Shown here: positions 1 to 64,000 of the stretch, one piece after another
Layout of the letters: every line of letters starts with the position of its first letter
How positions within the stretch are numbered: the stretch's first letter is position 1
Source of the DNA: Hyalangium minutum
GTDB lineage: Bacteria; Myxococcota; Myxococcia; Myxococcales; Myxococcaceae
Direction: 5' to 3'
Length of the DNA stretch: 64,000 nucleotides
Assembly (NCBI RefSeq): GCF_000737315.1
Contig: NZ_JMCB01000001.1
Location: 186,001-250,000 of the forward strand
The notes under the pieces: generated by a model
What the model was told of the DNA's origin: nothing
Database searches by the model: none
Seen by the model: only the letters and a program-made list of their open reading frames with translations
Program-made: the position numbers and the translations under genes

Positions 1-687
1 AAGCCGCAGGTGGCCTACCGCGAGACGATCAGCCAGAAGGGCGAGTTCTACTACACGCACAAGAAGCAGACCGGTGGTTCCGGCCAGTTCGCGCGCGTGT
101 GCGGCTACCTCGAGCCCCTGCCGGCCGACGCCGTGCAGCAGTACGAGTTCGTGGACGACATCGTCGGCGGCTCCATCCCGCGCGAGTTCATCCCCGCGTG
201 CGACAAGGGCTTCCAGGAGGCCATCAAGAAGGGCAGCCTCATCGGCTTCCCGGTGGTGGGCGTGCGCTGCGTCATCAACGACGGCGCCTTCCACGCGGTG
301 GACTCGAGCGAAATGGCGTTCAAGACGGCCGCCCTCATGGGCTTCCGCGAGGGCTACGCCGCCGCCAAGCCGGTCATCCTCGAGCCCATCATGAAGGTGG
401 AGGTGCAGGCGCCCGAGGACTTCCAGGGCTCGGTGGTGGGTCAGCTGAACCAGCGCCGCGGCACCATCCTCTCCACGGAGACCCGCGACGGCTACCTGGT
501 GGCCGTGGCCGAGGTACCGCTGAACACGATGTTCGGTTACTCCACGGACCTGCGCTCGGCGACTCAGGGCAAGGGTGAGTTCACCATGGAGTTCGCCAGG
601 TACTCGCCCGTGCCGAAGAACGAGTCCGAGGCACTGATGGCGGCCTACCGCGAGAAGCTGGCCGCCGAGCAGGCTGCCCGCAAGTAG
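1..687 (+). CDS. fusA: Elongation factor G, C-terminal part (domains IV-V; gene starts before the window)
   Basis: [71 protein letters not shown] are EF-G signatures. Confidence 0.97.
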
Positions 688-719
688 TCCGCGGTCCGCC
701 GCACAACACTTGAAGTCCA

Positions 720-759
720 GGGAGGGCGCCTCTCGGGTGGAGGCGCCCTCTCCCTTTTT
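720..759 (+). terminator. Rho-independent terminator after fusA
   Basis: gggagggcgcctc-tcgggtg-gaggcgccctctccc followed by ttttt. Confidence 0.9.
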
Positions 760-807
760 CAGGCCTCGCTACGAAGCGAGCGCCAGGCACCCGACCTACG
801 GGAAATC

Positions 808-2313
808 ATGACTTTTGACGAACTGAAGCTCGCTGAACCCCTGCTGCGCGCCGTGAAGGCCGAGGGCTACACCACTCCCACTCCCATCCAGACCCAGGCC
901 ATTCCTCCGGCGCTCGCCGGCCGCGACGTGCTGGGCTGCGCACAGACGGGCACGGGCAAGACGGCGGCGTTCGCGCTGCCCATCCTCCACCGGCTCTCCG
1001 AGGGCCGCCCCGCTCCGGCCGCGCACGGGCGCCCCATCCGCGCGCTCATCCTCACCCCCACTCGCGAGCTGGCCAGCCAGATCGTCGAGAGCTTCCAGGC
1101 CTACGGGAAGTTCACCTCGCTCACGTGGGCGGTGATCTTTGGCGGCGTGGGGCAGAACGCGCAGGAGCAGGCGCTGCGGCGCGGCGTGGACGTGCTGGTG
1201 GCGACGCCCGGGCGGCTGTTGGACCTGATGAGCCAGAAGCTCGTCTCGTACAAGGCGCTCGAGGTGTTCGTGCTGGACGAGGCCGACCGCATGCTGGACA
1301 TGGGCTTCATCCATGACGTGAAGAAGGTCATCGCGGCGATCCCTGCGAAGCGGCAGACGCTGTTCTTCTCCGCGACGATGCCGCCGGAGATCCAGGCGCT
1401 GAGCAAGGGCATCCTGAAGGATCCGGCGAAGGTGGAGGTGGTGCCGCAATCCACCACGGCGGAGAAGGTGGAGCAGCGGCTGTACTTCGTGGAGCGCGAG
1501 CAGAAGCGCCACCTGCTGGTGCACCTGCTGGGCGACACGAGCATCCGCCGGGCGCTGGTGTTCACGCGGACGAAGCACGGCGCCAACCGGGTGACGCGGC
1601 AACTGGAGGCGGCGCGCATCACCGCCGAGGCCATTCACGGCAACAAGAGCCAGAACGCGCGCGAGCGGGCGCTGGACTCGTTCAAGGACGGCAGCTGCCG
1701 GGTGCTGGTGGCCACGGACATCGCGGCGCGCGGCATCGACATCGAGGGGATTACCCACGTCATCAACTTCGATTTGCCGAACATCCCCGAGTCCTACGTG
1801 CACCGCATTGGCCGCACGGGCCGCGCGGGCGCGGCGGGCACGGCGCTGTCCTTCTGCGACACGGAGGAGCGCGCGTACCTGAAGGACATCGAGCGCACCA
1901 TCCGGCGGCACGTGCCGGTGGTGGCGGACCACCCGTTCCGCTCGGGCTCCGGGGCGCCGACGCCCTCGGTGCTGGGGGCGGCGCAGGGACAGTCCGCGCA
2001 GGGCGGACAGCGGTCCGAGGGTGGACAGCGGCACGGCGGCGGGCAGCGCCCTCAGGGCGGCAGCCAGCGGCGCGGCGGTGGCGGCCAGCGGCACGGCGAG
2101 TCGCGGCGGGACGGAGCCGAGGCCCACGGTCCTCGGGGGGACGGGCAGCGGCGCCGGCGCGGTGGGCGCGGGCGTCCGGGCGGCCAGGGTGGCGAGGCCC
2201 GGCAGTCGCAGGGGCAGCACCGGGGCACGGACGGACGGGGTGCTCCCTCGGCGGCTCCGGCTTCGGCGGCGCCTCGGCCTCCTCCGGCGCGCACCTCTCC
2301 GAAGTGGCTCTGA
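808..2313 (+). CDS. rhlE: DEAD-box ATP-dependent RNA helicase (RhlE-like) with Gly/Gln/Arg-rich tail
   Basis: Q motif, [38 protein letters not shown]. Confidence 0.93.
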
Positions 2314-2328
2314 GGTAAAGAGAGCCCC

Positions 2329-4257
2329 GTGACCCTGCTCCGCGCCGCCAATGTCCAGCTGACCTTCGGAAGCCGTACCGTCTTCGAGGGGCTCACCCTC
2401 ACCATCGAGGAGGGTGAGCGCGTCGGCTTGGTGGGAGTGAACGGGTCGGGGAAGTCCTCGCTGATGAAGATCATGGCGGGGGTGTCGCGGCCGGACGCGG
2501 GGGAGCTTCAGCTCCGCCGTGGGGCTCGCGTCACCTACCTGCCGCAGGAGCCCGAGTTCCCCGAGGGCGCCACGGTGGCCTCGGAGCTGTCGGTGTCGCA
2601 GGGGCCGCTGAAGGAGGTGCTCACGGCGCACGCGGAGCTGAGCCGCAAGCTGGAGTCCACTCCGGCGGAGGCCCACGAGAAGCTGCTGGAGCAGCTCGCC
2701 TCGTTGAACGACCGCATCGAGCAGCTCGGCGGCTGGGACACGGAGCACCACGCGAAGATGCTGCTGGACCGGCTGGGCGTGAAGGAGTGGGACCGGCCGG
2801 TGTCTCAGCTGTCTGGCGGCTTGCGCAAGCGCGTGGCGATTGCGCGGGCGCTGCTGACGCGGCCGGACCTGCTGATGCTGGACGAGCCCACCAACCACCT
2901 GGACGCGGACACGGTGGACTGGCTCGAGGGAGAGCTGGACAAGCTCCCAGGCTCGCTGCTGCTGGTGACGCACGATCGCTACTTCCTGGACGGGCTGGTG
3001 GATCGAATTGTGGAGATCCAACCCGGCGGAGGCGTGGTCTCGTACCCGGGCAACTACGAGGCGTACATCGAGCAGAAGCTGGTGGCGCAGGAGAACGCGT
3101 CCCTGGCGCAGCACAAGCGTGAGCGGTGGATCGCGCAAGAAGTGGCCTGGCTGCGGCGAGGCCCCGAGGCGCGGCGCACGAAGAGCAAGGCGCGCATCGA
3201 TCGGGCGCGGAAGCTGATGGCAGAGAAGGGCTTCCAGCGGCCGAAGGTGGCGGAGCTGCAGGTGCTGGCGGCGCCCCGGCTCGGGCACACGGTCATCGAG
3301 GCAGAGGGGATTGGAAAGTCCTACGGCGACCGGAAGGTGCTGAAGAACGTGGACTTCCGGCTGCAGCGCGGCGAGCGCGTGGGAATCGTGGGGCCCAACG
3401 GCGTGGGCAAGACGACGTTCCTGCGGGTGTTGCTGGGCGAGCTGCCTCCGGACAGCGGGAAGCTGGTCATCGGGAAGAACACGAAGGTGGCGTACTACGA
3501 CCAGACGCGGGCCTCGCTGGATCCCGAGCAGACGGTGTACGAGGCGGCCTCTCCGGGCGAGGACTGGGTAGAGTTCGGCGACAAGAAGGTGGCCCTGCGG
3601 GACTACCTGGAAGACCTGCTGTTCCCGGTACCGATGCAGAAGCAGAAGGTGGCGGCGCTGTCGGGAGGCGAGCGCAACCGGCTGCTGCTGGCGCGGCTGT
3701 TCCTGGAAGGGGCGAACGTCCTGGTGCTGGACGAGCCCACGAACGATCTGGACATCGTGACGTTGAACGTCCTGGAGGGGCTGCTGCTGAGCTTCACGGG
3801 GAGCGTGCTGCTGGTGACCCACGACCGGTACTTCCTGGACAAGGTGGCCACGTCCATCCTGGCTTTCGAGGGAGACGGGCGGGTAGTCCGGTACGAGGGC
3901 AACTACGCGATGTACCGGCGCCTGAAGGACCAGGCGGAGGCGGCTAAAGCGGCGGAGGCCTCGGCGACAGCGCCGAAGAAGGAGGCCCCTCCCCCGTCCC
4001 AGGCCGAGGCGCCGAAGCAGGCGCGGAAGCCCGGGAAGCTCTCGTACAAGGAGCAGCGGGAGCTGGACGGAATGGAGGCGGCGATCGAGGCGGCGGAGAC
4101 GCGCAAAGCGGAGCTGGAAGCGAAGCTGGCCGACCCCACCGTCTACAGCAGCGCGACGAAGGTGCCGGAGCTGCAGCGCGAGCTGGAGACTGCGACCGTC
4201 GAGGTGGACCGGCTGTACGCGCGCTGGCAGGAACTGCAGAACCTCGTCAGCGGTTGA
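2329..4257 (+). CDS. ABC-F family ATP-binding protein (Uup-like, C-terminal coiled coil)
   Basis: Two NBDs (GVNGSGKS/LSGG/LDEPTNHLD and GPNGVGKT/LSGGE/LDEPTNDLD), no TM segments, KLSYKEQRELD tail typical of Uup. Confidence 0.92.
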   Translation: MTLLRAANVQLTFGSRTVFEGLTLTIEEGERVGLVGVNGSGKSSLMKIMAGVSRPDAGELQLRRGARVTYLPQEPEFPEGATVASELSVSQGPLKEVLTAHAELSRKLESTPAEAHEKLLEQLASLNDRIEQLGGWDTEHHAKMLLDRLGVKEWDRPVSQLSGGLRKRVAIARALLTRPDLLMLDEPTNHLDADTVDWLEGELDKLPGSLLLVTHDRYFLDGLVDRIVEIQPGGGVVSYPGNYEAYIEQKLVAQENASLAQHKRERWIAQEVAWLRRGPEARRTKSKARIDRARKLMAEKGFQRPKVAELQVLAAPRLGHTVIEAEGIGKSYGDRKVLKNVDFRLQRGERVGIVGPNGVGKTTFLRVLLGELPPDSGKLVIGKNTKVAYYDQTRASLDPEQTVYEAASPGEDWVEFGDKKVALRDYLEDLLFPVPMQKQKVAALSGGERNRLLLARLFLEGANVLVLDEPTNDLDIVTLNVLEGLLLSFTGSVLLVTHDRYFLDKVATSILAFEGDGRVVRYEGNYAMYRRLKDQAEAAKAAEASATAPKKEAPPPSQAEAPKQARKPGKLSYKEQRELDGMEAAIEAAETRKAELEAKLADPTVYSSATKVPELQRELETATVEVDRLYARWQELQNLVSG

Positions 4258-4298
4258 GCGCCGGCCGACGCCACGGAGCGAGAGAGAGGCATGATGTG

Positions 4299-5690
4299 AT
4301 GATCCATCCGAAAAGAGCAGCAGTCCCCCTGGCGCTCGCCCTGGGCGCGCTGGTGTTAGGACTGGGGTGGGCCAGCCTGCGAAAGGAGCCTTCGCCTCTC
4401 GGCGAGTCCGCGCAAGGGAACAGCCCGGGCAATCCTCAAGACGCCCAGCGCACTGGATCTTCGCAGCAGGACAAGGACGAGTACGCGCGGAAGGCCCTGG
4501 AGGCGCTGCGGGAAGCAGGCTTCACGGAGCCCCTGACCTACGATCCCGAGCGCTTCCAGATCCAAATCCCCGACGGCGAGGGCCAGCAAGCGCAGACGAT
4601 CTTCCTCGGCAATCTCTATGACGAGTACCGATCGGCGCCTCCCGAGCGGCGCGAGGTAGTGCTCCGGCACATCACGGCGATGGGCCGCGCGCCGAGCTCC
4701 CCCATCAGTTACACGTCGGCGCGCTCGTCGTTGATGCCCGTGGTGCGCCCGCGCGCGTACTTCTCACTGCTGGAGATCGTCGATCCGAAGAGCCCGCTCG
4801 GCAGCCCGAGGCCCGCGGAGTGGCGCGCGCTGGGAGAGGTGCTCTCGGTGGCGGTCGTGCTCGATACGCCGGACGCCATGAAGTACCTGGGGCAGGAGCA
4901 GTTCCAGGAGTGGGGCATCACCTTCGACGAGGCGCTCGGGGTCGCGATGGAGAACCTGCGGAGCCAGAGCGCCGAGCCGCTGTTTCCGGTGGCCCCAGGC
5001 GTTTGCGCCTCGGGGTGGCGAGACAGCTATGGCGTATCTCGCCTGCTGCTGGACGAGGTGGTGCGCCGCTGCAAGGTGCGTGGGGATCCCGTGGTCTTCG
5101 CGCCCCAGCGGGATCTGCTGCTCATCACCGGCGCGGAGGACGAGGACGGGCTGGCACAGGCCGCGGAGATCGCCCTGAAGGCCTTCCAGGCGCCGCGCTC
5201 GATCGACGGACGCGCGCTGCGGCGAACGCCCCAGGGGTGGAAGCCCTTCCTGCCCGCGCCCCAGAGCAAGGCGTGGCAGCCCATGCGCAACCTGGCGGTC
5301 TACAGCCAGGGGCGCGATTACGCGGATCAGACGGATCGGCTCCGGCAGCAACACGAACAACTCGGGGTGGAGCTCTTCGTCGCGGACTTCGTGGTCTCGG
5401 AGGAGGAGTCAGGCCAGGCGGTCAGCCAGGCAGTCTGGGTCAAGGGGCTCGACACGCTGTTGCCGCGCGTGGATCGGATCTTCTTCATGGACGAGGCGCT
5501 CGGACCCAAGGCGCCGCCCGTGGCGGTGGTGCGCTGGGAAGCGGTGAAGCGGGACATGGGGGCCCAGTTGGTGCCAGTGGAAGGAGACTATCCCGAGCGC
5601 TACCGCCCGCAGGGCTTCCCCTCCCCCGAGCAGATTGCCCGCTGGAAGAAGGATCCGAGCGCGTGGGACATGCCCCCGCCGCCTCCGTAA
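4299..5690 (+). CDS. Hypothetical protein with N-terminal membrane anchor, DUF1444-like
   Basis: Hydrophobic N-terminus (AVPLALALGALVLGLGW); core resembles myxobacterial DUF1444-like proteins (family call from memory); start at ATG 4299 inferred. Confidence 0.55.
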   Translation: MIHPKRAAVPLALALGALVLGLGWASLRKEPSPLGESAQGNSPGNPQDAQRTGSSQQDKDEYARKALEALREAGFTEPLTYDPERFQIQIPDGEGQQAQTIFLGNLYDEYRSAPPERREVVLRHITAMGRAPSSPISYTSARSSLMPVVRPRAYFSLLEIVDPKSPLGSPRPAEWRALGEVLSVAVVLDTPDAMKYLGQEQFQEWGITFDEALGVAMENLRSQSAEPLFPVAPGVCASGWRDSYGVSRLLLDEVVRRCKVRGDPVVFAPQRDLLLITGAEDEDGLAQAAEIALKAFQAPRSIDGRALRRTPQGWKPFLPAPQSKAWQPMRNLAVYSQGRDYADQTDRLRQQHEQLGVELFVADFVVSEEESGQAVSQAVWVKGLDTLLPRVDRIFFMDEALGPKAPPVAVVRWEAVKRDMGAQLVPVEGDYPERYRPQGFPSPEQIARWKKDPSAWDMPPPPP

Positions 5691-5699
5691 GGCGGCACC

Positions 5700-6480
<781 letters not shown>

Positions 6481-6496
6481 GGGCACTCTACGTCCC

Positions 6497-7075
6497 TTAC
6501 GAGGCGTCTGGCGTTTCTTCCTGCACGGCCAGAGAGAAGGGGTAGATCGAGCGGTGGCCGATGTTCGAGTGGTCGACGGTAAGGTAAAGCTCACCCGCGA
6601 TCGAAATCACCGCTTGCGGAGGGGGGCTGACCTGGCTCTTGAACCAGGCCTCGGCCTCCGGAAGCGTCGAGAAGGAGGCGACGGGTGGCGGTAGCCCTTC
6701 ACGAACACGTGCTCCGAGGAAGTACTGAAGGACGGGATGGGGAAAGATGCGGCGTTCCTGCAAATCGCGGTTGTAGACGAGCAGATGGTACTGGTCCGCA
6801 ATCAAGACGTATGCAGAAGAGGGAGGTGCAGGCTGCTCCTTCAACCAGTTCTCCGCCTCCTCGCGTGAGCCGAACGCCGCCGCGACGCGCGGAGGTTCGT
6901 CGGACGCCAGATGCTTCCGGTAATCCTCAAAGGCATAAACCTGCCCCGTGGATTCGATGAACAGAAGAGCGTCAAACAGGACGTCACGCACTTCCTGAGG
7001 AGCATGGACCGAAGCGTTTGAGCCAAGACCCGCAAGGAACTCCATGGCACTGGAAAGGAGCTTGCGCGTACTCAT
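6497..7075 (-). CDS. Hypothetical protein with internal tandem domain duplication, probable immunity protein
   Basis: ATGA overlap with upstream lipoprotein stop; two similar segments (AAFGSREEAENWLKEQPAPP and ASFSTLPEAEAWFKSQVSPP). Confidence 0.6.
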   Translation of the reverse strand: MSTRKLLSSAMEFLAGLGSNASVHAPQEVRDVLFDALLFIESTGQVYAFEDYRKHLASDEPPRVAAAFGSREEAENWLKEQPAPPSSAYVLIADQYHLLVYNRDLQERRIFPHPVLQYFLGARVREGLPPPVASFSTLPEAEAWFKSQVSPPPQAVISIAGELYLTVDHSNIGHRSIYPFSLAVQEETPDAS

Positions 7076-7701
7076 TGCGCCCCCCCAGCAACACTGTCCT
7101 CGGGTTGGCTTTCGGATGACGTCATCAGCACCACGGGAGCAAGAACCAGAAGCCCAGCCCCAGCGGAGATGACCACAAAGGCGATCCCAGCAACGGTGAT
7201 GACGCTGCCCACCAAGACCTCCTTCCGGTGGCGCTTCAGCCAGTCGATCAGACCATCCACTGTCGTGAACTCCTGGGGCCGGAGCCGCTCCAGTTCCCGA
7301 CAATCATCGTAGGCCTGCTGGCATTCGCGACGGCAGAACTCCGACTTGCCGCCCATCTTGCGAGGGGACGTATAGCTTCCATACCCAGGAGGAAGAGGAC
7401 GCGACATGCATTTTTGGTAGCACTCTTGATTCTCCTGGTCACAGTCTCGAGGCCGGGCCGCAGCAGGTAGAACGCCTCCTGATCGCGCTTCGTTGGCTGA
7501 CCGAAACCGGTAGGCCGAGAAGTCGAAGCGCTCGGCGGGCTGCCACGCGTGGGTGACCTGACCATCGGGGTGCGCTTGGAGAACAAGCACGAAGTGCTCA
7601 GGATTTGCTGGGCTCGGCACTTCTGGCGAACGAGAACGGCTGGCGCTGCATGCCACCAGCAAGGTGCTCAGGCCCACGGCGAGGAGCTTCTTAAGCATCA
7701 T
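7072..7701 (-). CDS. Lipoprotein, SitA-like polymorphic toxin candidate with Cys-rich core and hydrophobic C-terminal helix
   Basis: GAGGA RBS, MMLKKLLAVGLSTLLVAC lipobox, six further Cys, VLVGSVITVAGIAFVVISAGAGLLVLAPVVL segment. Confidence 0.65.
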   Translation of the reverse strand: MMLKKLLAVGLSTLLVACSASRSRSPEVPSPANPEHFVLVLQAHPDGQVTHAWQPAERFDFSAYRFRSANEARSGGVLPAAARPRDCDQENQECYQKCMSRPLPPGYGSYTSPRKMGGKSEFCRRECQQAYDDCRELERLRPQEFTTVDGLIDWLKRHRKEVLVGSVITVAGIAFVVISAGAGLLVLAPVVLMTSSESQPEDSVAGGAQ

Positions 7702-7736
7702 GTTGGGTCCTCTGGGGGCCATCCGCATCGATGATA

Positions 7737-7873
7737 TAGCACCAGCCCCAGACCTGCCCCCACGCCCACCGCGGACAGGCCATGCCGCACCGCCAGCCAC
7801 ACCACCACCCTCCGCCTCGCCCCCAGCGCCATCCGCACCCGATCTCCCGAGCTCGCTGCGTCACCCGGTATGA
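7737..7873 (-). pseudogene. Frameshifted fragment of an FtsX/MacB-type ABC permease
   Basis: SYRVTQRAREIG / (shift) VRMALGARRRVVVWLAVRHGLSAVGVGAGLGLVL matches the 'QRTREIGIRMALGA' permease motif. Confidence 0.7.
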
Positions 7874-8060
7874 CGGCCGATGGCCCCGAAACACCCTCGG
7901 AAAGCGAGCCGGCCTCAGAGGCTCCGATTGCCTGCCTGCTCGGACGGATCCTGGCTGCCTGGAGGCTGGGGGAAGCCTCCGGCGCCGTCATCCGTTGCAG
8001 ACCGTCCCCATGGCTCCCTGGCTGTGCTAGGTAGGCCCCCTCTCTGACTTTCGAACACCT

Positions 8061-9683
8061 ATGATTCGGCTCGACAACATCGGCAAGCAGCACGGCCAGC
8101 AGATCCTCTTCGTGGAGGCCTCCGCCCAGCTCAACCGCGGCGAGAAGATTGGCCTCGTAGGCCCCAACGGCGCGGGCAAGACCACCCTCTTCCGCATGGT
8201 CATGCAGCGCGAGCACCCGGACGAAGGCCAGGTCTCCGTCGACCGGGGCGTCACCATCGGTTACTTCGACCAGGACGTGGGCGAGATGTCCGGCATGTCC
8301 GCCGTGGCCGCGACCATGGACGGCGCGGGCCCGGTCTCCGAGGTCGCCGCCGAGCTCAAGCAGCTCGAGGCCGCCATGGCCGACCCAGAGCGCATGGACG
8401 AGATGGACAAGCTCATCGAGCGCTTCGGCGTGGTGCAGGGCCGCTACGAGGAGCTGGGCGGCTACGCGCTGGAGGGCAAGGCACGGGAGATCCTCGCGGG
8501 CCTGGGCTTCACCCTGGAGATGATGGACGGGGACGTGGGGGCGCTCAGCGGTGGGTGGAAGATGCGCGTGGCGCTGGCCCGCATCCTCCTGATGCGCCCG
8601 GACGTCATGCTGCTGGACGAGCCCAGCAACCACCTCGACATCGAGTCGCTCATCTGGCTGGAGAACTTCCTCAAGGGCTACGAAGGCGCCCTGCTGATGA
8701 CCAGCCACGACCGCGAGTTCATGAACCGCGTCATCTCGAAGATCATCGAGATCGACGGTGGCACGCTGACGACGTACTCGGGCAACTACGACTTCTACGA
8801 GAAGCAGCGCGCCCAGCTCGAGCGCCAGCAGCAGGCGCAGTTCGAGCGCCAGCAGGCCATGCTCGCCAAGGAGCTGAAGTTCATCGAGCGCTTCAAGGCG
8901 CGCGCCTCGCACGCGGCCCAGGTGCAGAGCCGGGTGAAGAAGCTGGAGAAGATCGAAAAGGTGGAGCCGCCCAAGCGGCGCCAGACCCTGGTGTTCGACT
9001 TCCAGCCGCCGCCGCGCTCGGGCGACGACGTGGCGAAGCTGGAGCGGGTGGTGAAGGGCTATGGCAAGCGCCGCATCTACAGCGGGCTGGACTTCCTGGT
9101 CCGCCGCGGCGAGCGCTGGTGCGTGATGGGCGTGAACGGCGCGGGCAAGTCCACGCTGCTCAAGCTGATTGCGGGCGAGTCCCATCCGGATGACGGAGCG
9201 GTGTCGGTGGGCTCCAGCGTGAAGATGGGCTACTTCGCCCAGCACGCCATGGAGGTGCTCAAGGGCGAGCTGACGGTGTTCGAGTCCCTGGTAGAGCGGT
9301 TCCCGCGGGCTTCGCAGGGCTCGCTGCGGGCGCTGGCCGGGTGCTTCGGCTTCTCCGGCGACGAGGTGGAGAAGAAGTGCCGGGTGCTCTCCGGTGGCGA
9401 GAAGGCGCGGCTGGTGCTGGCGCAGATGCTCTACGATCCGCCCAACTTCCTGGTGCTGGACGAGCCCACCAACCACCTGGACATGGCCACCAAGCAGATG
9501 CTGATCACAGCGCTGGCCAACTACGAGGGCACCATGCTCTTCGTGAGCCACGATCGGCACTTCCTGGCGGCGCTCTCCAACCGGGTGCTGGAGCTGACGC
9601 CCGAGGGCGTGCACCAGTACGGTGGTGGTTACACGGAATACGTGTCGCGCACGGGCCAGGAGGCCCCGGGTCTCAGAAATTAA
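8061..9683 (+). CDS. ABC-F family ATP-binding protein
   Basis: GPNGAGKT/LSGGWKMR/LDEPSNHLD and GVNGAGKS/LSGGEKAR/LDEPTNHLD, no TM. Confidence 0.93.
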   Translation: MIRLDNIGKQHGQQILFVEASAQLNRGEKIGLVGPNGAGKTTLFRMVMQREHPDEGQVSVDRGVTIGYFDQDVGEMSGMSAVAATMDGAGPVSEVAAELKQLEAAMADPERMDEMDKLIERFGVVQGRYEELGGYALEGKAREILAGLGFTLEMMDGDVGALSGGWKMRVALARILLMRPDVMLLDEPSNHLDIESLIWLENFLKGYEGALLMTSHDREFMNRVISKIIEIDGGTLTTYSGNYDFYEKQRAQLERQQQAQFERQQAMLAKELKFIERFKARASHAAQVQSRVKKLEKIEKVEPPKRRQTLVFDFQPPPRSGDDVAKLERVVKGYGKRRIYSGLDFLVRRGERWCVMGVNGAGKSTLLKLIAGESHPDDGAVSVGSSVKMGYFAQHAMEVLKGELTVFESLVERFPRASQGSLRALAGCFGFSGDEVEKKCRVLSGGEKARLVLAQMLYDPPNFLVLDEPTNHLDMATKQMLITALANYEGTMLFVSHDRHFLAALSNRVLELTPEGVHQYGGGYTEYVSRTGQEAPGLRN

Positions 9684-9764
9684 GAGTCAGGGCGCGCGGG
9701 CCTTGAACTCTGGGTCCGCGCGTTTTCTACTCCCTACTCGCCGCGTAGGTTCGTAGAGTGCACG

Positions 9765-10670
9765 GTGATGGTCCGCCCGTCCCTCTCTCTCGCTCTTGTG
9801 GCGCTGTCGCTGCTGTCCACCCCGGCCCTGGCCCAGTCGCGGCTGCCCAGCTTCGACCTCCAGCGGCTCCAGTTCGAGCCCAGCGCGCTCGGCTCCTTCG
9901 TGGTGGGCACCGGCCGCACGCTGGACGCGGGTGTCTTCCGCACCTCGTTCCAGGTCCACTACGAGCAGCAGCCGCTCTCCTTCGATGAGCGCTGGGACCC
10001 AGCTGCGGGCCAATCGCTGGTGGAGGGCAAGTTCACCACCCACCTCACCGCAGCCTATGGCGTGCTGTCCTGGCTGCAGGTGGGGGCGCAGGTGCCCTTC
10101 ATCCTCAACCAGTCGGGGACTCGCACCTTCACGGCGCTGCCCCCCTCGAAGACGGGCCTGGGGACACCCTGGGTGTCGGCTCGCGTGGGGCTGCTGAGCC
10201 AGAAGAGCGGTGGGCCCATGAACCTGGCGCTCGACGTCGCGGGCGCTGTGCCTGTGGGCAGCACCGAGGCGCTCGCCAAGGATGACTACGCGCTGTACCC
10301 ACGGCTCCAGCTGGGCGTCCAGGGTTCGGGCTTCCAGGTGGGAGGCGAGGTGGGCGCCCTCGTGCGCAAGAAGGTGGACCTCGGGGTGCTCTCCCTCCGC
10401 GAGCACGACGTCATCGGCAACGAGCTCCGGATCGGTGCCACGGTGACGTCGCTCGGCGGCAAGAAGACGCGCGGCGAGCTGAGCGTGATGACGGCGCTGC
10501 CGCTCGAGGACGGGCGCATGAGCACGGAGGTGCTGCTGGCCATCCGCCGCCACGCCCTGCCCTGGCTGGACCTCTACGTGCTCGGCGGGCCGGGGATCGG
10601 CATCGCCTCGGACACGCCCTCGTTCCGTGTCATCGCCGGCGCCTCGTTCTCCAACGCGAAGATCGACTGA
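9765..10670 (+). CDS. Secreted/outer-membrane beta-barrel protein resembling the N-terminal domain of myxobacterial OmpA-family proteins
   Basis: Signal peptide ending ALA-Q, FDLQRLQFEP N-terminus, alternating amphipathic strands, no OmpA peptidoglycan-binding domain. Confidence 0.55.
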   Translation: MMVRPSLSLALVALSLLSTPALAQSRLPSFDLQRLQFEPSALGSFVVGTGRTLDAGVFRTSFQVHYEQQPLSFDERWDPAAGQSLVEGKFTTHLTAAYGVLSWLQVGAQVPFILNQSGTRTFTALPPSKTGLGTPWVSARVGLLSQKSGGPMNLALDVAGAVPVGSTEALAKDDYALYPRLQLGVQGSGFQVGGEVGALVRKKVDLGVLSLREHDVIGNELRIGATVTSLGGKKTRGELSVMTALPLEDGRMSTEVLLAIRRHALPWLDLYVLGGPGIGIASDTPSFRVIAGASFSNAKID

Positions 10671-10712
10671 CGCTCAGCGCACGTTGCGGAACGTGCCCCG
10701 GTAGAAACAACA

Positions 10713-10746
10713 AGGGCGGCCGTGGCACGAAGCCACGGGCCGCCCT
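10713..10746. terminator. Hairpin between convergent genes (likely bidirectional terminator)
   Basis: agggcggccgtggc-acgaa-gccacgggccgccct. Confidence 0.7.
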
Positions 10747-10782
10747 CTTCACTTCACCGGCCCGGAACGCGGGCCGCGCCGC

Positions 10783-11466
10783 TCAATTCACATCCCAGCA
10801 GGCGGCGATCTCCTCGCAGGCGAGCGCCAGGTTGTCCAACCGGCGCTGCTGCGCCTTGGGCGCCACGTACACCTTCCCCGCGAACACGTCGAACACGCGC
10901 ACCAGGCGGTGATCCACCGGCCCCTTCTGCTGCAGGTGCTCCTCCGCGTACAGGTGCAGCACCGTGGCGATGTACTGCCCGGACTGCTCGTTCAGCGGCG
11001 TGTGCTTCGAGAAGTACAGCTTCAGCAGCCCCGAGTGCATCTGCCCGTGCCGGTCCGCGCTGCGCAGCAGGAGCTCCGGCCGCACGTTGATCGTCACGCC
11101 GCTCAGCGCCATCGGCGGGAACTCCGGACCCGCGGGGCTCGCCACCGCGTTCGTCAGCGACAGCTCGTCGGCCGCCATCAGGAAGTGCTGCAGCGCCTCC
11201 GCGCACAAAGACAGCCGGTGCGCGTCGAAGTCCGACTCGGGCTTGGCGTTCAGCATGCGGCGCTGGTGGTAGCGCAGAATCACCTCATCACGGCCGCCGC
11301 AGAGGTACTCGACGATGGCTTGCGCGGCCTCCGGGTAGCGCAGGTACTGAGGGTCCACCGGGTGCTTCTGCGCGTGGATGATGCGCTTGCGCAGCGCCGG
11401 CGTCGCCGTCAGGTACTGCCCCAGCTTGTTCACCGAGACGCTCGGATTCGCACGAATGTCAGTCAT
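10783..11466 (-). CDS. Hypothetical protein, possible PD-(D/E)xK-like fold
   Basis: 227-aa ORF with coding-like codon usage; VTINVRPELLL...GLLKLYFSK segment. Confidence 0.6.
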   Translation of the reverse strand: MTDIRANPSVSVNKLGQYLTATPALRKRIIHAQKHPVDPQYLRYPEAAQAIVEYLCGGRDEVILRYHQRRMLNAKPESDFDAHRLSLCAEALQHFLMAADELSLTNAVASPAGPEFPPMALSGVTINVRPELLLRSADRHGQMHSGLLKLYFSKHTPLNEQSGQYIATVLHLYAEEHLQQKGPVDHRLVRVFDVFAGKVYVAPKAQQRRLDNLALACEEIAACWDVN

Positions 11467-11669
11467 TGTTCGACCCTTCCTTGCCGTTGCGGGAATAAAG
11501 AGAGACTACCGGTCAGGTCTGACATTCCCCGGCGAGCCAGGGTCCTCATCCCAGCGCAAAACCCACCTTGTCGCACACCTCGAATTCAGAGGGCTCCGGG
11601 CCCTACCTGCCGCGTTCCGGCGCCCGGCCGTGCGTACAATAGAAACGAAGACGTGGAGGAGACACGCGC

Positions 11670-12110
11670 GTGAAATACCCCCCCCGGCTGGGACACCTGG
11701 CCACCCGCCCCGTAGTAGTGAACCGGCTGGTGCCCACCTATGCGAAGGCCCACCAGATTGACGAACAGGAGGCCGCTCAGCGGCTGGAGCGCGCCATCGC
11801 CGGGCGCCTCTGGGAGGACCTGCTTGCGGCCACGTGGGAGGCGATGCAGAGCCGCGTGAAGCGGCTGGACGAGCAGAAGCTGCTGGAGAAGGTGTTCAAC
11901 ACGCTCGAGGATCGGCCCCTGCGCTATGGCCGGGTGGTGGAGCCCAACGCCGCCTGGAGCGCCTTCATGATGCTGCTGGACCTGGAGATCGGCACCGCGG
12001 GGGACGCGGCCCGCAAGGTGATGGAGTCCGAGCAGGGCCGGAAGATGATCAGCGCCGGGCTCGCGGAGGCGGGGATGTTCCTCGCCATCGAGCTGACCAA
12101 GGGAAAGTGA
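11670..12110 (+). CDS. Hypothetical helical protein
   Basis: GGAGG RBS before GTG, GC3-rich 146-aa ORF. Confidence 0.7.
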   Translation: MKYPPRLGHLATRPVVVNRLVPTYAKAHQIDEQEAAQRLERAIAGRLWEDLLAATWEAMQSRVKRLDEQKLLEKVFNTLEDRPLRYGRVVEPNAAWSAFMMLLDLEIGTAGDAARKVMESEQGRKMISAGLAEAGMFLAIELTKGK

Positions 12111-12223
12111 GCCCGCCTCCCCAGCGGCATTTCCACGGGGCCCAGGCTGTTGGCTCCACTCGACGACCCGAGCCGCCGTGCCCCTCGAGCAGCGGGGCGG
12201 GCGCCCCCTGAGAGACCCTGCAC

Positions 12224-13207
12224 GTGCTCATCCGGTACTCCGACTGGAAGCGGCCCACCGACGACGTCTATGCGTTCCGTCTGCGCACGGCCGCTGGCGC
12301 CGCCGAGCCAGGCGCGTTCATCCCCGCGCTGCCCGGCGTGGGGACCCAGAGCGACATCCGGGACGTCCTCCGCCGGGTGCTCGCGGACGGAGAGGCCGAG
12401 CGCTTCGAGCGCCAGATCGATCGCTGGTCCGGCCCCGAGGACGTGGTCGGAGAGGCGCGCGAGAAGCCTTACGCAGGGCAGCAGCACACCTTCGAGGAGC
12501 GCTCCCCGAGCGACACCCTCACGATGGCGGACGTGGACGCGGTGCTCCGAGGCATCGTCCTCGTGCTGCGCGGCAGCTCCGGTGCCACCGACTACGTGCT
12601 GCGTGACCACCACATGCTGGATGTGGCGCTGTACCACTATTGGACCACCGGCGAGCTGCCGAGCGCCCTCTTCCATGCAGACAGGCACTCGGACTGGTGC
12701 AAGGACAGCTACCTGGAGGCCCGCCGGCCCCAACAGGCGGCCACCTGGTGGGCGCTCATCGAGGGCCTCAAGCGCCCCAGCACCGGCGCTCCCGTGCTCT
12801 CCGAGCGGGCCGTCTTCTTCACCACCGCGGCGGCCGAGCGCTCCTCCCGGATGAGCGGGCGGGACATTGGCGCCTCGGTGCGCGTGCCCGGCTTCCTCGA
12901 TCCGGAGGGGCTCCGCTGGCCCCAGGTCCTCGAACAGCCCGGCGCCACCGAGGCGGACTGGGTCTCTCTGGATCTGGACTTCTTCCAGCCCTCACCCCAG
13001 CTCCGCGTCAGCAAGGGGCTGCTGCGAGACGCCCGCTTCCAGGGACTCCTCTCCGGCGCCCGGGTGCGCGTCTTCGTGCTCTCACCCCAGTTCACCAACG
13101 GTGGAGACCGGATCGATCCGTGGGTGATTCAGGGCCACCTGCATTCCTCGCTCCGGCTGCTCAACCTGCTGCGCCGCCCACTCCGCCTGGGGGTTCCCCA
13201 AGCCTGA
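12224..13207 (+). CDS. UPF0489-like / arginase-deacetylase-fold metalloprotein
   Basis: DHH, HADRHSD and SLDLDFF motifs. Confidence 0.6.
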   Translation: MLIRYSDWKRPTDDVYAFRLRTAAGAAEPGAFIPALPGVGTQSDIRDVLRRVLADGEAERFERQIDRWSGPEDVVGEAREKPYAGQQHTFEERSPSDTLTMADVDAVLRGIVLVLRGSSGATDYVLRDHHMLDVALYHYWTTGELPSALFHADRHSDWCKDSYLEARRPQQAATWWALIEGLKRPSTGAPVLSERAVFFTTAAAERSSRMSGRDIGASVRVPGFLDPEGLRWPQVLEQPGATEADWVSLDLDFFQPSPQLRVSKGLLRDARFQGLLSGARVRVFVLSPQFTNGGDRIDPWVIQGHLHSSLRLLNLLRRPLRLGVPQA

Positions 13208-13347
13208 GGCAGGCGTGTCAGCCGGCATGTCATTTCTTCGGCCTTCCAACGAGATTCCACTGTCACGGAACCTCTTGCGATAGCAGTTCCCATTTTTCTG
13301 AAACCCGATGACAATCTCCCCCCTCTGCAGTTGGGGATGGGTCATCG

Positions 13348-15492
13348 ATGCCTCAGGAGAAAGCGAAGAGCCCTGAGCAGCAGCCCTCGGAAGCGTCCGA
13401 GAGGCCCGATCCGACCCTGCCCGTAGGGAGCGGCGCTCCCGCCCCGGCAGGAGAGATGTCCCCCACCAACCTGCGCCCGGACGCCAAGAGCCCGGAGCAG
13501 TGGTGGGCGCCTCCGGAGACCTCTCCCGAGGGCCAACCCGGCTCCCCTCCCAAGGTCCCCACGCCCGTGACAGAGAAGAAGGACCCGCTCATCGGCACGG
13601 TGGTGGGCAGCTTCCGGCTCATCCGCAAGCTGGGCGGCGGCGGCATGGGCACCGTCTACCTGGGCGAGCACACCTTGATTGGCAGCAAGGTCGCCGTGAA
13701 GTTCCTCCACGAGCACTTCGCCTCCAATGAGGCCCTCGTCCAGCGCTTCCTCGCGGAAGCCCGCTCCGTCAACCTCATCGGCCACGAAAACATCATCAAC
13801 ATCTTCGACATGAGCCTGCTGCCTCCTCGCAGGCACTACCTCGTCATGGAGTACCTGGAGGGCAGCCCTCTCTCGTCCATGACGGGGAGCCCGCAGCCGC
13901 CCTCGGTGATCGTGCCGATCCTCACCCAGGTGTGCGATGCGCTTCAGGCGGCTCACCTCAACGGCGTGGTCCACCGGGACCTGAAGCCGGAGAACATCTT
14001 CCTCGTGCGGCATGACCGCACACCGCACTTCGTGAAGGTGCTGGACTTCGGCATCGCCAAGCTGCTCGACGGGGCGCACTCGCCGGGGCAGACCTCGATG
14101 GGCACCATCATCGGGACCCCGGAGTACATGGCTCCCGAGCAGTGGGCCGGCAAGGGCGTGGATGGGCGCACAGACCTGTACGCGCTGGGCATCATCTCCT
14201 ACGAGCTGCTCACCGGCCGCACGCCCTTCCCCAAGGGAGGGCTGGGGAGCCTGCTGCACGCCCACCTCCAGGAGCTGCCCCCTGCGCCCCACGAGCTGAC
14301 CCCGTCGGTGCCCCTGCCGCTCTCGCAGCTCGTCATGCGTGCCATGGCCAAGCGCCCGGAAGATCGCTTCCGGACCGCAGCCGAGATGCGCACCGCGCTG
14401 GAACAGGCACTCGCGGGGCAGGCACCGGCTCCGCTTCCGTCGCTCGCCACGCCCGCTCCTGCCCCAGTTCCCGCGGCCACACCGCCCTCGCTGCCGCTGG
14501 ACACGGCGATGGCCATTCCGGCGACGGCCCCCGCTCCGCCCCGGCGGCCCGCGTCTCCTCCGCCGCTCGAGGCCTTCGCCAAGGGGGTCCTCACTCCGGG
14601 CTCGGAGCCGCTCCGCATGAGCTGCACGGACCTGAGCCGCGCTGGGGCCTTCCTGTGCACCGAAGGCTCGCTGCCCCCGCTGCGCTCGCGCGTAGCGCTC
14701 ACCCTGGAGGTGCGCGGCCAGAACCTGCCCTGTACCGGCGAGGTTGTCCGCCACGTCACCCCGGCCCAGGCGGGCTCCTGGGGCATGCGCGCGGGCTTCG
14801 CCGTCCAGTTCATCAACCTGTCCGCCGAAGCCCGCGACGCCCTCTCCCGCCTCTCCCAGGGCCAGACAGCGCCCTCGGCCACCCCCAAGGTGCTCTCGGA
14901 CGATCCGCAGGCGGAGTCGCTGCTGACCATGCTCCAGCAGCGCATGAACGCCGACCCGTACGTGCTGCTGTCACTCCCCCAGAACGCCACGTTCGATGAA
15001 GTTCGCCAGCACGGCCGCGCCGCCACGAGCGCCCTGGAGACCATCGCCGCCCGGCCGCTGTCGGCCCGCCAGGCGAAGGAGCTCTCCGAGATGCGCTCGC
15101 GCATCGAGAAGGCCGCGGACCTGCTGGGACACCCCCGCCAGCGCATCGAGCACGACGCCTGGCGCGCCAACTACGCGGGCGTGGCCCGGTGCATCTCCAG
15201 CGGCCTCACCGCCACCGAGATCGAGTCCCTGCGCGCCCGCTACCTGGTGGCCCACCCAGGCACGGAGGCGCGCGAGCGCATCCACGCCGCCACCGCCTCC
15301 GCCTGGGAATCCCAAGGCAGCATCGGCCTGGCCCTGGCCGAATACGAGAAGGCGCTCGCCGCCGACCCGCTCAACCTGCAGCTCCAGCAGCGCTACTGGA
15401 ACCTCAAGCAGCGCGGCGTGAAGCCCACCCCACCCCCGGAGAGCAGCTCCAAAGAGGGCCAGGACGTGCCGGGGCTGCGGCGCCGCCGCTAG
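13348..15492 (+). CDS. Hanks-type Ser/Thr protein kinase with PilZ-like (TIGR02266-type) domain, J-like and TPR-like C-terminus
   Basis: LGGGGMGTVY, VAVK, HRDLKPEN, DFG, GTPEYMAPE; DLSRAGAFL...GFAVQF PilZ-like; DPYVLLSL J-like helix. Confidence 0.92.
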   Translation: MPQEKAKSPEQQPSEASERPDPTLPVGSGAPAPAGEMSPTNLRPDAKSPEQWWAPPETSPEGQPGSPPKVPTPVTEKKDPLIGTVVGSFRLIRKLGGGGMGTVYLGEHTLIGSKVAVKFLHEHFASNEALVQRFLAEARSVNLIGHENIINIFDMSLLPPRRHYLVMEYLEGSPLSSMTGSPQPPSVIVPILTQVCDALQAAHLNGVVHRDLKPENIFLVRHDRTPHFVKVLDFGIAKLLDGAHSPGQTSMGTIIGTPEYMAPEQWAGKGVDGRTDLYALGIISYELLTGRTPFPKGGLGSLLHAHLQELPPAPHELTPSVPLPLSQLVMRAMAKRPEDRFRTAAEMRTALEQALAGQAPAPLPSLATPAPAPVPAATPPSLPLDTAMAIPATAPAPPRRPASPPPLEAFAKGVLTPGSEPLRMSCTDLSRAGAFLCTEGSLPPLRSRVALTLEVRGQNLPCTGEVVRHVTPAQAGSWGMRAGFAVQFINLSAEARDALSRLSQGQTAPSATPKVLSDDPQAESLLTMLQQRMNADPYVLLSLPQNATFDEVRQHGRAATSALETIAARPLSARQAKELSEMRSRIEKAADLLGHPRQRIEHDAWRANYAGVARCISSGLTATEIESLRARYLVAHPGTEARERIHAATASAWESQGSIGLALAEYEKALAADPLNLQLQQRYWNLKQRGVKPTPPPESSSKEGQDVPGLRRRR

Positions 15493-15510
15493 TCAGCGCG
15501 CGAGGCCTCC

Positions 15511-17427
15511 TTACTTCGGCATGAAGTTGAAGGCCTTGAGCATGAGGATGAAGATGCCCATGAGGCTCTCGCCCGCGAGGAAGCCAGAGCCCACGGGGAA
15601 CACGGCGGCCTCCGCCACCTTCGGCTTGCGCCGGCGCAGGTACTCCGCGATGCCCGCGCCGATGCAGAAGCTGATCGAGCTGGAGCCGGGGATGACGATG
15701 GCCAGCCCGAAGCCCGCGGCCGATGGAATGTAGGGCTTCGCGGCCTTCGGGGCCCACCGGTCCAGCAGCACCAGGGCGATGCCCAGCAGCCCTCCGCACA
15801 GTGCTCCCATGCGGGCGCTGGGGTGCAGCGCCTCCAGGCCCACCGACAGCATCTTGGAGACGCCCGCCCAGACCATCACGCCCGGAGCGGGGAACTCCTC
15901 ACCGCCCAGGACCTGCGCATCCGGCACGAGCAGGTTGAAGGCGGGCACCACGATGGCCGCGCCCGCCACCACGCCAAAGAGCTGGCCGATGAGCTGCTGC
16001 CGGGGGTTACCGCCGAGCAGCCATCCGGACTTGAGATCGATCAGCAGATCCGCCGCGTGCAGGCCGACGCCACCTGTGGCATTGGCACTCATGACGTTGG
16101 CGGCCACGTTGCCGGGCGCCAGCCCTCCGTAGATGAGCTGCGTGACAGGGCCGAGTGCCTTGGTCGGCGTGGTGTCCGTCTCTCCGGTGACCCGGGCGGC
16201 GATGAAGCCCATCACCACGGCGAGCGGCAGCGCGAGCACGCCGGCCCACACGGGGATCTGGAAGAGGTACGCCATCAGCGCCACGGCGACGGGCCCCAGG
16301 ATGGCGAAGCCCATGGGGAACCAGGAGGGAGGAACCTCGATGGCGGCCAGGGGATCCTGGGTGGCCTCGTGCTTCTTCCGGAACAAGCCCGAGAGAGCCT
16401 GGAGCGAGCGGGCCACGCTGCGCCACTGGAACGCGAAAGAGAGCACCCCCGAGGTGACGAGCAGCGCCGCGCCCGTCCACAGCATCCAGGTGTTGATGGC
16501 CTTCTGGGTGACGGCGGTGATGAAGCCCTGATCCACCATGGCGGGAGCCAGGAAGCCATAGGTGAGGACAGCGCCCAGGAGCATGGACCAGCCGGTCTTC
16601 CAGGTCATCAGCATGCCGCCGCCGATGAGCAGCAGGCTCGGCTCGAAGGCCAGGCCCCAGTCCTTCAATGGACGGTCCCGGAGGGTGGCCCAGGGCAGAA
16701 TGCTCTTCTTTTCCATGATCGGCAGCGGCAGGCGAAGGAACTCGGGGGCATGAGTGTTGAGCCAGGCGCTCTTCGCGTCCCGCAGCACCGCGACGATGGC
16801 ACCGATCAATCCCGCGATGCCGAGCAGCCGTGACTTCTGCCGTGCCACCTCGCCGTGGCCGTGGAGCGCCTTGATGGTCTCGGCGGTGGCGATGCCGGAG
16901 GGGAACGGCAGCGCCTCGATGTTGACGAGCTGGCGCTTGATGGGGATGGCGGCAAAGACACCCAGCGCGGCGATGACGGCGAACCACAGCACCAGCCAGC
17001 CCGTGCCGGGCAGCGTGCCAGTGAGCACCAGCAACGCGGGCACGGCGGCCATGTTGCCGCCTCCCGTCATGTAGCCCGCCGCCGACGCCACCGAGCCCAT
17101 GGCGTTGTTCTCCAGCGGAGAGAAGTCCTCCCGGAACACGCGCAGCTGGCGCATCAGGTTGAAGAAGGAGAACGCCAGGATGCAGGCGGTCACGGTGACG
17201 CCCATGCTCCAGCCCGTCTTCAGGATGATGTACAGGTTGGACAGGCACATCACCATGCCGATGAGCATGCCGGCCACGATGGCGCGCGGCGTGAGCTGGC
17301 GCGCGCCGCCCTGGTACACGTTCTCCAGCCAGTAGCGCTCCGGGTCCTGGCCCTCGGCGGGCGCGGCCACCGGCGGAGCGTCGTGGGGATCGTGGCGAGG
17401 CGTCTCGTTGGCGGCGGGCTGAGTCAT
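15511..17427 (-). CDS. OPT family oligopeptide transporter
   Basis: QLTPRAIVAGMLIG, LKTG, ENN, FPSGIATAE, DLKSG, FPAP motifs; many TM helices. Confidence 0.9.
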   Translation of the reverse strand: MTQPAANETPRHDPHDAPPVAAPAEGQDPERYWLENVYQGGARQLTPRAIVAGMLIGMVMCLSNLYIILKTGWSMGVTVTACILAFSFFNLMRQLRVFREDFSPLENNAMGSVASAAGYMTGGGNMAAVPALLVLTGTLPGTGWLVLWFAVIAALGVFAAIPIKRQLVNIEALPFPSGIATAETIKALHGHGEVARQKSRLLGIAGLIGAIVAVLRDAKSAWLNTHAPEFLRLPLPIMEKKSILPWATLRDRPLKDWGLAFEPSLLLIGGGMLMTWKTGWSMLLGAVLTYGFLAPAMVDQGFITAVTQKAINTWMLWTGAALLVTSGVLSFAFQWRSVARSLQALSGLFRKKHEATQDPLAAIEVPPSWFPMGFAILGPVAVALMAYLFQIPVWAGVLALPLAVVMGFIAARVTGETDTTPTKALGPVTQLIYGGLAPGNVAANVMSANATGGVGLHAADLLIDLKSGWLLGGNPRQQLIGQLFGVVAGAAIVVPAFNLLVPDAQVLGGEEFPAPGVMVWAGVSKMLSVGLEALHPSARMGALCGGLLGIALVLLDRWAPKAAKPYIPSAAGFGLAIVIPGSSSISFCIGAGIAEYLRRRKPKVAEAAVFPVGSGFLAGESLMGIFILMLKAFNFMPK

Positions 17428-17679
17428 TGGGAGCGCAACGATAATGCACCTGCCCGGAATCACCGAACGCCTCCACCAAGCGGGCAGCCGGCGTCCCTTC
17501 CCCGGCGGAAGAGGGCCTCGCCCTCACGCCCGGGGTACGTCACCACGCAGAGTGTTCACCCCCCGGAATTCGACGAGCGAGGAGTGTTCGCCAGCCCATG
17601 GCGCTGGCCCATGGCGGTGGCAGGCCCCCGCTCCCCACGCCATGAGAGAGGTTCCACTGCTGGTCTCCGGAGCCTCTTG

Positions 17680-18903
17680 ATGCTCTCCTTGCTTTCCCGT
17701 TGGAGCCGCGCCCTGCTCCTCCTGACGCTCGCCTGTGCCTCCTGCTCTGAACGTCAGAGCCCCGCTCAGCCGCCTCCTCCCGAGGGCCCCAATCCTCAGG
17801 AGGACACGGCCCTCAGCAACGTGCTGCGGCCCGAGCGCCAGGTCTTCCGCCCAGAGCTGCTCCAGAACCTCACGCTCCCCCCTGGCTTCGCGGTCTCTGT
17901 GTTCGCGCAGGATCTGGGTGCCCCGCGGATGATGGCCGAGGGACCGGATGGGTCGCTCTACGTCACGCGGCCGAAGCAGTCAGATGTGGTGCGGCTTCGG
18001 GACACGAACGGGGATGGCCGCGCCGAGGCGCCGAGCGTGGTCCTCTCAGGACTCAAGGACGTGCATGGCCTCGCCCTGCACCAGGGACGAGCCTATGTCG
18101 CCACGCCCACCCAGGTTCACGTCGTGGAGGTGCTGGGGGATGGCAGCTGGGGCTCTCCCCAGCTCCTGGTGGACCGGCTTCCGGATGGAGGCCAGCACGC
18201 CAATCGCACGCTCGCCGTGGGGCCTGATGGCAAGCTCTACCTCTCGGTGGGCAGCAGCTGCAACGCGTGCGACGAGACCAACGAAGAACACGCGACGCTG
18301 CTGCGGGTGAACCTGGATGGCAAGGGCCGGGAGATTTTCGCCCGGGGTCTGCGCAACACCATCGGCTTCGGCTGGCACCCGCAGTCGGGAGAGCTGTGGG
18401 GCATGGATCATGGCAGCGACCACCGCGGCGATGACATTCCTCCCGAGGAGCTCAACCGGCTGGTGCAAGGAAAGGACTACGGATGGCCTTATGCCTTTGG
18501 CCAGCAGCAGCCCGATCCGGTGATCGACGAGCCGAAGAACATGACCAAGGCGGAGTACGTGGCGAAGACGGAGCCGGCCGTCCTCACCTATCCGGCCCAC
18601 AGCGCCCCCATCGGGATGGTCTTCTACACGGGGGTGGCCTTCCCGGCCGAGTACCAGGGGGATGCGTTCGTCGCCATGAGGGGCTCGTGGAACCGCAAGC
18701 CCGCCACTGGCTACAAGCTGGTGCGCATCGACTTCAATGGCGGCCAACCCCAGCGCTTCGAGGACTTCATGACGGGCTTCCTGCTCGAAGAGGGCCGTGC
18801 CCACTTCGGGCGGCTGGCCGGCGTGACGCAGACACGGGACGGGGCGCTGCTGCTCGGAGATGACACCAACGGGGTCATCTACCGCATCACCTACAAGAAC
18901 TGA
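17680..18903 (+). CDS. PQQ-dependent sugar/sorbosone dehydrogenase family lipoprotein
   Basis: Lipobox-like CASC, GPDGKLYLSVGS, ARGLRN, PPEELN, DYGWP, HSAPIG. Confidence 0.88.
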   Translation: MLSLLSRWSRALLLLTLACASCSERQSPAQPPPPEGPNPQEDTALSNVLRPERQVFRPELLQNLTLPPGFAVSVFAQDLGAPRMMAEGPDGSLYVTRPKQSDVVRLRDTNGDGRAEAPSVVLSGLKDVHGLALHQGRAYVATPTQVHVVEVLGDGSWGSPQLLVDRLPDGGQHANRTLAVGPDGKLYLSVGSSCNACDETNEEHATLLRVNLDGKGREIFARGLRNTIGFGWHPQSGELWGMDHGSDHRGDDIPPEELNRLVQGKDYGWPYAFGQQQPDPVIDEPKNMTKAEYVAKTEPAVLTYPAHSAPIGMVFYTGVAFPAEYQGDAFVAMRGSWNRKPATGYKLVRIDFNGGQPQRFEDFMTGFLLEEGRAHFGRLAGVTQTRDGALLLGDDTNGVIYRITYKN

Positions 18904-18922
18904 GCCCCGTCCCCTCTTTCAG

Positions 18923-19471
18923 CTACTTGTGCTTGTGGCCATGGCCGTGGTCGTGGTCGTGGTCGTGGTCATGATCATGGCCGCCGTGATCGTGGGCGCC
19001 GCCCGGCCCGTGAGCGTGGCCGTGAGAGAGCTCCTCGGCCGTGGCGTCCCGGACGTCCTTCACGGTGACGTCGAAGTGCAGCGTCTTGCCCGCCAGCGGG
19101 TGGTTCAGGTCGACAATGACCGTCTCGCCCTTCACCTCGTGGATGCCGATGGGGATGACCTCGCCGCCGTCGGTCTGCGCGGCCAGCCGCATGCCCGGCT
19201 TGAGCTCGGCGTCGGCGGGGAACATGGTGCGCGGTACTTCCTGGAGGCCCCGAGCGTCATGCTCGCCGTAGCCCTGCGCGGGAGGGACCACCACCTGCTT
19301 GGCCTCGCCGGCGGCCAGGCCTTCGAGGGCCTTTTCGAGGCCAGGGACGATCTGACCGCGCCCATGCAGGTAGGAGAGAGGCTGGCCGGGCTCGCTCTGG
19401 TCGATGATCTGTCCGTCGCCCAGGTGCAGCTTGTACTCCAACGCAATGATGCGGTCCTTGCCGATCTTCAT
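18923..19471 (-). CDS. slyD: FKBP-type peptidyl-prolyl isomerase SlyD with His-rich tail
   Basis: YLHGRGQIVPGLE, VDLNHPLAGKTLHF, HGHAHGPGG(HD)n tail. Confidence 0.95.
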   Translation of the reverse strand: MKIGKDRIIALEYKLHLGDGQIIDQSEPGQPLSYLHGRGQIVPGLEKALEGLAAGEAKQVVVPPAQGYGEHDARGLQEVPRTMFPADAELKPGMRLAAQTDGGEVIPIGIHEVKGETVIVDLNHPLAGKTLHFDVTVKDVRDATAEELSHGHAHGPGGAHDHGGHDHDHDHDHDHGHGHKHK

Positions 19472-19706
19472 GAAGCGGCTCCTCGTGCTTCAACTGCGGG
19501 TGGTACTGCATTCAGGAAGTGTGCGAGCAGTGCTCCCCGTGCGCATGGCACAGACATGACACGGCAGAGCGAGCGAGCCCCAGCCCGGCGGGCCGATGTG
19601 CCAGAGGGAAGGGAGCTGTAGCGCGCGTTCAGGATGGGAAGCTCAGGGTGAGTCGGCAGGTATATCGCGCTTGAGCAAGGCTCGTCGCTCGGAGAGAAGC
19701 AGCCCG

Positions 19707-20987
19707 TCAAGAGGCAGACGGCTCGGCGGCACCCTCTAGCGGGGCATCGTCGTCCGGCTCGCCCCGAGCGACATAGAGGGCCGCAGCCAGATCCCCGGTG
19801 ACGTTGAGGGTGGTGCGGCACATGTCCAGGAATCGATCCACGCCCAGGATGAGCCCAATACCCTCGGTGGGGATCTTGAACATGCCCAGGATCATCAGGA
19901 CGACCGGGAGTGAGCCCGCGGGGACGCCTGCGGTGCCGATACCCGCGAGCACACAGATGAACATGATGACCGCCTGATCCCCGAGGCTCAGGGGCACGCC
20001 GTACACCTGCGCGAGGAAGAGCACAGTCACACCCTCGAAGAGCGCGGTGCCGTTCTGGTTCATGGCGGCGCCCGCGGTGAGAACGAAGCGGGACACGTGG
20101 CGCGGCAGGCGCAGGTTCTCCTCGGCGACTTTGAGCGCGGTGGGCAGGGTGGCGCTGGACGAGGCGGTGGAGAAGGCGGTGGCCATGGCGAGGCGGATGT
20201 CGCGGAAGAAGCTCACCGGGCTGCGGCCTCCGAGGAAGCGCACCGAGAGCGAGTACACCCCAAACATGTGCAGCCCGAGCGCCAGCAGCACCACCGCCAC
20301 GTACGAGAGAATCTGCTGCAGCACTTCCACGCCCAACTGCGCCATCACGGAGAACAGCAGCGCGGCGACACCGTAGGGCGCCAGCTTCAGCACGCCGTCG
20401 ATGAGCCGCATCATCACGTCATAGAGGCCCTGGATGGTCTCGCGCAGGCGGAGCGCGGCGGGCGTCTGCGTCAGGGCGAGCCCGGTGCCGAAAATGAGCG
20501 AGAAGAGGATGAGGCCAATCATGTCCCCGTCCGCCGCAGTGCGGATGGGGTTGTCGGGCACCATGTTGACGATGAGCGCGGCGGGCGACGTGCTGCTGGG
20601 CGCGGGCGCGGCCTTCATGGCGGCGGGGTTGTTCTTCGCGGCGGCACGGGCCTCTTCGCTGAAACCAGCCCCCGGCTGCAGCGTGTTGACCAGAAGCAGT
20701 CCGAGAAGCACGGCCAGGGAGGAGAAAACCACGGTGTAGACGACGGTCTTCAGCCCGAGCCGGCCAATCTGCTTCAGGTCCAGCTCACACACGCCCATCA
20801 CCAGGGCGGCAAAGAGCAGCGGCACCACCAGCATGAGCAGCAGTCGGATGAAGATCCTCCCCACGGGCTGGGTGAAGTTTGTCACCACGCTGGTGAGCCA
20901 GGCAGAGTCCCCAGCGACCGCATGGGCCACGAGTCCGGCCACGGTGCCGAAGAGAATGTCCACGAGCATCTTCTGGTGTGCCTTCAT
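19707..20987 (-). CDS. Dicarboxylate/amino acid:cation symporter (DAACS)
   Basis: FSTASSSATLP, GAAMNQNGT, GTAGVP, GVDRFLDMCRT. Confidence 0.93.
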   Translation of the reverse strand: MKAHQKMLVDILFGTVAGLVAHAVAGDSAWLTSVVTNFTQPVGRIFIRLLLMLVVPLLFAALVMGVCELDLKQIGRLGLKTVVYTVVFSSLAVLLGLLLVNTLQPGAGFSEEARAAAKNNPAAMKAAPAPSSTSPAALIVNMVPDNPIRTAADGDMIGLILFSLIFGTGLALTQTPAALRLRETIQGLYDVMMRLIDGVLKLAPYGVAALLFSVMAQLGVEVLQQILSYVAVVLLALGLHMFGVYSLSVRFLGGRSPVSFFRDIRLAMATAFSTASSSATLPTALKVAEENLRLPRHVSRFVLTAGAAMNQNGTALFEGVTVLFLAQVYGVPLSLGDQAVIMFICVLAGIGTAGVPAGSLPVVLMILGMFKIPTEGIGLILGVDRFLDMCRTTLNVTGDLAAALYVARGEPDDDAPLEGAAEPSAS

Positions 20988-21004
20988 CCCGGCGCAGCCT
21001 AACG

Positions 21005-21718
21005 GTGAATGGGGGTGGCGCCTATCTTCCATTCAGCGGAAGCTTCCGGCCCACCGTGGAACCGTCCGTCCATTTCACCGAGCTGACCGAAGGCGCCTTG
21101 CCGGAGCCTCTCTTCCGCCGCCTGCTGCGGCGCATGAGCGCCCTGGGCACCGAGCGGCTGCGCACCACCTACCAGACGACCTTCTGGTACGGCTTCGGCG
21201 AGCCCACCAACGTGGTGGAGGAGGCCATCCTCTTCCTGCGGCCGCGCGTGGTGAAGAACCTGCGCATCATCGGCGCGGAGTGGTGGCTGAGCCGCATGTA
21301 CGCCACGGACGTGCGGGTGGACTTCCACCAGGACCGCGACGAGAAGCTCGCCCTGCGCACCGGGAAGCTGGTGCACCCGAGGCTGTCTTCCGTGTTCTTC
21401 CTGAACCGGGTGCGCGGAGGGGCGCTCGCCATCACCTCGCAGCTCCCGGATCCGTCCAACCCGTCGTTGGCCCCCCAAAAGTTGGATGACCTGACGCTGG
21501 TGGCCCCCCGCCCCAACCGCTTCGTGGTCTTCGACGGGAAGCTCACCCACGGAGTGCTCGACGTGAACAACCAGATCCCCGACCGGAAGCTCCCGGGGCG
21601 CACCCGGCTCCGGCGCACCATCGCGATCAACTGGTGGGCCACGCGCCCCTCGGACACCCCCACGTGGGAGGAGACTGGCATCTACCGGGCGCTCGGGCTC
21701 AGGAGCCGCTCTCGGTAG
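21005..21718 (+). CDS. Putative 2-oxoglutarate/Fe(II) oxygenase
   Basis: HQD...H(GV)...R(RTIAINWW) facial-triad pattern; start codon uncertain. Confidence 0.6.
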   Translation: MNGGGAYLPFSGSFRPTVEPSVHFTELTEGALPEPLFRRLLRRMSALGTERLRTTYQTTFWYGFGEPTNVVEEAILFLRPRVVKNLRIIGAEWWLSRMYATDVRVDFHQDRDEKLALRTGKLVHPRLSSVFFLNRVRGGALAITSQLPDPSNPSLAPQKLDDLTLVAPRPNRFVVFDGKLTHGVLDVNNQIPDRKLPGRTRLRRTIAINWWATRPSDTPTWEETGIYRALGLRSRSR

Positions 21719-22479
21719 CTACGGGCGCGCGCCGTCTCTCGCAGCCGGCGCGTCACCCGCTCGGCCCACTCGGGCTCGATCTCGATGCATGCGGGCCTGC
21801 GCCCCAGCCGCAGCGCCGACGCCGGCGTCGAGCCGCTCCCCGCGAACGGATCCAGCACCGTCTCCCCAGGCCGGCTGTACGTCCTCACCAGCGGCTCCAG
21901 CACCGAGAACGGCTTGTGGTGCGGATGGTTGCCCCACCGCCCCGCCTCGCCGTCGTCGTCGTAGCCGCTCACCACGGCCCACGCCACTGGCGGATCCCCC
22001 AGGCCTGGCACCGGCGCCAGCGTCCGAGCGAACACCAGCGCCACCTCGTACACCCGCAGCAGTTGCTCGTTGGCGTTCTTGTCCGTGGTGCGCTTGCCCC
22101 AGACGTACTCGCCGCGCAGGTGCGTGTAGCCGAGTTCCCGCGCCACCGTGGTGATGGGCTCCTTGCCCAGCAGGTTCGTCCAGATGACCAGCGGCGCGTC
22201 CGGCGTGAGCCACGCGACAGCCTGCGTCATCCACTTCTCCGTGAAGACACGGTAGTCCCGCACGGTCTCGAAGCGGACGATGGGGTTGCGATCAATCTTC
22301 TTGTGGGCGCGAGGGTCTCGCTCGTCCCCACCCTTCCTGCGCCGCGTCAGCAGGCAGTACGGCGGATCCGTGAGAAGCAGGCTGGCGCGGTTCTCCCCCA
22401 GCGCCGCCCGGTAGCCGTCCACCTCCCGCGCATCGGCGCGGTGGCAGCGCAAGGACTCGGCTGGCAGATCGGTACTCAT
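21682..22479 (-). CDS. Orphan amino-methyltransferase (N6-A/N4-C, beta-class motif order)
   Basis: TDPPY (motif IV) before HPHHKP and VLDPFAGSGST (motif I). Confidence 0.88.
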   Translation of the reverse strand: MSTDLPAESLRCHRADAREVDGYRAALGENRASLLLTDPPYCLLTRRRKGGDERDPRAHKKIDRNPIVRFETVRDYRVFTEKWMTQAVAWLTPDAPLVIWTNLLGKEPITTVARELGYTHLRGEYVWGKRTTDKNANEQLLRVYEVALVFARTLAPVPGLGDPPVAWAVVSGYDDDGEAGRWGNHPHHKPFSVLEPLVRTYSRPGETVLDPFAGSGSTPASALRLGRRPACIEIEPEWAERVTRRLRETARARSYRERLLSPSAR

Positions 22480-22530
22480 CCAGCGCCACCCTACACCCGG
22501 CCGCGCCGGGCTCAAGCGGTTGCGCTGGAC

Positions 22531-22770
22531 TCAAGACACCGCGCCCACCTCCGAACGTGAGACGGCGGCAATCTCCCGGACGGGCACGCGAGGGTGCGTG
22601 CGGAAAATCGCGAAGTCGGTCCCCGCCTCCGTCACCACATCCATCATCTGATCGATGAACAGCTCGCCAGCCCGGAGCTGCACGGCCACGGGACGCCGCC
22701 TCAGCACCGTCTCCTCGAGCACATCAATGAAGTCACACTGCCCTACATCATCCTGGCAGATACGGCTCAT
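22531..22770 (-). CDS. Small protein resembling Rho-binding antiterminator Rof
   Basis: CDFIDVLE...V.LRAGE pattern recalls the Rof N-terminus (CDxYDxLE); about 79 aa. Confidence 0.5.
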   Translation of the reverse strand: MSRICQDDVGQCDFIDVLEETVLRRRPVAVQLRAGELFIDQMMDVVTEAGTDFAIFRTHPRVPVREIAAVSRSEVGAVS

Positions 22771-22987
22771 GAAACACCTGATCCGGACAGCGCCGGCTTC
22801 GAGGCGCGGTGACACGCCTCCCCCTGTCACTTCACCCTGGCCGTAACGAGCCCAGGACTTGGACGCAACTCCAAGCCCCGAAGCTACCGATCTCCAGACC
22901 TTCCGTGAAGAACTTGGGACTCCGGGTCCCTGCAGGTGTCTGCCCGGCGTCCAGGGTTGGACACCTGGGCAGGAAAATTTCCTGAGA

Positions 22988-23836
22988 TCAGCGATCGCCG
23001 GCGGCGTAGTCCTTCGCGTAGTCCTTGAAGGTGCGGGGCGGGCGGCCGAGCACGTCCTTCACGCCGCTGGCCGTCGCGGCGGACCAGCCGTTTTTGATCA
23101 GCGCGTTGAGCTCCATCAGGCCGTCCACCACCCACGCGGGCATCTGCATGTCCAGCATGGACTTGCGAGCGCCCTCCTCGGGCACGTCCACGTAGGAGTA
23201 ATTGCGGCCCAGCGCCTGGCCGAGGATGGCCAACGCCTCGGCGTCACTGAGCGCCTCGGGCCCGGTGAGCTCGTACGCCTTGTTCTCGTGCCCCGGACTC
23301 GTGAGGACCGTTGCGGCCACCTCGCCAATGTCCCGCCCGTCCACCCACGCTGCCTTGCCCTGGCCATGCGGCGCGTAGACGGTGCTGTCCTTCTTCGGAT
23401 CCGCGCCATAGAAGTTGAAGAAGTTCTCCATGAAGAAGGTGGGCCGCAGCATCGTCCACGCGATGCCGCTGTCCTTGATGGCCTTCTCACTGGCCCGGTG
23501 CAACCGGCCCATGGCGATGCCCGGCTCGGCCTCCACGCCCATCACCGACAGCTTGACGATGTGCTTCACCCCCGCCTTCTTCGCCGCGTTCACCAGTGCC
23601 TGGGTGTACTCCACCTGCTTCTCGGACGTCGGCGTGAGCAGGAACAGCTTCTCCACGCCCTGCAGCGCCGGCCCGAAGGTCTCCGGCTTGTCCCAGTCGA
23701 ACGGGACCGCCTCCACGCCCTGCCCCTTGAGCTTGTCGGGCGAGCGGGTTCCCACCTTGAAGCGCACCCCCTTGGTCTTGAGCGCCTTCACCGTGGAAGA
23801 ACCAATCGTCCCCGTCGCACCTGTTACGAGAATCAT
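22988..23836 (-). CDS. NmrA-like / SDR NAD(P)-binding oxidoreductase
   Basis: ILVTGATGTIG, LRPTFFMEN, YELTGPE. Confidence 0.9.
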   Translation of the reverse strand: MILVTGATGTIGSSTVKALKTKGVRFKVGTRSPDKLKGQGVEAVPFDWDKPETFGPALQGVEKLFLLTPTSEKQVEYTQALVNAAKKAGVKHIVKLSVMGVEAEPGIAMGRLHRASEKAIKDSGIAWTMLRPTFFMENFFNFYGADPKKDSTVYAPHGQGKAAWVDGRDIGEVAATVLTSPGHENKAYELTGPEALSDAEALAILGQALGRNYSYVDVPEEGARKSMLDMQMPAWVVDGLMELNALIKNGWSAATASGVKDVLGRPPRTFKDYAKDYAAGDR

Positions 23837-23896
23837 GTTCCCTCTCCGTCTTCGTTGATCAAACAGCGGGTGCACGATGCCACGAGCCCGAGGAGA

Positions 23897-24631
23897 TCAG
23901 CCAGATCCCCTGCCCTCCGGCGGGCCGCCCCCGAGTGCCACGCCGCGCTGCAGCCGCTCCTGGCCGAAGGGACACAGGTCCAGCACGGGGCAGCGTCCGC
24001 ACGCGGGCGACTGGTGGTAGCAGCAGCGCTGGCCATGCAGCATCAGCGCCTCGTGGTGGTCGTAGACCTGCTGCGCGTCCCATCTCTGAGGGAGAAGCGC
24101 GGCCAAGATCGCGTGCGAGGGCCCCACGGGGATGCGGGCCGAGAGCAGCCCCAGCCGGACGGCGACGCGGTAGTGGTGGCTGTCCACGGGCAGCGCGGGC
24201 ATGCGCAGGCGGCTGAAGAGGAGCACGGCGGCGCTCGTCTTCGGCCCCACGCCGGGCAGCGCCTCCAGCCAAGCGCGCGCCTGGGGCACCTCCATCCCCT
24301 CGAGGAAGTCGAGCGTCAGCGCCCCGCCTTGGCGCGTGGTGATCTCGCGGAGGACGGCCTGGAGACGCGGCGCCTTCTGCTCGGGCCAGGTGACGCTGGC
24401 GATGGCGTCCTGCACCTCCTGCAGCGGCGCGTCCCGGACGGCCTCCCAGGTGGAGAACCGGCTCCGGAGCTGCCGGAACGCCCGGCCCGAGTCCGCGTTG
24501 CGCGTGCGGTGGGACAGCAGCGCGGAGACCAGCTCGCTCAGCGGATCCAGGTCGTGGAAGAAGGGAATCGGACAGCCATACGCGGCGCACAGGCGCTCGT
24601 GCACCCGCATCACCTTCTCGGACAACTCCAT
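23897..24631 (-). CDS. Endonuclease III-like HhH-GPD DNA glycosylase with Fe-S cluster
   Basis: LPGVGPKT HhH, PVDSH, CC-x6-C-x2-C-x5-C. Confidence 0.88.
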   Translation of the reverse strand: MELSEKVMRVHERLCAAYGCPIPFFHDLDPLSELVSALLSHRTRNADSGRAFRQLRSRFSTWEAVRDAPLQEVQDAIASVTWPEQKAPRLQAVLREITTRQGGALTLDFLEGMEVPQARAWLEALPGVGPKTSAAVLLFSRLRMPALPVDSHHYRVAVRLGLLSARIPVGPSHAILAALLPQRWDAQQVYDHHEALMLHGQRCCYHQSPACGRCPVLDLCPFGQERLQRGVALGGGPPEGRGSG

Positions 24632-24824
24632 GCCCGTCAGACCTCCTGGCCTCATGGGTTGTGAGGCTCTCATGTGACCTGACAGGTTAGCTCCGGCGCT
24701 GGCGCCCTACCGGGTTTCGAGGGGGCTCATGACGCGGGGCGTTCACTGAGCAACGGGGGTTCTTCCATGGACGGAGCGACCCAGCCCGGCATAGCGTCTC
24801 GCCACCCCGAGCGCACGAGTGTCC

Positions 24825-26234
24825 ATGAGCTGGAATCCCCTTCGCGCCCTGCTGGCCTGCCTCCTCCTCGCCGCCCCCGCCGTCCAAGCCGAGGAGCCCG
24901 CCGCGCCTTCGAGCCCCGCACCCGCGCCGGAGGTGCCTCCCAACCAGTCCCCACTCCCCGCCGAGTCCGCACCGCCTCCCGAGGCGCCTCCTCCCTCGGA
25001 GGCATCTGACACGCCCGCCAGGCGCAAGGGCTGGGACATCCAGGGCGTGCCCGCCATCAACTTCAACACCGACGAGGGCTTCGGATACGGCGCGGTCCTG
25101 CTGCTGGTGGACCGGGCGGATGGCTCCTACGAGCCGTTCCGCTACTCGGTGATGTTGCAATTCTTCCAGACCACGCGGCAGGTGGCCTCGCACTTCATCA
25201 ACCTGGATGCGCCGCGGTTCCTCGGCTCGCCGTGGCGCATGGGCCTGGAGCTCGCGTATGCACGGACCAAGTTCGCCCCGTATTACGGCCTGGGCAACAC
25301 CGCGGACTACGACAAGGAACTCTCGAGCTGCGGTGATCGGGACGCACTGAAGGACAACCCGGATGTCTGCCCGGACAACACCGCGTTCCGGGGGCTGCGC
25401 TATTACACGTACGATCACCGGAGCCTGCCGCGCATCCGCCTCAACGCGCGTCGCGGGCTCTCCGACGAGTGGCTCCTCTTCCTGGGCTACCGCCTGCGCG
25501 TGGACCGGATCCGGATGCGCTACTCGGCGGATGACTTGGGCCAGACGGGCGACTCCAAGCTCTTCGAGGACACCTCCGCCGGTCTGCTCGAGCCCTATGC
25601 GGGCCCGGTCTCCGAGCCCCTCTCGGAGCGCACCTCCGAGATGCTCGTGGGCATCCAGTACGACACCCGCGACATCGAGTCCTCCCCCACTCGGGGCATG
25701 TTCCACGAGCTGTCCGTGCGCGGCGGCGCCAGCCCCCTGGGTAGCCAGCTCAACTACTGGGGCGCCACGCTCCACACGCGCTTCTTTCACCCCGTCATCC
25801 CCGGCTACTCGCGGCTCATCATGGGGTGGCGCGGCCTGCTCGATGTGATGGGCGGAGACGTCCCCATCTCCCTGCTCCCGTTCTACGGCGGGCTCGAGGG
25901 CAAGGACGGCCTGGGCGGCGTCTTCTCCGCGCGCGGCATCCTCCTGCGCCGCTACCAGGGGCCCGTGAAGCTGCTGCTCAACGGCGAGCTTCGGTGGACC
26001 CCGCTCTCCGCGCAGCCGCTGGGCCAGCAGTTCGACTTCACCTTCGCGGGGTTCCTGGACGCCGGGCGCGTCTGGAGCGACCTGCACTTCAGCGAGGGCG
26101 GGGGCTTGAAGACGTCCGCGGGCGGCGGGCTGCGCGTCATCTGGAACCGCGAGTTCGTCATCCGCCTGGACTACGGCGTCGGCATCACCGAGCCCACCAC
26201 CGGCTTCTACCTGGACATCGGCCACATCTTCTGA
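24825..26234 (+). CDS. Omp85/BamA-TamA family outer-membrane barrel without POTRA domains
   Basis: Signal peptide, Pro-rich linker, RG...RY and FLDAGRVW motifs, C-terminal FYLDIGHIF beta-signal. Confidence 0.8.
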   Translation: MSWNPLRALLACLLLAAPAVQAEEPAAPSSPAPAPEVPPNQSPLPAESAPPPEAPPPSEASDTPARRKGWDIQGVPAINFNTDEGFGYGAVLLLVDRADGSYEPFRYSVMLQFFQTTRQVASHFINLDAPRFLGSPWRMGLELAYARTKFAPYYGLGNTADYDKELSSCGDRDALKDNPDVCPDNTAFRGLRYYTYDHRSLPRIRLNARRGLSDEWLLFLGYRLRVDRIRMRYSADDLGQTGDSKLFEDTSAGLLEPYAGPVSEPLSERTSEMLVGIQYDTRDIESSPTRGMFHELSVRGGASPLGSQLNYWGATLHTRFFHPVIPGYSRLIMGWRGLLDVMGGDVPISLLPFYGGLEGKDGLGGVFSARGILLRRYQGPVKLLLNGELRWTPLSAQPLGQQFDFTFAGFLDAGRVWSDLHFSEGGGLKTSAGGGLRVIWNREFVIRLDYGVGITEPTTGFYLDIGHIF

Positions 26235-26327
26235 CGCGGCGCACTCGGGCCAGACGCCCTCGACAAGCTCGCGGCTCCTCTGCGATGACGGAGCCGCGCC
26301 GGACCGCCTCCCCGGCCTGGAGAGCTC

Positions 26328-28433
26328 ATGTCACCTAGGACTTCTCACCTCGCCTCGCCCTGCGCCCGAGCAGGCTTGCTGGCGCTCGCTTTGCTGCTCG
26401 GCAGCGCCTGCTCGGAGATGGATGCGGACACGGATCCGCTGGCGCGCATCACCCGCACGTTGGAAGCCTCGGGTGGAGCTGCCCCCCGCACGCTGGTGGC
26501 CAACGTGTACTACCGGGATCGCGCGGACCTCAACGCCCTGGCCACCGACTACGACGCGCTGGAGAAGGTGGATCGGCAAGCGGGCTTCGTGGTGCTCGCG
26601 CTCACGCCAGAGGATGCCCAAGCGCTGAGGGAGCGCGGCTACCGGGTGGAGCTGGACGAGAAGTCCACGCTGTCCGCCAACACGCCTCGTATCCCGGACG
26701 CGGCGCATCCCACGGGGATCACCTCCTTCACCTGCTACCGCACCATCGAGGAGAGCTATGCCTCCCTGGCCCAGCTCGCCGCAGCCCAGCCGAACATCGC
26801 CTCGTGGGTCGACATCGGGAACACCTGGGACAAGATCACGCGGCTCGGGCCTCCGGGGTACGACTTGTTCGCGCTGGTGTTGACCAACAAGGCACGGCCC
26901 GGGCCCAAGCCTCGCTTCTTCCTCATGGCCGCCATCCACGCGCGCGAGTACACCACCGCGGAGACGGCCACCCGCTTCGGCGAGTACCTCATCAACAACT
27001 ACGGCATCGATCCGGACGTCACCTGGATGCTGGACTACGGCGAGGTGCACATCGTCGTTCAGTCCAACCCCGACGGGCGCAAGGTCGCCGAGCAGGGCTA
27101 CACCCAGCGCAAGAACCGCAACACCACCAGCGGCAGTCAGACCTGCACCAACCCGCCCACGAACAGCAGCCAGTACGGCATTGACCTCAACCGCAACAGC
27201 ACCTTCGGGTGGGGTGGACCGGGCGCGAGCACGAGCCCCTGCAGCCTGACCTACCGGGGCCCGAGCGCGGCCAGCGAGCCGGAGACGCTCGCGCTCGAGA
27301 ACTACATCCGCTCGCTCTACCCGGACCGGCGGGGCCCCGGACGCGGAGACGCGGCGCCAGCGGACACGGAGGGCGTGATGATCTCCCTGCACAGCTACTC
27401 GGAGCTGGTGCTGTTCCCCTGGGGTGACAGCGAGTCCACCGTGCCGAACCTGGCCGGGCTGCGGGCGCTGGGCAAGCGCATGAGCTTCTACAACAACTAC
27501 GAGGCGTGCCAGACAGCCGTCTGCCTCTACGAGGCCGCGGGCGCCACGGATGACTTCACCTACGGCGAGCTGGGCGTGGCCTCGTACACCATCGAGATGG
27601 GCAACGACTTCTTCGAGAGCTGCAGCGCCTTCGAGGCAGACGTGTACCCGCGCAATTTCCCGGCGCTGCTCTACGCCTTCAAGGTGGTGCGCCGTCCGTA
27701 CCAGCTCGCGCAGGGCCCGGACTCGCGCTCGCTCACGCTGACGCCCGCCACCGTCGACCAGGGCCTGCCGGCCACCCTGCGCGCCACGGCGGATGACACC
27801 CGCTTCGGAAGCATTGGCGGCGCCGAGCAGACCCAGCCCATCATCGCCGCGCGTTACTCGGTGGATGCGCCCTCTTGGGTGCCGAACACGCCGGTCTACC
27901 CGCTGTCCGCGAGCGACGGTGCCTTCAACTCGACCCAGGAGCAGCTCACGGCCACGGTGAACACGTCCGGGCTGTCGTTCGGCCGCCACACCCTCTTCGT
28001 GGAGAGCCAGGACAGCTCGGGCGCCTGGGGGCCTCCCTCCGCCCTCTTCTTCACCGTCCATCAGCCTTTGCGCGCGGTCGGCGTGACGCCGGGCGCCTCG
28101 GGGACACAGGGAACGCGCGGGCAGCTCATCACCTACACACTGGACATCACCAACCAGGGCAGCCTTTCGGACTCGTTCCGGGTGGCGGTGACCTCGAGCT
28201 GGCCTGTCAGGACCTTGAGCTCGGTGGGGCCGCTGGGCGTGGGAGAGAGCTCCTCCGTGCAGGTAACGATCCTCGTGCCCCCAAACGCGCCGATGTGGAG
28301 CACGGACACCGCCCAGGTGCGCATCACCTCCATGGGAGATCCGCAGAAGGCGGCCACGGCCTCAATCGTCACCATGGCCACGAGCCCTGACCTGCCGCCG
28401 ACCTCCGTCACCGACGAGGACTCCACCTGGTGA
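26328..28433 (+). CDS. M14 zinc carboxypeptidase (lipoprotein) with C-terminal beta-sandwich domains
   Basis: IHARE, RKNR, DLNRN, SLHSYS, TIEMG; LGSAC lipobox. Confidence 0.9.
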   Translation: MSPRTSHLASPCARAGLLALALLLGSACSEMDADTDPLARITRTLEASGGAAPRTLVANVYYRDRADLNALATDYDALEKVDRQAGFVVLALTPEDAQALRERGYRVELDEKSTLSANTPRIPDAAHPTGITSFTCYRTIEESYASLAQLAAAQPNIASWVDIGNTWDKITRLGPPGYDLFALVLTNKARPGPKPRFFLMAAIHAREYTTAETATRFGEYLINNYGIDPDVTWMLDYGEVHIVVQSNPDGRKVAEQGYTQRKNRNTTSGSQTCTNPPTNSSQYGIDLNRNSTFGWGGPGASTSPCSLTYRGPSAASEPETLALENYIRSLYPDRRGPGRGDAAPADTEGVMISLHSYSELVLFPWGDSESTVPNLAGLRALGKRMSFYNNYEACQTAVCLYEAAGATDDFTYGELGVASYTIEMGNDFFESCSAFEADVYPRNFPALLYAFKVVRRPYQLAQGPDSRSLTLTPATVDQGLPATLRATADDTRFGSIGGAEQTQPIIAARYSVDAPSWVPNTPVYPLSASDGAFNSTQEQLTATVNTSGLSFGRHTLFVESQDSSGAWGPPSALFFTVHQPLRAVGVTPGASGTQGTRGQLITYTLDITNQGSLSDSFRVAVTSSWPVRTLSSVGPLGVGESSSVQVTILVPPNAPMWSTDTAQVRITSMGDPQKAATASIVTMATSPDLPPTSVTDEDSTW

Positions 28434-29665
28434 GGCGCTCCATGACACGGCTGTTCACCGCGCTCCTGGCCACCACCGCGCTCCTGGCCACAGGCTGCAA
28501 GAAGGAAGAGGCCCCCCGCGCGGATGCGGACTTCTACAAGAAGACCCAGGAGCAGCTGATCCGCGCCAAGCCGGGCACGGTCATCGAGCTGCCCGAAGGC
28601 CGTTTCCAGCTCGACCGGAGCCTGTCCTCCACCGTGGATGGCATCACCCTCCGCGGCAAGGGCATGGACAAGACGATCCTCTCCTTCAAGGGCCAGACCC
28701 AGGGAGCCGAGGGGCTGCTGGTCAAGGGCAACAACATCACCATCGAGGATCTGGCCATCGAGGACACGAAGGGCGACGCGCTCAAGGTCAACGGCTCGGA
28801 CGGGCTGGTGATCCGGCGCGTGCGGACCGAGTGGACGGGCGGTCCCAAGGCCACCAATGGCGCCTATGGGCTCTACCCTGTGCAGTGCCGGAACGTGCTG
28901 ATCGAGGACTCGGTGGCCATTGGGGCCTCGGACGCGGGCATCTACGTGGGCCAGTCCGAGCACGTCATCATCCGTCGCAACAAGGCGATGCGGAACGTGG
29001 CCGGCATCGAGAGTGAGAACACGAAGTTCGCGGACATCTACGAGAACACCGCGACGGAGAACACAGGTGGCATCCTGGTGTTCGACTTGCCGGATCTGCC
29101 CAAGCGCGGCGGCCAGGCCACGCGCGTCTTCAACAACGACATCTTCGCCAACACCACGGACAACTTCGCCCCCGAGGGGAACATCGTCGCCAAGGTGCCT
29201 CGGGGCACGGGCGTGATGATCATGGCCACCGACCAGGTGGAGGTGTTCCAGAACCGGATCCGCGACAACCCGACGGTGAACATGCTCATCGTCAGCTACT
29301 TCGTGGCGCAGAAACCCATCAAGGACAAGGGCTACGATCCCTACCCCGAGGCCCTCTCCATCCACGACAACACGTTCTCCGGCGGGGGAGAGTCGCCGGA
29401 CGGCGTGTTCTTGAAGCTGCTGGCGCTCAAGCTGGGCAAGCCGTTCCCGGACATCCTCTATGACGGGATTGTCGACGAGAAGAAGCGGACCCCGGCGGGC
29501 ACGCTGCCGGATGAGCTGCGCATCTGCCTCCGGAACAACGGCGATGCGGACTTCGCCAACGCCGATGTGGAGCACGACTTCGCGAACATCCGCAAGGAAC
29601 TGGCCCCTCATGACTGCCAGCACCCGAGCTACGCGCCGGTCCAGCTGACGGGAGTCATGCAGTGA
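28430..29665 (+). CDS. Parallel beta-helix lipoprotein (TIGR03805-like)
   Basis: LATGC lipobox; NGAYGLYPV, GASDAGIYVGQS, NVAGIESEN, NTGGILVFDLP. Confidence 0.85.
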   Translation: MRRSMTRLFTALLATTALLATGCKKEEAPRADADFYKKTQEQLIRAKPGTVIELPEGRFQLDRSLSSTVDGITLRGKGMDKTILSFKGQTQGAEGLLVKGNNITIEDLAIEDTKGDALKVNGSDGLVIRRVRTEWTGGPKATNGAYGLYPVQCRNVLIEDSVAIGASDAGIYVGQSEHVIIRRNKAMRNVAGIESENTKFADIYENTATENTGGILVFDLPDLPKRGGQATRVFNNDIFANTTDNFAPEGNIVAKVPRGTGVMIMATDQVEVFQNRIRDNPTVNMLIVSYFVAQKPIKDKGYDPYPEALSIHDNTFSGGGESPDGVFLKLLALKLGKPFPDILYDGIVDEKKRTPAGTLPDELRICLRNNGDADFANADVEHDFANIRKELAPHDCQHPSYAPVQLTGVMQ

Positions 29666-30789
29666 TGATGGGTCGTGTGCTGGTGGCCATGCTGGCCCTG
29701 GGGTTGGGGGCATGCAGCAAGGGGCGTGGGGAGGTCCACACCTTCGTGGAGGATCCCTATCCAGAGAAGCTGTCGGCGTGGGGGCTCTTCCAGGGTTCGG
29801 GCTGGACGCTCGAGCCCCAAGCGGGGGTCATCCCCTATTCGGTGAACACGCCGCTCTTCAGCGACTACGCGGAGAAGTACCGGACGATCTGGGTGCCTCC
29901 GGGCCAGGCGGCGCAATACCGGGACTCGGACGTGTTCGACTTCCCGGTGGGCACGATCCTGTCGAAGACGTTCATGTACCCGGTGGACGGGCGCGTGCCC
30001 GCGGCGCAGGGGCCTGGGCGGACGGCAGGCAACGCGGACAAGCGCTTCCGGCCAGTGGAGACGCGCATCCTGGTGCACGCGAAGCAGGGCTGGGTGTCCC
30101 TGCCCTACGTGTGGAACGAAGAGGGCACCGAGGCCACGCTGGAGGTGGTGGGCAGCAGCCGCAACGTGGAGGTGACGCACGCCTCGGGCGAGAAGCTGTT
30201 CGCCCACTACATGATCCCCAACGTGAACCAGTGCCAGGGCTGCCATGAGCGCGACAAGGCGATGACGCCCATCGGCCTCCAGGCGCGGCACCTGAACCGG
30301 GGCTATCCCTATGACGAGGGCCCCGAGAACCAGCTCGTGAAGCTGACGCGCGTGGGCTACCTGAAGGGCGCTCCGGCCCCCACGGCGGCGCCACGCAACG
30401 CCGTGTGGAACGAGCCCACCACGGGGACGCTGGAGGAGCGGGCGCGTGCGTATCTCGAGGCCAACTGCGCGCACTGCCACGATCGACGTGGACCCGCAGC
30501 GAGCTCGGGTCTGTACCTGGCCGCGCAGGAGAAGGATCCGCACACGCTCGGCCGCTGCAAGGCGCCCGTGGCCGCGGGCCGGGGCGCGGGCAAGGACCTG
30601 CCCTTCGACATCGTCCCCGGCAAGCCCGAGCGCTCCATCCTGGTGTACCGGATGGACTCGCAAGATCCGGGGGTGATGATGCCCGAGCTGGGGCGCTCGC
30701 TCATCCACCGAGAGGGCGTAGCGCTCCTCCGCGAGTGGATCCAACAACTCCAGGGCTCCTGCGACGACGAGCCCCGGACGGAGCGCTGA
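29662..30789 (+). CDS. SO2930-family diheme c-type cytochrome lipoprotein (TIGR03806-like)
   Basis: CQGCH and CAHCH heme motifs; KLSAWGLF, PLFSDYAEK, FPVGT, MPELGR. Confidence 0.85.
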   Translation: MMMGRVLVAMLALGLGACSKGRGEVHTFVEDPYPEKLSAWGLFQGSGWTLEPQAGVIPYSVNTPLFSDYAEKYRTIWVPPGQAAQYRDSDVFDFPVGTILSKTFMYPVDGRVPAAQGPGRTAGNADKRFRPVETRILVHAKQGWVSLPYVWNEEGTEATLEVVGSSRNVEVTHASGEKLFAHYMIPNVNQCQGCHERDKAMTPIGLQARHLNRGYPYDEGPENQLVKLTRVGYLKGAPAPTAAPRNAVWNEPTTGTLEERARAYLEANCAHCHDRRGPAASSGLYLAAQEKDPHTLGRCKAPVAAGRGAGKDLPFDIVPGKPERSILVYRMDSQDPGVMMPELGRSLIHREGVALLREWIQQLQGSCDDEPRTER

Positions 30790-30799
30790 AGGGAGGGCC

Positions 30800-31972
30800 T
30801 CACCGGGCGCGGCGGCGCTGTGCCCACCGCACCCCCCGTGCAGCCTGGGCCCAGCGCCCCTGGAGGCGCGCCTCGGAAGCCAACGCCTCCTCCCGCGAGG
30901 GCCCCTCCGGCAACAACCTCGCCGCGTGTGAGAGCACGAGCCGCTCCAGCGCCCACTCCTCGCACAGCCGCCTCAGGCCGGGCCCATCCAGCCCACACGC
31001 TCCCAGGAAGACCTCGCGATCCGGAGGCCGCACTCCGTGGCGCCGCCACCACTCGTCCTCGGCCTGCTTCACTTCCTCAGCGGTGGGCTCCAACCCCAAC
31101 GAGCGCGCCCAGCCCGCCAGGAGCGCCCGCCGCAGCCCCGCCTCGGCCAGCGCCGCGCTGTCCGGCTCCTGCTGCAGCACCGCCAGCACTTGGGAGGAGG
31201 ACACCGTCCGCCCCGCCAGCACGGCCACGCCCTCCTCCAACCTGCGCCGCCTCACCTTCGCGGGAAGCGAAGTCCTCACCCCTCCCCGGGGAGGCTTCAC
31301 CGGCGCGGCCGACGCCAGGAACGCCGCCGCCGCCCGGAGGCACGCCTGGGCATCCAGCGCCTGCAGATCCTCCACGCCCCGGGAGAACCATCCCTCCCAG
31401 CTTCCCCACGTGGCTGCGGACCAGGACGGGCGCTCGGCATCCAGGATCCGGCGCCAGGTGCGCTCCGCGTAGTAGAGGCGCTCGGCCACCGTCACCAGCG
31501 TCCGCGCCTGCCGCGCGTTGAGCACCCGCGCCGCCCGCGCCTGGGTCACCACGTGCCGGACATTCACCATCGGCACGGTGAGCGGCCGGTAGCCCTGCTC
31601 GGCGCCGGCGTGCCGCAGCGCCACCTCCGAGTCATCCACCAGCATCCCCGTCCGGTACCACTCGAAGATCTGCCCCACCCCTACCATGCCCTGCGCAGCC
31701 AGTTCCGCCGCGCGCAGCGCCCCCTGCCCTGCGCCCCCGAAGACGGCCACGCCCGCCTCCACCGCGGCCAGCAGCTCCTGGTGCCACACCGGCGGCAGGG
31801 CCTCGCCCACTCCATCGATCAGAGCGATGGCGCGGGGACGCAGCGCGAGCGCCCGCCACACATCCCCTCGGCGGGCCGGAGGCAGCACATGACAATTCAC
31901 CCACCGGCGCGCCTCGCCCACGGGCAGCGAGGGGCCCAGAAAGACAACGAGATCCTCAGGACGGCGTTTCAT
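30800..31972 (-). CDS. tfuA: TfuA-like protein (conserved motifs altered)
   Basis: VFLGPSL, ALIDG, VWHQE, GALRAAE, VGVGQIF, DDSEVA; ATGA-coupled to YcaO. Confidence 0.85.
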   Translation of the reverse strand: MKRRPEDLVVFLGPSLPVGEARRWVNCHVLPPARRGDVWRALALRPRAIALIDGVGEALPPVWHQELLAAVEAGVAVFGGAGQGALRAAELAAQGMVGVGQIFEWYRTGMLVDDSEVALRHAGAEQGYRPLTVPMVNVRHVVTQARAARVLNARQARTLVTVAERLYYAERTWRRILDAERPSWSAATWGSWEGWFSRGVEDLQALDAQACLRAAAAFLASAAPVKPPRGGVRTSLPAKVRRRRLEEGVAVLAGRTVSSSQVLAVLQQEPDSAALAEAGLRRALLAGWARSLGLEPTAEEVKQAEDEWWRRHGVRPPDREVFLGACGLDGPGLRRLCEEWALERLVLSHAARLLPEGPSREEALASEARLQGRWAQAARGVRWAQRRRAR

Positions 31973-33135
31973 GAGAGCTCCGAGATGCGCATGCCCGGCA
32001 CCACCACGCGCCGCACGTGCAGGCCCGACACGGGCGCGTCGAGCGTGAGGGCGGCCACCTGGGTGAAGCCCGCGCTCCGCAGGTGGTTCATCACCCGCCG
32101 CACGCTCCGCACCGGCGAGGCCTCCTCTGCGGCGAAGTCCGGCATGGTGTCGGCTTGACGCTTGGGGCGCACCGACGCACAGACCCGGGCGAGGCCTCGC
32201 ACCGCCCCGCGCTCCGCCGAGGACAACGGCTGCGGCGTCCCCTGCAGTGCCGAGAGCCGGGCACACGCGGCCTCCAGCAACGCACGCAGCAGCGCCTGAT
32301 CCCTCCCCAGCGCGCACGCATACCCCACCGTGAGCGGCACTGGCCCGTCCTCTTCATCCACCAGCACCGCCGCGGCCACCGGAAGCCCCACCGCCCCCGG
32401 TGTCCGCGAGGTGGGCGTCGCATCAAAGAGGTACACGCCAAACCCTCGCTTCTTCAAAATCCTGGCCAGCGCCTCCGTGCGAGGCGCCGCTCGCCCCAGC
32501 ACCACGGGCCCCAGCATGCGCCGCCGCATGGCCTCCTCCGTCCACCCGTCCGGCAGCGCCCGGGCGAGCTGATCCCGCTTCGTCGCCTCCAGCAGCGCCT
32601 GCAACAGCGCGCGCTGGGCATCTGGATCCGCCCCCGTGCCGTTGCGCGTCCACATCACGCTCACCGGCCCCAGCGCCACCGCGCCCGCGGGCGGGCAATG
32701 CACCCCCTGCGCCGGCACCCAGACGTTCCTCCGCGAGTGCAGCTCCGTGGCCTGCCTCCACGCGCACCGCACGGAGTCCCCCCACAGCCGGGGCTCCACC
32801 AGCCTCCCCGCCGAGCCCAGCGCCTCGGCGCTCCAGGCCTCACCGCTGCGCGGATCCAGCTCCGCGCGCGCGGCCCACACCAGCTGGCTCGTGGGGACGT
32901 GCTCCGCGGCCCAGAGCACCGCCGTCTCATAAAGCGCGCTCAGAGCCGCGTGCTCGAAGGTCAACCCCGGGCCCGAGCACGCTCCGAGCCCAGGGCTGCC
33001 GGGCCTCACGGCGCACGCCACCTCCACCCCCGTACGGTCCAATCCCGTCACCCTGGCCACACGGGTGACCTCCATGGCCTCAGCCAGCCGCTCTTGGAAA
33101 ATCTGCGAGACAAGGACGTGTTTGGTAGGAAGCAC
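31969..33135 (-). CDS. ycaO: YcaO-like protein, TfuA-associated type (catalytic motifs altered)
   Basis: VTRVARVTGLDRTG, NG, LLEA..RD, C-terminal VVVPG; start codon uncertain (33135 GTG or 33144 TTG). Confidence 0.85.
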   Translation of the reverse strand: MLPTKHVLVSQIFQERLAEAMEVTRVARVTGLDRTGVEVACAVRPGSPGLGACSGPGLTFEHAALSALYETAVLWAAEHVPTSQLVWAARAELDPRSGEAWSAEALGSAGRLVEPRLWGDSVRCAWRQATELHSRRNVWVPAQGVHCPPAGAVALGPVSVMWTRNGTGADPDAQRALLQALLEATKRDQLARALPDGWTEEAMRRRMLGPVVLGRAAPRTEALARILKKRGFGVYLFDATPTSRTPGAVGLPVAAAVLVDEEDGPVPLTVGYACALGRDQALLRALLEAACARLSALQGTPQPLSSAERGAVRGLARVCASVRPKRQADTMPDFAAEEASPVRSVRRVMNHLRSAGFTQVAALTLDAPVSGLHVRRVVVPGMRISELS

Positions 33136-33239
33136 GGCACACAACCTTAACTCGAAAACGAGCCCCGCAATCCACCCATCGTTTGCGCCCCCAGCCGCAT
33201 GGAGCGTGATAGGGGGGGAAAACAGAGGGAGTACGCCGG

Positions 33240-33725
33240 ATGATTCAGGTTGGAGATCCAGCGCCGGACTTCACCGCCACCGACTGCCAGGGGCGCCCCC
33301 TCTCCCTCTCCTCACTCCGAGGGCGGCGCGTGGTGCTGTTCTTCTTCCCCAAGGCGTTCACCATCGGCTGCACCCTCGAAGTGCGCGCTTTCCGGGACAA
33401 CCAGGCCCGCATCGAGGCGCTGGGCGCGAACCTGGTCGGAGTGTCCGTGGACTCCGTGGCCACCCAGTGCGCCTTCGCCGCCCGGGAGCACATCCACTTC
33501 GCCCTCCTCGGAGACGACGAGCGCCGCATCAGCAAGGCCTATGATGTGCTCTGGCCCGTGCTGAACGTGGATCGCCGCGTCACCTTCATCCTCGGGCCGG
33601 ACGGCAAGGTGGAGGCCGTCATCCGCCACGAGGCCCGCGTCTACCGGCACCTGGATGACGTCTTGCGTTACCTCCAGGACCACCCGCTCCCCGCCGCCCC
33701 GGGCACTGGGCCCTCACGCGGCTAG
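33240..33725 (+). CDS. Peroxiredoxin, Bcp/AhpC-TSA type
   Basis: GDPAPDF, FFFPKAFTIGCTLE, RVTFIL. Confidence 0.9.
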   Translation: MIQVGDPAPDFTATDCQGRPLSLSSLRGRRVVLFFFPKAFTIGCTLEVRAFRDNQARIEALGANLVGVSVDSVATQCAFAAREHIHFALLGDDERRISKAYDVLWPVLNVDRRVTFILGPDGKVEAVIRHEARVYRHLDDVLRYLQDHPLPAAPGTGPSRG

Positions 33726-34306
33726 TCCCACTGACAGAGGTACTCGCAGTGAGGCGCACCCTTGGCGACACACTTGGGGTGGGTGACGCGGACGGCGCTG
33801 CCGCCGGACAGCTCGATGGCGCGCTGGTGCCAGCCGACAATGGTGAGGCAGTCCGTCTCGGTGACGTTCTCCGCCCCGAAGGTGCGCAGGATGGCCGAGC
33901 GCGGGCCGAGCTTCTCGTAGGTGCGCGAGCCGACGGCGTAATAGAAGCGGTAGATCTGCGGCGCCTGGCTGAGCAGGAAGTGCGGCTCGCCCGGGCGCAC
34001 GAAGACGTGCTGGGCGCCCTTGAGGTTCTCGTCCGCCGAGGCCCGGCCCATGTCCATGAAGGCCCGGGTGCGGTCCTCGGGGGACAGCACGTCCGCGATG
34101 GCCGCGTCCAGGCGCAGGTTCAGATCGAACGGGTACCAGTTGATCGGAAGGATCATCTTCCGCAGCAGCGTCTGGTCCGCCGGAGGCAACCGCTTCAGCA
34201 CCTCCTCCAGACGCGCCTGCCCCCCCTGCTGGCGCACCAGGTTCAGCCGGGAGATGAGCACCGTGCCCTTGATGCGCGAGTGAGAGGGAGAACCGGCCGT
34301 GGCCAT
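33722..34306 (-). CDS. Myxococcales-restricted TIGR02265-like protein (V4R-like C-terminus)
   Basis: IKGTVL, WYP, GWHQRAIEL, C-x6-CEY-x2-W end. Confidence 0.7.
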   Translation of the reverse strand: MATAGSPSHSRIKGTVLISRLNLVRQQGGQARLEEVLKRLPPADQTLLRKMILPINWYPFDLNLRLDAAIADVLSPEDRTRAFMDMGRASADENLKGAQHVFVRPGEPHFLLSQAPQIYRFYYAVGSRTYEKLGPRSAILRTFGAENVTETDCLTIVGWHQRAIELSGGSAVRVTHPKCVAKGAPHCEYLCQWD

Positions 34307-34423
34307 GGAGGGGAGCGGCATCTTGGCAGTGACGTATGCGACGGGGCAACCCTCTGCAACTGCTGCGAAGAGCGCCTGGGAAGCCTGGTCGCTTGCCCCC
34401 TCCGAAGCTCGGCGGGAGACCCG

Positions 34424-34453
34424 GTTTGTAACCTTTTGTCCCTCTCCGTGTTC
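34424..34453 (+). promoter_or_regulatory. Putative ECF sigma autoregulatory promoter (TGTAACC-N16-GTTC)
   Basis: AAC-containing -35 and GTT -10 spaced 16 nt, 40 nt upstream of the sigma ATG; same motif upstream of the TolC gene. Confidence 0.45.
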
Positions 34454-34492
34454 CCATTCCATGTGAAGGTCTGGCACACAGAGGGAGTCCCC

Positions 34493-35101
34493 ATGCGCCC
34501 CCGGTTGGCGGTGGCAAGCGCCCCTGCCCCTACAGATGAGGAGCTGTGCCGAGCCTTCCTGGATGGGGACGAGGCCGCCTTTGGCGTGCTGGTAGAGCGA
34601 TATCGCACCCTGGTCCTCTCGCTGGTCCGCCGCTTCGTCCCCCGGCCCGAGGACGCGGCGGACCTGGCGCAGCAGGCCTTTTTGAGGGCGTTGGAGGCCT
34701 CGCACCGCGTCTTCCTGAACTGGAAGTGGACGAGCTCCACCCCCTTCCGCTCCTGGCTGGTGCGGATTGCGCTCAACCTGGCGAAGAACCATGCGCGCCA
34801 GGGGAACCGCTGGCGCACCGCCCTGCTGACAGAGGTGGAGGATGCCTCGGCGGACCCGGGCGAGTCCCCCCAGGAGCGGCTGGAGCAGCAGGAGCGCGAG
34901 CGGCGCCTCCAGGCTGCGGTGATCGCCCTGCCCCGCCGCCAGCGCGAGGTCCTCACCCTCCGGGTGGATGCGGACCTGCCCTTTCGAGACATCGCCGAGA
35001 CACTCGGCATCACCGAGAACAATGCCAAGGTGCAGTTCCACCACGCCGTGAAGCGCCTGAAGGCGGAGGTGGCTGGCGCGCCAGAGGAGACGGACGAATG
35101 A
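34493..35101 (+). CDS. ECF RNA polymerase sigma factor
   Basis: DAADLAQQAF, FRSWLVRIALN, LPRRQREVLTL, IAETLGI. Confidence 0.93.
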   Translation: MRPRLAVASAPAPTDEELCRAFLDGDEAAFGVLVERYRTLVLSLVRRFVPRPEDAADLAQQAFLRALEASHRVFLNWKWTSSTPFRSWLVRIALNLAKNHARQGNRWRTALLTEVEDASADPGESPQERLEQQERERRLQAAVIALPRRQREVLTLRVDADLPFRDIAETLGITENNAKVQFHHAVKRLKAEVAGAPEETDE

Positions 35102-35646
35102 ACGCGTGCCCCGAGTACGAGGAGCTGCTGACGCTCCATGCCACCGGAGCGCTGGAGGCCCAGGACGAAGCTCGCGTCCGCGCGCACCTGGCCTCTTGCA
35201 CCGCGTGCCGAAGTGAGGCCGAGTCGACCGCGCGCCTCCTCTCGACCGTGGCGCTGCCGGCGCCCTCGCCAGCAATGCGGCAACGAATGGACACGCTGCC
35301 TCAGCGGACGCTGGGGGCGTGGCGGCGCGAGCAGGTGCGCCAGGCCTTCCGGGCCCGGACCGTGGGCGCGATGCTGGCTGCGGCGGCAACGGTATTGCTG
35401 GTGGTGAGCCCGTCGCTGCGAGGCGCGGGTCAGCCCAAGGGAACCGTGGCGCTGCCGACCGCAGTCTCGCAGCAGGAGGCAGAGTCCGAGTCCGAGTTTG
35501 AGCAGTGGGCCGTCGCGGATCCGCTCGGCGATGAGCTGGACGCACTGCTGGCCGATGAGGACTTGGACGAGTGGGACGAAGACGCCGAGATGGAGCCGTC
35601 CGCGAGTGAGCTGTTCTTGAACCCGAACCTGGGAGAGATGCCGTGA
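35098..35646 (+). CDS. zf-HC2 anti-sigma factor
   Basis: HLASCTAC (HxxxCxxC), TM helix, overlap with sigma stop. Confidence 0.85.
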   Translation: MNACPEYEELLTLHATGALEAQDEARVRAHLASCTACRSEAESTARLLSTVALPAPSPAMRQRMDTLPQRTLGAWRREQVRQAFRARTVGAMLAAAATVLLVVSPSLRGAGQPKGTVALPTAVSQQEAESESEFEQWAVADPLGDELDALLADEDLDEWDEDAEMEPSASELFLNPNLGEMP

Positions 35647-36173
35647 TGAAGCCGATTCGAGTGGCAGTGCTGACCCTGGCCTTGTTGCCGATGGCCGCGC
35701 TCGCGGCGGATCCGAATGCCCAAGCCCAGGCCCAGGCCCAGGCCGAGCAACGGGCGGAGAAGCAGCTGCGCCTGGCGCGGGTGCTGGGACTCGCCGAGGA
35801 ACTGGAGCTGGACTCACAGCAGGCCCTGAAGCTGGACGAGACGCTGCGCAAGTTCGACGAGCGGCGCCGCCCGCTGCGCGAGCAGGTCCGCGAGTCGGCG
35901 GACATCCTCGAGCGAGCGGCCGACGGGGACACCGCGGCGCTGGGCCAGGTGGAGCAGGCGGCGCAGCACGCGTTCGATGCCAGGGCACAGCTGGCGGCGC
36001 TGGATCGGGAGATGTACCAGTCGCTCTCCCGGGATCTGCCGCCGCAGAAGCGGGCGAAGCTGGCGCTCTTCATGGCGCGCTTCGAGAACCGGTTCAACAA
36101 GAAGCTCCGCGGGGAGCTGCGCGAGAAGGTGAAGAAGATGAACCGGTTCCGCGCACTGGACAACCAGGGCTGA
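35643..36173 (+). CDS. Periplasmic helical protein, Spy/CpxP/heavy-metal-sensor-like
   Basis: Signal peptide (ALA), coiled-coil content, LPPQKRAKL motif. Confidence 0.65.
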   Translation: MMKPIRVAVLTLALLPMAALAADPNAQAQAQAQAEQRAEKQLRLARVLGLAEELELDSQQALKLDETLRKFDERRRPLREQVRESADILERAADGDTAALGQVEQAAQHAFDARAQLAALDREMYQSLSRDLPPQKRAKLALFMARFENRFNKKLRGELREKVKKMNRFRALDNQG

Positions 36174-36191
36174 GCCTCTCGGACCGGGCCG

Positions 36192-39100
36192 TCACCGAGC
36201 GGTGGCCCGGGCCTTGCGCTCCTCGCCCTGTGCGAACAGGGCCTTGAGCACGCGCCCGGTCGCCGTCTTCATCTTGCACAGCTCCCGAGGCGTTCCCTCC
36301 GCCACGATGCGGCCGCCCTCCTCGCCTCCCTCGGGCCCCAGCTCCACAACGTGCTCCGCGGAGGCGATGACGGACGGGTGGTGCTCGATCACCACCAGCG
36401 TGTCTCCCCGATCCACCAGCCGCCCCAGGAAGGTGATGAGCCGGTCCACGTCGCCCAGGTGGAGTCCCGTGGTGGGCTCGTCGAGCACGTAGAGCGTCGG
36501 CTCGTGGCGCGAGTTCGCCGTCAGCTCCGCCGCCAGCTTGAGCCGCTGGGCCTCGCCGCCGGACAGCGTGTTGGAGCCCTGGCCCAACTGCAGGTACCCC
36601 ACACCGAGGTCCGAGAGGCACTCCAGCGGCGCGGCCACCTTGGGCAGCGCGCGGAAGACCTCCTTGGCCTCGTCGGCGGACAGCCGCAGCACCTCGCCGA
36701 TGGTGAGCCCGTGGTAGCGCACCTCGAGAGTGGCCGCATCAAAGCGGGCCCCGCCGCACACCTCGCACGGCGTCACCACGTCCGGGAGGAACGCCATCTC
36801 GTGGGAGATGGCCCCTTGCCCCTCGCATGCCGGGCACCGGCCTCCAGCGGCGGTGTTGAAGGAGAAGCGTGCCGGACCGAAGCCCCGGATCTTGGCCTCG
36901 GGAGTGGCGGCGAAGGCGCGGCGCAGCTCGTCCCAGATGCCGAGGAACGTCGCCGGCACCGAGCGCGGTGTGCGCCCGATGGGAGACTGGTCCACCGCCA
37001 GCACGCGGGAGATCGCCTCCACGCCGTGCAGCGATTCGAACGGCCCAGGCTTCGGCCCCACCAGTCCAAGCTTCTCGCGCAGCGCCGGGTACAGCACCTG
37101 GCGGATGAGCGTGCTCTTGCCCGAACCGGAGACGCCGGAGACGACCGTGAGCCTCCTGACAGGCAGCCGGAGATCGACGCGCTTCAGGTTGTTGGCGCGG
37201 GCACCCTTCAGCTCGAGCCACTTCTGGGGCTCTCCGCGAGTGCTGGGAGGGCGAATCTGCGAGGCCCGGAGCGCCTTCGCGGTCGGTGAGTCCTCCCGTT
37301 GCAGCACGTCCTCCGGAGCGCCCTCGGCGAGGATGCGCCCACCGCCACGTCCGCCCGTGGGCCCCAGATCGATGAGGTGGTCCGCCGCGCGGATGGTGTC
37401 CGTGTCGTGCTCCACCACGAGCACGGAAGACCCCGTGTCCACGAGCGCCCGGAGGTTGGACAGCAGCCGGTGGGTGTCGCGCGGGTGCAGGCCAATGGTG
37501 GGCTCGTCGAGCACGTACAGCGCCCCCGTGAGCCCCGCTCCGAGCTGTGCCGAGAGGCGCAGCCGCTGCATCTCGCCTCCCGAGAGCGTGGCGGCGGCGC
37601 GATCCAATGAGAGGTAGCCCAGCCCCACGCGATCGAGGAACTCCAGGCGCCGGACAAGCTCCTGGCGCGAGGGCTCACCGATGAGCGCCCGATCCCCACG
37701 GAACTTCCAGCCCTGGACACGCGCCAGCGTGGCGGTGACGGAGTTCTGCACCACCTCGTGGTACCGCGCGTTCTCCAACCTCACGGCGCGAGGCACCGGA
37801 GACAGACGCGAGCCCTGACAGGTACGGCACGGAGCGGTGTGGCCCTCGGCGATGGCCTCGGCGCCGCCCTCGACACCTGTGCCCTCACAGGCCTCGCAGC
37901 GCCCCTGCTTCGTATTGAAGGAGAACCAGCGTGGGTCCAGCTCCGGCACAGCGGTTCCACAGCGAGGACAGGTGCGCTCGGTGGACAGCAGCGTCTCGCC
38001 CTTGGCGCTCCGCACTTTCAGCGCGCCCTGGCCCCAGCCCAGCGCCCGATCGAACACAGGGCGAGGCAGCTTGGCCAGCTTGCCCTCGTACATGACGAGG
38101 TCGATGTCGTGCTCGCGTGTCTTCGTCAGCCGTGGCGGGTTGTCCGTGTTGGCGATCTGCCCGTCCACGATGGCCGTGGTGATCCCCGCGCGAGCCGCCG
38201 CCGCGAAGAGATCCAGGTACGTTCCCTTGCGAGCCCGGACCGCGGGAGCCAGCACGGTGCCGTCCCCCTTCGACTCGGTGAGCTGTGCGTACAGCGCATC
38301 CGGCGAGGTGGAGGCAATCGGCGAGTCATCGTTCGGGCAGTGCGGCTGGCCCAGCTTGGCGAACAGGAGGCGCAGGTAGTGAGCCACCTCCGTCACGGTG
38401 GCCACGGTGCTCGTAGCGCCCGCGCGCGAGGTGCGCTGCTCCAGGGCCACGGTGGGCGGGATGCTGCTGATGCGCTCCACGTCCGGCCGAGGCATGGTCG
38501 GCAAGAACTGCCGCGCATACGGCGTCAGCGTCTCCAGGAAGCGCCGCTGGCCCTCGGCAAAGACGACGTCGAACGCCAGCGAGCTCTTCCCCGAGCCGCT
38601 GGGCCCCGTCACCACCGTCATCTTCCCCAGGGGAATGCGGCAGGAGATCTCCTGGAGGTTGTGCTCGCGCGCATGCTCCACCTCGATGGCCGGGCTGCCC
38701 GCGGCGGCCTTCCGAGGCTTCGCTGGGCGCCGAGCCCCGGTGCTCTCCTCGCGCAGGGCCGCTGCGGTGAGACCTGAGCCCTTGGCCAACTCGGCGGGAG
38801 TGCCCTCGGCCACCAGACGCCCACCATGCCGCCCACCGCCCGGTCCCAGATCGATGATCCAGTCCGAGCCCCGCATGACGGAGAGGTCATGGTCCACGAC
38901 GACGACGCTAGCGCCCCGCCCCACCAACTCGTGCAGCGCCGCGAGCACATGGCGCACATCGAGCTCATGCAGGCCCGCGCTCGGCTCGTCGATCAGGAAG
39001 AGCGAGCCCTTGGCCTCACTCGCCAGCGCCCGGGCCAACTTCAGCCGCTGCGCCTCGCCCCCCGAGAGCGTGGAGAGCGGCTGCCCGAGCGACAGGTAGC

Positions 39101-41489
39101 CCAGGCCGAGCCGCGCCACGGGCCCCAGGGTGCGCTTCAGCGCGGTATCGTCCCCGAAGTGCTTCAGTACCTCGTCCACGGTGAGCTCCAGCACCTGCGC
39201 GACGCTGAAGCCCTGGTGCTGGACGGCGAGCACCTCCTCCTTGAAGCGCCGGCCCCGGCAGACGGCGCAGCGCAGCGCCACGTCCGCGAGGAACTGCATC
39301 TCCACCGTCTCGTAGCCCTCGCCCGAGCAGGCCTCGCAGCGGCCCTTGTCCACGTTGAAGGAGAAGTGGGCGGCGGTCAGGCCTCGCACCTCGGCCTCGG
39401 GCTCCGAGGCGAAGCGCTCGCGCAGCCGATCCCAGGCCTTGGTGTACGTGGCGGCATTGCCTCGCGAGGTGCGCCCCAGCGGCGACTGGTCCACGAAGGT
39501 GATGGACTTCACCGTCTCGGCGCCCTCCAGCGCGTCTACCGCCCCAGGGGCCTCGATGTCCTTCTCCCCCAGTCCGCGCGCCAGGTGCCGGTAGAGCACC
39601 TCGTCCATCAGCGTGCTCTTGCCCGAACCACTCGGCCCCGTGATGGCGCACAGCACTCCCAGCGGAACGCGCACCGTCAAACCCTGGAGGTTGTGCTCAT
39701 GGGCATTGCGCACGACCAGCTCCCCCGTGCGCTGCCGAGTCGTGCGCGGCGTCTCCTGCGTCCCCGCCAGGAGCTGACCCGTGGGAAGGTCCGTCCGCTT
39801 CGCCAGGGCCTCGGGCGGACCATCGAAGCACAGCTTCCCGCCGTGCTTGCCCGCGCCAGGCCCCAACTCCAGGACCCGGTGGGCGGAGCGGATGACGTGC
39901 TCGTCCTGCTCGATGACGAGCGTGACGTTCCCTCGCTCCGCCAGCTCGGCCATGGCCTCGGTGAGCGGGCGTACGTCGCTGGGGTGGAGGCCCACGGTGG
40001 GCTCGTCCAGGACGAAGAGGGCCCCCGTGAGCGACGTGCCGAGCGCCGCGGTGAGCGACACGCGCTGGGCCTCGCCTCCGGAGAGCGTCCGCGCGGGCCG
40101 ATCCAGCGTGAGGTAACCCAACCCCACACGCAGCAAGTAGCGGAGCCGGCTGGCCAGCTCCTTGCGCGCCAGCTCGCCCTGGCCGGTGGTGGTGCGCAGC
40201 GACTCCAGGCGCTCGCACGCGTCGGACAGCTCCAGCCGGTGCCAGGCCGCCAGATCCAGCCCCCCCACGCGGTACGCCAGGGCCTGCTCGTTCAGCCGAG
40301 CCCCCTGGCACTTCTCGCAGAGCGAGTACGCCCGGTAGCGCGAGAGCAGCACGCGCACGTGCATCTTGTACGTGCGGCTCTCCATCCATCGGAACCACGC
40401 GCGCACGCCGGGGTACGAGCGCCCATCGTGGTAGTCACCCTCGCCCTCCAGCACCATCTCCCGCTGCTCCGGCTGGAGCGAGCTCCACGGCGTGTCCAGG
40501 GGGATGCCCATGGCCTTGGCGTAGCGGTGGAGCATGTTGCGCTCCCATTCCGAGGTCTTCCCGGACCACGGCCGGATGGCCCCCTGCGCGAGGCTGAGCG
40601 AGGGATTGGGGATGACCTTGTCCCAGTCGATGCCGATGGTGCGCCCGAAGCCCCGGCACGTGGCGCACGCGCCCGTGGGGGACTGGTAGCTGAAGAGCCC
40701 CGGGCGTGCGGGCTCGAACTCACGCGCGCACTTCGGGCACACGAGGCCTCGGCGGATGCGCCGCGTAGCGCCACCGGGGAGGAACAGCATGGCCTCGCCC
40801 TCGCTGCGCGCCCACGCGTCCTCGACCGCCTGGGTAAGGCGGGAGAGCTGCCCCTGCGCCAGCTTCACGCGATCCACCACCACCTGGGCGACGCCCGCGG
40901 AGTCCGTCGCCTCGCTCGGCCGCAGCGCCTCCAGCTCCCGCACCTCGCCCTGCACCACGAGCCGGTGGTAGCCGTCCTTGAGCAGCCGGGCGCGCACATC
41001 GAGGAACTCGGCGGTGCCAGCAATGCGCACGGGCCACGTGAGGATGACCTGCGCGTCCGGGTGCTCGGAGATGGCCGCCGCTGCCGCCACGCGCGCGTCC
41101 GTCCGGACTGCCTCCACGCCACAGGCGGGACATACCGGCATGGCCTCCCGGGTGAAGAGCGCGGAGAGGTAGGCCTCCACGTCCGCCAGCGTGGCCACTG
41201 TGGAGCGCGAGCTCTTCACGGGGGCCCGGCGATCCACTGCCACGCCGGCCGCCACCGGCTCGAGCTGGTCCATGGGCGGCCGCTCCAGCCGCTCGAGGAA
41301 CTGGCGAGCGTACGGGCTGAAGCTCTCCACGAAGCGCCGCTGGCCCTCGGCGTAGAGCGTGTCGAGCGCAAGGCTCGATTTCCCGGCACCGGAGACCCCG
41401 GTGATGCAGACGAGCTCTCCTTCCGAGAGATCCACGGAGAGCGATTGGAGGTTGTGGGTACGGGCGCCTACAAGGTGCGTCTTATGCAT
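36192..41489 (-). CDS. uvrA: Excinuclease ABC subunit A, tandem-duplicated form (1765 aa, four NBDs)
   Basis: Four Walker A ([16 protein letters not shown] x2, GVSGSGKS), four LSGGE and DEP motifs, CxxC zinc fingers. Confidence 0.93.
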
Positions 41490-41602
41490 GGAGGCCGCGT
41501 CATTTAACGGCTGGATTGGCTCTCGCCAAGCTTATCCATCAGGTTGGATCCCCAGGCGGACGGTGGCCTGCCTACTCCCTCGTCGAGGAGCCTCCCCATC
41601 CC

Positions 41603-41639
41603 AAAAGAAAGGGCCGCCACGCTCGCGCGTAACGGCCCT
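41603..41639 (-). terminator. Rho-independent terminator after the TonB receptor gene
   Basis: Minus strand agggccg...cggccct followed by ttctttt. Confidence 0.8.
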
Positions 41640-41663
41640 GGGAACTTCAGACCTCGGACTGGC

Positions 41664-44600
41664 CTAGTAGTAGTTGTAGGTCAGGCGCAGGTAGAAGTAG
41701 CGGCCCATGTAGTCGTAGGTCGACGCGTCCGAGGACGCGAGGAACCCGTTGGCCACCAGCACCGGCTTGGTGTTGAACAGGTTGTTCACACCGAACTGCG
41801 CGCCCGCGGTGCCGCTCTTCAGCTCCAGATCGTACGACACGTTCGCGTCGAACGTGTAGTAGTCCTGCACCATGCGGGAGATCGGCTGCACCGCGTTCGG
41901 ATCCGACTCGTCGAACTGGCAGCTGTTGAACTCGCACTCCTTGAAGCCGTTGATGAAGCGCATGTTCACCGCAGCGGCCAGCGAGTCCCTGGCCCAGTTC
42001 AGTCCCACGTTCGCGCGCCAGTTGGTGTATACGCCGTCCAGATCGTAGTTGCCCTTGGCCTTGATGACGTCTCCGTTGGCCAGCGTCCGGTCGAACTTCT
42101 GCAGCCAGGTCGCGTCCGCGCTCACGCCCACGCGGCCAAACGGCGTCTGCGGCGAGTAGCGGATGGAGAAGTCCAGGCCGCCCGTCTTGTCGCCACCCAC
42201 GTTGGTGAGCGGGTCGGAGATGTCCACGATGTAGCCGTCCGTGTCGCGAGTGATGCGCTCGCAGTACTGCGACGAAGCCGGGCCACCCGCCGAGTAGCAA
42301 CTGTTGAGGATCACGTCGGCGGTCAGGTTGGTGATCGCGTTGTCCACGTTGATCAGGTAGTAGTCCACCGTGGCGGTGACATCCTTCGCGAACCGCGGCT
42401 CGAACACCGCGCCCACCGTGAAGATCTCGGCGGTCTCCGGCTTCAGGTTGACGTTGCCGCCCAGCCGCGTGCGCTGCTGGCTGCGATCATCCGAGAAGTC
42501 TTCCGGAACCGCCTGCGCGTTGCAGACCGCATCCACCCCAGTGCCCGACTCGCGGTCCGAGCACGGGTCCACCACCTCCGGGAAGCCGTCCGTCTGGCCC
42601 AGGTAGAGCTCGTTCACGGAGGGCGCGCGGAAGGCCGTGGAGTACGTGGCGCGCAGCGTGAAGTCCGGGATCGGGCTCACGCGGGTGCCAAACTTGTACG
42701 TGAAGTCCGAGCCGAACGTGTTGTAGCTGAACACGCGCGCGGCGCCCGTCACTTCCACGATGTCCCGCAGCTCGTTCGTTTCGGGGTTGATCTCACCGAA
42801 GAGGGGCACGGACAGCTCGGCGTAGGCCTCGTTCACATAGAAGCGGCCCTCCGTGGAGTTCTCCTTGGTGCCCGTGGTGTCACCCGCGGCCGTCAGCGGA
42901 TCCGGAATGTAGGAACCACCCTCGCGGCGGTGCTCGTAACCGAGCGCCAGACCCGAAGAGTGCGCCGTCGGAGTGACCTTGAACAGCTCGCCCGCGAAAT
43001 TCGCCGACAGCGACGTCTGCTGGGTGAAGCCGCGCGTGGTGCCCCGGAAGCTCAGGTAGTCGGCCATCTCCTTGGAGATGGTGCCCTCGCCGCCGAACAG
43101 GTTCAGCGGGACGCAAGCATCCGGATCGATCGGAGCCTCGGGTGTGCCGCACACGGCCTTGCCCGACGCGTTCATGAAGCTCGGGCCGAGCGCCGCCGCC
43201 AGCCGGCTGAGCCGCAGCGTGCCCTGCTTGGTCGTGACGCCCTGCGTACGGCCGTAGTTGTAGGCCACATCCCAGTGCCAGTCCTGCAGCGCGCCGAAGT
43301 CCTGGTCCAGCTTGCCCTCCAGGCCGGTGACGACGCGGAAGGTCGTCAGGTCCTGTGCGTAGTCACGGGTGCCGAACTCATTCAGGCGGCGGCGAACATC
43401 CACGAAGTCACGGCCGAACGGGTTGTAGACGTTGCCCGCCGAGACGGTCAGCCCCTCGGTCGAGGTGAAGAGCGGCTCGGAGGCGAGCTTCTGCTTCGAC
43501 TGGCGGTTGGTGTAGCTGGCCTCGTAGAAGGCGCGAGTACCCGCTCCGAGCCGCAGACCGCCCGTGGTGTACAGGTGCGCGCGCTCCTGCGGCGTCACCA
43601 GGTAGTTGTCGGGCTGGTAGTTGAAGTAGTCACCCCCCGCGTCCTCCACGCCAATGGTGTTGAAAGGCCGGAACTCTCCCGTCCGCCGGTCGATCGTGAA
43701 GACGCTGGCGTCCGGGTAGCGCGCCGTCAGAGCATCCCAGGCCCCGTTGCCTCCCGTGGCGCCACGCGTGAGGAACACGCCCATCGGCGTGGACGAGCTG
43801 CCCTCCGTGGAAATCTGGCGCGAGGCGAAGTCGTAGAACGTGTCGTACTTGCTGAACTGCCGGTCCCCGGCGAACACGTCCTTCTGCGTGTAGTAGCCCG
43901 CGGTGAACAGGATGTTGCCGCGCTCGGTGCTCTGGCCCGTCGTCAGGCTCAGGTCATACAGCAGACCGTCACCGTGCGAGGACAAACCGGAGAACGCACG
44001 CAGCTCGGTGCCCGAGTAGTCCTTGCGGGTGATGATGTTCACCACGCCCGCGATGGCGTCCGAGCCGTACACCGCCGAGCCACCGTCTTTAAGGATCTCG
44101 ATGCGCTGGATGGCCGCGGTGGGGATGGAGTTCAGGTCCACCGTGGCATCGGCGCCCGTACCACCGGCCACGTGGCGGCGGCCGTTGAGCAGCACCAGCG
44201 TACGGCCCGTGCCCAGGCCGCGCAGGTTCACGCGCGTGGCACCGTCGCCGCCGTTGTTGTACTGCGTGTTGATGGCGTTGGACTGCTCCGGGAGGCTCTG
44301 GAGGATTTCACCGATGGACGTCTTGCCCGTCTTCTCGAGCTGCGCCTTGTCGAGCACCGTCACGGGCGCCGCCGTCGTCAGCTCCTTGCGCGGAATGCGC
44401 GAGCCGGTGACGACGATCTCCTCGATGTACTCCTCGGGCGGCGGCTCCTCGGCCGCAGGCGGCGGCGCCTTGGGGGCGGGCTTGAGGGCTGGCTTGGGGG
44501 CCGGCTTGGCCTGGGGCTGCGCGGCGGGCGCGGCCGGCTGGGCCTCCGGCGTTGCCTCGATGGGCTGCGGGACGGGAGTGGCGGGCTGAGCCGCGGCGGG

Positions 44601-44765
44601 CGCCGGAGGAGTGGCCTCCTGGACCGCCGGAGCCGCAGCAGGCGCCTCTTGCGCCGCAGCGACCCCGCCGGTCCCGGAGATGAGCACTGCCAGCGCCAAA
44701 ACTGTCTTCTTCCGAGCGGACTGCTTCGACACCTTGCACCTCTTGCTGGTGTGGTCTTGAGACAT
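41664..44765 (-). CDS. TonB-dependent receptor with long Pro/Ala N-terminal linker
   Basis: EEIVVTGSRI TonB box, NLRGLG, RTLVLLNGRR, RIEILKDGGSAVYGSDAIAGVVN, GVNNLF, aromatic C-terminus. Confidence 0.93.
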   Translation of the reverse strand: MSQDHTSKRCKVSKQSARKKTVLALAVLISGTGGVAAAQEAPAAAPAVQEATPPAPAAAQPATPVPQPIEATPEAQPAAPAAQPQAKPAPKPALKPAPKAPPPAAEEPPPEEYIEEIVVTGSRIPRKELTTAAPVTVLDKAQLEKTGKTSIGEILQSLPEQSNAINTQYNNGGDGATRVNLRGLGTGRTLVLLNGRRHVAGGTGADATVDLNSIPTAAIQRIEILKDGGSAVYGSDAIAGVVNIITRKDYSGTELRAFSGLSSHGDGLLYDLSLTTGQSTERGNILFTAGYYTQKDVFAGDRQFSKYDTFYDFASRQISTEGSSSTPMGVFLTRGATGGNGAWDALTARYPDASVFTIDRRTGEFRPFNTIGVEDAGGDYFNYQPDNYLVTPQERAHLYTTGGLRLGAGTRAFYEASYTNRQSKQKLASEPLFTSTEGLTVSAGNVYNPFGRDFVDVRRRLNEFGTRDYAQDLTTFRVVTGLEGKLDQDFGALQDWHWDVAYNYGRTQGVTTKQGTLRLSRLAAALGPSFMNASGKAVCGTPEAPIDPDACVPLNLFGGEGTISKEMADYLSFRGTTRGFTQQTSLSANFAGELFKVTPTAHSSGLALGYEHRREGGSYIPDPLTAAGDTTGTKENSTEGRFYVNEAYAELSVPLFGEINPETNELRDIVEVTGAARVFSYNTFGSDFTYKFGTRVSPIPDFTLRATYSTAFRAPSVNELYLGQTDGFPEVVDPCSDRESGTGVDAVCNAQAVPEDFSDDRSQQRTRLGGNVNLKPETAEIFTVGAVFEPRFAKDVTATVDYYLINVDNAITNLTADVILNSCYSAGGPASSQYCERITRDTDGYIVDISDPLTNVGGDKTGGLDFSIRYSPQTPFGRVGVSADATWLQKFDRTLANGDVIKAKGNYDLDGVYTNWRANVGLNWARDSLAAAVNMRFINGFKECEFNSCQFDESDPNAVQPISRMVQDYYTFDANVSYDLELKSGTAGAQFGVNNLFNTKPVLVANGFLASSDASTYDYMGRYFYLRLTYNYY

Positions 44766-44790
44766 GGATCAGGGCTTTCCGTGTGCGGGA

Positions 44791-45186
44791 TTAGAACGGC
44801 GCGAGCAGCGGCTCGCCTTTGAGGCAGTTCGGATCGAACTTCCCCGCCTCAAAGACGGCTGCGCAGTACGCGGTCATGCAGTCGACGAACTCCGTCTGCG
44901 CCTCCGCGCAGCCTGCGAATTCCGCGTCACAGATCGACTTGGAGTTCGACTCCCAGCAATCCAGATGCTTCTGGAAAGAGGCGTCGCAGCTCTGTTGTCC
45001 CGCTGCTACAGCGCGCTCGTTGAACTTCTCCACGTCGGCGCAGTACTCGGGGCAGTCGACATCCACCGCCCGCTCACTGACCGTGCACGCGTTGGCCTCC
45101 CCGCAAACGGCTTCGCACTTGCTGGAACAACCGGTGACGAGGCCCATCACCGCCAGCAGACCCGCTGTCCAAACCACAACTCTCAC
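44791..45186 (-). CDS. Cys-rich lipoprotein (lipobox Cys plus 12 Cys)
   Basis: LVTGC lipobox after GGGAGG RBS/GTG; stop 25 nt before the TonB receptor start. Confidence 0.7.
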   Translation of the reverse strand: MRVVVWTAGLLAVMGLVTGCSSKCEAVCGEANACTVSERAVDVDCPEYCADVEKFNERAVAAGQQSCDASFQKHLDCWESNSKSICDAEFAGCAEAQTEFVDCMTAYCAAVFEAGKFDPNCLKGEPLLAPF

Positions 45187-45328
45187 GCTGACCCCTCCCA
45201 GGGATTGTCTTGAAGCAAACGCATTGTGACTGTGACGAGATTGGAACGTCAACCCAGGGCGTCCATATCGGTCCTGATTGAACTCCAACCTCCGAAGTCC
45301 CTGCGCCTGGGAGTGTTCAGGCCACCTG

Positions 45329-46639
45329 TCAGGTGAAGAAACGCCGGAGCACGGCGATCATCGCCGCCACATCCGAGGCCGCGGCCAGCTCGCGGATGGA
45401 GTGCATGGAGAGCATGGGGCTCCCCACGTCCACCGTGCGGATGCCCAGCGCCGCGGCGGTGATGGGGCCAATGGTGCTGCCGCAGCCCAGGTCCGTCCGT
45501 GTCACGAAGTGCTGAGGCGTCACGCCCGCCTCCCGGCACAGCGCCGCGAAGAACGCCCAGGTCTCTCCATCCGTCGCATAAGACTGGTTGACATTGGATT
45601 TGATCACAGGGCCGCCGCCCATCAGCGGCTGATGCCTGGGCTCGTGGAGCGCGGAGTAGTTGGGGTGCACGGCGTGCGCCATGTCCGCAGACACCATGTA
45701 CGAATGGCGGATGGCACGGTGGAACGCATCCGCGCGCCCATCCGAGTGCCCCAGAACGAGGCGCTCCAGGCAGTCACGCAGGAAGGTGCCCGCGGCGCCT
45801 TGAGCGCTGCGGCTGCCCACCTCCTCGTGATCGTACAGGACGATGCCCGAGGTGGCCTCGCCCGCCTTCTCCATCGCCAGCAGCGAGGACAGCGCCGAGT
45901 AGCAGCTTGCCAGGTTGTCCAGGCGCGGCGCGTGGAGGAACTCGCCGTTCGCCCCCGAGCGCGTGGAGGGCTGCGTGTCATAGAGGCACAAGTCGTAGCC
46001 GAGGATGTCCCCTGCCTCGGCGCGGACATTGCCCGCCGCCAGTTCCTGCACCAGGAGCGCGCGCAGCTCCGCCGGGCCCGCCTTCTCCAGGCCCAGCACG
46101 GGGACCATGTGGTCCTGCGCGTTGAGCTTGAGTCCATCCGTGTTGACGGTGCGGTTGAGGTGGATGGCCAGGTTGGGCACGCGCAGCAGCGGGCGGCGGA
46201 AGTCCACCAGATGGCCCTCGGGACGGCCGCCGGAGAGCAGCATGACTCGGCCCGCCAGGGAGAGATCTCGATCCATCCACGTGCTCAGCAGCACCCCGCC
46301 GTAAATCTCCACGCCGAGCTGGTGGTAGCCCAGCTTGGACACAGCGGCGTTGGGCTTGAGGCGCAGGTTGGGCGAGTCCGTGTGCGAGCCCACCAGCCGG
46401 AAGCCAGCGCGATCCACGGGCGCCGTGCCCAGGTGGAACGCGGCGATGCTCGTGCCCGCGCGGGTGACGTACACCTTGTCTCCGGGCTGGAGCGTCCAGG
46501 GCTCCCGCTCGTCCAGCGCGCGGTAGCCAAGCTGGGTGAGGCGGCGGGCCGTCTCGCGCACCGCATGGTACGGGGTGGGCGAGGCGTCGATGTACGCAAG
46601 GATGTCCTTGGCCGTGGCGTCCGTGTCGATGGGGCTCAT
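45329..46639 (-). CDS. M18 family aminopeptidase
   Basis: SPTPYHA, GSHTDSP, RLDNL, DHEEVGS, SADMAHA, SMHSIRE. Confidence 0.93.
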   Translation of the reverse strand: MSPIDTDATAKDILAYIDASPTPYHAVRETARRLTQLGYRALDEREPWTLQPGDKVYVTRAGTSIAAFHLGTAPVDRAGFRLVGSHTDSPNLRLKPNAAVSKLGYHQLGVEIYGGVLLSTWMDRDLSLAGRVMLLSGGRPEGHLVDFRRPLLRVPNLAIHLNRTVNTDGLKLNAQDHMVPVLGLEKAGPAELRALLVQELAAGNVRAEAGDILGYDLCLYDTQPSTRSGANGEFLHAPRLDNLASCYSALSSLLAMEKAGEATSGIVLYDHEEVGSRSAQGAAGTFLRDCLERLVLGHSDGRADAFHRAIRHSYMVSADMAHAVHPNYSALHEPRHQPLMGGGPVIKSNVNQSYATDGETWAFFAALCREAGVTPQHFVTRTDLGCGSTIGPITAAALGIRTVDVGSPMLSMHSIRELAAASDVAAMIAVLRRFFT

Positions 46640-46650
46640 GGCCCCGCAGG

Positions 46651-47469
46651 CTAGCGCCCCTTCCGCCCGAGGCCACCGGAAACCTGCCGCCCCTGTTGGG
46701 GTGGCGCCAGTGCGGTGCTGCGGCGGTGCTCCTGGGGTGCATCCAAGAACGTGCCGAGAAGCACCCAGCGTCGCGCCGCGTCCTGGGCGCCGGGCCTGGC
46801 CACCAGAGGCGTGGTGTAGTGCCAGAAGGGCAGCCGGTACACCGTCATCCCGCCCAAGGTGTTGACGCTGGCGATCTCCGAGAAGTGTCCTCCCTTGGCG
46901 TAGACGAGCCACTGGTGCGCCACGGCCGGGGTGGCCAGGGTGAGGTGCATGTCCACGTACCCGTCGCGGGCCTCGAGGTCCTCGGGGTGGTGATCATTGT
47001 GCGGGCCGGTGTAGTCCCCGGGCCCGTAGCACAGAGCCTGGATGCCCCAGTTGCGCCGCAGCGCACGTCCACTCACGGCGGCGGCGAAGGCCCCGAAGCT
47101 CTCCGAGCGCAGCATGGCCGTGAGCCCCACCCGCTCGGCCGCGCGCCACGAGCGGGAGCGGCGGCTTCCGAGCAGCGCCGTCCGTACGCGCACCGCCTTG
47201 GGCAGCAATTCCGAGTAGTTCTCCGTCATCCCCAGCAGGCTCTCGGGGGGAATCGGATCATCCATCTGCGTGAGCGTGCCGAGCAGTTCCTCCTCCAGCG
47301 CATCGCGGCAGGCGGCGGCCTTCTTTGCGTCGACGACCCCCGTCAACGAGATGAAGCGCTGCGGCGGCACTCGGAGCAGTGCGCCACAGACTTTTTCGTC
47401 TTGTCCTTTGAGAATCCGGAGGCCCTTGGGGGTCAGGAGGTCGGCAAAATCGGAAGGGAACATGGGCAT
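46651..47469 (-). CDS. Putative 2-oxoglutarate/Fe(II) oxygenase
   Basis: YTGPHND, WHYTTP, RRWVLL (HxD..H..R). Confidence 0.6.
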   Translation of the reverse strand: MPMFPSDFADLLTPKGLRILKGQDEKVCGALLRVPPQRFISLTGVVDAKKAAACRDALEEELLGTLTQMDDPIPPESLLGMTENYSELLPKAVRVRTALLGSRRSRSWRAAERVGLTAMLRSESFGAFAAAVSGRALRRNWGIQALCYGPGDYTGPHNDHHPEDLEARDGYVDMHLTLATPAVAHQWLVYAKGGHFSEIASVNTLGGMTVYRLPFWHYTTPLVARPGAQDAARRWVLLGTFLDAPQEHRRSTALAPPQQGRQVSGGLGRKGR

Positions 47470-47528
47470 GGCAACTTTCACCCAGACTGTCAGATAATGC
47501 TCCCAACGTCTTCCCCCGGAGCTCTTCC

Positions 47529-48245
47529 ATGGATCCCATCGGCCGCCGCCCCAGTGCCCTCCCTTCTCTTCCCACGGCTGCTCCGGCGGAGACCCGCCCT
47601 GCTGCGGCCCCCGTGAAGGCGGCCGCCACGAACGCCGTGAGCCAGCTGCAGCGCAGCAGCTTCGAGGCCCCGGTGGCGAAGGCCGCAGCGGCTCAGCCGA
47701 TGCCGGGCGCATGGCGCGGTGGGCCGGACACGCCGGTGGGCAAGGCGATCGCCGGGATGGTCGAGCGGATGCGCGCCTCGGACGCGTCGGGCATCAAGAT
47801 CAAGGGAGACACGATGGAGAGCCTGTTCACGCGGGCCATCCTGGACAACAAGCACGTGTCGAATGATCAGCTGCTGGCCATCACCCAGGTGAAGCTGGAC
47901 CAGCTGGCCACCAGCCCCGAGGATCGCGCCAAGGTGCTGCAGAAGGTGCCCAACGCCCGGGAGCTGCCGGTGCACAAGTTCACGGTGGGCATGCTCGCGG
48001 CGGCCACGGGCATTGATCCGAAGGCGCTCTCCGAGGCCTGCCCGGATCTGGGCCTGACGGGCGCGCCGGGCACCCCGCTGCTGTACGCGGCGAAGACGGA
48101 GCGGATGCAGCGCTCCACCGCGCTCCACGACTTCACGGACTACCTGCGCGGCGCGGGCGTGAAGGGCATGAACAAGGCCGTCTGGGGGGTGGAGAACCGC
48201 ATCCTCTCGGCCGCCGTGAGCGCGCTCGGCGGTGGGCGCTACTAA
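47529..48245 (+). CDS. Hypothetical protein with low-complexity N-terminus
   Basis: GC3-rich 238-aa ORF. Confidence 0.7.
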   Translation: MDPIGRRPSALPSLPTAAPAETRPAAAPVKAAATNAVSQLQRSSFEAPVAKAAAAQPMPGAWRGGPDTPVGKAIAGMVERMRASDASGIKIKGDTMESLFTRAILDNKHVSNDQLLAITQVKLDQLATSPEDRAKVLQKVPNARELPVHKFTVGMLAAATGIDPKALSEACPDLGLTGAPGTPLLYAAKTERMQRSTALHDFTDYLRGAGVKGMNKAVWGVENRILSAAVSALGGGRY

Positions 48246-48267
48246 CTAACAGCGGCTCGTGGGCGGC

Positions 48268-48298
48268 AACATCTCGGGATGGAAGATCCCGAGTGGTT
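48268..48298. terminator. Hairpin between convergent genes
   Basis: ctcgggat-ggaag-atcccgag (48273-48293) with flanking aac/gtt. Confidence 0.55.
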
Positions 48299-48360
48299 CC
48301 CACACATATTGGTCGATGGGCACCCAGGAGATGTATCTGAGGGGGTGTTTCTCGGCATGG

Positions 48361-49287
48361 CTACGGCAGTAGGTCGAGAAAGCGGCGCTCCCAGCGCTGG
48401 GTGTCCTCCTCGGACTGGCCGAGCATCCTTCCTCTGGGATCGCGGAAGAGCCACGGCTCCAGGACTTGAGCCAGCTCGCGGTAGGCTGGGAGCGTGTCGC
48501 CTCGCTCAATGTCGCCGGCCTCGGGCCATGCGCCCAGGGTGACGAGCACCTTGTCCCCTTCCATCTCCTGGACCGTGGTGCCGAGGCCGTGGAGCCGTGC
48601 GCGCAGCCCCGCAGCGCCTCCAAGCTGTCCCAGCACGGGCTGGCCCAGGAACGTGAGCCAGTGCGGACCTCTCACGCCGGTTCCGACCTCCCAGGAGAGG
48701 GACTCGGGCGAGTCGTAGACGTCGATGCCCGGATAGCGAAGCCAGTAACGGGCCACTTCGCGCCGGACTCCCACCAGCGCGTACTCGGCATTGAAGGACA
48801 GGCCCCCGTGCCCGGAGCAGAGGGGGAGAGGAGCAGCCAGTCCCATGGCCAGCTCTCGCACTCGCCCTGGGCCATGCTCCTCCAGGAACTCCGTGGGCAG
48901 CCAGAAAGTTGCCGCACACACCGGGCCCGGTCTGTGCCCCTCATGGAGCGCTTCAAGGTTCTTTTTGCCCCAGTAGTCGAAGCGATACCGGCTCTCGGTA
49001 TCGGAGCCGTCCCTCAACCGGATCATGGGAGACTGACTCTCACCTAGCTCTCGCCGAGTGATTTCCCAGCCCCGTTCGTCGAGCGGCTGCGGCTCTCCCT
49101 CATCATCCATGTACCAACCCAGCGCCTGCGGCCCAACGGCACGCAGGTACACCTCCAGAGAACGGAGGACGTTCTCGACGATCTGCAGGTGTGAATGACG
49201 CATGTAGAAGCTGATGCTCAGCCCCTCGCGGACCAACTCGAAGCCATTTTTGGCCCGGACACGTATCCGCGGGTAGCGCTCGCTCAT
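48361..49287 (-). CDS. DUF3396 / TsiV-like immunity protein
   Basis: FWLPTEFLEEHG, LPLCSGHGGL, RYPGIDV, GPHWLTFLG, LGAWPEAGD, RWERRF. Confidence 0.85.
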   Translation of the reverse strand: MSERYPRIRVRAKNGFELVREGLSISFYMRHSHLQIVENVLRSLEVYLRAVGPQALGWYMDDEGEPQPLDERGWEITRRELGESQSPMIRLRDGSDTESRYRFDYWGKKNLEALHEGHRPGPVCAATFWLPTEFLEEHGPGRVRELAMGLAAPLPLCSGHGGLSFNAEYALVGVRREVARYWLRYPGIDVYDSPESLSWEVGTGVRGPHWLTFLGQPVLGQLGGAAGLRARLHGLGTTVQEMEGDKVLVTLGAWPEAGDIERGDTLPAYRELAQVLEPWLFRDPRGRMLGQSEEDTQRWERRFLDLLP

Positions 49288-50141
49288 CGTGCGACTCCCA
49301 GGTGAGGTTGAACACGCGCAGGCTGCCCGCCCAGGGCTTTCCGGTACACCTCTCCCTGAGTTTTCCCTCCATGTGGACTTCCTGCTGGGTACTTTCTCCA
49401 GTCCAACGTCCTAGAGGTGTTCGCACAAGGGAACTTGTAGTCGTAGCCGTCCTGGACCCGGTGGGGCTGCCCTTCATGGATGACGATGTCGGGCTCGATG
49501 GTTCCGCGAAGCTCCGCGCTGCGTCCCTGTCTCAGCAACGTCTCCACCGCCTCGCGAGGGAGGTACTCGGCCTTGCCGGTCTCCGGGTCGACTCGGTAGC
49601 GGGGCTGGATGCTGAAGCCGCCCGGCTTCAGTTCCTGGAGCTTCTTCTCGGCACACTGAAGGGCGACGGTGTGTTGCTCCACACCCAATTGCATCGCTCG
49701 CGTGATGGGCTGCCCCTGGCTATCTGTACCGACGACCTCGTTGCACTCCTCGCGTGTGGGGGAACGCCCGAAGTGCTTGAGCATCACCTCGGAGCGTGCC
49801 GCATCCGCACACTCGGCAAGGGCTTCGTCAAGGCGGGCCTGCAGCCCAGCGTTCAGGGAGTGGCCGACTTGGATGACAGCAGCGCCCACCACACTGGCGG
49901 CGAGCACAGGTACGCTTGTCGCGGGTAGAGGAGGTGGCCCCGGGGGAGGATTGGGGACCACCCGGAGTCCTGGCGTGGGTGGGCAGTTGGCCGGGTTCCT
50001 GACGCAGGTATTCGAAACGGTGTCCGGGACTTGGGCATACTGGCGGGGGACGCCGTAGCTGGCCGTGCCACAGGCCGTGAAGAAGAGGACCGCGCTGAGT
50101 GCCCTCCACACCGCCCACCCGGATGAATCTCCTCGCTTCAT
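49284..50141 (-). CDS. Lipoprotein polymorphic toxin candidate with PD-(D/E)xK / VRR-NUC-like nuclease motif
   Basis: LFFTAC lipobox; EPDIVIH...YDYKFPC; ATGA overlap with the DUF3396 gene. Confidence 0.75.
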   Translation of the reverse strand: MKRGDSSGWAVWRALSAVLFFTACGTASYGVPRQYAQVPDTVSNTCVRNPANCPPTPGLRVVPNPPPGPPPLPATSVPVLAASVVGAAVIQVGHSLNAGLQARLDEALAECADAARSEVMLKHFGRSPTREECNEVVGTDSQGQPITRAMQLGVEQHTVALQCAEKKLQELKPGGFSIQPRYRVDPETGKAEYLPREAVETLLRQGRSAELRGTIEPDIVIHEGQPHRVQDGYDYKFPCANTSRTLDWRKYPAGSPHGGKTQGEVYRKALGGQPARVQPHLGVAR

Positions 50142-50376
50142 GGAGGGCTCCGTTCCCAAGGTTCTCGCGATTCTACCGAAGTGAGCACTGCTCCCCCGAT
50201 TCAACCAAGGGAGCAAGGATCCCCCTTCTGCGCGTCCACGTACTTGGGGCTGATGGCCACGTAGCCCACCTTCCCCGTCTTCGTCGGCGCCTCCGCCTGG
50301 AGACAATCATCAGGACGAGGCCCACCCCGTAGCCGAAGCTGATGACCCAACCCGCGTAGCAAATCCATGGCATGAA

Positions 50377-50451
50377 GAGCCAGATGCGGGAATTCTGCAC
50401 GTCCGGATCCGTGGGGAGCCCGGGGCCAGTCAGCGCCCGGGTTTACTCGAC
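50377..50451 (+). mobile_element. Group II intron 3' remnant (domains V and VI)
   Basis: D5 GAGCCAGATGCGGGAATTCTGCACGTCCGGATC (AGC triad, one stem mismatch); D6 hairpin cccggg..gc-cagtca-gc..cccggg ending ACTCGAC. Confidence 0.85.
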
Positions 50452-50455
50452 CAAT

Positions 50456-50488
50456 TCCAAGCTGCGGGTTCGATTCCTGCCGCCTCCA
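50456..50488 (+). repeat. tmRNA/tRNA 3'-end-like repeat, copy 1
   Basis: GCGGG-TTCGATT-CCTGC T-arm plus CGCCTCCA acceptor strand; 30/32 identical to the inverted copy at 60499-60530. Confidence 0.8.
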
Positions 50489-50491
50489 CTT

Positions 50492-51430
50492 TTACTCATT
50501 GGTGCCGCCCTCCAGCCGCTGACGGGCCGCCTCGCGGCGCTTCGCCCGGGCCTTGCCCGCAACTCCAAGCAGGGCCTTGTCCCGCGCCCACCGCTCGCGC
50601 GTGGGTGCGTCCACCTGAGGCCACCACTCCTCCAGTGACTTCACGAGCCGCTGGCACAGGTCCAGCGCTCCCCCCAGCGCCACGTGCACCGCCGGGGACG
50701 AGGGGTCCGCCAGCGCGAGCCCTCGAATCATCACCGCCACCGCGAGCACCTCGTCCTGCACCCGCTCGGGCCAGCCCGAGCGCCGCCCCACCTGCAGCAA
50801 CCAGCCCAGCAGCGCCGCGTGCACGTGGCAGTCCTCCACCGTCCGGAACGGCTTGAGGTACCTCGTATAGCCGTCCCCGGGCAGCACCTCGTCCGGAGAC
50901 ACCTTCACATCGGTCAGCTGCAGCTCCGCGTGGGGAACCTCCGGGACGAATGGCGTCTCGGGGAGCACGTTGAGGTGCACGCCCTCGCGGTGGGCGTCGA
51001 TCATCACCACCCGGAGCCGGTTCCGCCCCTGCTCATCCAGTCCCTCAGTGGCCACGACGAACAGTGTGTCCGCCGCCGTGCCCAACGTAACGAACCCTTT
51101 CGAGCCCGAGAGCCGCAGCGGCCCGCCGCCGTCGCCTCCGATGAGCCGGGTCTGGATGGCACTGGGATGGGCGCTCCCGGCCTCGGTCGCACAGAGCGCG
51201 GCACGGTGGTCCTTGGGCATCCCCGTGAAGAGCGAGCGCAACGCCGCGTGATACCCGGAGGCGAACGCGAACCCCAGCCGGTCCGCCCGGAACCCTCCCG
51301 CCAGCGCGAGGTCCACGGGCGACTGGAACCGGGAGGCCAGCTCAAGGTGCTGCCGCCACCATTCTTCCAGGGAGCCAAGCGTGCCTGGTTGGGGAGGCGT
51401 CGTGAGGAGGAATCGGAGGATTTCGTCCAC
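50492..51430 (-). CDS. Acyl-CoA dehydrogenase family protein
   Basis: ALCATE, LSGSKGFVT, PEVPHAEL, GDGY..YLKPFRTVED. Confidence 0.85.
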   Translation of the reverse strand: MDEILRFLLTTPPQPGTLGSLEEWWRQHLELASRFQSPVDLALAGGFRADRLGFAFASGYHAALRSLFTGMPKDHRAALCATEAGSAHPSAIQTRLIGGDGGGPLRLSGSKGFVTLGTAADTLFVVATEGLDEQGRNRLRVVMIDAHREGVHLNVLPETPFVPEVPHAELQLTDVKVSPDEVLPGDGYTRYLKPFRTVEDCHVHAALLGWLLQVGRRSGWPERVQDEVLAVAVMIRGLALADPSSPAVHVALGGALDLCQRLVKSLEEWWPQVDAPTRERWARDKALLGVAGKARAKRREAARQRLEGGTNE

Positions 51431-51505
51431 CTCCCCACTCTAAGTCATGGGAAATACTTCTTGTCCCCAAACCTCCCCATGGGGACTCTGTTGAGATGTA
51501 CGACG

Positions 51506-51535
51506 GGTTTTAACCATCGACCGGTCCGGGGGTTC
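51506..51535 (+). promoter_or_regulatory. Putative ECF promoter (TTTAACC-N16-GTTC) for the efflux operon
   Basis: Same spacing and boxes as the motif in front of the ECF sigma gene; 31 nt before the TolC ATG. Confidence 0.45.
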
Positions 51536-51566
51536 TCCTTCCAGACCTGCACGCTCGCCCAGCAAG

Positions 51567-52898
51567 ATGCCCACCTCCCCCGGCAAACCTCCTCGCAGCG
51601 CCCCGACCGCTCTGATGGTGGGGCTCCTCGCCCTGACCCTCACCCCGAGTCTCAGTGCCGCCCAGGAGGAGTCGTCGTGGGTGAGCATGACACTCGAAGA
51701 GGCGATGGACCGGGCGCTCAAAGCCAGCCCCCAGATCGTCCAAGCTCAGGGCACCATCCGCAACGCCGCAGCCTCCGAGCGAAGCGCCTTCGGGGCCTAC
51801 CTGCCCAGCCTGTCCGCCAACGCCAGCAGCTCGCTGTCCAGCACCGAGCGCCTCAACCCCACCACGGGCACCCCCGTCACCGGCTCCGCCGATTCCTACA
51901 GTGCGGGCCTCTCGGCCTCGTGGGACGTGTTCACCGGGTTCCGCCGGAAAAATGAGCGCATGCGCGCCCAGGCCGAGTCCCAGTCCGCCGAGGCCCAGCT
52001 CGTGGGCCAGCGCTTCACCGTGGAGCTCTCCGTCGCGCGCTCCTTCTTCGAGGCCCTGCGCGCCGAGGAGCTCATGACCGTGGCCAAGGCCCGCATCGAG
52101 CGCGCTCGCGAGGGCGTCGAGGCCGCCGAGCGCCGCTTGGCCGTGGGCTCGGCCACGCGCTCGGATGTGCTCCGCTCCCAGCTTGAGCTCAACACCGCCC
52201 AGGAGTCCCTGCTCCAGTTGGAGAACCAGCGCCTGACGTCAGGCCTCACCCTGGGGCGGCTCGTCGGCACCGATGGCCCCGTGGACCCGGCTCCCTCCGG
52301 TCCTCTGGAGCCCACGCCGATCCAGTCCTCGCGCGAGGACATCATCTCCAGCCTCGTCGCCCAGGCGCCTTCGGTGAAGTCCGCGGAGGCCGCCGTGCTC
52401 TCGGCCGATGCAGGTATCGGCACGGCGCGCTCGCAGTACTACCCCACCGTCCGCCTCTCCGCCGGCTATGACTGGTTCAACCAGGACTTCGGCTTCGCGG
52501 GAGGCCGGACGAGCTGGTCCGTCCGGCTCGGGGTCTCCTATCCCATCTTCGACGGCTTCCAGCGCGAGGGGGGGATGATCCGCGCGACCACTGCGGCCGA
52601 AGTCAGCCAGGCCCAGCTCCTGGACACCCGCCGCGCCGTCCGCTCCGAGGCCGAGCGGGTGATGAGCCAACTCGCTCTCTCGGAGAAGCGCGTCACCATG
52701 GCCCGGCAGGCCGTGGAGGTCGCCCAGGAGGATCTGCGCGTCCAACAGGAGCGCTATCGCCTGGGTGCCACCACCATCCTCGAGCTGCTCACCTCCCAGG
52801 CCGCCCTCGTCGAGGCCCAGAACAACCTCGTGAGCCTGCGCTTCGACTACCTGCTGTCCCGCTCCGAGCTGGAGTCCGTTCTCGGGAGGAAGCTGTGA
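51567..52898 (+). CDS. TolC family outer membrane efflux protein
   Basis: Signal peptide, [24 protein letters not shown]. Confidence 0.92.
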
Positions 52899-53608
52899 AC
52901 GCCGGCGAGCGCTCGGTCCTGGACGTGGTCATCCGCGTCGAGAGCCTGACGAAGACGTACAAGATGGGCTCGGAGGAAGTGCACGCCCTGCGCGGAGTCA
53001 ACCTGGAGATCCGCCGCAACGAGTACGTCGCCGTCATGGGCCCCTCCGGCTCCGGCAAGTCCACTTTCATGAACCTCATTGGCTGCCTGGATATCCCGAG
53101 CGGCGGCCAGTACTGGCTCAACGGCCAGCCCGTGGCGGGACTGAGCGAGGAGGCGCTGGCCCGGATACGCAACCGCGAGATCGGCTTCGTCTTCCAGAGC
53201 TTCAACCTGCTGCCCCGCGCCTCCGCGCTGGACAATGTGGCGCTGCCGCTCGTCTACGCGGGCGTGAGGAAGAGCATCCGCCGCGAGCGGGCCGCCGTGC
53301 TGCTCGACAAGGTGGGCCTCGGGGCGCGCAAGGACCACCGCCCCAACGAGATGTCCGGCGGCCAGCGCCAGCGCGTGGCCATTGCCCGGGCCCTCGTCAC
53401 CCAGCCCGCACTGCTGCTGGCGGACGAGCCCACCGGAGCGCTCGACAGCAAGACCGGCGAGGAGATCATGGCGCTCTTCGGTGAACTCCATGCCCAGGGA
53501 CAGACCTTGATGCTCGTTACCCATGAATCCGACATTGCCGAGCACGCCAAGCGCGTCCTCTTTCTCAAGGACGGCGTGATCGAGCGGGATGACCGGAAGA
53601 AAGACTGA
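52895..53608 (+). CDS. ABC transporter ATP-binding protein (MacB/LolD type)
   Basis: [44 protein letters not shown]. Confidence 0.95.
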
Positions 53609-53623
53609 ACGGGAGAGGCGCTC

Positions 53624-55117
53624 GTGAACTGGAAGAAGGTGGTCCTCATCCTCGGAGTGCTGGCCCTCGTGGGAGCGGGCGTGTACTTCGTGCGCGGCCA
53701 GGCCGCGGCGAAGACGCCTCAGCGCGAGCTGCCCACCGCCGAGGCCAAGCGCATGGACATGGAGATCGTCGCCGAGGCCTCCGGCCTGCTGGAGCCCATC
53801 CGCGTCGTGGAGGTGAAGTCGAAGGCCTCCGGTGAGGTGCTCCGCGTGCTCGTCGAGACTGGCAACGCGGTGAAGCAGGGAGACCTGCTGACGGAGATCG
53901 ATCCCCGCGACGTGCAGAACGCGCTCATCCAGGCCGAGGCGGACCTCGAGTCCGCCCAGGTCCGCATGAAGACCGTCGAGGCCCAGCGCCAGCGCATGGA
54001 GGCCCTGCGGGCCACCGGCGTCGTCACGCAGCAGGAGCTGGAGACCGCCGTGGATGCCGCCGCCACGGCCCGCGCCGCCGTCGTCCGCGCCGATACGAAC
54101 CTGCAGCTGGCCCGAGAGCGGCGCAAGGACGTGACGATCCGTGCGCCGATCGACGGCACCATCCTGGAGCGCACCATCGAGCCTGGGCAGATCATCGCCT
54201 CGGCCACCACCAACGTGTCCGGCGGCACCACGCTGTTCAAGATGGCCGACATGTCCGAGATGCAGGTCCGCACGAAGGTGGACGAGACCGACATCGGGAA
54301 GATCCGCCCCGGCCTGGAGGCGCGCGTCTCGCTGGAGGCCTACCCCAGCCGCACCTTCACCGGCGAGGTCGTCAAGATCGAGCCTCAGGCCGTGGTCGAG
54401 CAGAACGTGACGCTCTTCCCCGTGCTCATCCGCCTGAAGAACCCGGAGGGGTTGCTCAAGCCCGGGATGAACGCGGAGGTGGGTGTCCAGATCGCCAGCC
54501 GCCAGGACGTCGTCACGGTCCCCAACACGGCGGTGGTGAGCCCTCGCGAGGCAGCCACCGCGGCGTCGGCGCTCGGCCTGGACGAGGCCACGGTGCGCGC
54601 GACGCTGCGCCCATCGGGAGCTGCTCCCTCGACGGGTCCAGCCCCTGAGACGCCCGCGGCCCCGTCTCCGGAGTGCGCGGAGCTGTTCGAGCGCCTCAAG
54701 ACGGATGCGGGCCCCCCCAGCCTGTCCGACGCGGATCGCGAGAAGCTCCAGGCGTGCAGGCCCGAGGGCATGGCCGAGGGCGGTGGCCGGGGCGGACGGT
54801 TCCGCGGCGGCCAGGGCCAGCAGCGCGGAAACAACGCGGACCGGCGTCCCGGGGTGGTCTTCGTTCAGCAGCAGGACGGCAGCCCCCAGCCCCGGCGCGT
54901 CATGCTGGGCCTGAGCGACTGGGAAAACACGGAGGTCCTCAACGGCCTGGAGGCGGGCGAGAAGGTGCTCCTGGTCGCCGTGGCCCAGCTCCAGCAACAG
55001 CAGCAGCAGAGCATGGATCGGATGCGGCAGCGGGCCGGCGGCGTCATCCCCGGCGCGGGCGGCGGAGCTCGTGGCGGTGGTGGCGGTGGTGGCGGCGGTG
55101 GCGGCACCCGGAGGTAA
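53624..55117 (+). CDS. Periplasmic adaptor (MacA/HlyD type) with Gly-rich tail
   Basis: N-terminal TM, VKSKASG, IRAPIDG, VDETDIG, LKPGMNA. Confidence 0.92.
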   Translation: MNWKKVVLILGVLALVGAGVYFVRGQAAAKTPQRELPTAEAKRMDMEIVAEASGLLEPIRVVEVKSKASGEVLRVLVETGNAVKQGDLLTEIDPRDVQNALIQAEADLESAQVRMKTVEAQRQRMEALRATGVVTQQELETAVDAAATARAAVVRADTNLQLARERRKDVTIRAPIDGTILERTIEPGQIIASATTNVSGGTTLFKMADMSEMQVRTKVDETDIGKIRPGLEARVSLEAYPSRTFTGEVVKIEPQAVVEQNVTLFPVLIRLKNPEGLLKPGMNAEVGVQIASRQDVVTVPNTAVVSPREAATAASALGLDEATVRATLRPSGAAPSTGPAPETPAAPSPECAELFERLKTDAGPPSLSDADREKLQACRPEGMAEGGGRGGRFRGGQGQQRGNNADRRPGVVFVQQQDGSPQPRRVMLGLSDWENTEVLNGLEAGEKVLLVAVAQLQQQQQQSMDRMRQRAGGVIPGAGGGARGGGGGGGGGGGTRR

Positions 55118-55124
55118 CGCGGCC

Positions 55125-56336
55125 ATGATCATCTTCGAGATCCTCTGGGTGGCGCTGGACGCGATCGTCGCCAACAAGCTGCGCTCGCTGCTCACCATGC
55201 TGGGCGTCGTCATCGGCATCGCGGCGGTCATCACCATGGTGGCCCTGGGCGAGGGAGCCCAGCGCTCGGTGGAGGCCCGGCTGAAGACGCTGGGCGCCAA
55301 CGTGCTCACCGTCCGCCCCGGGCAAAGCTTCGCGGGTGGACTGGGCCGAGGCCAGGCCGCGCTCACCGCCGAGGATGCGGAGGCGCTCCGCGAGGCGCCT
55401 CAGTACATCCAGGCCGTCTCGCCCGAACTGGAGGGCCGGGTGCAGATCGAGAACGGCGCGAGCAACGCCAACATGTCCATCGTGGGCGTGTGGCCCACCT
55501 ACTTCAGCGTCAACAACTATCAGCTGTCAGACGGGCGCCTCTTCACCGAGGCGGAAGAGCGAGGCCGCCGCCGCATCGCCGTCCTGGGTGCCCTGGTGGG
55601 CTCGCAGCTCGGCGGCGTCTCGAGCGAGTCACTGGTGGGGAAGACGATCCGGATCGGCGGCGTGCCCTTCGAGGTCATCGGGGTGCTCACGGAGAAGGGC
55701 TCCCAGGGATTCTCCAATCCGGACGAGAGCCTCTACATCCCCCTGGCGACCGCGCAGTTCCGCGTCATGGGCAGTGACCGCGTGCGCTCCATCGCCGTGC
55801 AGGCCACGAGCGAGGACACCATGGATGACGCCATGGTGGAGATCGATCAGGTCCTCCGGCGCCAGCACCGGCTGCGGCCTGGGCAAGATGCGGACTTCAA
55901 CATCCGCGATCAGGCCTCGCTGCTCAGCACCGTGCAGGAGACCACGCAGACGTTCACCTTGCTGCTGGCGGGCATCGCGGCGATCTCCCTGCTGGTGGGA
56001 GGCATCGGCATCATGAACATCATGCTGGTGTCGGTGACGGAGCGCACCCGGGAGATCGGCCTGCGCAAGGCGCTGGGCGCGCGGCCCAACGACATCATGC
56101 TGCAGTTCCTCATCGAGTCGCTCGTGCTGTGCCTCGTCGGCGGCGGCCTGGGGCTGCTGCTGGGTCTGGGCGGCTCGTATGCGCTTCAGCAGCTCGCGGG
56201 GTGGCAGACGGCCGTGGCGCCCGAGTCGGTGGTGCTGGCCTTCGTGTTCTCGGGCGGCGTGGGCGTGTTCTTCGGCATCTGGCCTGCCCGGCGTGCGGCG
56301 AGCCTCACGCCGATCGAGTCTCTCCGGTACGAGTAG
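55125..56336 (+). CDS. MacB-type ABC permease
   Basis: RSLLTMLGVVIG, GGIGIMNIML, ERTREIG, ALGA, PIESLRYE. Confidence 0.95.
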   Translation: MIIFEILWVALDAIVANKLRSLLTMLGVVIGIAAVITMVALGEGAQRSVEARLKTLGANVLTVRPGQSFAGGLGRGQAALTAEDAEALREAPQYIQAVSPELEGRVQIENGASNANMSIVGVWPTYFSVNNYQLSDGRLFTEAEERGRRRIAVLGALVGSQLGGVSSESLVGKTIRIGGVPFEVIGVLTEKGSQGFSNPDESLYIPLATAQFRVMGSDRVRSIAVQATSEDTMDDAMVEIDQVLRRQHRLRPGQDADFNIRDQASLLSTVQETTQTFTLLLAGIAAISLLVGGIGIMNIMLVSVTERTREIGLRKALGARPNDIMLQFLIESLVLCLVGGGLGLLLGLGGSYALQQLAGWQTAVAPESVVLAFVFSGGVGVFFGIWPARRAASLTPIESLRYE

Positions 56337-56351
56337 CCCGCGGCCCCGCGC

Positions 56352-56990
56352 CTACGCCTGCTTGCGCGTCTTCGAGCGGGCGCCGCCCCGCGCCGTCTGC
56401 TTGCGCTGGGAGCCCTTGGCGCGGGTCTTCTTCTGCGTGCTCGCGCCCTTCTTGGCGGCCTTCTTCGCTGCCTTCCGGGCCCGCTGGGGCGGCTTGGGGG
56501 GCGCCAGGATGGTGCCCCGGCAGTCCTTCGCGCCACAGCGGCACACGTAGAGCGCCTCGGATTCCTCGTCCATGCCCTCGGCCCGCTCGTAGGCGTAGTC
56601 GTAGACGAGCTCCGTACCGGGCGAGATGTCCTTCAGGGCGTAGATGAAGATCTTGTCGCCCTCGATGAGCGCCTGGCAGTTGGGATCGCAACTGTGGTTG
56701 ATGAAGCGCGCCTCGTTGCCGTCCACCGCGGCGTCGATCACCGTGTCGTCGTCCAGGGTGAACAGGAAGGTGTGGTGGCGGCCCATGGCCTCGTCGTCGT
56801 AGCGCTTGTCCGCCTCGTCCTGAGTGATGCGCTCACCGGTGTACTCGATGATGCGCGCGCCCTTGCGGATGCGGCGCGTGGCGAAGGCGCCCCGCCCTTG
56901 GATGGGGGACTCGCGCAGCTCGAACGACAGCGGGCGACCGGTACTGGAGGGCGGGGAGGCAGAGGACTTCTTCGAGGTGGAGTCTGTCAT
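56352..56990 (-). CDS. SET-domain protein-lysine methyltransferase with post-SET Cys motif and basic tail
   Basis: SPIQGRGAFA, RFINHSCDPN, ELVYDY, CRCGAKDCRG. Confidence 0.92.
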   Translation of the reverse strand: MTDSTSKKSSASPPSSTGRPLSFELRESPIQGRGAFATRRIRKGARIIEYTGERITQDEADKRYDDEAMGRHHTFLFTLDDDTVIDAAVDGNEARFINHSCDPNCQALIEGDKIFIYALKDISPGTELVYDYAYERAEGMDEESEALYVCRCGAKDCRGTILAPPKPPQRARKAAKKAAKKGASTQKKTRAKGSQRKQTARGGARSKTRKQA

Positions 56991-57040
56991 CGATTGGTAT
57001 ACCTTGCCGCACTCGGACCTTCGATGAAAGGCGCTCGACG

Positions 57041-57412
57041 ATGCGGCTGTGGATTGTCCTGGGCGCGGTGAACGCGTTCCTCTCGGTGGCGGCAGGGGCT
57101 TTCGGCGCGCACGGGCTGAAGGCACGGCTCTCCGCGGATCTCCTCGCCATCTTCGAGACCGGGGCCCGCTACCACATGTACCACGCGCTGGGGCTCATCG
57201 CGGTGGGGCTCGTGGCGCAGGCGCGGCCTGTAGGGCTGCTCACCGGTGCGGGTGTGGCCATGTTGGCGGGGATCGTCCTCTTCTCCGGCAGCCTGTACGC
57301 ACTGGCGCTCACGGGCGTTCGCGCCCTGGGAGCCATTACTCCCCTGGGAGGCCTGGGCTTCCTGGCCGGCTGGGCCCTGCTGGCGCTGGCTGTCTGGCGC
57401 GCCGGGCCCTGA
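57041..57412 (+). CDS. DUF423 (YgdD/TMEM256) membrane protein
   Basis: GAFGAHGL, YHMYHALG, LFSGSLY, GAITPLGG. Confidence 0.92.
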   Translation: MRLWIVLGAVNAFLSVAAGAFGAHGLKARLSADLLAIFETGARYHMYHALGLIAVGLVAQARPVGLLTGAGVAMLAGIVLFSGSLYALALTGVRALGAITPLGGLGFLAGWALLALAVWRAGP

Positions 57413-57415
57413 GCC

Positions 57416-57724
57416 TCACTTCACCTTCGGAGGCATGGGGTACATCAGATCGACCTCGGCGTGGTCGAACAGGCCTATCGCCTCGCGCTGGATGATGAGG
57501 TACCAGCGCTGGTGGTCTGCCTCCGCCCAGAGCTTCTGGTACTCCTCGACCTTCTTGGCGCGCGGGGGCCCGGCGAGCGTTCGCAGCTCGGGTTCGAGCT
57601 TCACCATCTGGCCAATCAGGATCTCCAGCTTGTCCCCGACGCGCCGGAGCGCGGAAGCCTTCTCCTGGCGAATCTGGACTTCAATCGCGAGCGGTGTGCC
57701 GATCGATGAGGATGACGAGGGCAT
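57416..57724 (-). CDS. Hypothetical coiled-coil protein
   Basis: WYLIIQREAIG motif; GC3-rich ORF. Confidence 0.65.
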   Translation of the reverse strand: MPSSSSSIGTPLAIEVQIRQEKASALRRVGDKLEILIGQMVKLEPELRTLAGPPRAKKVEEYQKLWAEADHQRWYLIIQREAIGLFDHAEVDLMYPMPPKVK

Positions 57725-57733
57725 GGCGGAAAG

Positions 57734-59092
57734 CTAACGGCCCCCCGTGGGGCTGTCACCAGAGGGGGCCTCCGGAGCGGGGGCTGCCTCCTGAATTCCA
57801 TCGGTTGCGCTTATTGGCTGGGCCAGCCGAGGGAGCGAGGGCGAGGCGGGCCCGCCCGGCAGGAACGAGGCCACGGTGACGTCCTTCTGCCGCTTGCGGA
57901 GCTCCTTGTAATCCTCGATGGCCCGCTCCAGGCCCACATCCTTCTTCTCCCGCTCGGAGAGGAACCACTTGTGCTCCAGCACCTGGCAGTAGAGCTCGGA
58001 CAGCTCGGTCGCTCCTCGGACAGGCATGAGCTTCTGAACGGTCGGGTTGAAGCGCTCCTCCAACCAACGGAAGGCTGCGGTGCTCAGCGGGGTGCTGCGG
58101 TTGAGCTCGCGCGCCAGCGTGGCCTTGAGCTCCTGGATCTCGTTGAGCAGCAGCGTGGCCTGCTTCTCCTCGGCGACGATGCCCAGCAGGTTGTGGAGCT
58201 GGTGCCGGTGGTAGCTGCGGTCCGTGACGATGGTCCGCATGCGCAGGTGATCGCTCTCGCCGCTGGCCACCAGATCCACCTCCCCCACCGAGAACCCCAG
58301 GTCGTTCAGCGCGCGGATCCGCTCGTGGATGCGGTAGCTCTCGTTCGGCGCAATGGGGATCTCCTTGTTGATCTCCTCCCAGAGCCGCTCGTAGCGCTTG
58401 CGGATGGTGGGGCCGGTCTCGAAAACCTCCAGCGACGGGGGCAGCTCCACCACCGCCGCCAGATCCGCCAAACCGCCGGCGACGTTCTCCTCCATGATGT
58501 CCAGGTCGTGCAGGCGCTTGCCGTCCGACAGGTGCTCGTGCAGCTCGGAGGTCTCCGCGTCCACCGCGTAGGCCTGCAGCTCGCCCGCGTCCCGGCGGAA
58601 CAGCGTGTTGGAGAGGGAGCAGTCGCCCCAGTAGAAGCCGCCCAGGTGCAGGCGCACGAGCAGGCTGGCCATGGCGTCCAGCAGCCGCTCCCGGTAACGC
58701 TCCAAGCCCTGGTTCATGAAGAGCGTGCGGTACGGGAGCGAGCCCTCCAGGAAGCGGGTGATGAGCACGCTGCTCTCCTCCCCCTCTGAGAGCGTGGCGC
58801 TCGTGCGCGCCTTCACCAGTCCGACGGCCTCCACCGCCGGCAGCTCCCGCTCCTCGAGGCCTCGCAGCACCTCGTACTCGCGCTGGCCCACGCGCGGCGG
58901 CAGCTCCTTGAGGGCGTAGATGACCTTGCCGTAGCTGACGAAGAGCACCTCGTGGCGGGACAGACCACGCGGCACCTGGACCAGCCGGTTGCACTTCCCC
59001 TCCCACTCCGCGAGCGACAGGCTCCAGGGCAGGTCGAGGAAGTCCGGGTGCCCCTGGCGAATCTGGATGGCGGTGAGGCCGATGGGTGGCAT
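57734..59092 (-). CDS. DUF4032-containing LPS-kinase-like protein
   Basis: [43 protein letters not shown]. Confidence 0.8.
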
Positions 59093-59153
59093 GGCGTCGC
59101 TTCCCGAGAACAGTGCGTGGCGCTGCACCCCAAGCATATTCTGCCCCGCGACC

Positions 59154-60470
59154 ATGCACGCCCTCCTCCCGCTGCTTGCCCTGGCGCTCTGTCTCGCGCC
59201 CGTCACCACGCCCGCTCAGCCCTCCTCCCCTGCTGCTCCGGCTCCCGCGCCTGCCCAGCCCGCCACCCTGCTGCGCCCGGCCCGCGTCTTCGACGGGGTC
59301 TCGGCCCAGCCGCGTGAGGGTTGGGTGGTGCTCGTCAGGGGAGATCGGATCGCCGCGGTAGCGCCCGCTGCCCAGGTGAGGCCCCCCGAGGGCGCCGAGG
59401 TCATCGATCTGCCCGACACCACGCTCCTGCCCGGTCTCATCGAGGGCCACTCGCACCTGCTGCTCCACCCGTACAACGAAGCGCCCTGGAACGATCAGGT
59501 GCTCAAGGAGTCACTCGCGCTGCGCGTCGCGCGGGCCACCCAGCATGCCCGCGCTACCCTCATGGCGGGCTTCACCACGATTCGGGACCTGGGCACCGAG
59601 GGCGCTGGGGACGCGGACGTGGGACTCAAGCAGGCCATCCATCAGGGCATCATCCCCGGCCCCCGGATGAAGGTCACCACGCGGGCCCTCGTGGCCACCG
59701 GCAGCTATGGGCCCAAGGGACTCGCCGTGGAGTGGGAGGTGCCACAAGGCGCCGAGGAGGCGGATGGCGTGGACGCGCTCATCCGCGCTGTGCGGGGGCA
59801 GATCGGCCGCGGGGCGGACTGGATCAAGGTTTACGGGGACTACCGCTGGGGCCCCAAGGGTGAGGCGCGGCCCACGTACTCGGAGGCGGAGCTGCGGCTC
59901 ATCGTCGAGACGGCGCGCGACAGCGGCCGCCCGGTGGTGGTGCATGCATCCACGGCCGAGGGCATCCGCCGCGCGGTGATGGCGGGGGTGGAGACCATCG
60001 AGCACGGCGACGAGGCGACGCCCGAGGTGCTCAAGCTCATGGCCCAGCGAGGGGTAATGCTTTGCCCCACCCTCTCCGCCCAGGAGGCGAACCTGGGGTA
60101 CGGCGGGTGGAAGAAGGGCGTCAGCCCGGAGCCGGAGTCCGTGCGCAAGAAGCGCGAGGCCTTTCGCGCCGCGCTGGCCTCGGGCGTGACGATCTGCAAC
60201 GGCAGTGACTCGGGCGTCTTCGCGCACGGCGACAACGCGCGAGAGCTGGAGCTGATGGTGGAGTACGGCATGGCTCCCACGCAGGCGCTCCGGGCGGCCA
60301 CCTCCGTCAACGCGCGCATGTTGCACATGGAAGACCAGCTCGGGCAGGTAAAGGAGGGGCTGCTGGCGGACCTCGTCGCGGTGCGAGGCGATCCCACGCG
60401 CGACATTTCTACCCTGCGCCAGGTGCGGCTCGTGATGAAGGGCGGGAAGGTGTACCGCCGCGAGCCCTGA
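59154..60470 (+). CDS. Secreted metal-dependent amidohydrolase (Xaa-Pro dipeptidase-like)
   Basis: [41 protein letters not shown]. Confidence 0.9.
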
Positions 60471-60498
60471 GCTTTAACATTGATGGGATTCTCGGGAG

Positions 60499-60530
60499 GG
60501 AGGCGGCGGGAATCGAACCCGCCGCTTGGA
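60499..60530 (-). repeat. tmRNA/tRNA 3'-end-like repeat, copy 2
   Basis: Minus strand TCCAAGCGGCGGGTTCGATTCCCGCCGCCTCC. Confidence 0.8.
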
Positions 60531-60573
60531 GCTTCTGGCGAGCGCGCCTCAACTCGGTCAAGCGCGGGCCCCT

Positions 60574-60690
60574 TACCTTAGAAGAGTGCGGAGTGCTGGC
60601 CCACGGCTTCGCGCGGGTGCGGTGTGGAAGTTGTAAGGACGAACTTCTGTCGCCTTCTCATGCAAGGGGCGAAGAGTGTGCCTTCCTTGA
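60574..60690 (+). mobile_element. IS91-family transposase zinc-binding-domain remnant (frameshifted)
   Basis: ECGVLAHGFARVRCGSCKDELL / (-1 shift) VAFSCKGRRVC then stop; matches the IS91-type 'CGxLxxGFARVxCxxC..VAFSCKxRxxC' motif. Confidence 0.85.
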
Positions 60691-60743
60691 GGAAGCCCGC
60701 AAGGCCCACGCCCGCGACGAGCAGTCACAGGGTCACCAGCCCC

Positions 60744-63700
60744 TCACGGAGACCTGAGTCGGCGCCGGCGAAGCGCCAGGGCCAGTGTCAACAAAGCCCA
60801 GGTGACAGGGGACGCGGAGGCGCTGGAGCAACCCCAGCCGTAATGGCTCTGCTGGACCGCGAAGACATGATCGACGCGCTGGCTCTCATTGCCAGCCTTA
60901 TCTCTGGCGATGGTGGAGACGACATGTTTCCCGACTGCCAGATCACTCGATGGGGTGAACATCCAGACCTCCGACTCATCGACGTCAACCTCGTCCACCT
61001 TCGTCCCATTCAGCCACACCTCCACCGTGCTCTCTCGCTCGGCGGTTCCACGAATGGTAGGCCTTCTGCTGGTGGCGAATTCCCCAGGCGCAGTCACTTG
61101 GGGCTCCGCTGGCGCCAGAGAATCAATGGTGAAGTCGAACGGCTTCGAAAGAGAGCTGATATTCTTCGCCAGATCCGCAGCGGTGGCAGTGATCTGGTGG
61201 GAGCCCTCATTCAGGGCGGGGGACGGGAAGGACCAACCGCCCGACGCACTCGCAACGGCTATCCCAGCTACCTCCCCATCCACCAGCACTGTCACCGTGC
61301 TCTCGGCCTCCGCTCTCCCCGTAAAGTTTAGACTCAAGTCTTTGATGGAACCCGCGGTTGCAGTGATCTCTGGGGCTGCTGGCGCCAGCGTGTCGACCCC
61401 AAAGCTAATGGGAGCGGAGACAGGGCTGACGTTGCCCGCTGCATCCATGGAGGTGGCCGTGACCTGGTGGGGCCCGTCGAGCAGCGCCGTGGTCGGGAAG
61501 TCCCAGCCGCCTGACGCTCTCACGATGGCTGTCCCGACCACGACCCCATCTAGAGACACCGTCACCGTGCTTTCGGCCTCTGCCGTTCCGGAAATGATGG
61601 GTCCCTGAGTATTGATGAATTCCCCGAGCGTGCTCAACACAGGTGCCGCTGGCTTCGACACGTCCACCTTGAAGCTGCGGGTCGGGGAGGCAGAACCCAT
61701 ATTGCCCGCCTCATCTGCGGCGGTAGCTGTGACTTGATGGGAGCCCTCTACCAGTTCCGTGGTTGGTATGGCGGCCCAGTCTCCCGCACTGTTCGCCATA
61801 GTCTTTCCCACAATGATCCCATCCAGCGAAACCGTGACGATGCTACTTGGCTCAGCCGTCCCGACGATGATTGGCTTCCGGGCATTGACGAGGTCCCCAG
61901 GTACAGTCACCGCTGGCGCACCTGGCTCCACGGTGTCAACCACGAAGGTACGGGCTTCGGACACAGGGCTGACATTGCCTGCCGCATCCATGGCGGTGGC
62001 ATGGACCTGCTGGACGCCATCGGTCAGCCCTGTGGCAGGGGTGAAACTCCAAGCTCCTCTGACATTGGCTGTGGCTGTGCCTGCCTCCGTGCCATCCAGG
62101 AATACCGTCACCGTGCTGTCGGCCTCCGCCGTCCCTCCAAGAATGGGCGTCGGCGTGTTGACGAATGCCGGAGGCGCGCTCATCAAGGGAGCACCTGGCG
62201 GCCTGGTGTCCACCGTGAACCTGTTGGTGTTGGAGCCGAAGCTGGTGTTGCCCGCCGCATCCCGTGCCGTGGCGCTCACCGGGTGTGCGCCATCAGCCAA
62301 CGGCGTGGTCGGCGTGAAGTTCCAGTTGCCGCTGGCATTGGCCGTGGTGGTGCCCACCGGCGTGCCGTCCACGATGACCGTCACCGTGCTGCCTGGCTCG
62401 GCGGTGCCCGTGTAGTCCGGGGTGTTGTCGTTGGTGCGCGAGCCATTGGCCGGTGTCACCACCACCGGAGCCGCCGGAGGCGTGGCGTCCACGATGAACG
62501 TGTTGGTGTTGGAGCCGGGGCTGGTGTTGCCCGCCGCATCCCGTGCCGTGGCGCTCACCGGGTGTGCGCCATCGGCCAGCGATATGGTCGGCGTGAAGTT
62601 CCAGTTGCCGCTGGCATTGGCCGTGGTGGTGCCCACCAGCGTGCCGTCCACGATGACCGTCACCGTGCTGCCCGGCTCGGCAGCGGTGCCCGTGTAGTCC
62701 GGGGTGTTGTCGTTGGTGAGCGAGCCGTTGGCCGGCGTCACCACCACCGGAGCCGCCGGAGGCGTGGTGTCCACGATGAACATGTTGGTGTTGCTCGACA
62801 CGCTCTGCACACCCTCGGTCGTGTTGACAGCCACGGCGCTCACCGTGTGCGAGTCGGGCGCCAGGGGCGTCGTGGGGGTGAAGCTCCAGTTGCCAGCGGC
62901 ATCCGGCGTCGCCGAGCCCACTGTCACCCCGTCCACGATGACGGACACCGTGGTCCCCGTGGGGAACGGCTGGGCGAGCGTGCCCATGTAGGTGAGCGTC
63001 GTGTTGTTGGTCGAGGAGCCGTTGGCCGGCGTGACTACCACCGGCGCGGGCAGCACGGGGAAGCCACCGGTCAGCGTGGCCGTGGCGCCTGCGGTTCCGG
63101 GCTGCGCGCCGTAAAAGGCGCCCAGCGGAGACGAGGAGTTCGCCTGCACGCCGGCGTTCCCGGTGTTGACGGCAAAGGTCGGCAGGGCGCAGGTGCCACT
63201 CCCCTTCTGGAAGATGATACGGCCACCGCCGCCCGCGCCACCCGGACCGACGTCGAAGCCCGAGTTGGAGCTGCCGCCGTTGCCTCCAATGGCCGTGATG
63301 TTTCCGCATGTCGCAGCTGCGGCGACGCGCAGGTAGATGGTGCCGCCGCCGCCACCGCCGCTCGAACCATCCTGACCGCTGGCGTTGCCGCCCGGATCGC
63401 CGTTGGCCGACATCGACCCGGCACCCGAGATCGCTCCGACGCGGGCGAAGATGATGCCACCGCCCCGGCCACCGGCTGCGGTGCCACCCGAGGAGTGACC
63501 CGCACCGCCGCCCCCGCCCATGAGCAGGTGGTTGAACTTGCTGGAGGACGTATAGGTCAGCCCCAAGCCTCCAGTTCCTCCCACGGCCCGGCTGCCATCA
63601 TTGCTGTTACCGCCCAGGCCGCCGCCACCGACGTGAGCGCCACCACCGCCGCCCGAGCTGTCACACACGCCACCGCCACCACCGGTGGTCACATGCCCGC

Positions 63701-64000
63701 GCCCCGTAACCGAGGAGCCGTACCGGGTGAAGGCGATGCCCTCACCCTTCTGCGCTCCCTTCGGAGGAGCCTCATCCAGCCCCGTGCAGCCCACGTCGCC
63801 GCTGGCGTCCTCCACCGGCTGCCCACTGCGGAAGCCACGGCCCGCGGCGTTGAGAGCGGGAATGCCCCCGCTGGTCATCAAGGTCCCCGAGACCAGGAAG
63901 GCCAGCACGCCGCCGGTGCTACCATCCCACATAGAGGGGGCAAGGCTGCGGGCAGCCGGGATGGTGAGGTTGAGGTACTCGGGCACCCGGACGACCTGGG
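60744..64000 (-). CDS. Large surface protein (AgmC-like) with Gly-rich region, bacterial Ig-like repeats and MYXO-CTERM sorting signal; starts beyond the window
   Basis: Repeated 'P..P.V..P..TP.I.GTAE..STVTV.LDG..G...A...G.W..TP..L..G.H.V.ATA.D.AGN.S' units; GWGC + TM + RRRR C-terminus. Confidence 0.85.
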   Translation of the reverse strand, partial: QVVRVPEYLNLTIPAARSLAPSMWDGSTGGVLAFLVSGTLMTSGGIPALNAAGRGFRSGQPVEDASGDVGCTGLDEAPPKGAQKGEGIAFTRYGSSVTGRGHVTTGGGGGVCDSSGGGGGAHVGGGGLGGNSNDGSRAVGGTGGLGLTYTSSSKFNHLLMGGGGGAGHSSGGTAAGGRGGGIIFARVGAISGAGSMSANGDPGGNASGQDGSSGGGGGGTIYLRVAAAATCGNITAIGGNGGSSNSGFDVGPGGAGGGGRIIFQKGSGTCALPTFAVNTGNAGVQANSSSPLGAFYGAQPGTAGATATLTGGFPVLPAPVVVTPANGSSTNNTTLTYMGTLAQPFPTGTTVSVIVDGVTVGSATPDAAGNWSFTPTTPLAPDSHTVSAVAVNTTEGVQSVSSNTNMFIVDTTPPAAPVVVTPANGSLTNDNTPDYTGTAAEPGSTVTVIVDGTLVGTTTANASGNWNFTPTISLADGAHPVSATARDAAGNTSPGSNTNTFIVDATPPAAPVVVTPANGSRTNDNTPDYTGTAEPGSTVTVIVDGTPVGTTTANASGNWNFTPTTPLADGAHPVSATARDAAGNTSFGSNTNRFTVDTRPPGAPLMSAPPAFVNTPTPILGGTAEADSTVTVFLDGTEAGTATANVRGAWSFTPATGLTDGVQQVHATAMDAAGNVSPVSEARTFVVDTVEPGAPAVTVPGDLVNARKPIIVGTAEPSSIVTVSLDGIIVGKTMANSAGDWAAIPTTELVEGSHQVTATAADEAGNMGSASPTRSFKVDVSKPAAPVLSTLGEFINTQGPIISGTAEAESTVTVSLDGVVVGTAIVRASGGWDFPTTALLDGPHQVTATSMDAAGNVSPVSAPISFGVDTLAPAAPEITATAGSIKDLSLNFTGRAEAESTVTVLVDGEVAGIAVASASGGWSFPSPALNEGSHQITATAADLAKNISSLSKPFDFTIDSLAPAEPQVTAPGEFATSRRPTIRGTAERESTVEVWLNGTKVDEVDVDESEVWMFTPSSDLAVGKHVVSTIARDKAGNESQRVDHVFAVQQSHYGWGCSSASASPVTWALLTLALALRRRRLRSP
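62205..62790 (-). repeat. Two near-identical ~280-bp Ig-like repeat units
   Basis: gtgtagtccgggg recurs at 62410 and 62692 (282-nt period); protein units differ at few residues. Confidence 0.85.

Follow-up and report, generated by a model that had tools for sequence, protein, structure and literature searches.

The window, a 64,000-nucleotide stretch of Hyalangium minutum DNA, carries a divergent ycaO gene and, directly downstream in one operon, a divergent tfuA, which is the arrangement of a TfuA-dependent system (Table 1). The start ATG of tfuA and the stop codon of ycaO overlap (ATGA, 31969-31972). TfuA-associated YcaOs have the same two-gene layout, and the overlap of the ycaO stop with the tfuA start has been described for methanogens (PMC5589413). 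The gene order of the adjoining block (33240..41489) is repeated at dozens of Myxococcaceae and Archangiaceae loci, which identifies the window ycaO-tfuA as the copy at the ancestral locus. These genome loci were collected by a scan with an alignment query; a single-protein query gave no confirmed locus. The window contains neither a RiPP precursor nor an RRE, dehydrogenase or ThiS-like gene.

Table 1. Features of the divergent ycaO-tfuA operon and the adjoining genes, in window positions.
Feature	Position	Strand	Remarks
Divergent tfuA	30800..31972	-	390 aa; TfuA domain and ~180-aa C-terminal extension
TfuA Gln204	31361..31363	-	Sole family-invariant Lys lost; EDLKRxDA, aligned to DIKRQDA of 6xp8
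TfuA Gly82	31727..31729	-	Conserved Ser lost; GGASMGALRA -> GGAGQGALRA; equivalent to Ser77 of PDB 6xp8
Divergent ycaO	31969..33135	-	ORF intact; 388 aa from GTG 33135; full-length PF02624 match, YcaO fold
YcaO C-terminal residue	31972..31974	-	Ser instead of family-invariant Leu
YcaO motif 3 region	32227..32283	-	aa 288-306; LLEAACARLSALQGTPQP instead of LLEAAQSRLTDIHGAREDV; E. coli Q293 equivalent -> Cys, HGxRxD stretch gone
YcaO ATP/Mg motif 2 region	32569..32655	-	aa 164-192; WTRNGTGAD...LLEATKRDQ; SNG Ser -> Arg, E. coli E202 equivalent -> Lys
YcaO ATP/Mg motif 1 region	32902..32982	-	aa 55-81; ACSGPGL...SALYETAVLWAAE; NGKG Lys -> Pro, second Glu (E. coli E78) -> Val
bcp peroxiredoxin	33240..33725	+	
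DUF2378-like	33722..34306	-	
ECF sigma	34493..35101	+	
zf-HC2 anti-sigma	35098..35646	+	
ORF	35643..36173	+	
UvrA-like gene	36192..41489	-	1765 aa

The maximal ycaO ORF (31969..33144, minus strand) has 391 codons and a TTG start at 33144, and YcaO residue numbers refer to this ORF. The GTG at 33135 is the start common to the orthologs and yields 388 aa. The original prediction of a full-length YcaO in an intact ORF at 31969-33135 agrees exactly with this start and with a match to the whole Pfam YcaO model (PF02624, all 325 profile positions, 1-325; E 2.8e-39; 135.8 bits, cut-off 25.7). An AlphaFold2 model (pLDDT 81.9, pTM 0.87) aligns with M. jannaschii YcaO (6pe3/6peu) at TM scores of 0.72-0.76, and in this model the YcaO fold is kept. 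The fold is shared with the thioamide-forming, TfuA-associated YcaOs, both archaeal MJ1094 (PDB 6pe3-6peu) and those of thioamitide RiPP YcaO-TfuA pairs. The full-length domain match and the fold place the protein in the YcaO superfamily. Scored alone among the myxobacterial proteins, it reaches 87 bits against NCBIfam TIGR03266 (McrA-glycine thioamidation YcaO, an archaeal equivalog), below the cut-off of 365. The GC3 of the window ycaO, 0.88, is similar to that of the adjoining genes and typical of coding genes.

ATP-binding motifs are the defining feature of YcaO enzymes, and in the window protein they are replaced. It has ACSGPGL where the family has VCNGKGL, YETAVLWAAE for ETAELWAAE, WTRNGTGAD for WTSNGSGAH, LLEATKRDQ for LLEATERDQ, and LLEAACARLSALQGTPQP for LLEAAQSRLTDIHGAREDV, in which the Gln of EAAQSR is lost. 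All five replacements had been named in the original prediction. The computed consensus bears them out: about 100 cluster representatives of the Myxococcales orthologs (55-79% identity) have essentially invariant motifs, and in Anaeromyxobacter-type relatives (42-47% identity) the motifs are invariant too. Eighty positions reach at least 97% conservation across 81 canonical sequences, and 18 of them are changed in the window protein (25, 50, 54, 55, 59, 76, 173, 182, 189, 294, 295, 300, 301, 303-306 and the C-terminal 391). The replaced states are found again in assemblies made independently, as in P0001 (97% identity), which rules out assembly error as their source.

The E. coli YcaO (uL16 Met82 thioamidase; PDB 4Q84-4Q86) shares the YcaO domain with the window protein. 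Its ATP-site residues, which we take to be S71, E75, E78, E199, E202, R286 and E290, have a numbering that agrees with our alignment, where the two proteins are in register at NGKG, S71/E75/E78, SNG, E199/E202/R203 and E290/Q293. Motif 1 of a competent YcaO has NGKG and the E75/E78 pair; the window protein keeps E73 (E75) and has Pro59 for K61 and Val76 for E78. Motif 2 has S/T-N-G and the ExxER pair (S180, E199, E202), represented in the window by Arg167, the retained E186 and Lys189. Motif 3 is ExxQ (E290, Q293), of which the window protein retains the Glu as E291 and has Cys294 for the Gln, a position that corresponds to McbD Q264 by motif register. Replacement of the E202 equivalent by Lys189 is found solely in the window protein and P0001, and the Glu is kept by the other members of their clade. 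The surviving ATP-site residues are E73, E186, R190, D191, E291, R296 and N168-G169. Residue roles were taken from alignment to E. coli YcaO and PDB sequences, from published work (PMC13063428, PMC6395948, PMC8120280, PMC13185837) and from the E. coli list above. Motifs 1 and 2 were placed by an HMM alignment with E. coli YcaO, and motif 3 via MJ1094, LynD and TruD and by sequence register. E. coli YcaO E202A has served as an ATP-binding-residue replacement control, and such replacements left uL16 thioamidation incomplete (PMC13063428). In McbD, E167A almost completely abolished processing, Q264A and T148A each caused a major decrease, and the C-termini of McbD and LynD insert into the active site (PMC6395948).

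The window TfuA matches PF07812 (E 4e-38), and its ~180-aa C-terminal extension is found in all myxobacterial orthologs. S82 and K204 are shared by the archaeal TfuA structure 6xp8 and 76 canonical myxobacterial TfuAs. Both S82G and K204Q occur in every divergent operon whose contig covers TfuA, both group B contigs ending too early. TfuA hydrolyzes ThiS-COSH by means of a Ser-Lys pair (PMC13185837). Assigned by their conservation, S82 and K204 are probably this catalytic pair, in place of which the window protein has Gly82 and Gln204. Another conserved TfuA Ser, S15, is retained. An independent lineage (L119) with partial loss of the YcaO motifs likewise has S82G.

The motif-replaced YcaOs are monophyletic: their clade has more than 10 members, each intact and each located at the ancestral syntenic position. 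In the YcaO tree and the TfuA tree alike, the stem is long and the divergent clade has 100% bootstrap support. Nine divergent ycaO coding sequences (eight complete, one cut by a contig end) have no internal stops. The complete ones are of essentially canonical length (in one of them five residues are inserted), and the divergent tfuA is intact wherever the contig covers the gene. Within the clade dN/dS is 0.19-0.35, compared with 0.20-0.33 in the canonical copies (NG86; approximate in a 70% GC genome), and simple decay is therefore rejected. Neutrality is rejected in all independent pairs tested (pN/pS 0.20-0.33; P 4e-6 to 4e-16). With intact ORFs in nine lineages, the gene shows neither the broken frame nor the dN/dS of about 1 of a pseudogene. 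These values support the original prediction of a pseudoenzyme or a neofunctionalized YcaO kept under selection. It was to be given up if dN/dS lay near 1 or if close active orthologs shared the replaced residues; neither is the case, as the canonical orthologs are without them.

The dN to outgroups is 0.268 for group A of the clade, 0.240 for group C and 0.184 for the canonical copies, at equal dS. Of the conserved positions, 19 of the 39 within motifs are changed, and 7 of the 42 outside them (P = 0.004). In the clade, motif positions have about the variability of any ordinary variable site (0.51 versus 0.43 bits), and residues 104-163 of YcaO have 0.10 bits in the clade versus 0.38 in the canonical copies (P = 1.6e-5), with motif segments and entropy windows chosen partly post hoc. 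Taken as a whole, YcaO varies as much in the clade as in the canonical copies, and parts of it are more conserved. Variability is redistributed, not raised, with the ATP motifs relaxed and residues 104-163 under tighter constraint. The former active-site states vary by group (A, B or C), with K59 changed to P, H or Q, Q294 to C, S or R, and E76 either changed to V, A or T or kept. Group C keeps both Glu pairs. Group A gained a Ser (Ser69) at the position of E. coli S71, which is Gly in canonical relatives.

A second, canonical ycaO-tfuA in the same genome, a possibility raised with the original prediction, is present: by exact-protein look-up, the window gene is in the H. minutum DSM 14724 assembly GCA_000737315.1, as is the canonical P0027 operon. 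The canonical pair lies on a different contig (JMCB01000005.1) from the window copy, and its motifs are fully canonical. Identity between the paralogs is 70% for YcaO and 73% for TfuA. Divergent and canonical pairs also occur together in one MAG and three metagenomes, and the identity ranks of both copies are congruent across four hosts. Judged from these sequences, the divergent and canonical copies have co-diverged.

The reading that we favor, at a probability of roughly 0.68, is that the window holds a retained pseudoenzyme pair (or a strongly neofunctionalized one) beside its canonical paralog, with no thioamidation and a putative binding role. Early pseudogene decay, in which the pair became redundant once the second operon arrived and stops are yet to come, would be consistent with the canonical paralog, which makes the window gene dispensable in principle, and with the accelerated dN on the stem branch. 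It is already contradicted, and scarcely credible, given coding sequences free of internal stops at dS of up to ~0.5, tfuA intact where covered, the rejection of neutrality, a total variability like that of the canonical copies with parts of the gene more conserved, and GC3 typical of coding genes. It is also most improbable that the pair is an ordinary active thioamidase, its substitutions tolerated and its reaction redundant with that of the second operon. Such a view could point to the unchanged operon architecture, including the ATGA overlap, and to overexpressed E. coli YcaO, in which single ATP-residue variants gave incomplete, not zero, modification (PMC13063428). In the window, however, 18 near-invariant positions changed together, including the equivalents of two Mg-binding Glu, and TfuA is without Ser82 and Lys204; these positions are constant throughout about 100 canonical sequences, the paralog in the same genome among them.

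A neofunctionalized pair that is still catalytic, with a new chemistry, cofactor or sulfur source reached via the surviving acidic and basic residues and perhaps Ser69, is unlikely. E73, E186, R190, D191, E291 and R296 are kept across the clade, group A has the Ser gained at the S71 position, residues 104-163 are newly constrained, and purifying selection equals that on the active paralogs, all of which would suit an enzyme. Yet the old active-site positions reach no single new conserved set, differ across groups A, B and C, and vary like ordinary sites. The joint loss of conserved residues from YcaO and TfuA also fits loss of their shared reaction better than redesign.

A retained pseudoenzyme pair could have arisen as follows. 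H. minutum and its closest uncultured relatives would have inherited a second, fully canonical ycaO-tfuA from their common ancestor. A burst of amino acid changes in the ancestral-locus pair would then have stripped YcaO of ATP/Mg-coordinating residues (in the window, the NGKG Lys, the SNG Ser, the EAAQSR Gln, the E78 and E202 equivalents and the C-terminal Leu) and TfuA of its conserved Ser and Lys, and since then both genes have been under ordinary purifying selection. Constraint has been freed at the old YcaO active site and tightened at residues 104-163 and 234-263. The pair would have stopped ATP-dependent, ThiS-thiocarboxylate-fed thioamidation and been kept for a putative binding role, either to hold or compete for a protein or peptide substrate or to partner or regulate the canonical YcaO-TfuA. 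We infer that ATPase and thioamidation activity has been lost, and the genes probably encode a natural "dead enzyme" pair with a new non-catalytic job. The clade YcaOs may still have some nucleotide binding, since several ATP-site residues survive and group C keeps both Glu pairs. Tentatively, the co-degenerated YcaO and TfuA might act as a non-catalytic binder of a Myxococcota-wide thioamidation target (a reader, chaperone, competitor or substrate trap), or might serve the canonical pair as an inactive subunit or a regulator.

A pseudoenzyme by sequence is an enzyme homolog without conserved catalytic motifs (PMC10211241). The window pair fits this definition, with catalytic motifs lost and selection maintained, its inactivity being a prediction from the sequences. 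Pseudokinases, pseudophosphatases and beta-amylase9 are other pseudoenzyme paralogs; the window pair resembles them in being without catalytic motifs and under purifying selection beside its active paralog, and differs in that two interacting enzymes of one pathway have degenerated together. Precedent for an enzyme-derived substrate binder comes from the inactive E1-like partners of azoline-forming YcaO cyclodehydratases (ThiF/MoeB-like and RRE-bearing: McbB and the N-terminal domains of LynD and TruD), McbB being a leader-binding E1-like partner (PMC6395948). In those systems the dead part has another fold and the YcaO is active, whereas in the window YcaO and TfuA are themselves degenerate and the paralogous pair lies elsewhere. 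MJ1094 and the canonical myxobacterial family have the EVAQSR...HGxRxD stretch in common. Unlike TfuA-associated YcaOs, the window YcaO is without the second Glu of motifs 1 and 2, the motif 3 Gln and HGxRxD; its TfuA is without the conserved Ser and Lys, and no McrA-like or RiPP precursor substrate lies near the pair. The E. coli YcaO differs in being TfuA-independent, in having a domain for dimerization at its C-terminus and in keeping all ATP-binding residues, of which E78 and E202 are Val and Lys in the window protein.

No YcaO or TfuA pseudoenzyme was mentioned in the literature searched. If the reading is true, the pair would include the first pseudo-YcaO to be described and offer a natural handle on the thioamidation target. 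Both thioamidation partners have lost conserved residues and are conserved clade-wide beside an intact paralogous pair, which would make the window pair a clean natural experiment on the abilities of a YcaO-TfuA complex that lacks catalysis. The dead pair and the canonical pair may bind one target, in which case the dead pair could act as bait for identifying it.

The canonical ycaO-tfuA lies in one syntenic block across the Myxococcaceae and Archangiaceae, and the pair is also present in Anaeromyxobacter-type relatives. No precursor peptide is seen near the canonical myxobacterial genes, and a literature search on the function of myxobacterial YcaO-TfuA found nothing. By analogy, the canonical system resembles the protein-directed thioamidation of McrA or ribosomal protein uL16; E. 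coli YcaO and the myxobacterial family both appear to be of a housekeeping type that acts on a protein and not on a clustered precursor peptide. A hydrolase gene adjoins the canonical copy in two genomes. A mobile cassette of an alpha/beta-hydrolase with the canonical copy was considered and rejected, as the hydrolases of the two genomes are unrelated to each other. Neither a transposase nor an integrase was seen around the canonical copy. Its flanks are unrelated among the loci L007, L085 and L087; those of H. minutum and L087 are partly shared, and from this the canonical copy does not look freely mobile.

The divergent ycaO lies in an uninterrupted ORF of 391 codons with a TTG start. A GTG preceded by AAGG, three codons inside this ORF as in the orthologues, gives a protein of 388 aa with exactly the span named in the original prediction (residue numbers refer to the 391-codon ORF; those of the 388-aa protein are lower by 3). 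The product matches the whole of the Pfam YcaO model PF02624 (E 2.8e-39); with the NCBIfam YcaO models its scores stay under the curated thresholds (TIGR03266, 87 bits against 365; TIGR00702, 71 against 75.65). Superposition of its AlphaFold2 model (pLDDT 81.9, pTM 0.87) on the M. jannaschii thioamidating YcaO (6pe3/6peu) gives TM 0.72-0.76, and the model can also be superposed on the structures of LynD, TruD, McbD and the M. kandleri and E. coli proteins.

A protein collection search returned 370 relatives, which are orthologues (identity 55-97%) from Hyalangium, Myxococcus, Corallococcus, Pyxidicoccus, Archangium, Cystobacter, Melittangium and Vitiosangium. Five stretches, VCNGKGL, GALxETAELWAAE, WTSNGSGAHP, ALLEATERDQ and LLEAAQSRLTDIHGAREDV, show essentially no variation among about 100 cluster representatives, and the same is true of Anaeromyxobacter-type relatives of only 42-47% identity. 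Their counterparts in the window YcaO are ACSGPGL, SALYETAVLWAAE, WTRNGTGADP, ALLEATKRDQ and LLEAACARLSALQGTPQP. In 81 canonical sequences, 80 positions reach a conservation of 97% or more; the window protein has another residue at 18 of them, and except for position 25 these 18 are inside or directly beside the five stretches or are the C-terminal residue (Leu to Ser). The original prediction of a full-length, intact YcaO whose ATP/Mg-binding motifs have been replaced is borne out on both counts, the replacement more strongly than had been stated.

Alignment with E. coli YcaO indicates which residues are affected. Lost are the Lys of N59-G-K61-G (S57-G-P59-G in the window protein), E78 (V76), the Ser of S180-N-G (R167-N-G), E202 (K189) and Q293 (C294); kept are E75 (E73), E199 (E186), R203 (R190) and E290 (E291). 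S71 is matched by a Ser (S69) that is Gly in canonical relatives. Three ATP-binding motifs are described as common to all YcaO proteins (PMC8120280), and replacing ATP-binding residues of the E. coli enzyme, as in E202A, leads to incomplete uL16 thioamidation (PMC13063428). In McbD, processing is almost completely abolished by E167A (Mg-coordinating Glu) and shows a major decrease in Q264A (Gln of the ATP sphere) and T148A (Ser/Thr of a conserved beta-turn); the C-terminal residue adds to activity (PMC6395948).

The partner protein is altered as well. The ATG of tfuA overlaps the ycaO stop (TCATGA), and the 390-aa product matches PF07812 (E 4e-38). In 76 canonical TfuAs, 72 positions are conserved to 97% or more; the window TfuA departs from them at seven: F56G, S61P, S82G, L120R, L135M, K204Q and D356E. 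S82G, K204Q and F56G are found in all divergent operons with an alignable tfuA. A profile built from canonical TfuAs matches 6xp8, an archaeal TfuA of known structure, with E 4.5e-51 (residues 4-213 aligned); the S82 context, GGASMGALRA, is identical in 6xp8 (Ser77), and the K204 context, EDLKRxDA, aligns with DIKRQDA. According to PMC13185837, which cites Liu et al. 2021, a Ser-Lys pair of TfuA hydrolyses the ThiS thiocarboxylate and the sulfide is fed to YcaO. S82 lies within a GxSxG-like motif, and no Lys other than K204 is invariant in the family; judged from conservation, the two probably form the catalytic pair.

Altered motifs occur in 16 matches, which comprise three groups and one intermediate (P-numbers are proteins from the search, L-numbers genomic or metagenomic loci). 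Group A (the window protein, P0001-P0004, P0065 and L082) has xGPG, a second Glu replaced by V, A or T, RNGTGAD and EAACARLSALQGTPQ; within it, EATKRD is limited to P0001 and the window protein. Group B, with GHG, consists of P0005 and P0067; loci L041 and L088 are further recoveries of P0067. Group C (P0006, P0008, P0010, P0014, P0038, P0116, P0120, L083 and L116-L118) has EGQG, RNG[TS]AAH and EAARSRLTxLHGTQ, and keeps both Glu pairs. In a neighbour-joining tree of YcaO, a single long-stemmed clade (bootstrap 100%) unites groups A and C and lies nested within canonical Hyalangium-type sequences; the TfuA neighbour-joining tree has the same clade and stem. The altered motifs thus mark a clade, not a single accident. 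The intermediate, P0045 (L119), is sister to Myxococcaceae bacterium GXIMD 01537 (bootstrap 100% for YcaO, 92% for TfuA) and is a separate event, an independent and partial repeat of the same trajectory. At L119:6404-8715 (Logan SRR27067942) its YcaO has DGKG, RNG, EAARARLRSLHGAREDV and the C-terminus SELP; its TfuA has Ser82 replaced by Gly, as in the divergent clade, and Lys204 kept.

In dozens of Myxococcaceae and Archangiaceae genomes ycaO-tfuA is part of one conserved block with a UvrA-like gene, a small ORF, genes for an ECF sigma factor and a zf-HC2 anti-sigma factor and a DUF2378-like gene, to which bcp, a dihaem cytochrome-like gene and a beta-helix protein gene are added in some genomes only. 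All divergent copies with retrieved flanks, the window copy included, sit in this block. No precursor peptide, RRE, dehydrogenase or sulfur-carrier gene was found in the 64-kb window. The UvrA-like protein contains UvrA_DNA-bind and UvrA_inter domains in repeated form and is about twice as long as UvrA usually is; among the Myxococcaceae/Archangiaceae loci compared, its identity is 75-94% and it always accompanies the sigma/anti-sigma pair and ycaO-tfuA.

Window positions of the ycaO-tfuA pair, its neighbours and one further gene
Feature	Position	Strand	Remarks
Kinase-PilZ gene	13348-15492	+	
NosD-like beta-helix protein	28430-29665	+	convergent with tfuA; conserved 3' of ycaO-tfuA in several relatives
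Two-CxxCH (haem motif) protein	29662-30789	+	375 aa; no Pfam match; convergent with tfuA; conserved 3' of ycaO-tfuA in several relatives
tfuA	30800-31972	-	
ycaO, from GTG	31969-33135	-	
ycaO, entire ORF	31969-33144	-	
bcp peroxiredoxin	33240-33725	+	present in some relatives, absent from others, including several of the divergent clade
DUF2378-like gene	33722-34306	-	conserved block beside ycaO
ECF sigma factor	34493-35101	+	conserved block beside ycaO
zf-HC2 anti-sigma factor	35098-35646	+	conserved block beside ycaO
176-aa ORF	35643-36173	+	conserved block beside ycaO; no Pfam match
UvrA-like gene	36192-41489	-	1765 aa

An exact protein match puts the window gene on contig JMCB01000001.1 of the H. 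minutum DSM 14724 assembly GCA_000737315.1. The same assembly was found to carry the second, canonical ycaO-tfuA whose presence the original prediction had left to be checked. This pair, P0027 and its TfuA on contig JMCB01000005.1, has a different neighbourhood and is fully canonical (NGKG, ETAELW, SNG, EATERD and EAAQSRLTDIHGAREDV in YcaO; GGASMGALRA and EDLKRLDA in TfuA); identity to the window pair is 70% for YcaO and 73% for TfuA. A divergent syntenic copy and a canonical non-syntenic one also occur together in MAG SMAG_U11958 (L041 and L007) and in all three JGI metagenomes with a divergent copy (L082 and L087, L083 and L085, L088 and L086). Genomes whose syntenic copy is canonical have one locus only among the loci returned. 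The non-syntenic canonical copies are a clade of their own (neighbour-joining), at a synonymous distance of about 0.5 from both other groups, against 0.42-0.45 between divergent and syntenic canonical copies. These distances indicate that it is the window gene which is truly orthologous to the syntenic gene, and that the non-syntenic copy is an older duplicate or xenologue. Identity ranks are congruent between the two copies across four host pairs, and part of the canonical-copy flank is common to H. minutum and L087, which argues that both operons have been inherited together since the clade ancestor.

None of nine divergent ycaO coding sequences contains an internal stop. L088 is truncated by a contig end; the other eight are complete and essentially of canonical length, with a five-residue insertion in one (L116, P0006). 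On every contig long enough to include it, tfuA is intact. Pairwise dN/dS (NG86) is 0.19-0.35 within the divergent clade (window against L113, 0.19; against L082, 0.22), 0.20-0.33 among syntenic canonical and 0.23-0.28 among second-locus copies, and TfuA behaves in the same way. Binomial tests on NG86 counts reject neutrality in each of the five pairs tested for ycaO (P 4e-6 to 4e-16) and the four tested for tfuA, so the gene is indeed kept under selection, as had been proposed. Measured to outgroups, dN is 0.268 for group A, 0.240 for group C and 0.184 for canonical copies at equal dS (about 0.6-0.67), which points to a phase of rapid amino-acid replacement along the stem.

Conserved positions changed somewhere in the clade are 19 of 39 in motifs (family-conserved sites within three motif segments, and the C-terminus) and 7 of 42 elsewhere (Fisher P = 0.004); three of those seven (50, 53 and 54) directly adjoin motif 1. 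Former motif positions, which never vary in a canonical set of equal breadth, vary in the clade like ordinary sites (0.51 against 0.43 bits). Total YcaO variability is unchanged (0.41 in divergent against 0.40 bits in canonical copies), and is redistributed: it is raised at residues 44-83, 164-183 and 284-313 and lowered at 234-263 and at 104-163 (0.10 against 0.38 bits, P = 1.6e-5), P values here being indicative only because the residue windows were picked after inspection. This pattern is that of a functional shift, in which active-site constraint is released and new or stronger constraint arises elsewhere.

In the simplest account, the second ycaO-tfuA would have made the ancestral-locus pair catalytically redundant; that pair would then have lost the residues that amide activation with ATP/Mg requires and, probably, those that hydrolyse ThiS-COSH, and would since have been kept by selection for something reliant on the fold and on surfaces outside the nucleotide pocket. 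Pseudogene decay is poorly supported beside the intact frames and rejected neutrality, and plain redundancy with the second operon is poorly supported as well. The main rival is a changed catalytic activity, in favour of which several acidic and basic residues survive in the divergent YcaO and group C is less degenerate. Most likely the window pair has a binding role, with its substrate or the canonical pair as the partner bound. The original proposal of a pseudo-enzyme or neofunctionalised YcaO under selection is supported, and is extended to a degenerate TfuA. The YcaO-TfuA system itself is not a new kind; what is new is that both proteins are degenerate. In the literature searched we found no paper on the myxobacterial YcaO-TfuA system or on any YcaO pseudoenzyme. 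The case is relevant to enzymologists of RiPPs and post-translational modification, and the cultured strain makes the hypothesis directly testable.

Between most genomes the canonical second copies (L121:10001-12339, from H. minutum JMCB01000005.1; L120/L007; L085; L087) have only about 2.3 kb of DNA in common, with sharp boundaries and differing neighbours; the flank common to H. minutum and L087 is the upstream one, and no transposase or integrase was seen. An otherwise canonical metagenomic ycaO (L093:3963-5020, Ga0164243_10031209) loses its reading frame ahead of motif 3, where the translation turns into RTSTARARTW... and the tblastn match ends at 4625; either a genuine frameshift in this copy or a mistake in the assembly may be the cause. 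The window also encodes a Ser/Thr protein kinase that carries a PilZ domain at its C-terminus; this combination is unusual and has no relation to ycaO-tfuA. All myxobacterial TfuAs examined have a C-terminal extension of about 180 aa (aa 215-390 of the window TfuA, no Pfam match) that the archaeal TfuA (6xp8, 217 aa) lacks; it is well conserved in canonical and divergent copies, e.g. EAGLRRALLAGWARS.

Follow-up and report, generated by a model that had tools for sequence, protein, structure and literature searches.

A tmRNA-derived fragment in a fixed position beside IS91-family transposase relics of myxobacteria, with one copy next to a sitAI-like pair in Hyalangium minutum

Two copies of a short sequence in a 64,000-nt stretch of Hyalangium minutum DNA (the window, the whole of which was analysed; coordinates count from its first letter) are identical to the 3′ end of tmRNA over most of their length, and in other myxobacteria the same fragment has a fixed place and orientation relative to IS91-family transposase genes, with variable DNA on its outer side. 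IS91 elements are HUH/Y2 rolling-circle insertion sequences. The two repeats in the window are probably tips, on the transposase-proximal (terIS) side, of two dead copies that inserted independently and belong to one IS91 subfamily that captured the tail of ssrA. Copy 1 borders an insertion, missing from orthologous empty sites, that also holds a toxin-immunity pair resembling sitA and sitI (Table 1).

Table 1. Features of the window that bear on the tmRNA-derived repeats and the adjacent insertion
Feature	Position	Strand	Basis or remark
H. minutum-specific insertion	48246..50491		Empty-site alignment; convergent spacer between the DUF8299 and ACAD genes
Perfect 8-bp hairpin (ctcgggat / atcccgag), downstream of sitI	48273..48293		Sequence; followed by GTTC at 48296-48299
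sitI-like immunity gene, 308 aa	48361..49287	-	Pfam TsiV PF11876, E = 5.4e-57, full profile covered
sitA-like lipoprotein toxin candidate, 285 aa from MKRGD...	49284..50141	-	ORF and translation
Probable group II intron 3′ end relic (domains V-VI)	50375..50455	+	Rfam RF00029
Putative IS91-family terminus, copy 1	50456..50488	-	Antisense ssrA 3′ end plus 8-nt IS-specific leader (AGCTTGGA)
Putative IS91-family terminus, copy 2	60499..60530	+	Antisense ssrA 3′ end plus IS-specific bases
IS91 leader remnant (untranslated, tip to transposase gene)	60531..60567	+	Identity to other loci
IS91 transposase Zn-binding domain remnant (..ECGVLAHGFARVRCGSCKDELL..)	60578..60690	+	tblastn, alignments, PF14319 homologs

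The tmRNA fragment and the IS91-family relics

A repeat finder identified the two copies as an inverted pair (50456-50487 and 60499-60530) of 32 nt, 30/32 identical (94% complementary) and 10,011 nt apart; comparison within the window revealed no homology between them outside these 32 nt. The window contains exactly two copies of their 24-nt core, GGAGGCGGCRGGAATCGAACCCGC (50464-50487 on the - strand and 60499-60522 on the + strand), and 0/100 shuffled sequences gave a match. The repeat corresponds to the T-arm and 3′ acceptor strand of tmRNA, with only the last 24-25 nt of ssrA present. A scan of species-representative genomes from many phyla placed the motif, at nearly all loci, at the 3′ terminus of a tmRNA called by ARAGORN; it is directly preceded by GGAC (GTCC in the antisense reading) in 105/125 instances. 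The window itself contains no tmRNA or tRNA gene detectable by ARAGORN over its 64 kb, no Rfam match at the gathering score, and no complete tRNA-like domain with a tag reading frame. Inward of the T-arm, both copies share 8 bases that are not part of tmRNA (TCCAAGCN), and their source is therefore likely to be one type of element rather than ssrA directly.

Copy 2 lies 28 nt past the stop codon of an amidohydrolase gene, at a synteny breakpoint. Three IS-specific bases complete a perfect 8-bp subterminal palindrome (GCGGCGGG-AATCGAA-CCCGCCGC) located 4 nt from the tip, and the hairpin is present in both the minimum-energy and the centroid folds. Approximately 70 nt of copy 2 are common to the IS91 leaders of other genomes: positions 60499-60565 are 91% identical to locus L134, 60495-60575 are 89% identical to L129, 60498-60547 are 98% identical to L130, and the ssrA-linked copy of H. 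versicolor shares 81% identity with 60499-60567. The transposase remnant follows, and its positions 60584-60668 are 89.5% identical to the transposase region of L134. Homologs of the remnant, all of which are fragments, carry Pfam PF14319, and the longer ones also carry PF04986 (Y2). A preliminary description of this DNA had reported the tmRNA-3′-like sequence in two copies and an IS91 remnant (GFARVRCGSCKDELL) inward of copy 2; the first is borne out by the core count, the repeat finder and the genome scan, and the second by tblastn and the Pfam homologs. The distance of about 45 bp that it gave between fragment and transposase is not that of relatives with an intact transposase 5′ end, as copy 2 has lost approximately 250 nt of its leader, together with ~50 codons at the start of the gene, through an internal deletion. 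The remnant is also cut off after the Zn finger.

Where myxobacterial IS91-family loci keep the transposase 5′ end, the same 24-27 nt are present in 6/6 cases, in antisense to the gene and at a distance of 200-330 nt upstream of it. Half of these supporting loci (L127, L129 and L076) were found through the motif itself, and have the same architecture as those selected by IS91 protein similarity only. In the latter, the fragment was present in the predicted orientation in 3/3 loci with an intact transposase 5′ end, at 284 nt from the ORF in L131 (A. lansingense), 280 nt in L132 (M. xanthus), and 201 nt in L134 (a metagenome). Deletion variants of this layout are found at L128, at L122:19508, and in copy 2 of the window. 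The DNA outside the fragment is unrelated from locus to locus, with a mean pairwise identity of 0.34, compared to 0.98 within the fragment and 0.54-0.67 in the leader and transposase 5′ end. The tip, from which the perfect 8-bp palindrome is 4 nt away, is shared by at least 8 loci with unrelated outer flanks. These results, in particular those from the loci chosen by protein, support the earlier proposal that an IS91-like element ends, on its outer side, in the tmRNA-like T-arm. The "termini" of that proposal reduce to one, as only the transposase-proximal end is known; the right (oriIS) end was not found in any locus examined.

The fragment is absent from more distant IS91 relatives (L138 and L139, with 61-66% identity, and L136, with 40%). 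The subfamily consists of pseudogene relics in Hyalangium, Archangium, Cystobacter, Corallococcus, Pyxidicoccus, and Myxococcus. There are 873 clusters of IS91 fragments, several per genome, with varied truncation points and two leader-length variants; no intact element was found, and the closest relatives are at most 336 aa and end at different frameshifts. The IS-specific junction, CCCGC+CGC, has 0 matches in viral contigs, compared to at least 120 for the plain tmRNA motif, which continues with GTCC in 88/120 of the matches listed.

The 2.25-kb insertion and its sitAI-like pair

The 2.25-kb insertion contains sitI, sitA, the sitA upstream region, the group II intron relic, and copy 1, which forms one border at the junction with core DNA. 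Its tip is 4 nt from the stop codon of the acyl-CoA-dehydrogenase-like (ACAD) gene. At the empty sites in Hyalangium sp. (L124 and L125) and H. rubrum (L126), only 14-27 nt separate one stop codon from the other, and a search that tolerated 6 mismatches revealed no motif in any of the three. The preliminary description would have been refuted by toxin-less orthologous loci that still carry the motif, and these sites do not carry it. In H. gracile (L123), an unrelated insert of 4.8 kb occupies this spacer, which is therefore a hotspot in its own right. The GC content of the insertion is 64.5%, versus 68.4% for the window. No direct repeat is visible at the borders of 48246-50491, where no right end of an IS91 element was recovered.

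Copy 1 shares 92-94% identity with the corresponding ends of L134, L129, and L127, and its palindrome has decayed by two substitutions, with a weak hairpin on folding. Its outer flank (ACTTTTAC) is similar to the flank on the integrase side in L043 and L134, and thus this border may not be a clean IS tip. On the inner side, the match to RF00029 at 50375-50451 (+) covers the full model length (positions 1-77) with a score of 28.4 bits (gathering score 40; E = 0.034), and the relic ends exactly where homology to the IS91 leader starts. No remnant of an intron-encoded protein was seen. The group II intron stub proposed earlier at this place is consistent with the full-length alignment, at a score below the gathering score.

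The stop codon of sitA overlaps the start of sitI at 49284-49287, so that the immunity gene is directly downstream. As read from the ORF, the sitA product has a lipoprotein signal (MKRGDSSGWAVWRALSAVLFFTAC/G) with the lipobox FFTAC; the deposited annotation is a shorter, 207-aa ORF without the lipobox. No Pfam, NCBIfam, or PDB family matches the sitA product. Its C-terminus contains a PD...D-x-K-like motif (EPDIVIH...DGYDYKF), and this motif, together with the VRR-NUC-linked partner immunity family, suggests that the sitA candidate may be a nuclease. The GC3 values of sitI (0.78) and sitA (0.73), versus 0.88-0.91 in neighbouring core genes, indicate that the composition of the pair is foreign. 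Of the lipoprotein nuclease toxin and DUF3396 immunity gene named in the preliminary description, the immunity gene is confirmed by its match to TsiV (the former DUF3396), and the toxin retains its lipoprotein signal, with no family match for the toxin domain.

The same description went further, and held that the insertion is a non-autonomous IS91 derivative (terIS tip, sitAI, and oriIS) that arrived in one rolling-circle event, and that such derivatives spread cassettes. This extension, which is nested within the explanation preferred here, is unlikely. It agrees with the position of an IS tip at the core-DNA junction, with the foreign composition of sitAI, and with the absence of the whole block from three related loci. 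Additionally, H. versicolor has a lipoprotein gene and a second gene beside a truncated IS91 left end at ssrA, and sitA loci outside Mx-alpha usually adjoin other mobile elements (PMC5562445). However, there is no oriIS-like end or IS91 sequence near 48246-48360, and no GAAC or CAAG on the + strand at border 48246. The hairpin and GTTC that had been taken for the other end do exist, but they are inside the insertion, the border of which is 50 nt beyond GTTC in the empty-site alignment, and GTTC is on the wrong strand for copy 1. The hairpin was not called as a terminator in a consensus scan. Furthermore, one-ended capture takes DNA outside terIS, whereas sitAI is inside, with the intron relic between the tip and sitA, in a spacer that holds an unrelated insert in H. 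gracile. A general spread of toxin-immunity cassettes by such copies is also unsupported, as only one sitAI pair was seen beside an IS91 relic; elsewhere the relics have neighbours of various kinds, with no further TsiV pair among them. That the pair was carried in by an IS91 derivative is unproven.

Origin of the tmRNA-derived tip

Termination failure in the IS91 family mobilises adjacent DNA, and the target tetranucleotides of the family, among them GTCC, adjoin oriIS (PMC13181058). A likely sequence of events begins with an ancestral IS91 element that would have inserted in ssrA-type DNA beside the GTCC directly after the T-arm (in antisense). Read-through of its terminus, i.e. one-ended transposition, would then have captured the last ~27 nt of ssrA as a new tip, and the lengthened element would have proliferated and later decayed. 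Copy 2 keeps the tip, ~70 nt of leader, and a scrap of the Zn finger. Copy 1 keeps only 32 nt; here a group II intron would have invaded 8 nt inside the palindrome, and most of the IS and of the intron would have been lost later.

Some loci also fit other events at ssrA. The fragment runs outward for ~130 nt into the native ssrA terminator region in H. versicolor (L054) and Archangium sp. (L076), and in L043, L097, and L134, a tyrosine integrase gene adjoins its outer side. Such flanks would also be expected if att sites of the ssrA type had recombined or had received a site-specific insertion.

If the fragment is target DNA, then each IS91 copy inserted next to the GTCC that adjoins the T-arm in a pre-existing copy of the ssrA tail, which was either the gene itself or an att remnant of an ssrA-specific integrative element. 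Known IS91 members recognise a tetranucleotide only (PMC13181058), which argues against such targeting, and the reading is quite improbable overall. It would explain why tmRNA identity ends exactly at the antisense GTCC of the real tmRNA (CCCGC/GTCC), a tetranucleotide that the family uses, why native ssrA downstream sequence (L054c2 and L076) or an integrase-side arm (L134, L043, and L097) is found outside the fragment, and why a fragment with 98% identity beside a diverged leader has the look of fresh host-derived DNA. At many loci, however, it needs a prior event that left only a 25-nt ssrA tail against ordinary genes; bare tails are found next to the ACAD and amidohydrolase stop codons (4 and 28 nt) and 17 nt from the AIPR stop codon in L131. 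The empty sites of relatives have no ssrA tail.

The 3′ ends of ssrA are classic integration sites, and the fragment could be the att core of ssrA-targeting elements with a tyrosine integrase and a crossover at the outer edge, in which the IS91 relic and its leader are a dead passenger. The abundance of the motif in viral contigs, the integrase genes that abut the fragment, and the fusion of IS91 fragment P0165 to a recombinase C-terminus are in line with this, as is H. versicolor L054, where an intact tmRNA gene and a second copy bound a 1.4-kb mini-island with ~130-nt direct repeats. Nevertheless, it is very unlikely. The window has no tmRNA gene and no integrase homolog (tblastn with the L043 integrase, a query that matches L097 and L134), and its two copies are inverted. 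The number of IS91 fragment clusters and their varied truncations and leaders fit IS proliferation better than one passenger, and at no fewer than 8 unrelated sites identity extends over the full fragment and stops at one and the same outer base. Finally, it is extremely improbable that the repeats are chance matches or independently decayed tmRNA pseudogenes with no link to IS91: they are identical to the tmRNA 3′ end, but no match is expected by chance, the shared non-tmRNA bases and the leader sequence of copy 2 common to other genomes speak against it, and it is contradicted by the layout at other IS91 loci.

The capture of an ssrA tail by an IS91 element, if true, would be a clear natural case of an IS91-type element making captured host DNA its own terminus, the captured piece being the universally conserved tail of tmRNA with a ready-made hairpin. 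One-ended transposition would then remodel the ends of elements and not just their cargo. It would account for orphan tmRNA 3′ ends across myxobacterial chromosomes that are mistakable for island att sites, and would open possible cross-talk between IS tips and ssrA-specific integrases. Such tips, as perfect copies of the ssrA attachment core, might act as portable decoy attB sites that recruit ssrA-specific integrases and their cargo, toxin-immunity cassettes included, to many places on the chromosome. This is quite unlikely; if true, it would link a rolling-circle IS with the site-specific traffic of islands, and could account for integrases that abut IS-borne fragments and for small cassettes bounded by fragments. 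With respect to kin discrimination, one sitAI cassette is placed at a recurrent insertion hotspot beside IS91 debris, which does not yet give a transfer mechanism.

Comparison with known systems

The relics resemble the IS91 family (IS91, IS801, IS1294, and ISCR) in having an N-terminal Zn-binding domain (PF14319), followed in longer relics by Y2 (PF04986), in the absence of terminal inverted repeats, and in a subterminal palindrome close to the tip at the transposase-upstream end, which here would serve as terIS. The proposed origin uses documented traits of the family, namely a target tetranucleotide by oriIS and one-ended capture beyond terIS (PMC13181058). In contrast, the tip is here a verbatim copy of the end of a host structural-RNA gene (ssrA T-arm and acceptor strand), and all of the close copies seen are pseudogenes. 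In a search of the literature, IS91 and tmRNA were co-mentioned only incidentally, with no description of an ssrA-derived IS91 tip.

Islands and prophages integrated at ssrA through tyrosine integrases duplicate the ssrA 3′ segment of which the repeated block consists, and related genomes have a tmRNA with a direct repeat (L054) or integrases beside the block (L043, L097, and L134). In contrast, the window has no tmRNA gene, integrase, or direct repeat, its two copies are inverted, and at many loci the block has a constant IS91 leader on one side and unrelated DNA on the other.

The sitA and sitI candidates resemble myxobacterial SitA/SitI cassettes, which are outer-membrane-exchange toxins and their immunity partners, in gene order and context: directly after the lipoprotein ORF, and overlapping it, comes an immunity gene from a family linked to polymorphic toxins (TsiV/DUF3396), and the two genes are foreign in composition, occur in some but not all of a set of close species, and adjoin mobile-element debris, as do loci outside Mx-alpha (PMC5562445). 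They differ in that the toxin domain matches no profile and no sitB gene is present. Similarly, the terminus read-through proposed for the ssrA tail follows the logic of ISCR-type gene capture, in which read-through of a terminus mobilises neighbouring genes, with the difference that the captured piece of ~27 nt would have become a new tip rather than a cargo gene.

The tmRNA-like fragment and IS91-type relics

A repeated 24-nt core had been claimed in the preliminary description, and exactly two occurrences are present in the window (50464-50487, minus strand, and 60499-60522, plus strand); shuffled sequences gave zero matches. They lie in a 32-nt inverted repeat (50456-50487 and 60499-60530) with 94% identity, past which alignment of both window copies found no homology. 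In a scan of one genome per species (at least 120 stretches; H. minutum is not among the matches listed), the motif forms the last 24 nt of the ARAGORN-called tmRNA in nearly all loci tested, from Verrucomicrobia to Actinomycetota. Within the 64-kb window, ARAGORN called no tmRNA or tRNA gene and Rfam gave no match at gathering score. Genuine tmRNA genes read ...tttcGGAC-GCGGGTTCGATTCCCGCCGCCTCCA-cca. In contrast, both window copies have TCCAAGCN directly 5' of GCGGG, and thus derive from one common non-ssrA source. Copies outside tmRNA genes (orphans) are concentrated in Archangium and Hyalangium.

Two more copies are present on a second H. minutum contig (L122, JMCB01000010.1): one at 19508, an IS91 left end whose leader carries a deletion, and one at 14869, where the outer half of the fragment alone remains. 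The former has a partial Rfam tmRNA match (24 bits), but was rejected as the true ssrA of H. minutum because its inner flank corresponds to an IS91 leader running, across a deletion, into the transposase start, and the conserved tmRNA body is missing. The half-copy (14869-14892) retains only TTCGATTCCCGCCGCCTCCA, with the inner T-stem replaced. It lies 4.6 kb from the full IS91-end copy in identical orientation, and may have arisen by recombination within the T-loop.

When all copies are aligned with the transposase on the plus strand, they all follow one constant order: a variable flank, then (A)GT-GGAGGCGGCGGGAATCGAACCCGC, then a leader of either ~165 nt (short) or ~330 nt (long), a conserved block CCCACCAGTAGCGTGTGCCCTGGCGAGGTGTGGCTGGGGAGGG, and the transposase start (..YRRRRPEGTVLYEAVRD..). 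Pairwise identity averages 0.98 across the fragment, 0.54-0.67 across the leader and transposase 5' region, and 0.34 in the outer flank. Motif bias is avoided with three relics chosen by protein alone, from A. lansingense (P0004), M. xanthus (P0148), and a metagenome (P0138). All three carry the fragment in the orientation predicted, with 0-1 mismatch, and it lies 284, 280, and 201 nt 5' of the ORF, respectively; relics without a 5' end (L122:9440, L133, L135, and L137) carry no information on its presence. Therefore, as judged from sequence comparison, the proposal that the tmRNA-like T-arm is the end of an IS91-type element holds. A metagenome scan using the fragment plus six IS-specific bases returned four loci, none of which lies within a tmRNA gene.

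The window copies are themselves decayed. Copy 2 is 89-98% identical over 50-82 nt to the ends of L134 (a metagenome relic), L129 (found by motif), and L130, and the Zn-finger part shares 89.5% identity with L134, with ~250 nt missing between the two parts; copy 1 is reduced to 32 nt. Proteins retrieved with the Zn-finger scrap are without exception short, myxobacterial, and of PF14319; their consensus N-terminus lies ~50 residues ahead of ECGVLAHGFARVRC. The 45 bp between copy 2 and the transposase remnant had been taken as the natural spacing, a reading that was rejected: intact relatives have a 200-330 nt leader and ~50 further codons, and copy 2 is thus internally deleted.

Close relatives are all fragments that end at differing frameshifts. 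Among 873 clusters, none of the best 120 exceeds 250 aa, and in an exhaustive search the closest representatives were at most 336 aa, with intact-length proteins only at 60% identity or below. No right end or intact copy was found among six of the longest relics or in a viral-contig scan; all are truncated. The fragment is absent from more distant IS91 relatives at 61-66% (L138 and L139) and 40% (L136) identity. Viral contigs lack the IS-specific junction CCCGC+CGC; at least 120 matches to the plain tmRNA motif are present there, and 88 of the 120 matches listed continue with GTCC.

Beside copy 1 is a probable group II intron domain V-VI relic (50375-50455), which ends exactly at the start of the IS91-leader homology, 8 nt inside the palindrome. 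Apparently a group II intron had invaded the left end of the IS91 copy. Among 15 related loci, none showed another intron in an IS91 end, and no remnants of an intron-encoded protein were seen beside the stub.

Insertion sites and gene content

Features of the window around the two fragment copies
Feature	Coordinates	Strand	Basis or position
UvrA-domain protein gene	36192-41531	-	very long (~1770 aa); upstream of TonB-dependent receptor gene; conserved in H. rubrum (L126)
DUF8299 gene	end 48245	+	
sitI-like TsiV/PF11876 gene	48361-49287	-	E = 5e-57
Lipoprotein ORF (sitA-like)	49284-50141	-	ORF; toxin family searches gave no match
sitA upstream region			~230 nt
Group II intron domain V-VI match	50375-50451	+	sub-threshold
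Fragment copy 1	50456-50488	-	followed by ACAD-like gene (-), stop codon 4 nt off
Core genes (OEP, ABC ATPase, HlyD, MacB, SET, DUF423, DUF4032 kinase, amidohydrolase)			~9 kb
Fragment copy 2	60499-60530	+	28 nt 3' of amidohydrolase stop codon
IS91 Zn-finger scrap			3' of copy 2, before the convergent Big_13 gene
Big_13/Big_6 Ig-repeat protein gene	60744-63986	-	large; tandem DNA repeats of ~270-285 nt

Empty sites were located via orthologs of the acyl-CoA-dehydrogenase-like (ACAD) gene and their fetched loci. In Hyalangium sp. (two contigs) and H. rubrum, the distance from the ACAD to the DUF8299 stop codon is 14-27 nt, and the fragment is absent even allowing 6 mismatches. Therefore, 48246-50491 is an H. 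minutum-specific insertion. Species differ in the final ~6 codons and the stop of the ACAD-like gene (window 50492-50520 versus the Hyalangium sp. locus L124 and H. rubrum L126), and also in the DUF8299 stop codon. In H. minutum the entire intergenic spacer has been replaced, so that the junction positions are approximate rather than exact to the base. The same spacer in H. gracile (L123, 10928-15731) holds an unrelated 4.8-kb insert encoding a Ser/Thr kinase and a PEGA/Plug protein, in which there was no IS91 or tmRNA-like trace; the spacer is thus a recurrent insertion hotspot. On the 3' side of its amidohydrolase gene, H. gracile carries another gene instead and lacks the fragment, which places copy 2 at a synteny breakpoint.

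GC3 is 0.73 for sitA and 0.78 for sitI, versus 0.88-0.91 for neighbouring genes, and a scan of the insertion called no terminator or promoter consensus. The deposited gene model of the toxin (L001, 9381-10004) is a 207-aa ORF without a lipoprotein signal, and a lipobox is present in the longer ORF that begins with MKRGD. Across 60600-62200, at the Big_13/Big_6 gene, GC is markedly down (0.60-0.65).

Possible carriage of sitAI and other readings

The position of the IS tip at one border of the sitAI insertion is suggestive of carriage by an IS91-type element, by which toxin-immunity cassettes would be spread. However, no IS91 sequence was found at the far border (48246) by tblastn and blastn, the probable intron relic lies between the tip and sitA, one-ended capture picks up DNA beyond the tip and not inside it, and the neighbours of other relics are a mix of defence, toxin-like, and housekeeping genes. 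The hairpin and GTTC (48296-48299) previously assigned as the element end sit 50 nt inside the insertion and on the wrong strand. Overall, the preliminary interpretation is supported in part: the element-end proposal holds, and the spread of cassettes is a possibility. Outside Mx-alpha, sitA loci usually adjoin other mobile elements (PMC5562445; PMC10047993). Within L122, 1347-5063 contains both an intact and a fragmented DUF6310 + DUF5953 gene pair, with another IS91 relic a few kb away; the two pairs may represent another polymorphic two-gene cassette family.

Alternatively, a tyrosine integrase could move a fragment-bearing unit. In two Archangium loci (L043 and L097) an integrase gene abuts the outer side of the fragment, ending 20-100 nt away, a remnant is present in L134, and copy 1 has an outer flank (ACTTTTAC) similar to these integrase-side flanks. 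Or the IS91 subfamily could insert site-specifically into pre-existing ssrA-type copies. Both readings are disfavoured, because ordinary genes lie only 4-28 nt from the tip, the fragment is missing from empty sites, and the numerous copies, each decayed in its own way, resemble the outcome of IS proliferation. The flank ACTTTTTTA is common to L043, L097, and L134 (5553-5756), and in L134 the integrase-side arrangement stands directly against an IS91 left end; it is thus a possibility that ssrA-specific integrases use IS-borne fragments. On a 1,129-nt metagenome contig, one called protein (P0165) is an IS91 N-terminal fragment fused to a XerC/D-type tyrosine recombinase C-terminus, so that an IS91 relic directly adjoins a recombinase gene. 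The 10-kb block between the copies was rejected as a composite or inverted transposon, since three Hyalangium relatives have this ACAD-DUF4032 kinase block in synteny, contiguous with DUF8299/M18, and the two IS tips face the block from outside.

Proposed origin of the tip

Identity to tmRNA stops exactly at ...GAACCCGC, where genuine tmRNA goes on with antisense GTCC; GGAC, its reverse complement, precedes the motif in 105/125 instances. In IS91, the target tetranucleotide (CTTG, GTTC, also GTCC) adjoins oriIS, and failed termination at terIS mobilises neighbouring DNA (PMC13181058). An ancestral IS91-type insertion 5' of GTCC would have placed terIS against the T-arm, and read-through past terIS may then have captured the ssrA tail. 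Two loci may preserve the native ssrA context, or may have recombined back into it. For instance, H. versicolor (L054, NZ_JAHXBF010000010.1, 3869-5661) has an intact tmRNA gene followed by a 1.4-kb mini-island with a 144-aa lipoprotein gene, a 198-aa gene that matches no Pfam family, and an IS91 leader stretch of 190 nt, bounded by ~130-nt direct repeats of ssrA tail, terminator, and downstream sequence; the Archangium sp. locus L076 is similar. No description of an IS91 end built from tmRNA was found in the literature on IS91 with tmRNA. In IS91 itself, terIS is the left end, with the transposase gene downstream and one subterminal palindrome adjoining the cleavage site (PMC13181058). The ssrA tail hairpin would resemble this terIS palindrome, and three IS bases together with the ssrA tail form a perfect 8-bp stem.

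Follow-up and report, generated by a model that had tools for sequence, protein, structure and literature searches.

Two short inverted sequences in Hyalangium minutum DSM 14724, each resembling the 3' end of a tmRNA gene, probably remain from the left (terIS) end of an IS91-family insertion sequence (IS), a rolling-circle element of myxobacteria. They lie about 10 kb apart in the 64-kb stretch of a 997-kb contig that was analysed as a whole, here called the window. The copies are identical in their core to the tmRNA 3' end, their sequence family is linked to an IS91 transposase, and both are missing from the orthologous sites of related Hyalangium. The comparators for this analysis (related loci L122-L139) are mostly MAG or metagenome contigs.

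Two tmRNA-like blocks and the genes between them

Copy A (TCCAAGCTGCGGGTTCGATTCCTGCCGCCTCC; 50456-50487, + strand) and copy B (TCCAAGCGGCGGGTTCGATTCCCGCCGCCTCC; the reverse complement of 60499-60530, i.e., on the - strand) are each 32 nt long, inverted to each other, and identical at 30 of 32 positions, with similarity ending abruptly on both sides. The sequence-only reading, which had reported near-identical inverted tmRNA 3'-end look-alikes at 50456 and 60499-60530, is correct on position and identity. The 24-nt core, allowing up to three mismatches, matches twice in the window and never in 100 dinucleotide-preserving shuffles; the T-loop motif GGTTCGAWTCC occurs twice in the whole 64 kb, only in copies A and B. 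Copy A consists of a non-tmRNA extension (TCCAAGCT), the T-arm and the acceptor 3' strand. It appears to be a solo, decayed terIS-type end in which two substitutions weaken the hairpin; its predicted single-stranded DNA fold (-3.5 kcal/mol, z = -0.3) is no better than that of shuffled sequence. Copy B equals the family consensus, with an 8-bp stem (GCGGCGGG/CCCGCCGC) followed by CTCC, and folds at -11.8 kcal/mol (z = -2.3).

The 24-nt core matches, without a mismatch, the T-arm and acceptor strand that commonly form the 3' end of bacterial tmRNAs. At least 120 exact matches to the 24-mer are found in IMG/VR, and at the 40 of these loci run through ARAGORN each gene called over the 24-mer was a tmRNA and never a tRNA; the label "tmRNA 3' end" is justified. 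Directly 5' of the T-stem, true IMG/VR tmRNAs have GGAC, the 3' strand of helix 2a, whereas both copies have AAGC[T/G]; the tmRNA likeness is therefore limited to the T-arm and acceptor strand. ARAGORN calls no tRNA or tmRNA gene in the window, and Rfam finds nothing there at gathering score, giving only sub-threshold partial alignments to the T-arm and acceptor (13-20 bits against gathering scores of 47-84). On these negative results a gene for tRNA or tmRNA, even a permuted one, was rejected. The acceptor partner GG[GA]GGCG is absent within 500 nt upstream of either copy, bearing out the earlier statement that the copies lack a 5' half and lie outside any tmRNA gene; no local 5' acceptor strand makes a minihelix at the window copies, the GGAGGC-like bases upstream being unconserved among relatives.

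The 10-kb gene block between the copies (50492-60470), which runs from an acyl-CoA_dh_M-like gene to an amidohydrolase gene and is marked by high GC3 and Pfam assignments, is ancestral and not itself mobile. The synteny check proposed with the sequence-only reading gave a clear result: three sister Hyalangium loci (L136, L137, and L138) have the same gene order, and neither copy is present in any of them. Synteny is lost exactly at the edges of the copies; against L136 and L137 it stops at 60471 and 60473. The 27 nt on the outer side of copy B (60472-60498, - strand) belong to the inserted unit, and lineage-specific DNA terminates at 60472, the outer end of this flank: positions 6698-6748 of L132 match 60472-60522 of the window at 90%, and the end of this similarity falls within 1 nt of the synteny break against L136 and L137. 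Hyalangium DNA without the IS, 56 kb in all, contains no T-loop motif.

These comparisons bear on two earlier suggestions, both very improbable. One is that the copies are functional tRNA-like RNA elements, acting as 3' processing or CCA-addition signals or as terminators on transcripts of the flanking genes. T-arm-like hairpins do lie 4-28 nt downstream of convergent genes, and CTTTT directly follows copy A; yet the copies are without a 5' acceptor strand, the Rfam matches are partial and sub-threshold, and the hairpin of copy A is degraded. A consensus terminator scan calls neither block, so terminator function was rejected, and the orthologous sites of three relatives have neither copy, which leaves no conserved function at those sites. 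The other, hardly to be credited either, is that the copies are inverted repeats through which the 10-kb block flips, either as a programmed switch or by homologous recombination. Their orientation, their 30/32 identity and the gene block that they bracket would suit this, but the runs of perfect identity are of 7, 14, and 9 bp, well below the approximately 25 bp that efficient RecA recombination needs; no invertase or recombinase gene is nearby, and the orientation of the block relative to the DUF8299 gene on its left is the same in H. rubrum, which is without the repeats.

A lineage-specific 2.2-kb insertion (48246-50455), with copy A as its right edge, separates the DUF8299 and acyl-CoA_dh_M genes in the window, whereas 27 nt lie between these genes in H. 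rubrum. Besides small ORFs, the insertion contains a TsiV-family immunity gene (48361-49287, - strand; Pfam TsiV, E = 5e-57) and a gene for a lipoprotein and candidate toxin (49284-50141, - strand), with a lipobox visible in its translation; NCBIfam gave no match by which to name this toxin/immunity pair. A weak group II intron domain V/VI-like stretch (50375-50451, + strand) ends 4 nt before copy A. It scores 28.4 bits with Rfam RF00029 (gathering 40; E = 6e-4 for a 261-nt query and 5.6e-3 for one of 2.3 kb), and domains D1-D4 find no match in 48200-50500; the D5/D6-like stretch stands alone and below gathering score, and is not a true group II intron. It is possibly further mobile-element debris. 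A 12-nt match at the left edge of the insertion (TCTCGGGATGGA, 48272-48283) was considered as a second truncated end; it was equalled in 11 of 500 shuffles and so was not relied on.

Linkage to an IS91-family transposase

Between the block and the 5' region of an IS91-family (HUH/Y2) transposase gene there are 10-110 nt at copy B and in L122, L123/L129, L125/L127, L128, and L133. These genes (PF14319 plus PF04986) point away from the block, which places it on the terIS side. The gene in L133 is intact (466 aa), and full-length genes with both the Zn_Tnp_IS91 (PF14319) and Y2_Tnp (PF04986) domains adjoin the same block in L133 and L132. The family thus has both domains that mark IS91 transposases; in the window itself, what survives is a remnant of the Zn-binding region.

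That remnant is a pseudogene at 60557-60712 (+ strand), covering approximately codons 44-95 of the Zn-binding N-terminal region with an internal deletion of about 250 bp; it is frameshifted and truncated (translation, GFARVRCGSCKDELL / VAFSCKGR). Five proteins (P0001, P0003, P0005, P0010, and P0014) match it by tblastn with E = 5e-9 to 1e-8, the sole such match in the window, and its DNA is 86-89% identical to L125, L131, L132, and L133. In the composite element a spacer connects block and IS91 body; its remnant at copy B (60531-60583, + strand) is conserved with L123, L125, L126, L130, and L133. In all, about 190 bp of element sequence is left at copy B, including about 150 bp of the transposase pseudogene. 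At copy A nothing but the 32-nt block is left; an IS91 remnant beside it was ruled out by negative tblastn and sensitive blastn searches.

Copy A is assigned to the IS91-linked family through the non-tmRNA 5' extension TCCAAGC that both copies carry. The block with a CCAAGCN extension occurs at five places in 185,579 species genomes and on four metagenome contigs; the genome occurrences are all in Myxococcota, and none is inside a tDNA. Four blocks are lone, i.e., without an adjacent IS remnant: copy A, L124, and the second blocks that L132 and L139 each have 3 kb from the first (L132-2 and L139-2). Only membership of the sequence family would tie these four to the IS, the last two being even without the CCAAGC extension.

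Of eight IS copies with transposases at least approximately 88% identical, seven have a block at their terIS end. The eighth, L131 from Archangium violaceum, is closely related but has no block, so the IS does not require it; the more distant IS copies L134 and L135 are also without it. The composite of block, spacer and truncated IS is found at seven or more unrelated sites with differing outer flanks.

An unlikely alternative places the block outside the IS, as a pre-existing dispersed hairpin (for example a repeat family or an old att scar); this IS91 clade would then insert preferentially next to such hairpins. The blockless L131, the lone blocks, including the second copies in L132 and L139, and the variable outer flanks all accord with it. 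Against it, the recognised target tetranucleotide of the IS91 family abuts oriIS and not terIS (PMC13181058), whereas the block occupies the terIS side in every case; moreover, the recurrence of the composite requires co-mobilisation, and 56 kb of IS-free Hyalangium DNA is without a block.

Somewhat less likely still is that the copies are attR-type 3' fragments, left by tyrosine-integrase islands in ssrA and scattered later by rearrangement. The tmRNA genes are the most enriched integration target, with displaced 3' fragments that begin in the T-stem region as the usual signature (PMC4383910). Lone 24-mers are common at prophage ends in IMG/VR, and each copy in the window marks the border of lineage-specific DNA, its 3' end directed toward conserved genes. 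However, ssrA and other tDNAs are missing from the 64-kb window and from 18 related loci. An integrase is likewise missing: Pfam finds none in the GC3-supported ORFs of 41.6-64 kb or in the block-flanking ORFs of L122-L130, and the gene tables of L131-L139 list none. The outer flanks fall into at least eight classes beside unrelated genes, rather than one constant attB flank, and none is an ssrA downstream region. Neither three outer-flank classes nor the perfect hairpin matched anything in IMG/VR, so no outer-flank class is tied to a genuine ssrA; a search for a myxophage attP by blastn against 50,697 phage records returned generic T-arm matches only, with none from a Myxococcus phage. The common non-tmRNA extension and spacer bind the copies to one IS-borne lineage, and the window copies are inverted, not direct. 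Across the window and 14 distinct block-bearing loci, then, it is an IS91 transposase that is linked to the block, and not a tDNA or an integrase. Of the earlier interpretation, the tmRNA 3'-end mimicry without a tmRNA gene and the scars of mobile DNA stand; the att scars, the invertible segment and the RNA signals are not supported.

Hairpin, element ends and a model for the scars

The block is thus best read as part of the IS, and its structure fits this position. In intact relatives it folds as an 8- to 13-bp hairpin followed by CTCC, which matches the IS91-family terIS, a subterminal palindrome next to the cleavage tetranucleotide. The terIS is located upstream of tnpA, and termination at terIS is leaky, leading to one-ended transposition (PMC13181058). 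The position and orientation of the block, its palindrome and the adjacent CTCC all fit a terIS, and one terminus, 60472, is mapped by an empty site. Because the palindrome and CTCC lie where IS91 elements terminate strand transfer, we infer a terIS role for the tmRNA-derived hairpin.

L132 and L139, which are different loci, have a perfect 12- to 13-bp hairpin, the same 24 nt, and after these the canonical IS left end. L125, L126, and L139 have about 20 nt in common past the hairpin and diverge thereafter, which makes the hairpin subterminal. The outer ends differ among loci, being flush with CCTCC(A) in some and 19-27 nt farther out in others; leaky termination may account for this variation. 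The conserved right end (...TATCCCGCCTATACGC) is present in L131 and L132 and as a variant in L133 but not in the window, both of whose copies are truncated; we take this end to resemble the ISCR oriIS motif. The bases flanking oriIS (L131, ..GTCC..; L132, ..CGTC..; L133, ..TTCC..) are only suggestive of a target tetranucleotide.

On the reading of the copies as terIS relics, the tmRNA-identical hairpin and CTCC upstream of the transposase gene would serve, or would have served, as the termination signal. The hairpin may have been captured from the 3' end of ssrA or from a displaced copy of it, most likely by one-ended (read-through) transposition. In the H. minutum lineage, two elements would then have inserted independently, one to each side of the ancestral 10-kb block and with outward-pointing bodies, and both would have eroded, leaving copy B with its spacer and transposase remnant and copy A, where an IS body may formerly have stood, with a mutated hairpin only.

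Known systems and significance

The element resembles other IS91-family members (IS91, IS801, and IS1294, with their ISCR relatives), which transpose by an HUH/Y2 rolling-circle mechanism, in its Zn_Tnp_IS91 and Y2_Tnp domains, its asymmetric ends, and a palindrome plus CTCC upstream of tnpA at the terIS position; the variable outer ends also fit leaky termination and one-ended transposition. It differs in that the palindrome on the terIS side agrees at 24 of 24 positions with the tmRNA T-arm and acceptor strand, and in that one sub-lineage has the spacer and block in place of the canonical left approximately 50 nt. Neither a tmRNA-like palindrome nor such a left-end replacement is described in the papers searched on IS91 with tmRNA or IS91 in myxobacteria.

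Like the attR of tmRNA islands of the Islander/TIGER class, each window copy is a lone 3' fragment that starts at the T-stem, at the edge of strain-specific DNA and with its 3' end facing conserved genes. Here, in contrast, no intact cognate tDNA or integrase was found, the outer flanks are many and unrelated, the copies are paired in inverted orientation, and the linked transposase is of a different mechanistic class. The block hairpin can also be likened to the 3' terminal hairpin of Helitrons, eukaryotic rolling-circle HUH/Y2 elements in which a subterminal GC-rich palindrome lies about 10-25 nt from the terminating end and read-through of the hairpin leads to capture of flanking DNA. Helitrons belong to another kingdom and have another transposase architecture (Rep-helicase), and their hairpins are not known to derive from a tRNA or tmRNA. 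The hairpin variant of L132 and L139 (GGAGGCGGCGGG-TTCGATT-CCCGCCGCCTCC) has the exact 12-bp coaxial geometry and canonical T-loop of a tRNA acceptor-T-arm minihelix; unlike a minihelix it is DNA at an IS end, antisense to the sole nearby gene. The window copies are without the 5' arm.

For the window the consequence is small: two dead scars mark the entry of mobile DNA beside a conserved gene block, and annotation of copies A and B as RNA genes, att sites or an inversion switch is to be avoided. The features of the window are ordinary scars, and a tmRNA-derived terIS would be a modestly novel form of a known element. It is routine to take lone tmRNA or tRNA 3' fragments for att scars of integrases, and island-finding programs place endpoints at them; an element of the IS91 type with such a fragment at its end would produce false island boundaries in myxobacterial genomes. 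Tentatively, an IS91 clade of the Archangiaceae/Myxococcaceae may have co-opted the tmRNA 3' end (T-arm plus acceptor, in some copies a perfect 12-bp "minihelix") as its terIS. In this tentative extension, tDNA 3' ends in general might act as terIS mimics, having a GC-rich palindrome, a GTTC loop and CTCC thereafter, and could stop, or be captured by, read-through transposition, giving lone tDNA 3' fragments a second, integrase-independent route of spread. If the terIS role is true, the element would illustrate how a rolling-circle transposon can recruit the hairpin of a host RNA gene as its stop signal.

Two tmRNA 3'-end copies outside any tmRNA gene

By exact protein match, the window belongs to Hyalangium minutum DSM 14724 (Archangiaceae, Myxococcota; GCA_000737315.1, JMCB01000001.1), its position 1 being record position 186001. 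It carries, at 50456-50487 on the forward strand (copy A) and at 60499-60530 on the reverse strand (copy B), a 32-nt block of the form TCCAAGC[T/G]GCGGGTTCGATTCC[T/C]GCCGCCTCC. The copies are identical at 30 of 32 positions in a pairwise alignment, with perfect runs of 7, 14, and 9 bp, and their similarity ends abruptly at both block edges. The 24-nt core, with up to three mismatches allowed, has two matches in the window and none in 100 dinucleotide-preserving shuffles, and the copies are the sole instances of the T-loop motif GGTTCGAWTCC in 64 kb. ARAGORN finds no tRNA or tmRNA genes in the window, no Rfam match there reaches gathering score, and neither copy has the acceptor partner GG[GA]GGCG in the 500 nt upstream. 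The sequence-only reading of two near-identical, inverted tmRNA 3'-end pieces at these positions, without a tmRNA gene and without the 5' acceptor half, is fully confirmed.

Exact matches to the core, GCGGGTTCGATTCCCGCCGCCTCC, number at least 120 in IMG/VR; on 40 of these loci, all genes called by ARAGORN across the 24-mer are tmRNAs and none is a tRNA. Immediately 5' of the T-stem, genuine tmRNAs in IMG/VR carry GGAC; at that place the window copies read AGCT and AGCG. In E-value mode, Rfam tmRNA models align to the T-arm and acceptor strand only (13-20 bits, far under gathering). By sequence comparison, the core faithfully reproduces the T-arm and acceptor 3' strand of a generic tmRNA, with nothing of a tmRNA upstream of it.

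With its non-tmRNA extension, CCAAGCNGCGGGTTCGATTCCNGCCGCCTCC, the block has five matches in 185,579 species genomes (one genome each), all Myxococcota, and four in a metagenome scan, two of which duplicate genome matches; these counts underestimate the family because the scans covered the CCAAGCN variant only, and related loci L132, L133, and L139 carry other variants. None of the genome or metagenome matches lies inside a tRNA or tmRNA gene. Because the 7-nt extension is common to both window copies, they represent one copy lineage rather than independent ssrA fragments.

Linkage to an IS91-family element

Copy B remains similar to five related loci (L123, L125, L126, L130, and L133) for a further 45-110 nt of its 5' flank, termed here the spacer; most comparator loci are MAG or metagenome contigs. 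Past the spacer, the opposite strand codes for the N-terminus of an IS91-family transposase, reading away from the block. In L133, the same spacer and block are followed by an intact 466-aa transposase gene; the gene of L125 is nearly full-length and contains a single in-frame stop, and homologues of the L125 transposase (PF14319 and PF04986) are common in Archangiaceae and Myxococcaceae. L122 and L128 have this composite with part of the spacer deleted; L126 and L130 retain the block and part of the spacer, and L124 and window copy A retain only 37 and 33 nt, respectively. In the window, a transposase remnant at 60557-60712 (tblastn E = 5e-9, single match) has a ~250-bp internal deletion and a frameshift, and tblastn of the window finds no comparable remnant near copy A. 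Seven of eight IS copies with transposases at least ~88% identical carry the block on the terIS side, the exception being the Archangium violaceum locus L131; more distant copies (L134 and L135, 70-73% identity) are without it. The block is always on the terIS side, and its strand that reads as tRNA sense is antisense to tnpA. That the block is carried by an IS91-family element is well supported. At L131 (5095-8418), the IS91-family copy is split by an IS21-like element with rve integrase and AAA ATPase genes, a nested IS.

Comparison of L131 with L132 gives a canonical IS of ~1.69 kb, with a right end ...TATCCCGCCTATACGC that resembles the ISCR oriIS motif. At L132 3798-3829 (-) and L139 3845-3875 (-), different loci in different assemblies, a perfect 12- to 13-bp palindrome with a canonical T-loop, GGAGGCGGCGGG-TTCGATT-CCCGCCGCCTC(C), lies 24 nt outside the canonical left end, separated from it by the same 24 nt; its geometry is that of a tRNA acceptor/T-arm minihelix. 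As single-stranded DNA, the L132 and L139 palindromes fold at -18.6 and -20.0 kcal/mol, respectively (z about -5 for each), copy B at -11.8 kcal/mol (z -2.3) with an 8-bp stem, and copy A at -3.5 kcal/mol (z -0.3). The block consists of a palindrome (GCGGCGGG/CCCGCCGC or longer) with CTCC directly after it. In the L125/L133 sub-lineage, spacer and block take the place of the left ~50 nt of the canonical IS, half of a subterminal hairpin included.

Lineage-specific DNA at the two copies

Relatives with the 10-kb gene block between the copies were reached via orthologues of the DUF4032 kinase: L136, a close relative with 90% nucleotide identity, L137 (H. gracile), and L138 (H. rubrum). Gene order within the block is identical in all three, and the T-loop motif is absent from each. 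Window synteny stops at 60471 (L136) and 60473 (L137), 1-3 nt past the amidohydrolase stop codon, and the similarity of the copy B unit to L132-2, a second, lone block copy in the L132 source, ends at 60472; this coincidence therefore maps one terminus of the inserted unit of copy B. On the copy A side, the acyl-CoA_dh_M and DUF8299 genes are 27 nt apart in H. rubrum and parted in the window by a 2.2-kb segment, 48246-50491, which contains, besides copy A and small ORFs, an immunity gene of TsiV type, a lipoprotein, and a weak group II intron D5/D6-like stretch. From the synteny of the relatives, the bracketed block is ancestral and the DNA gained in the H. minutum lineage has edges at both copies.

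Within the 2.2-kb insertion, 48361-50141 (-) is a candidate toxin-immunity pair: the immunity gene is of the TsiV family ('Type VI immunity for VRR-NUC', Pfam E = 5e-57), and the overlapping ORF upstream encodes a lipoprotein (lipobox MKRGDSS...LFFTACG) with no Pfam or NCBIfam match. A similar arrangement is seen in the polymorphic lipoprotein toxin cassettes of SitA/SitI type in myxobacteria. Another stretch, at 50375-50451 (+), resembles domains V/VI of a group II intron and stops 4 nt short of copy A; its Rfam RF00029 score is 28.4 bits (gathering score 40), with E = 6e-4 in 261 nt. No remnant of D1-D4 or of a reverse transcriptase was found, and the stretch may be either the debris of a further mobile element or a chance resemblance. 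On the left border of the insertion, 48272-48283 (+), TCTCGGGATGGA, lies in a small hairpin and is identical to the outer flank and first block bases of L132-2; 11 of 500 shuffles score equally, and the match may be due to chance.

Beyond copy B, a giant Ig-repeat surface protein gene (60744-63986, past the window end, -) stands where relatives have a 229-234-aa gene beside the amidohydrolase; ~30 bp lie between the 3' end of the surface protein gene and the IS91 remnant. The gene encodes eight Big_13 and seven Big_6 repeats and a Ca_tandemer repeat, and its N-terminal region approaches the AgmC gliding-motility model, scoring 260 bits where the cut-off is 275.

The inverted copies had been proposed to allow the bracketed block to invert by recombination. 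Inversion is unlikely: the longest perfect run is 14 bp, there is no recombinase gene, and the bracketed block is oriented to DUF8299 as in H. rubrum, where the repeats are absent. A second proposal, integrase att scars, is improbable: the Islander signature (PMC4383910) calls for an integrase together with an intact tDNA and a matching fragment in the same orientation, and this combination is found neither in the 64-kb window nor at related loci. A role as RNA processing signals is very unlikely, as the copies lack a 5' strand and are not conserved across relatives; copy A folds no better than shuffled sequence, and a terminator scan calls neither block.

A proposed tmRNA-derived termination end

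The ends of IS91-family elements are functionally distinct: terIS lies upstream of tnpA, and oriIS, which the target tetranucleotide adjoins, lies downstream of it; termination often fails, leading to one-ended transposition and mobilization of adjacent DNA (PMC13181058). The composite occurs at seven or more unrelated chromosomal sites with differing outer flanks, whose neighbours include genes for an MCP, a sigma-54 activator, a TIR/PEGA protein, and a beta-lactamase-family protein. Beyond the hairpin, L125, L126, and L139 have ~20 nt in common, L122 and L124 ~22 nt, and copy B and L132-2 27 nt before divergence, so the hairpin is subterminal and its outer ends vary somewhat, in keeping with leaky termination. 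At nearly every locus among L122-L139 and the two window copies, a convergent host gene has its 3' end opposite the outer (acceptor) end of the block, at a distance of 4-230 nt. This arrangement points to intergenic DNA at gene ends as the site of insertion, or as the only place where the insertion is tolerated.

We infer that the block is the functional termination signal, terIS. The hairpin matches the pan-bacterial tmRNA 3' end at 24 of 24 positions, which favours capture from tmRNA over convergence. The IS or an ancestor would have come to adjoin an ssrA 3' end or a displaced copy of one; read-through transposition would then have stopped at the natural palindrome and CTCC of that end, and the new tmRNA-derived end would have propagated with the IS. 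At L132 6721-6826 (-), a 106-nt 'mini-tmRNA' (GGGGGaaCGAT...GCGGGTTCGATTCCCGCCGCCTCCA; Rfam RF00023 24 bits, E = 5.5e-8 in 385 nt, under gathering) lacks the whole mRNA/pseudoknot body, as if only the tRNA-like domain of a tmRNA had been left; the 27 nt on its 3' side match the copy B flank at 60472-60498, a slight hint that it may be a degenerate ssrA copy resembling or related to the progenitor of the block. The perfect 12-bp hairpin is not a simple deletion derivative, because its 5' arm must be GGAGGCG and that of a real tmRNA is GGGGGCG; more speculatively, snap-back copying of the 3' arm would yield it.

In the literature searched, we found no description of an IS91-family element with a tmRNA 3'-end copy as its termination-side hairpin. 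Copies A and B have a fairly ordinary explanation, each as the eroded end of an insertion sequence of the IS91 family; what is unusual is that the termination-side hairpin of this element copies the 3' end of tmRNA.
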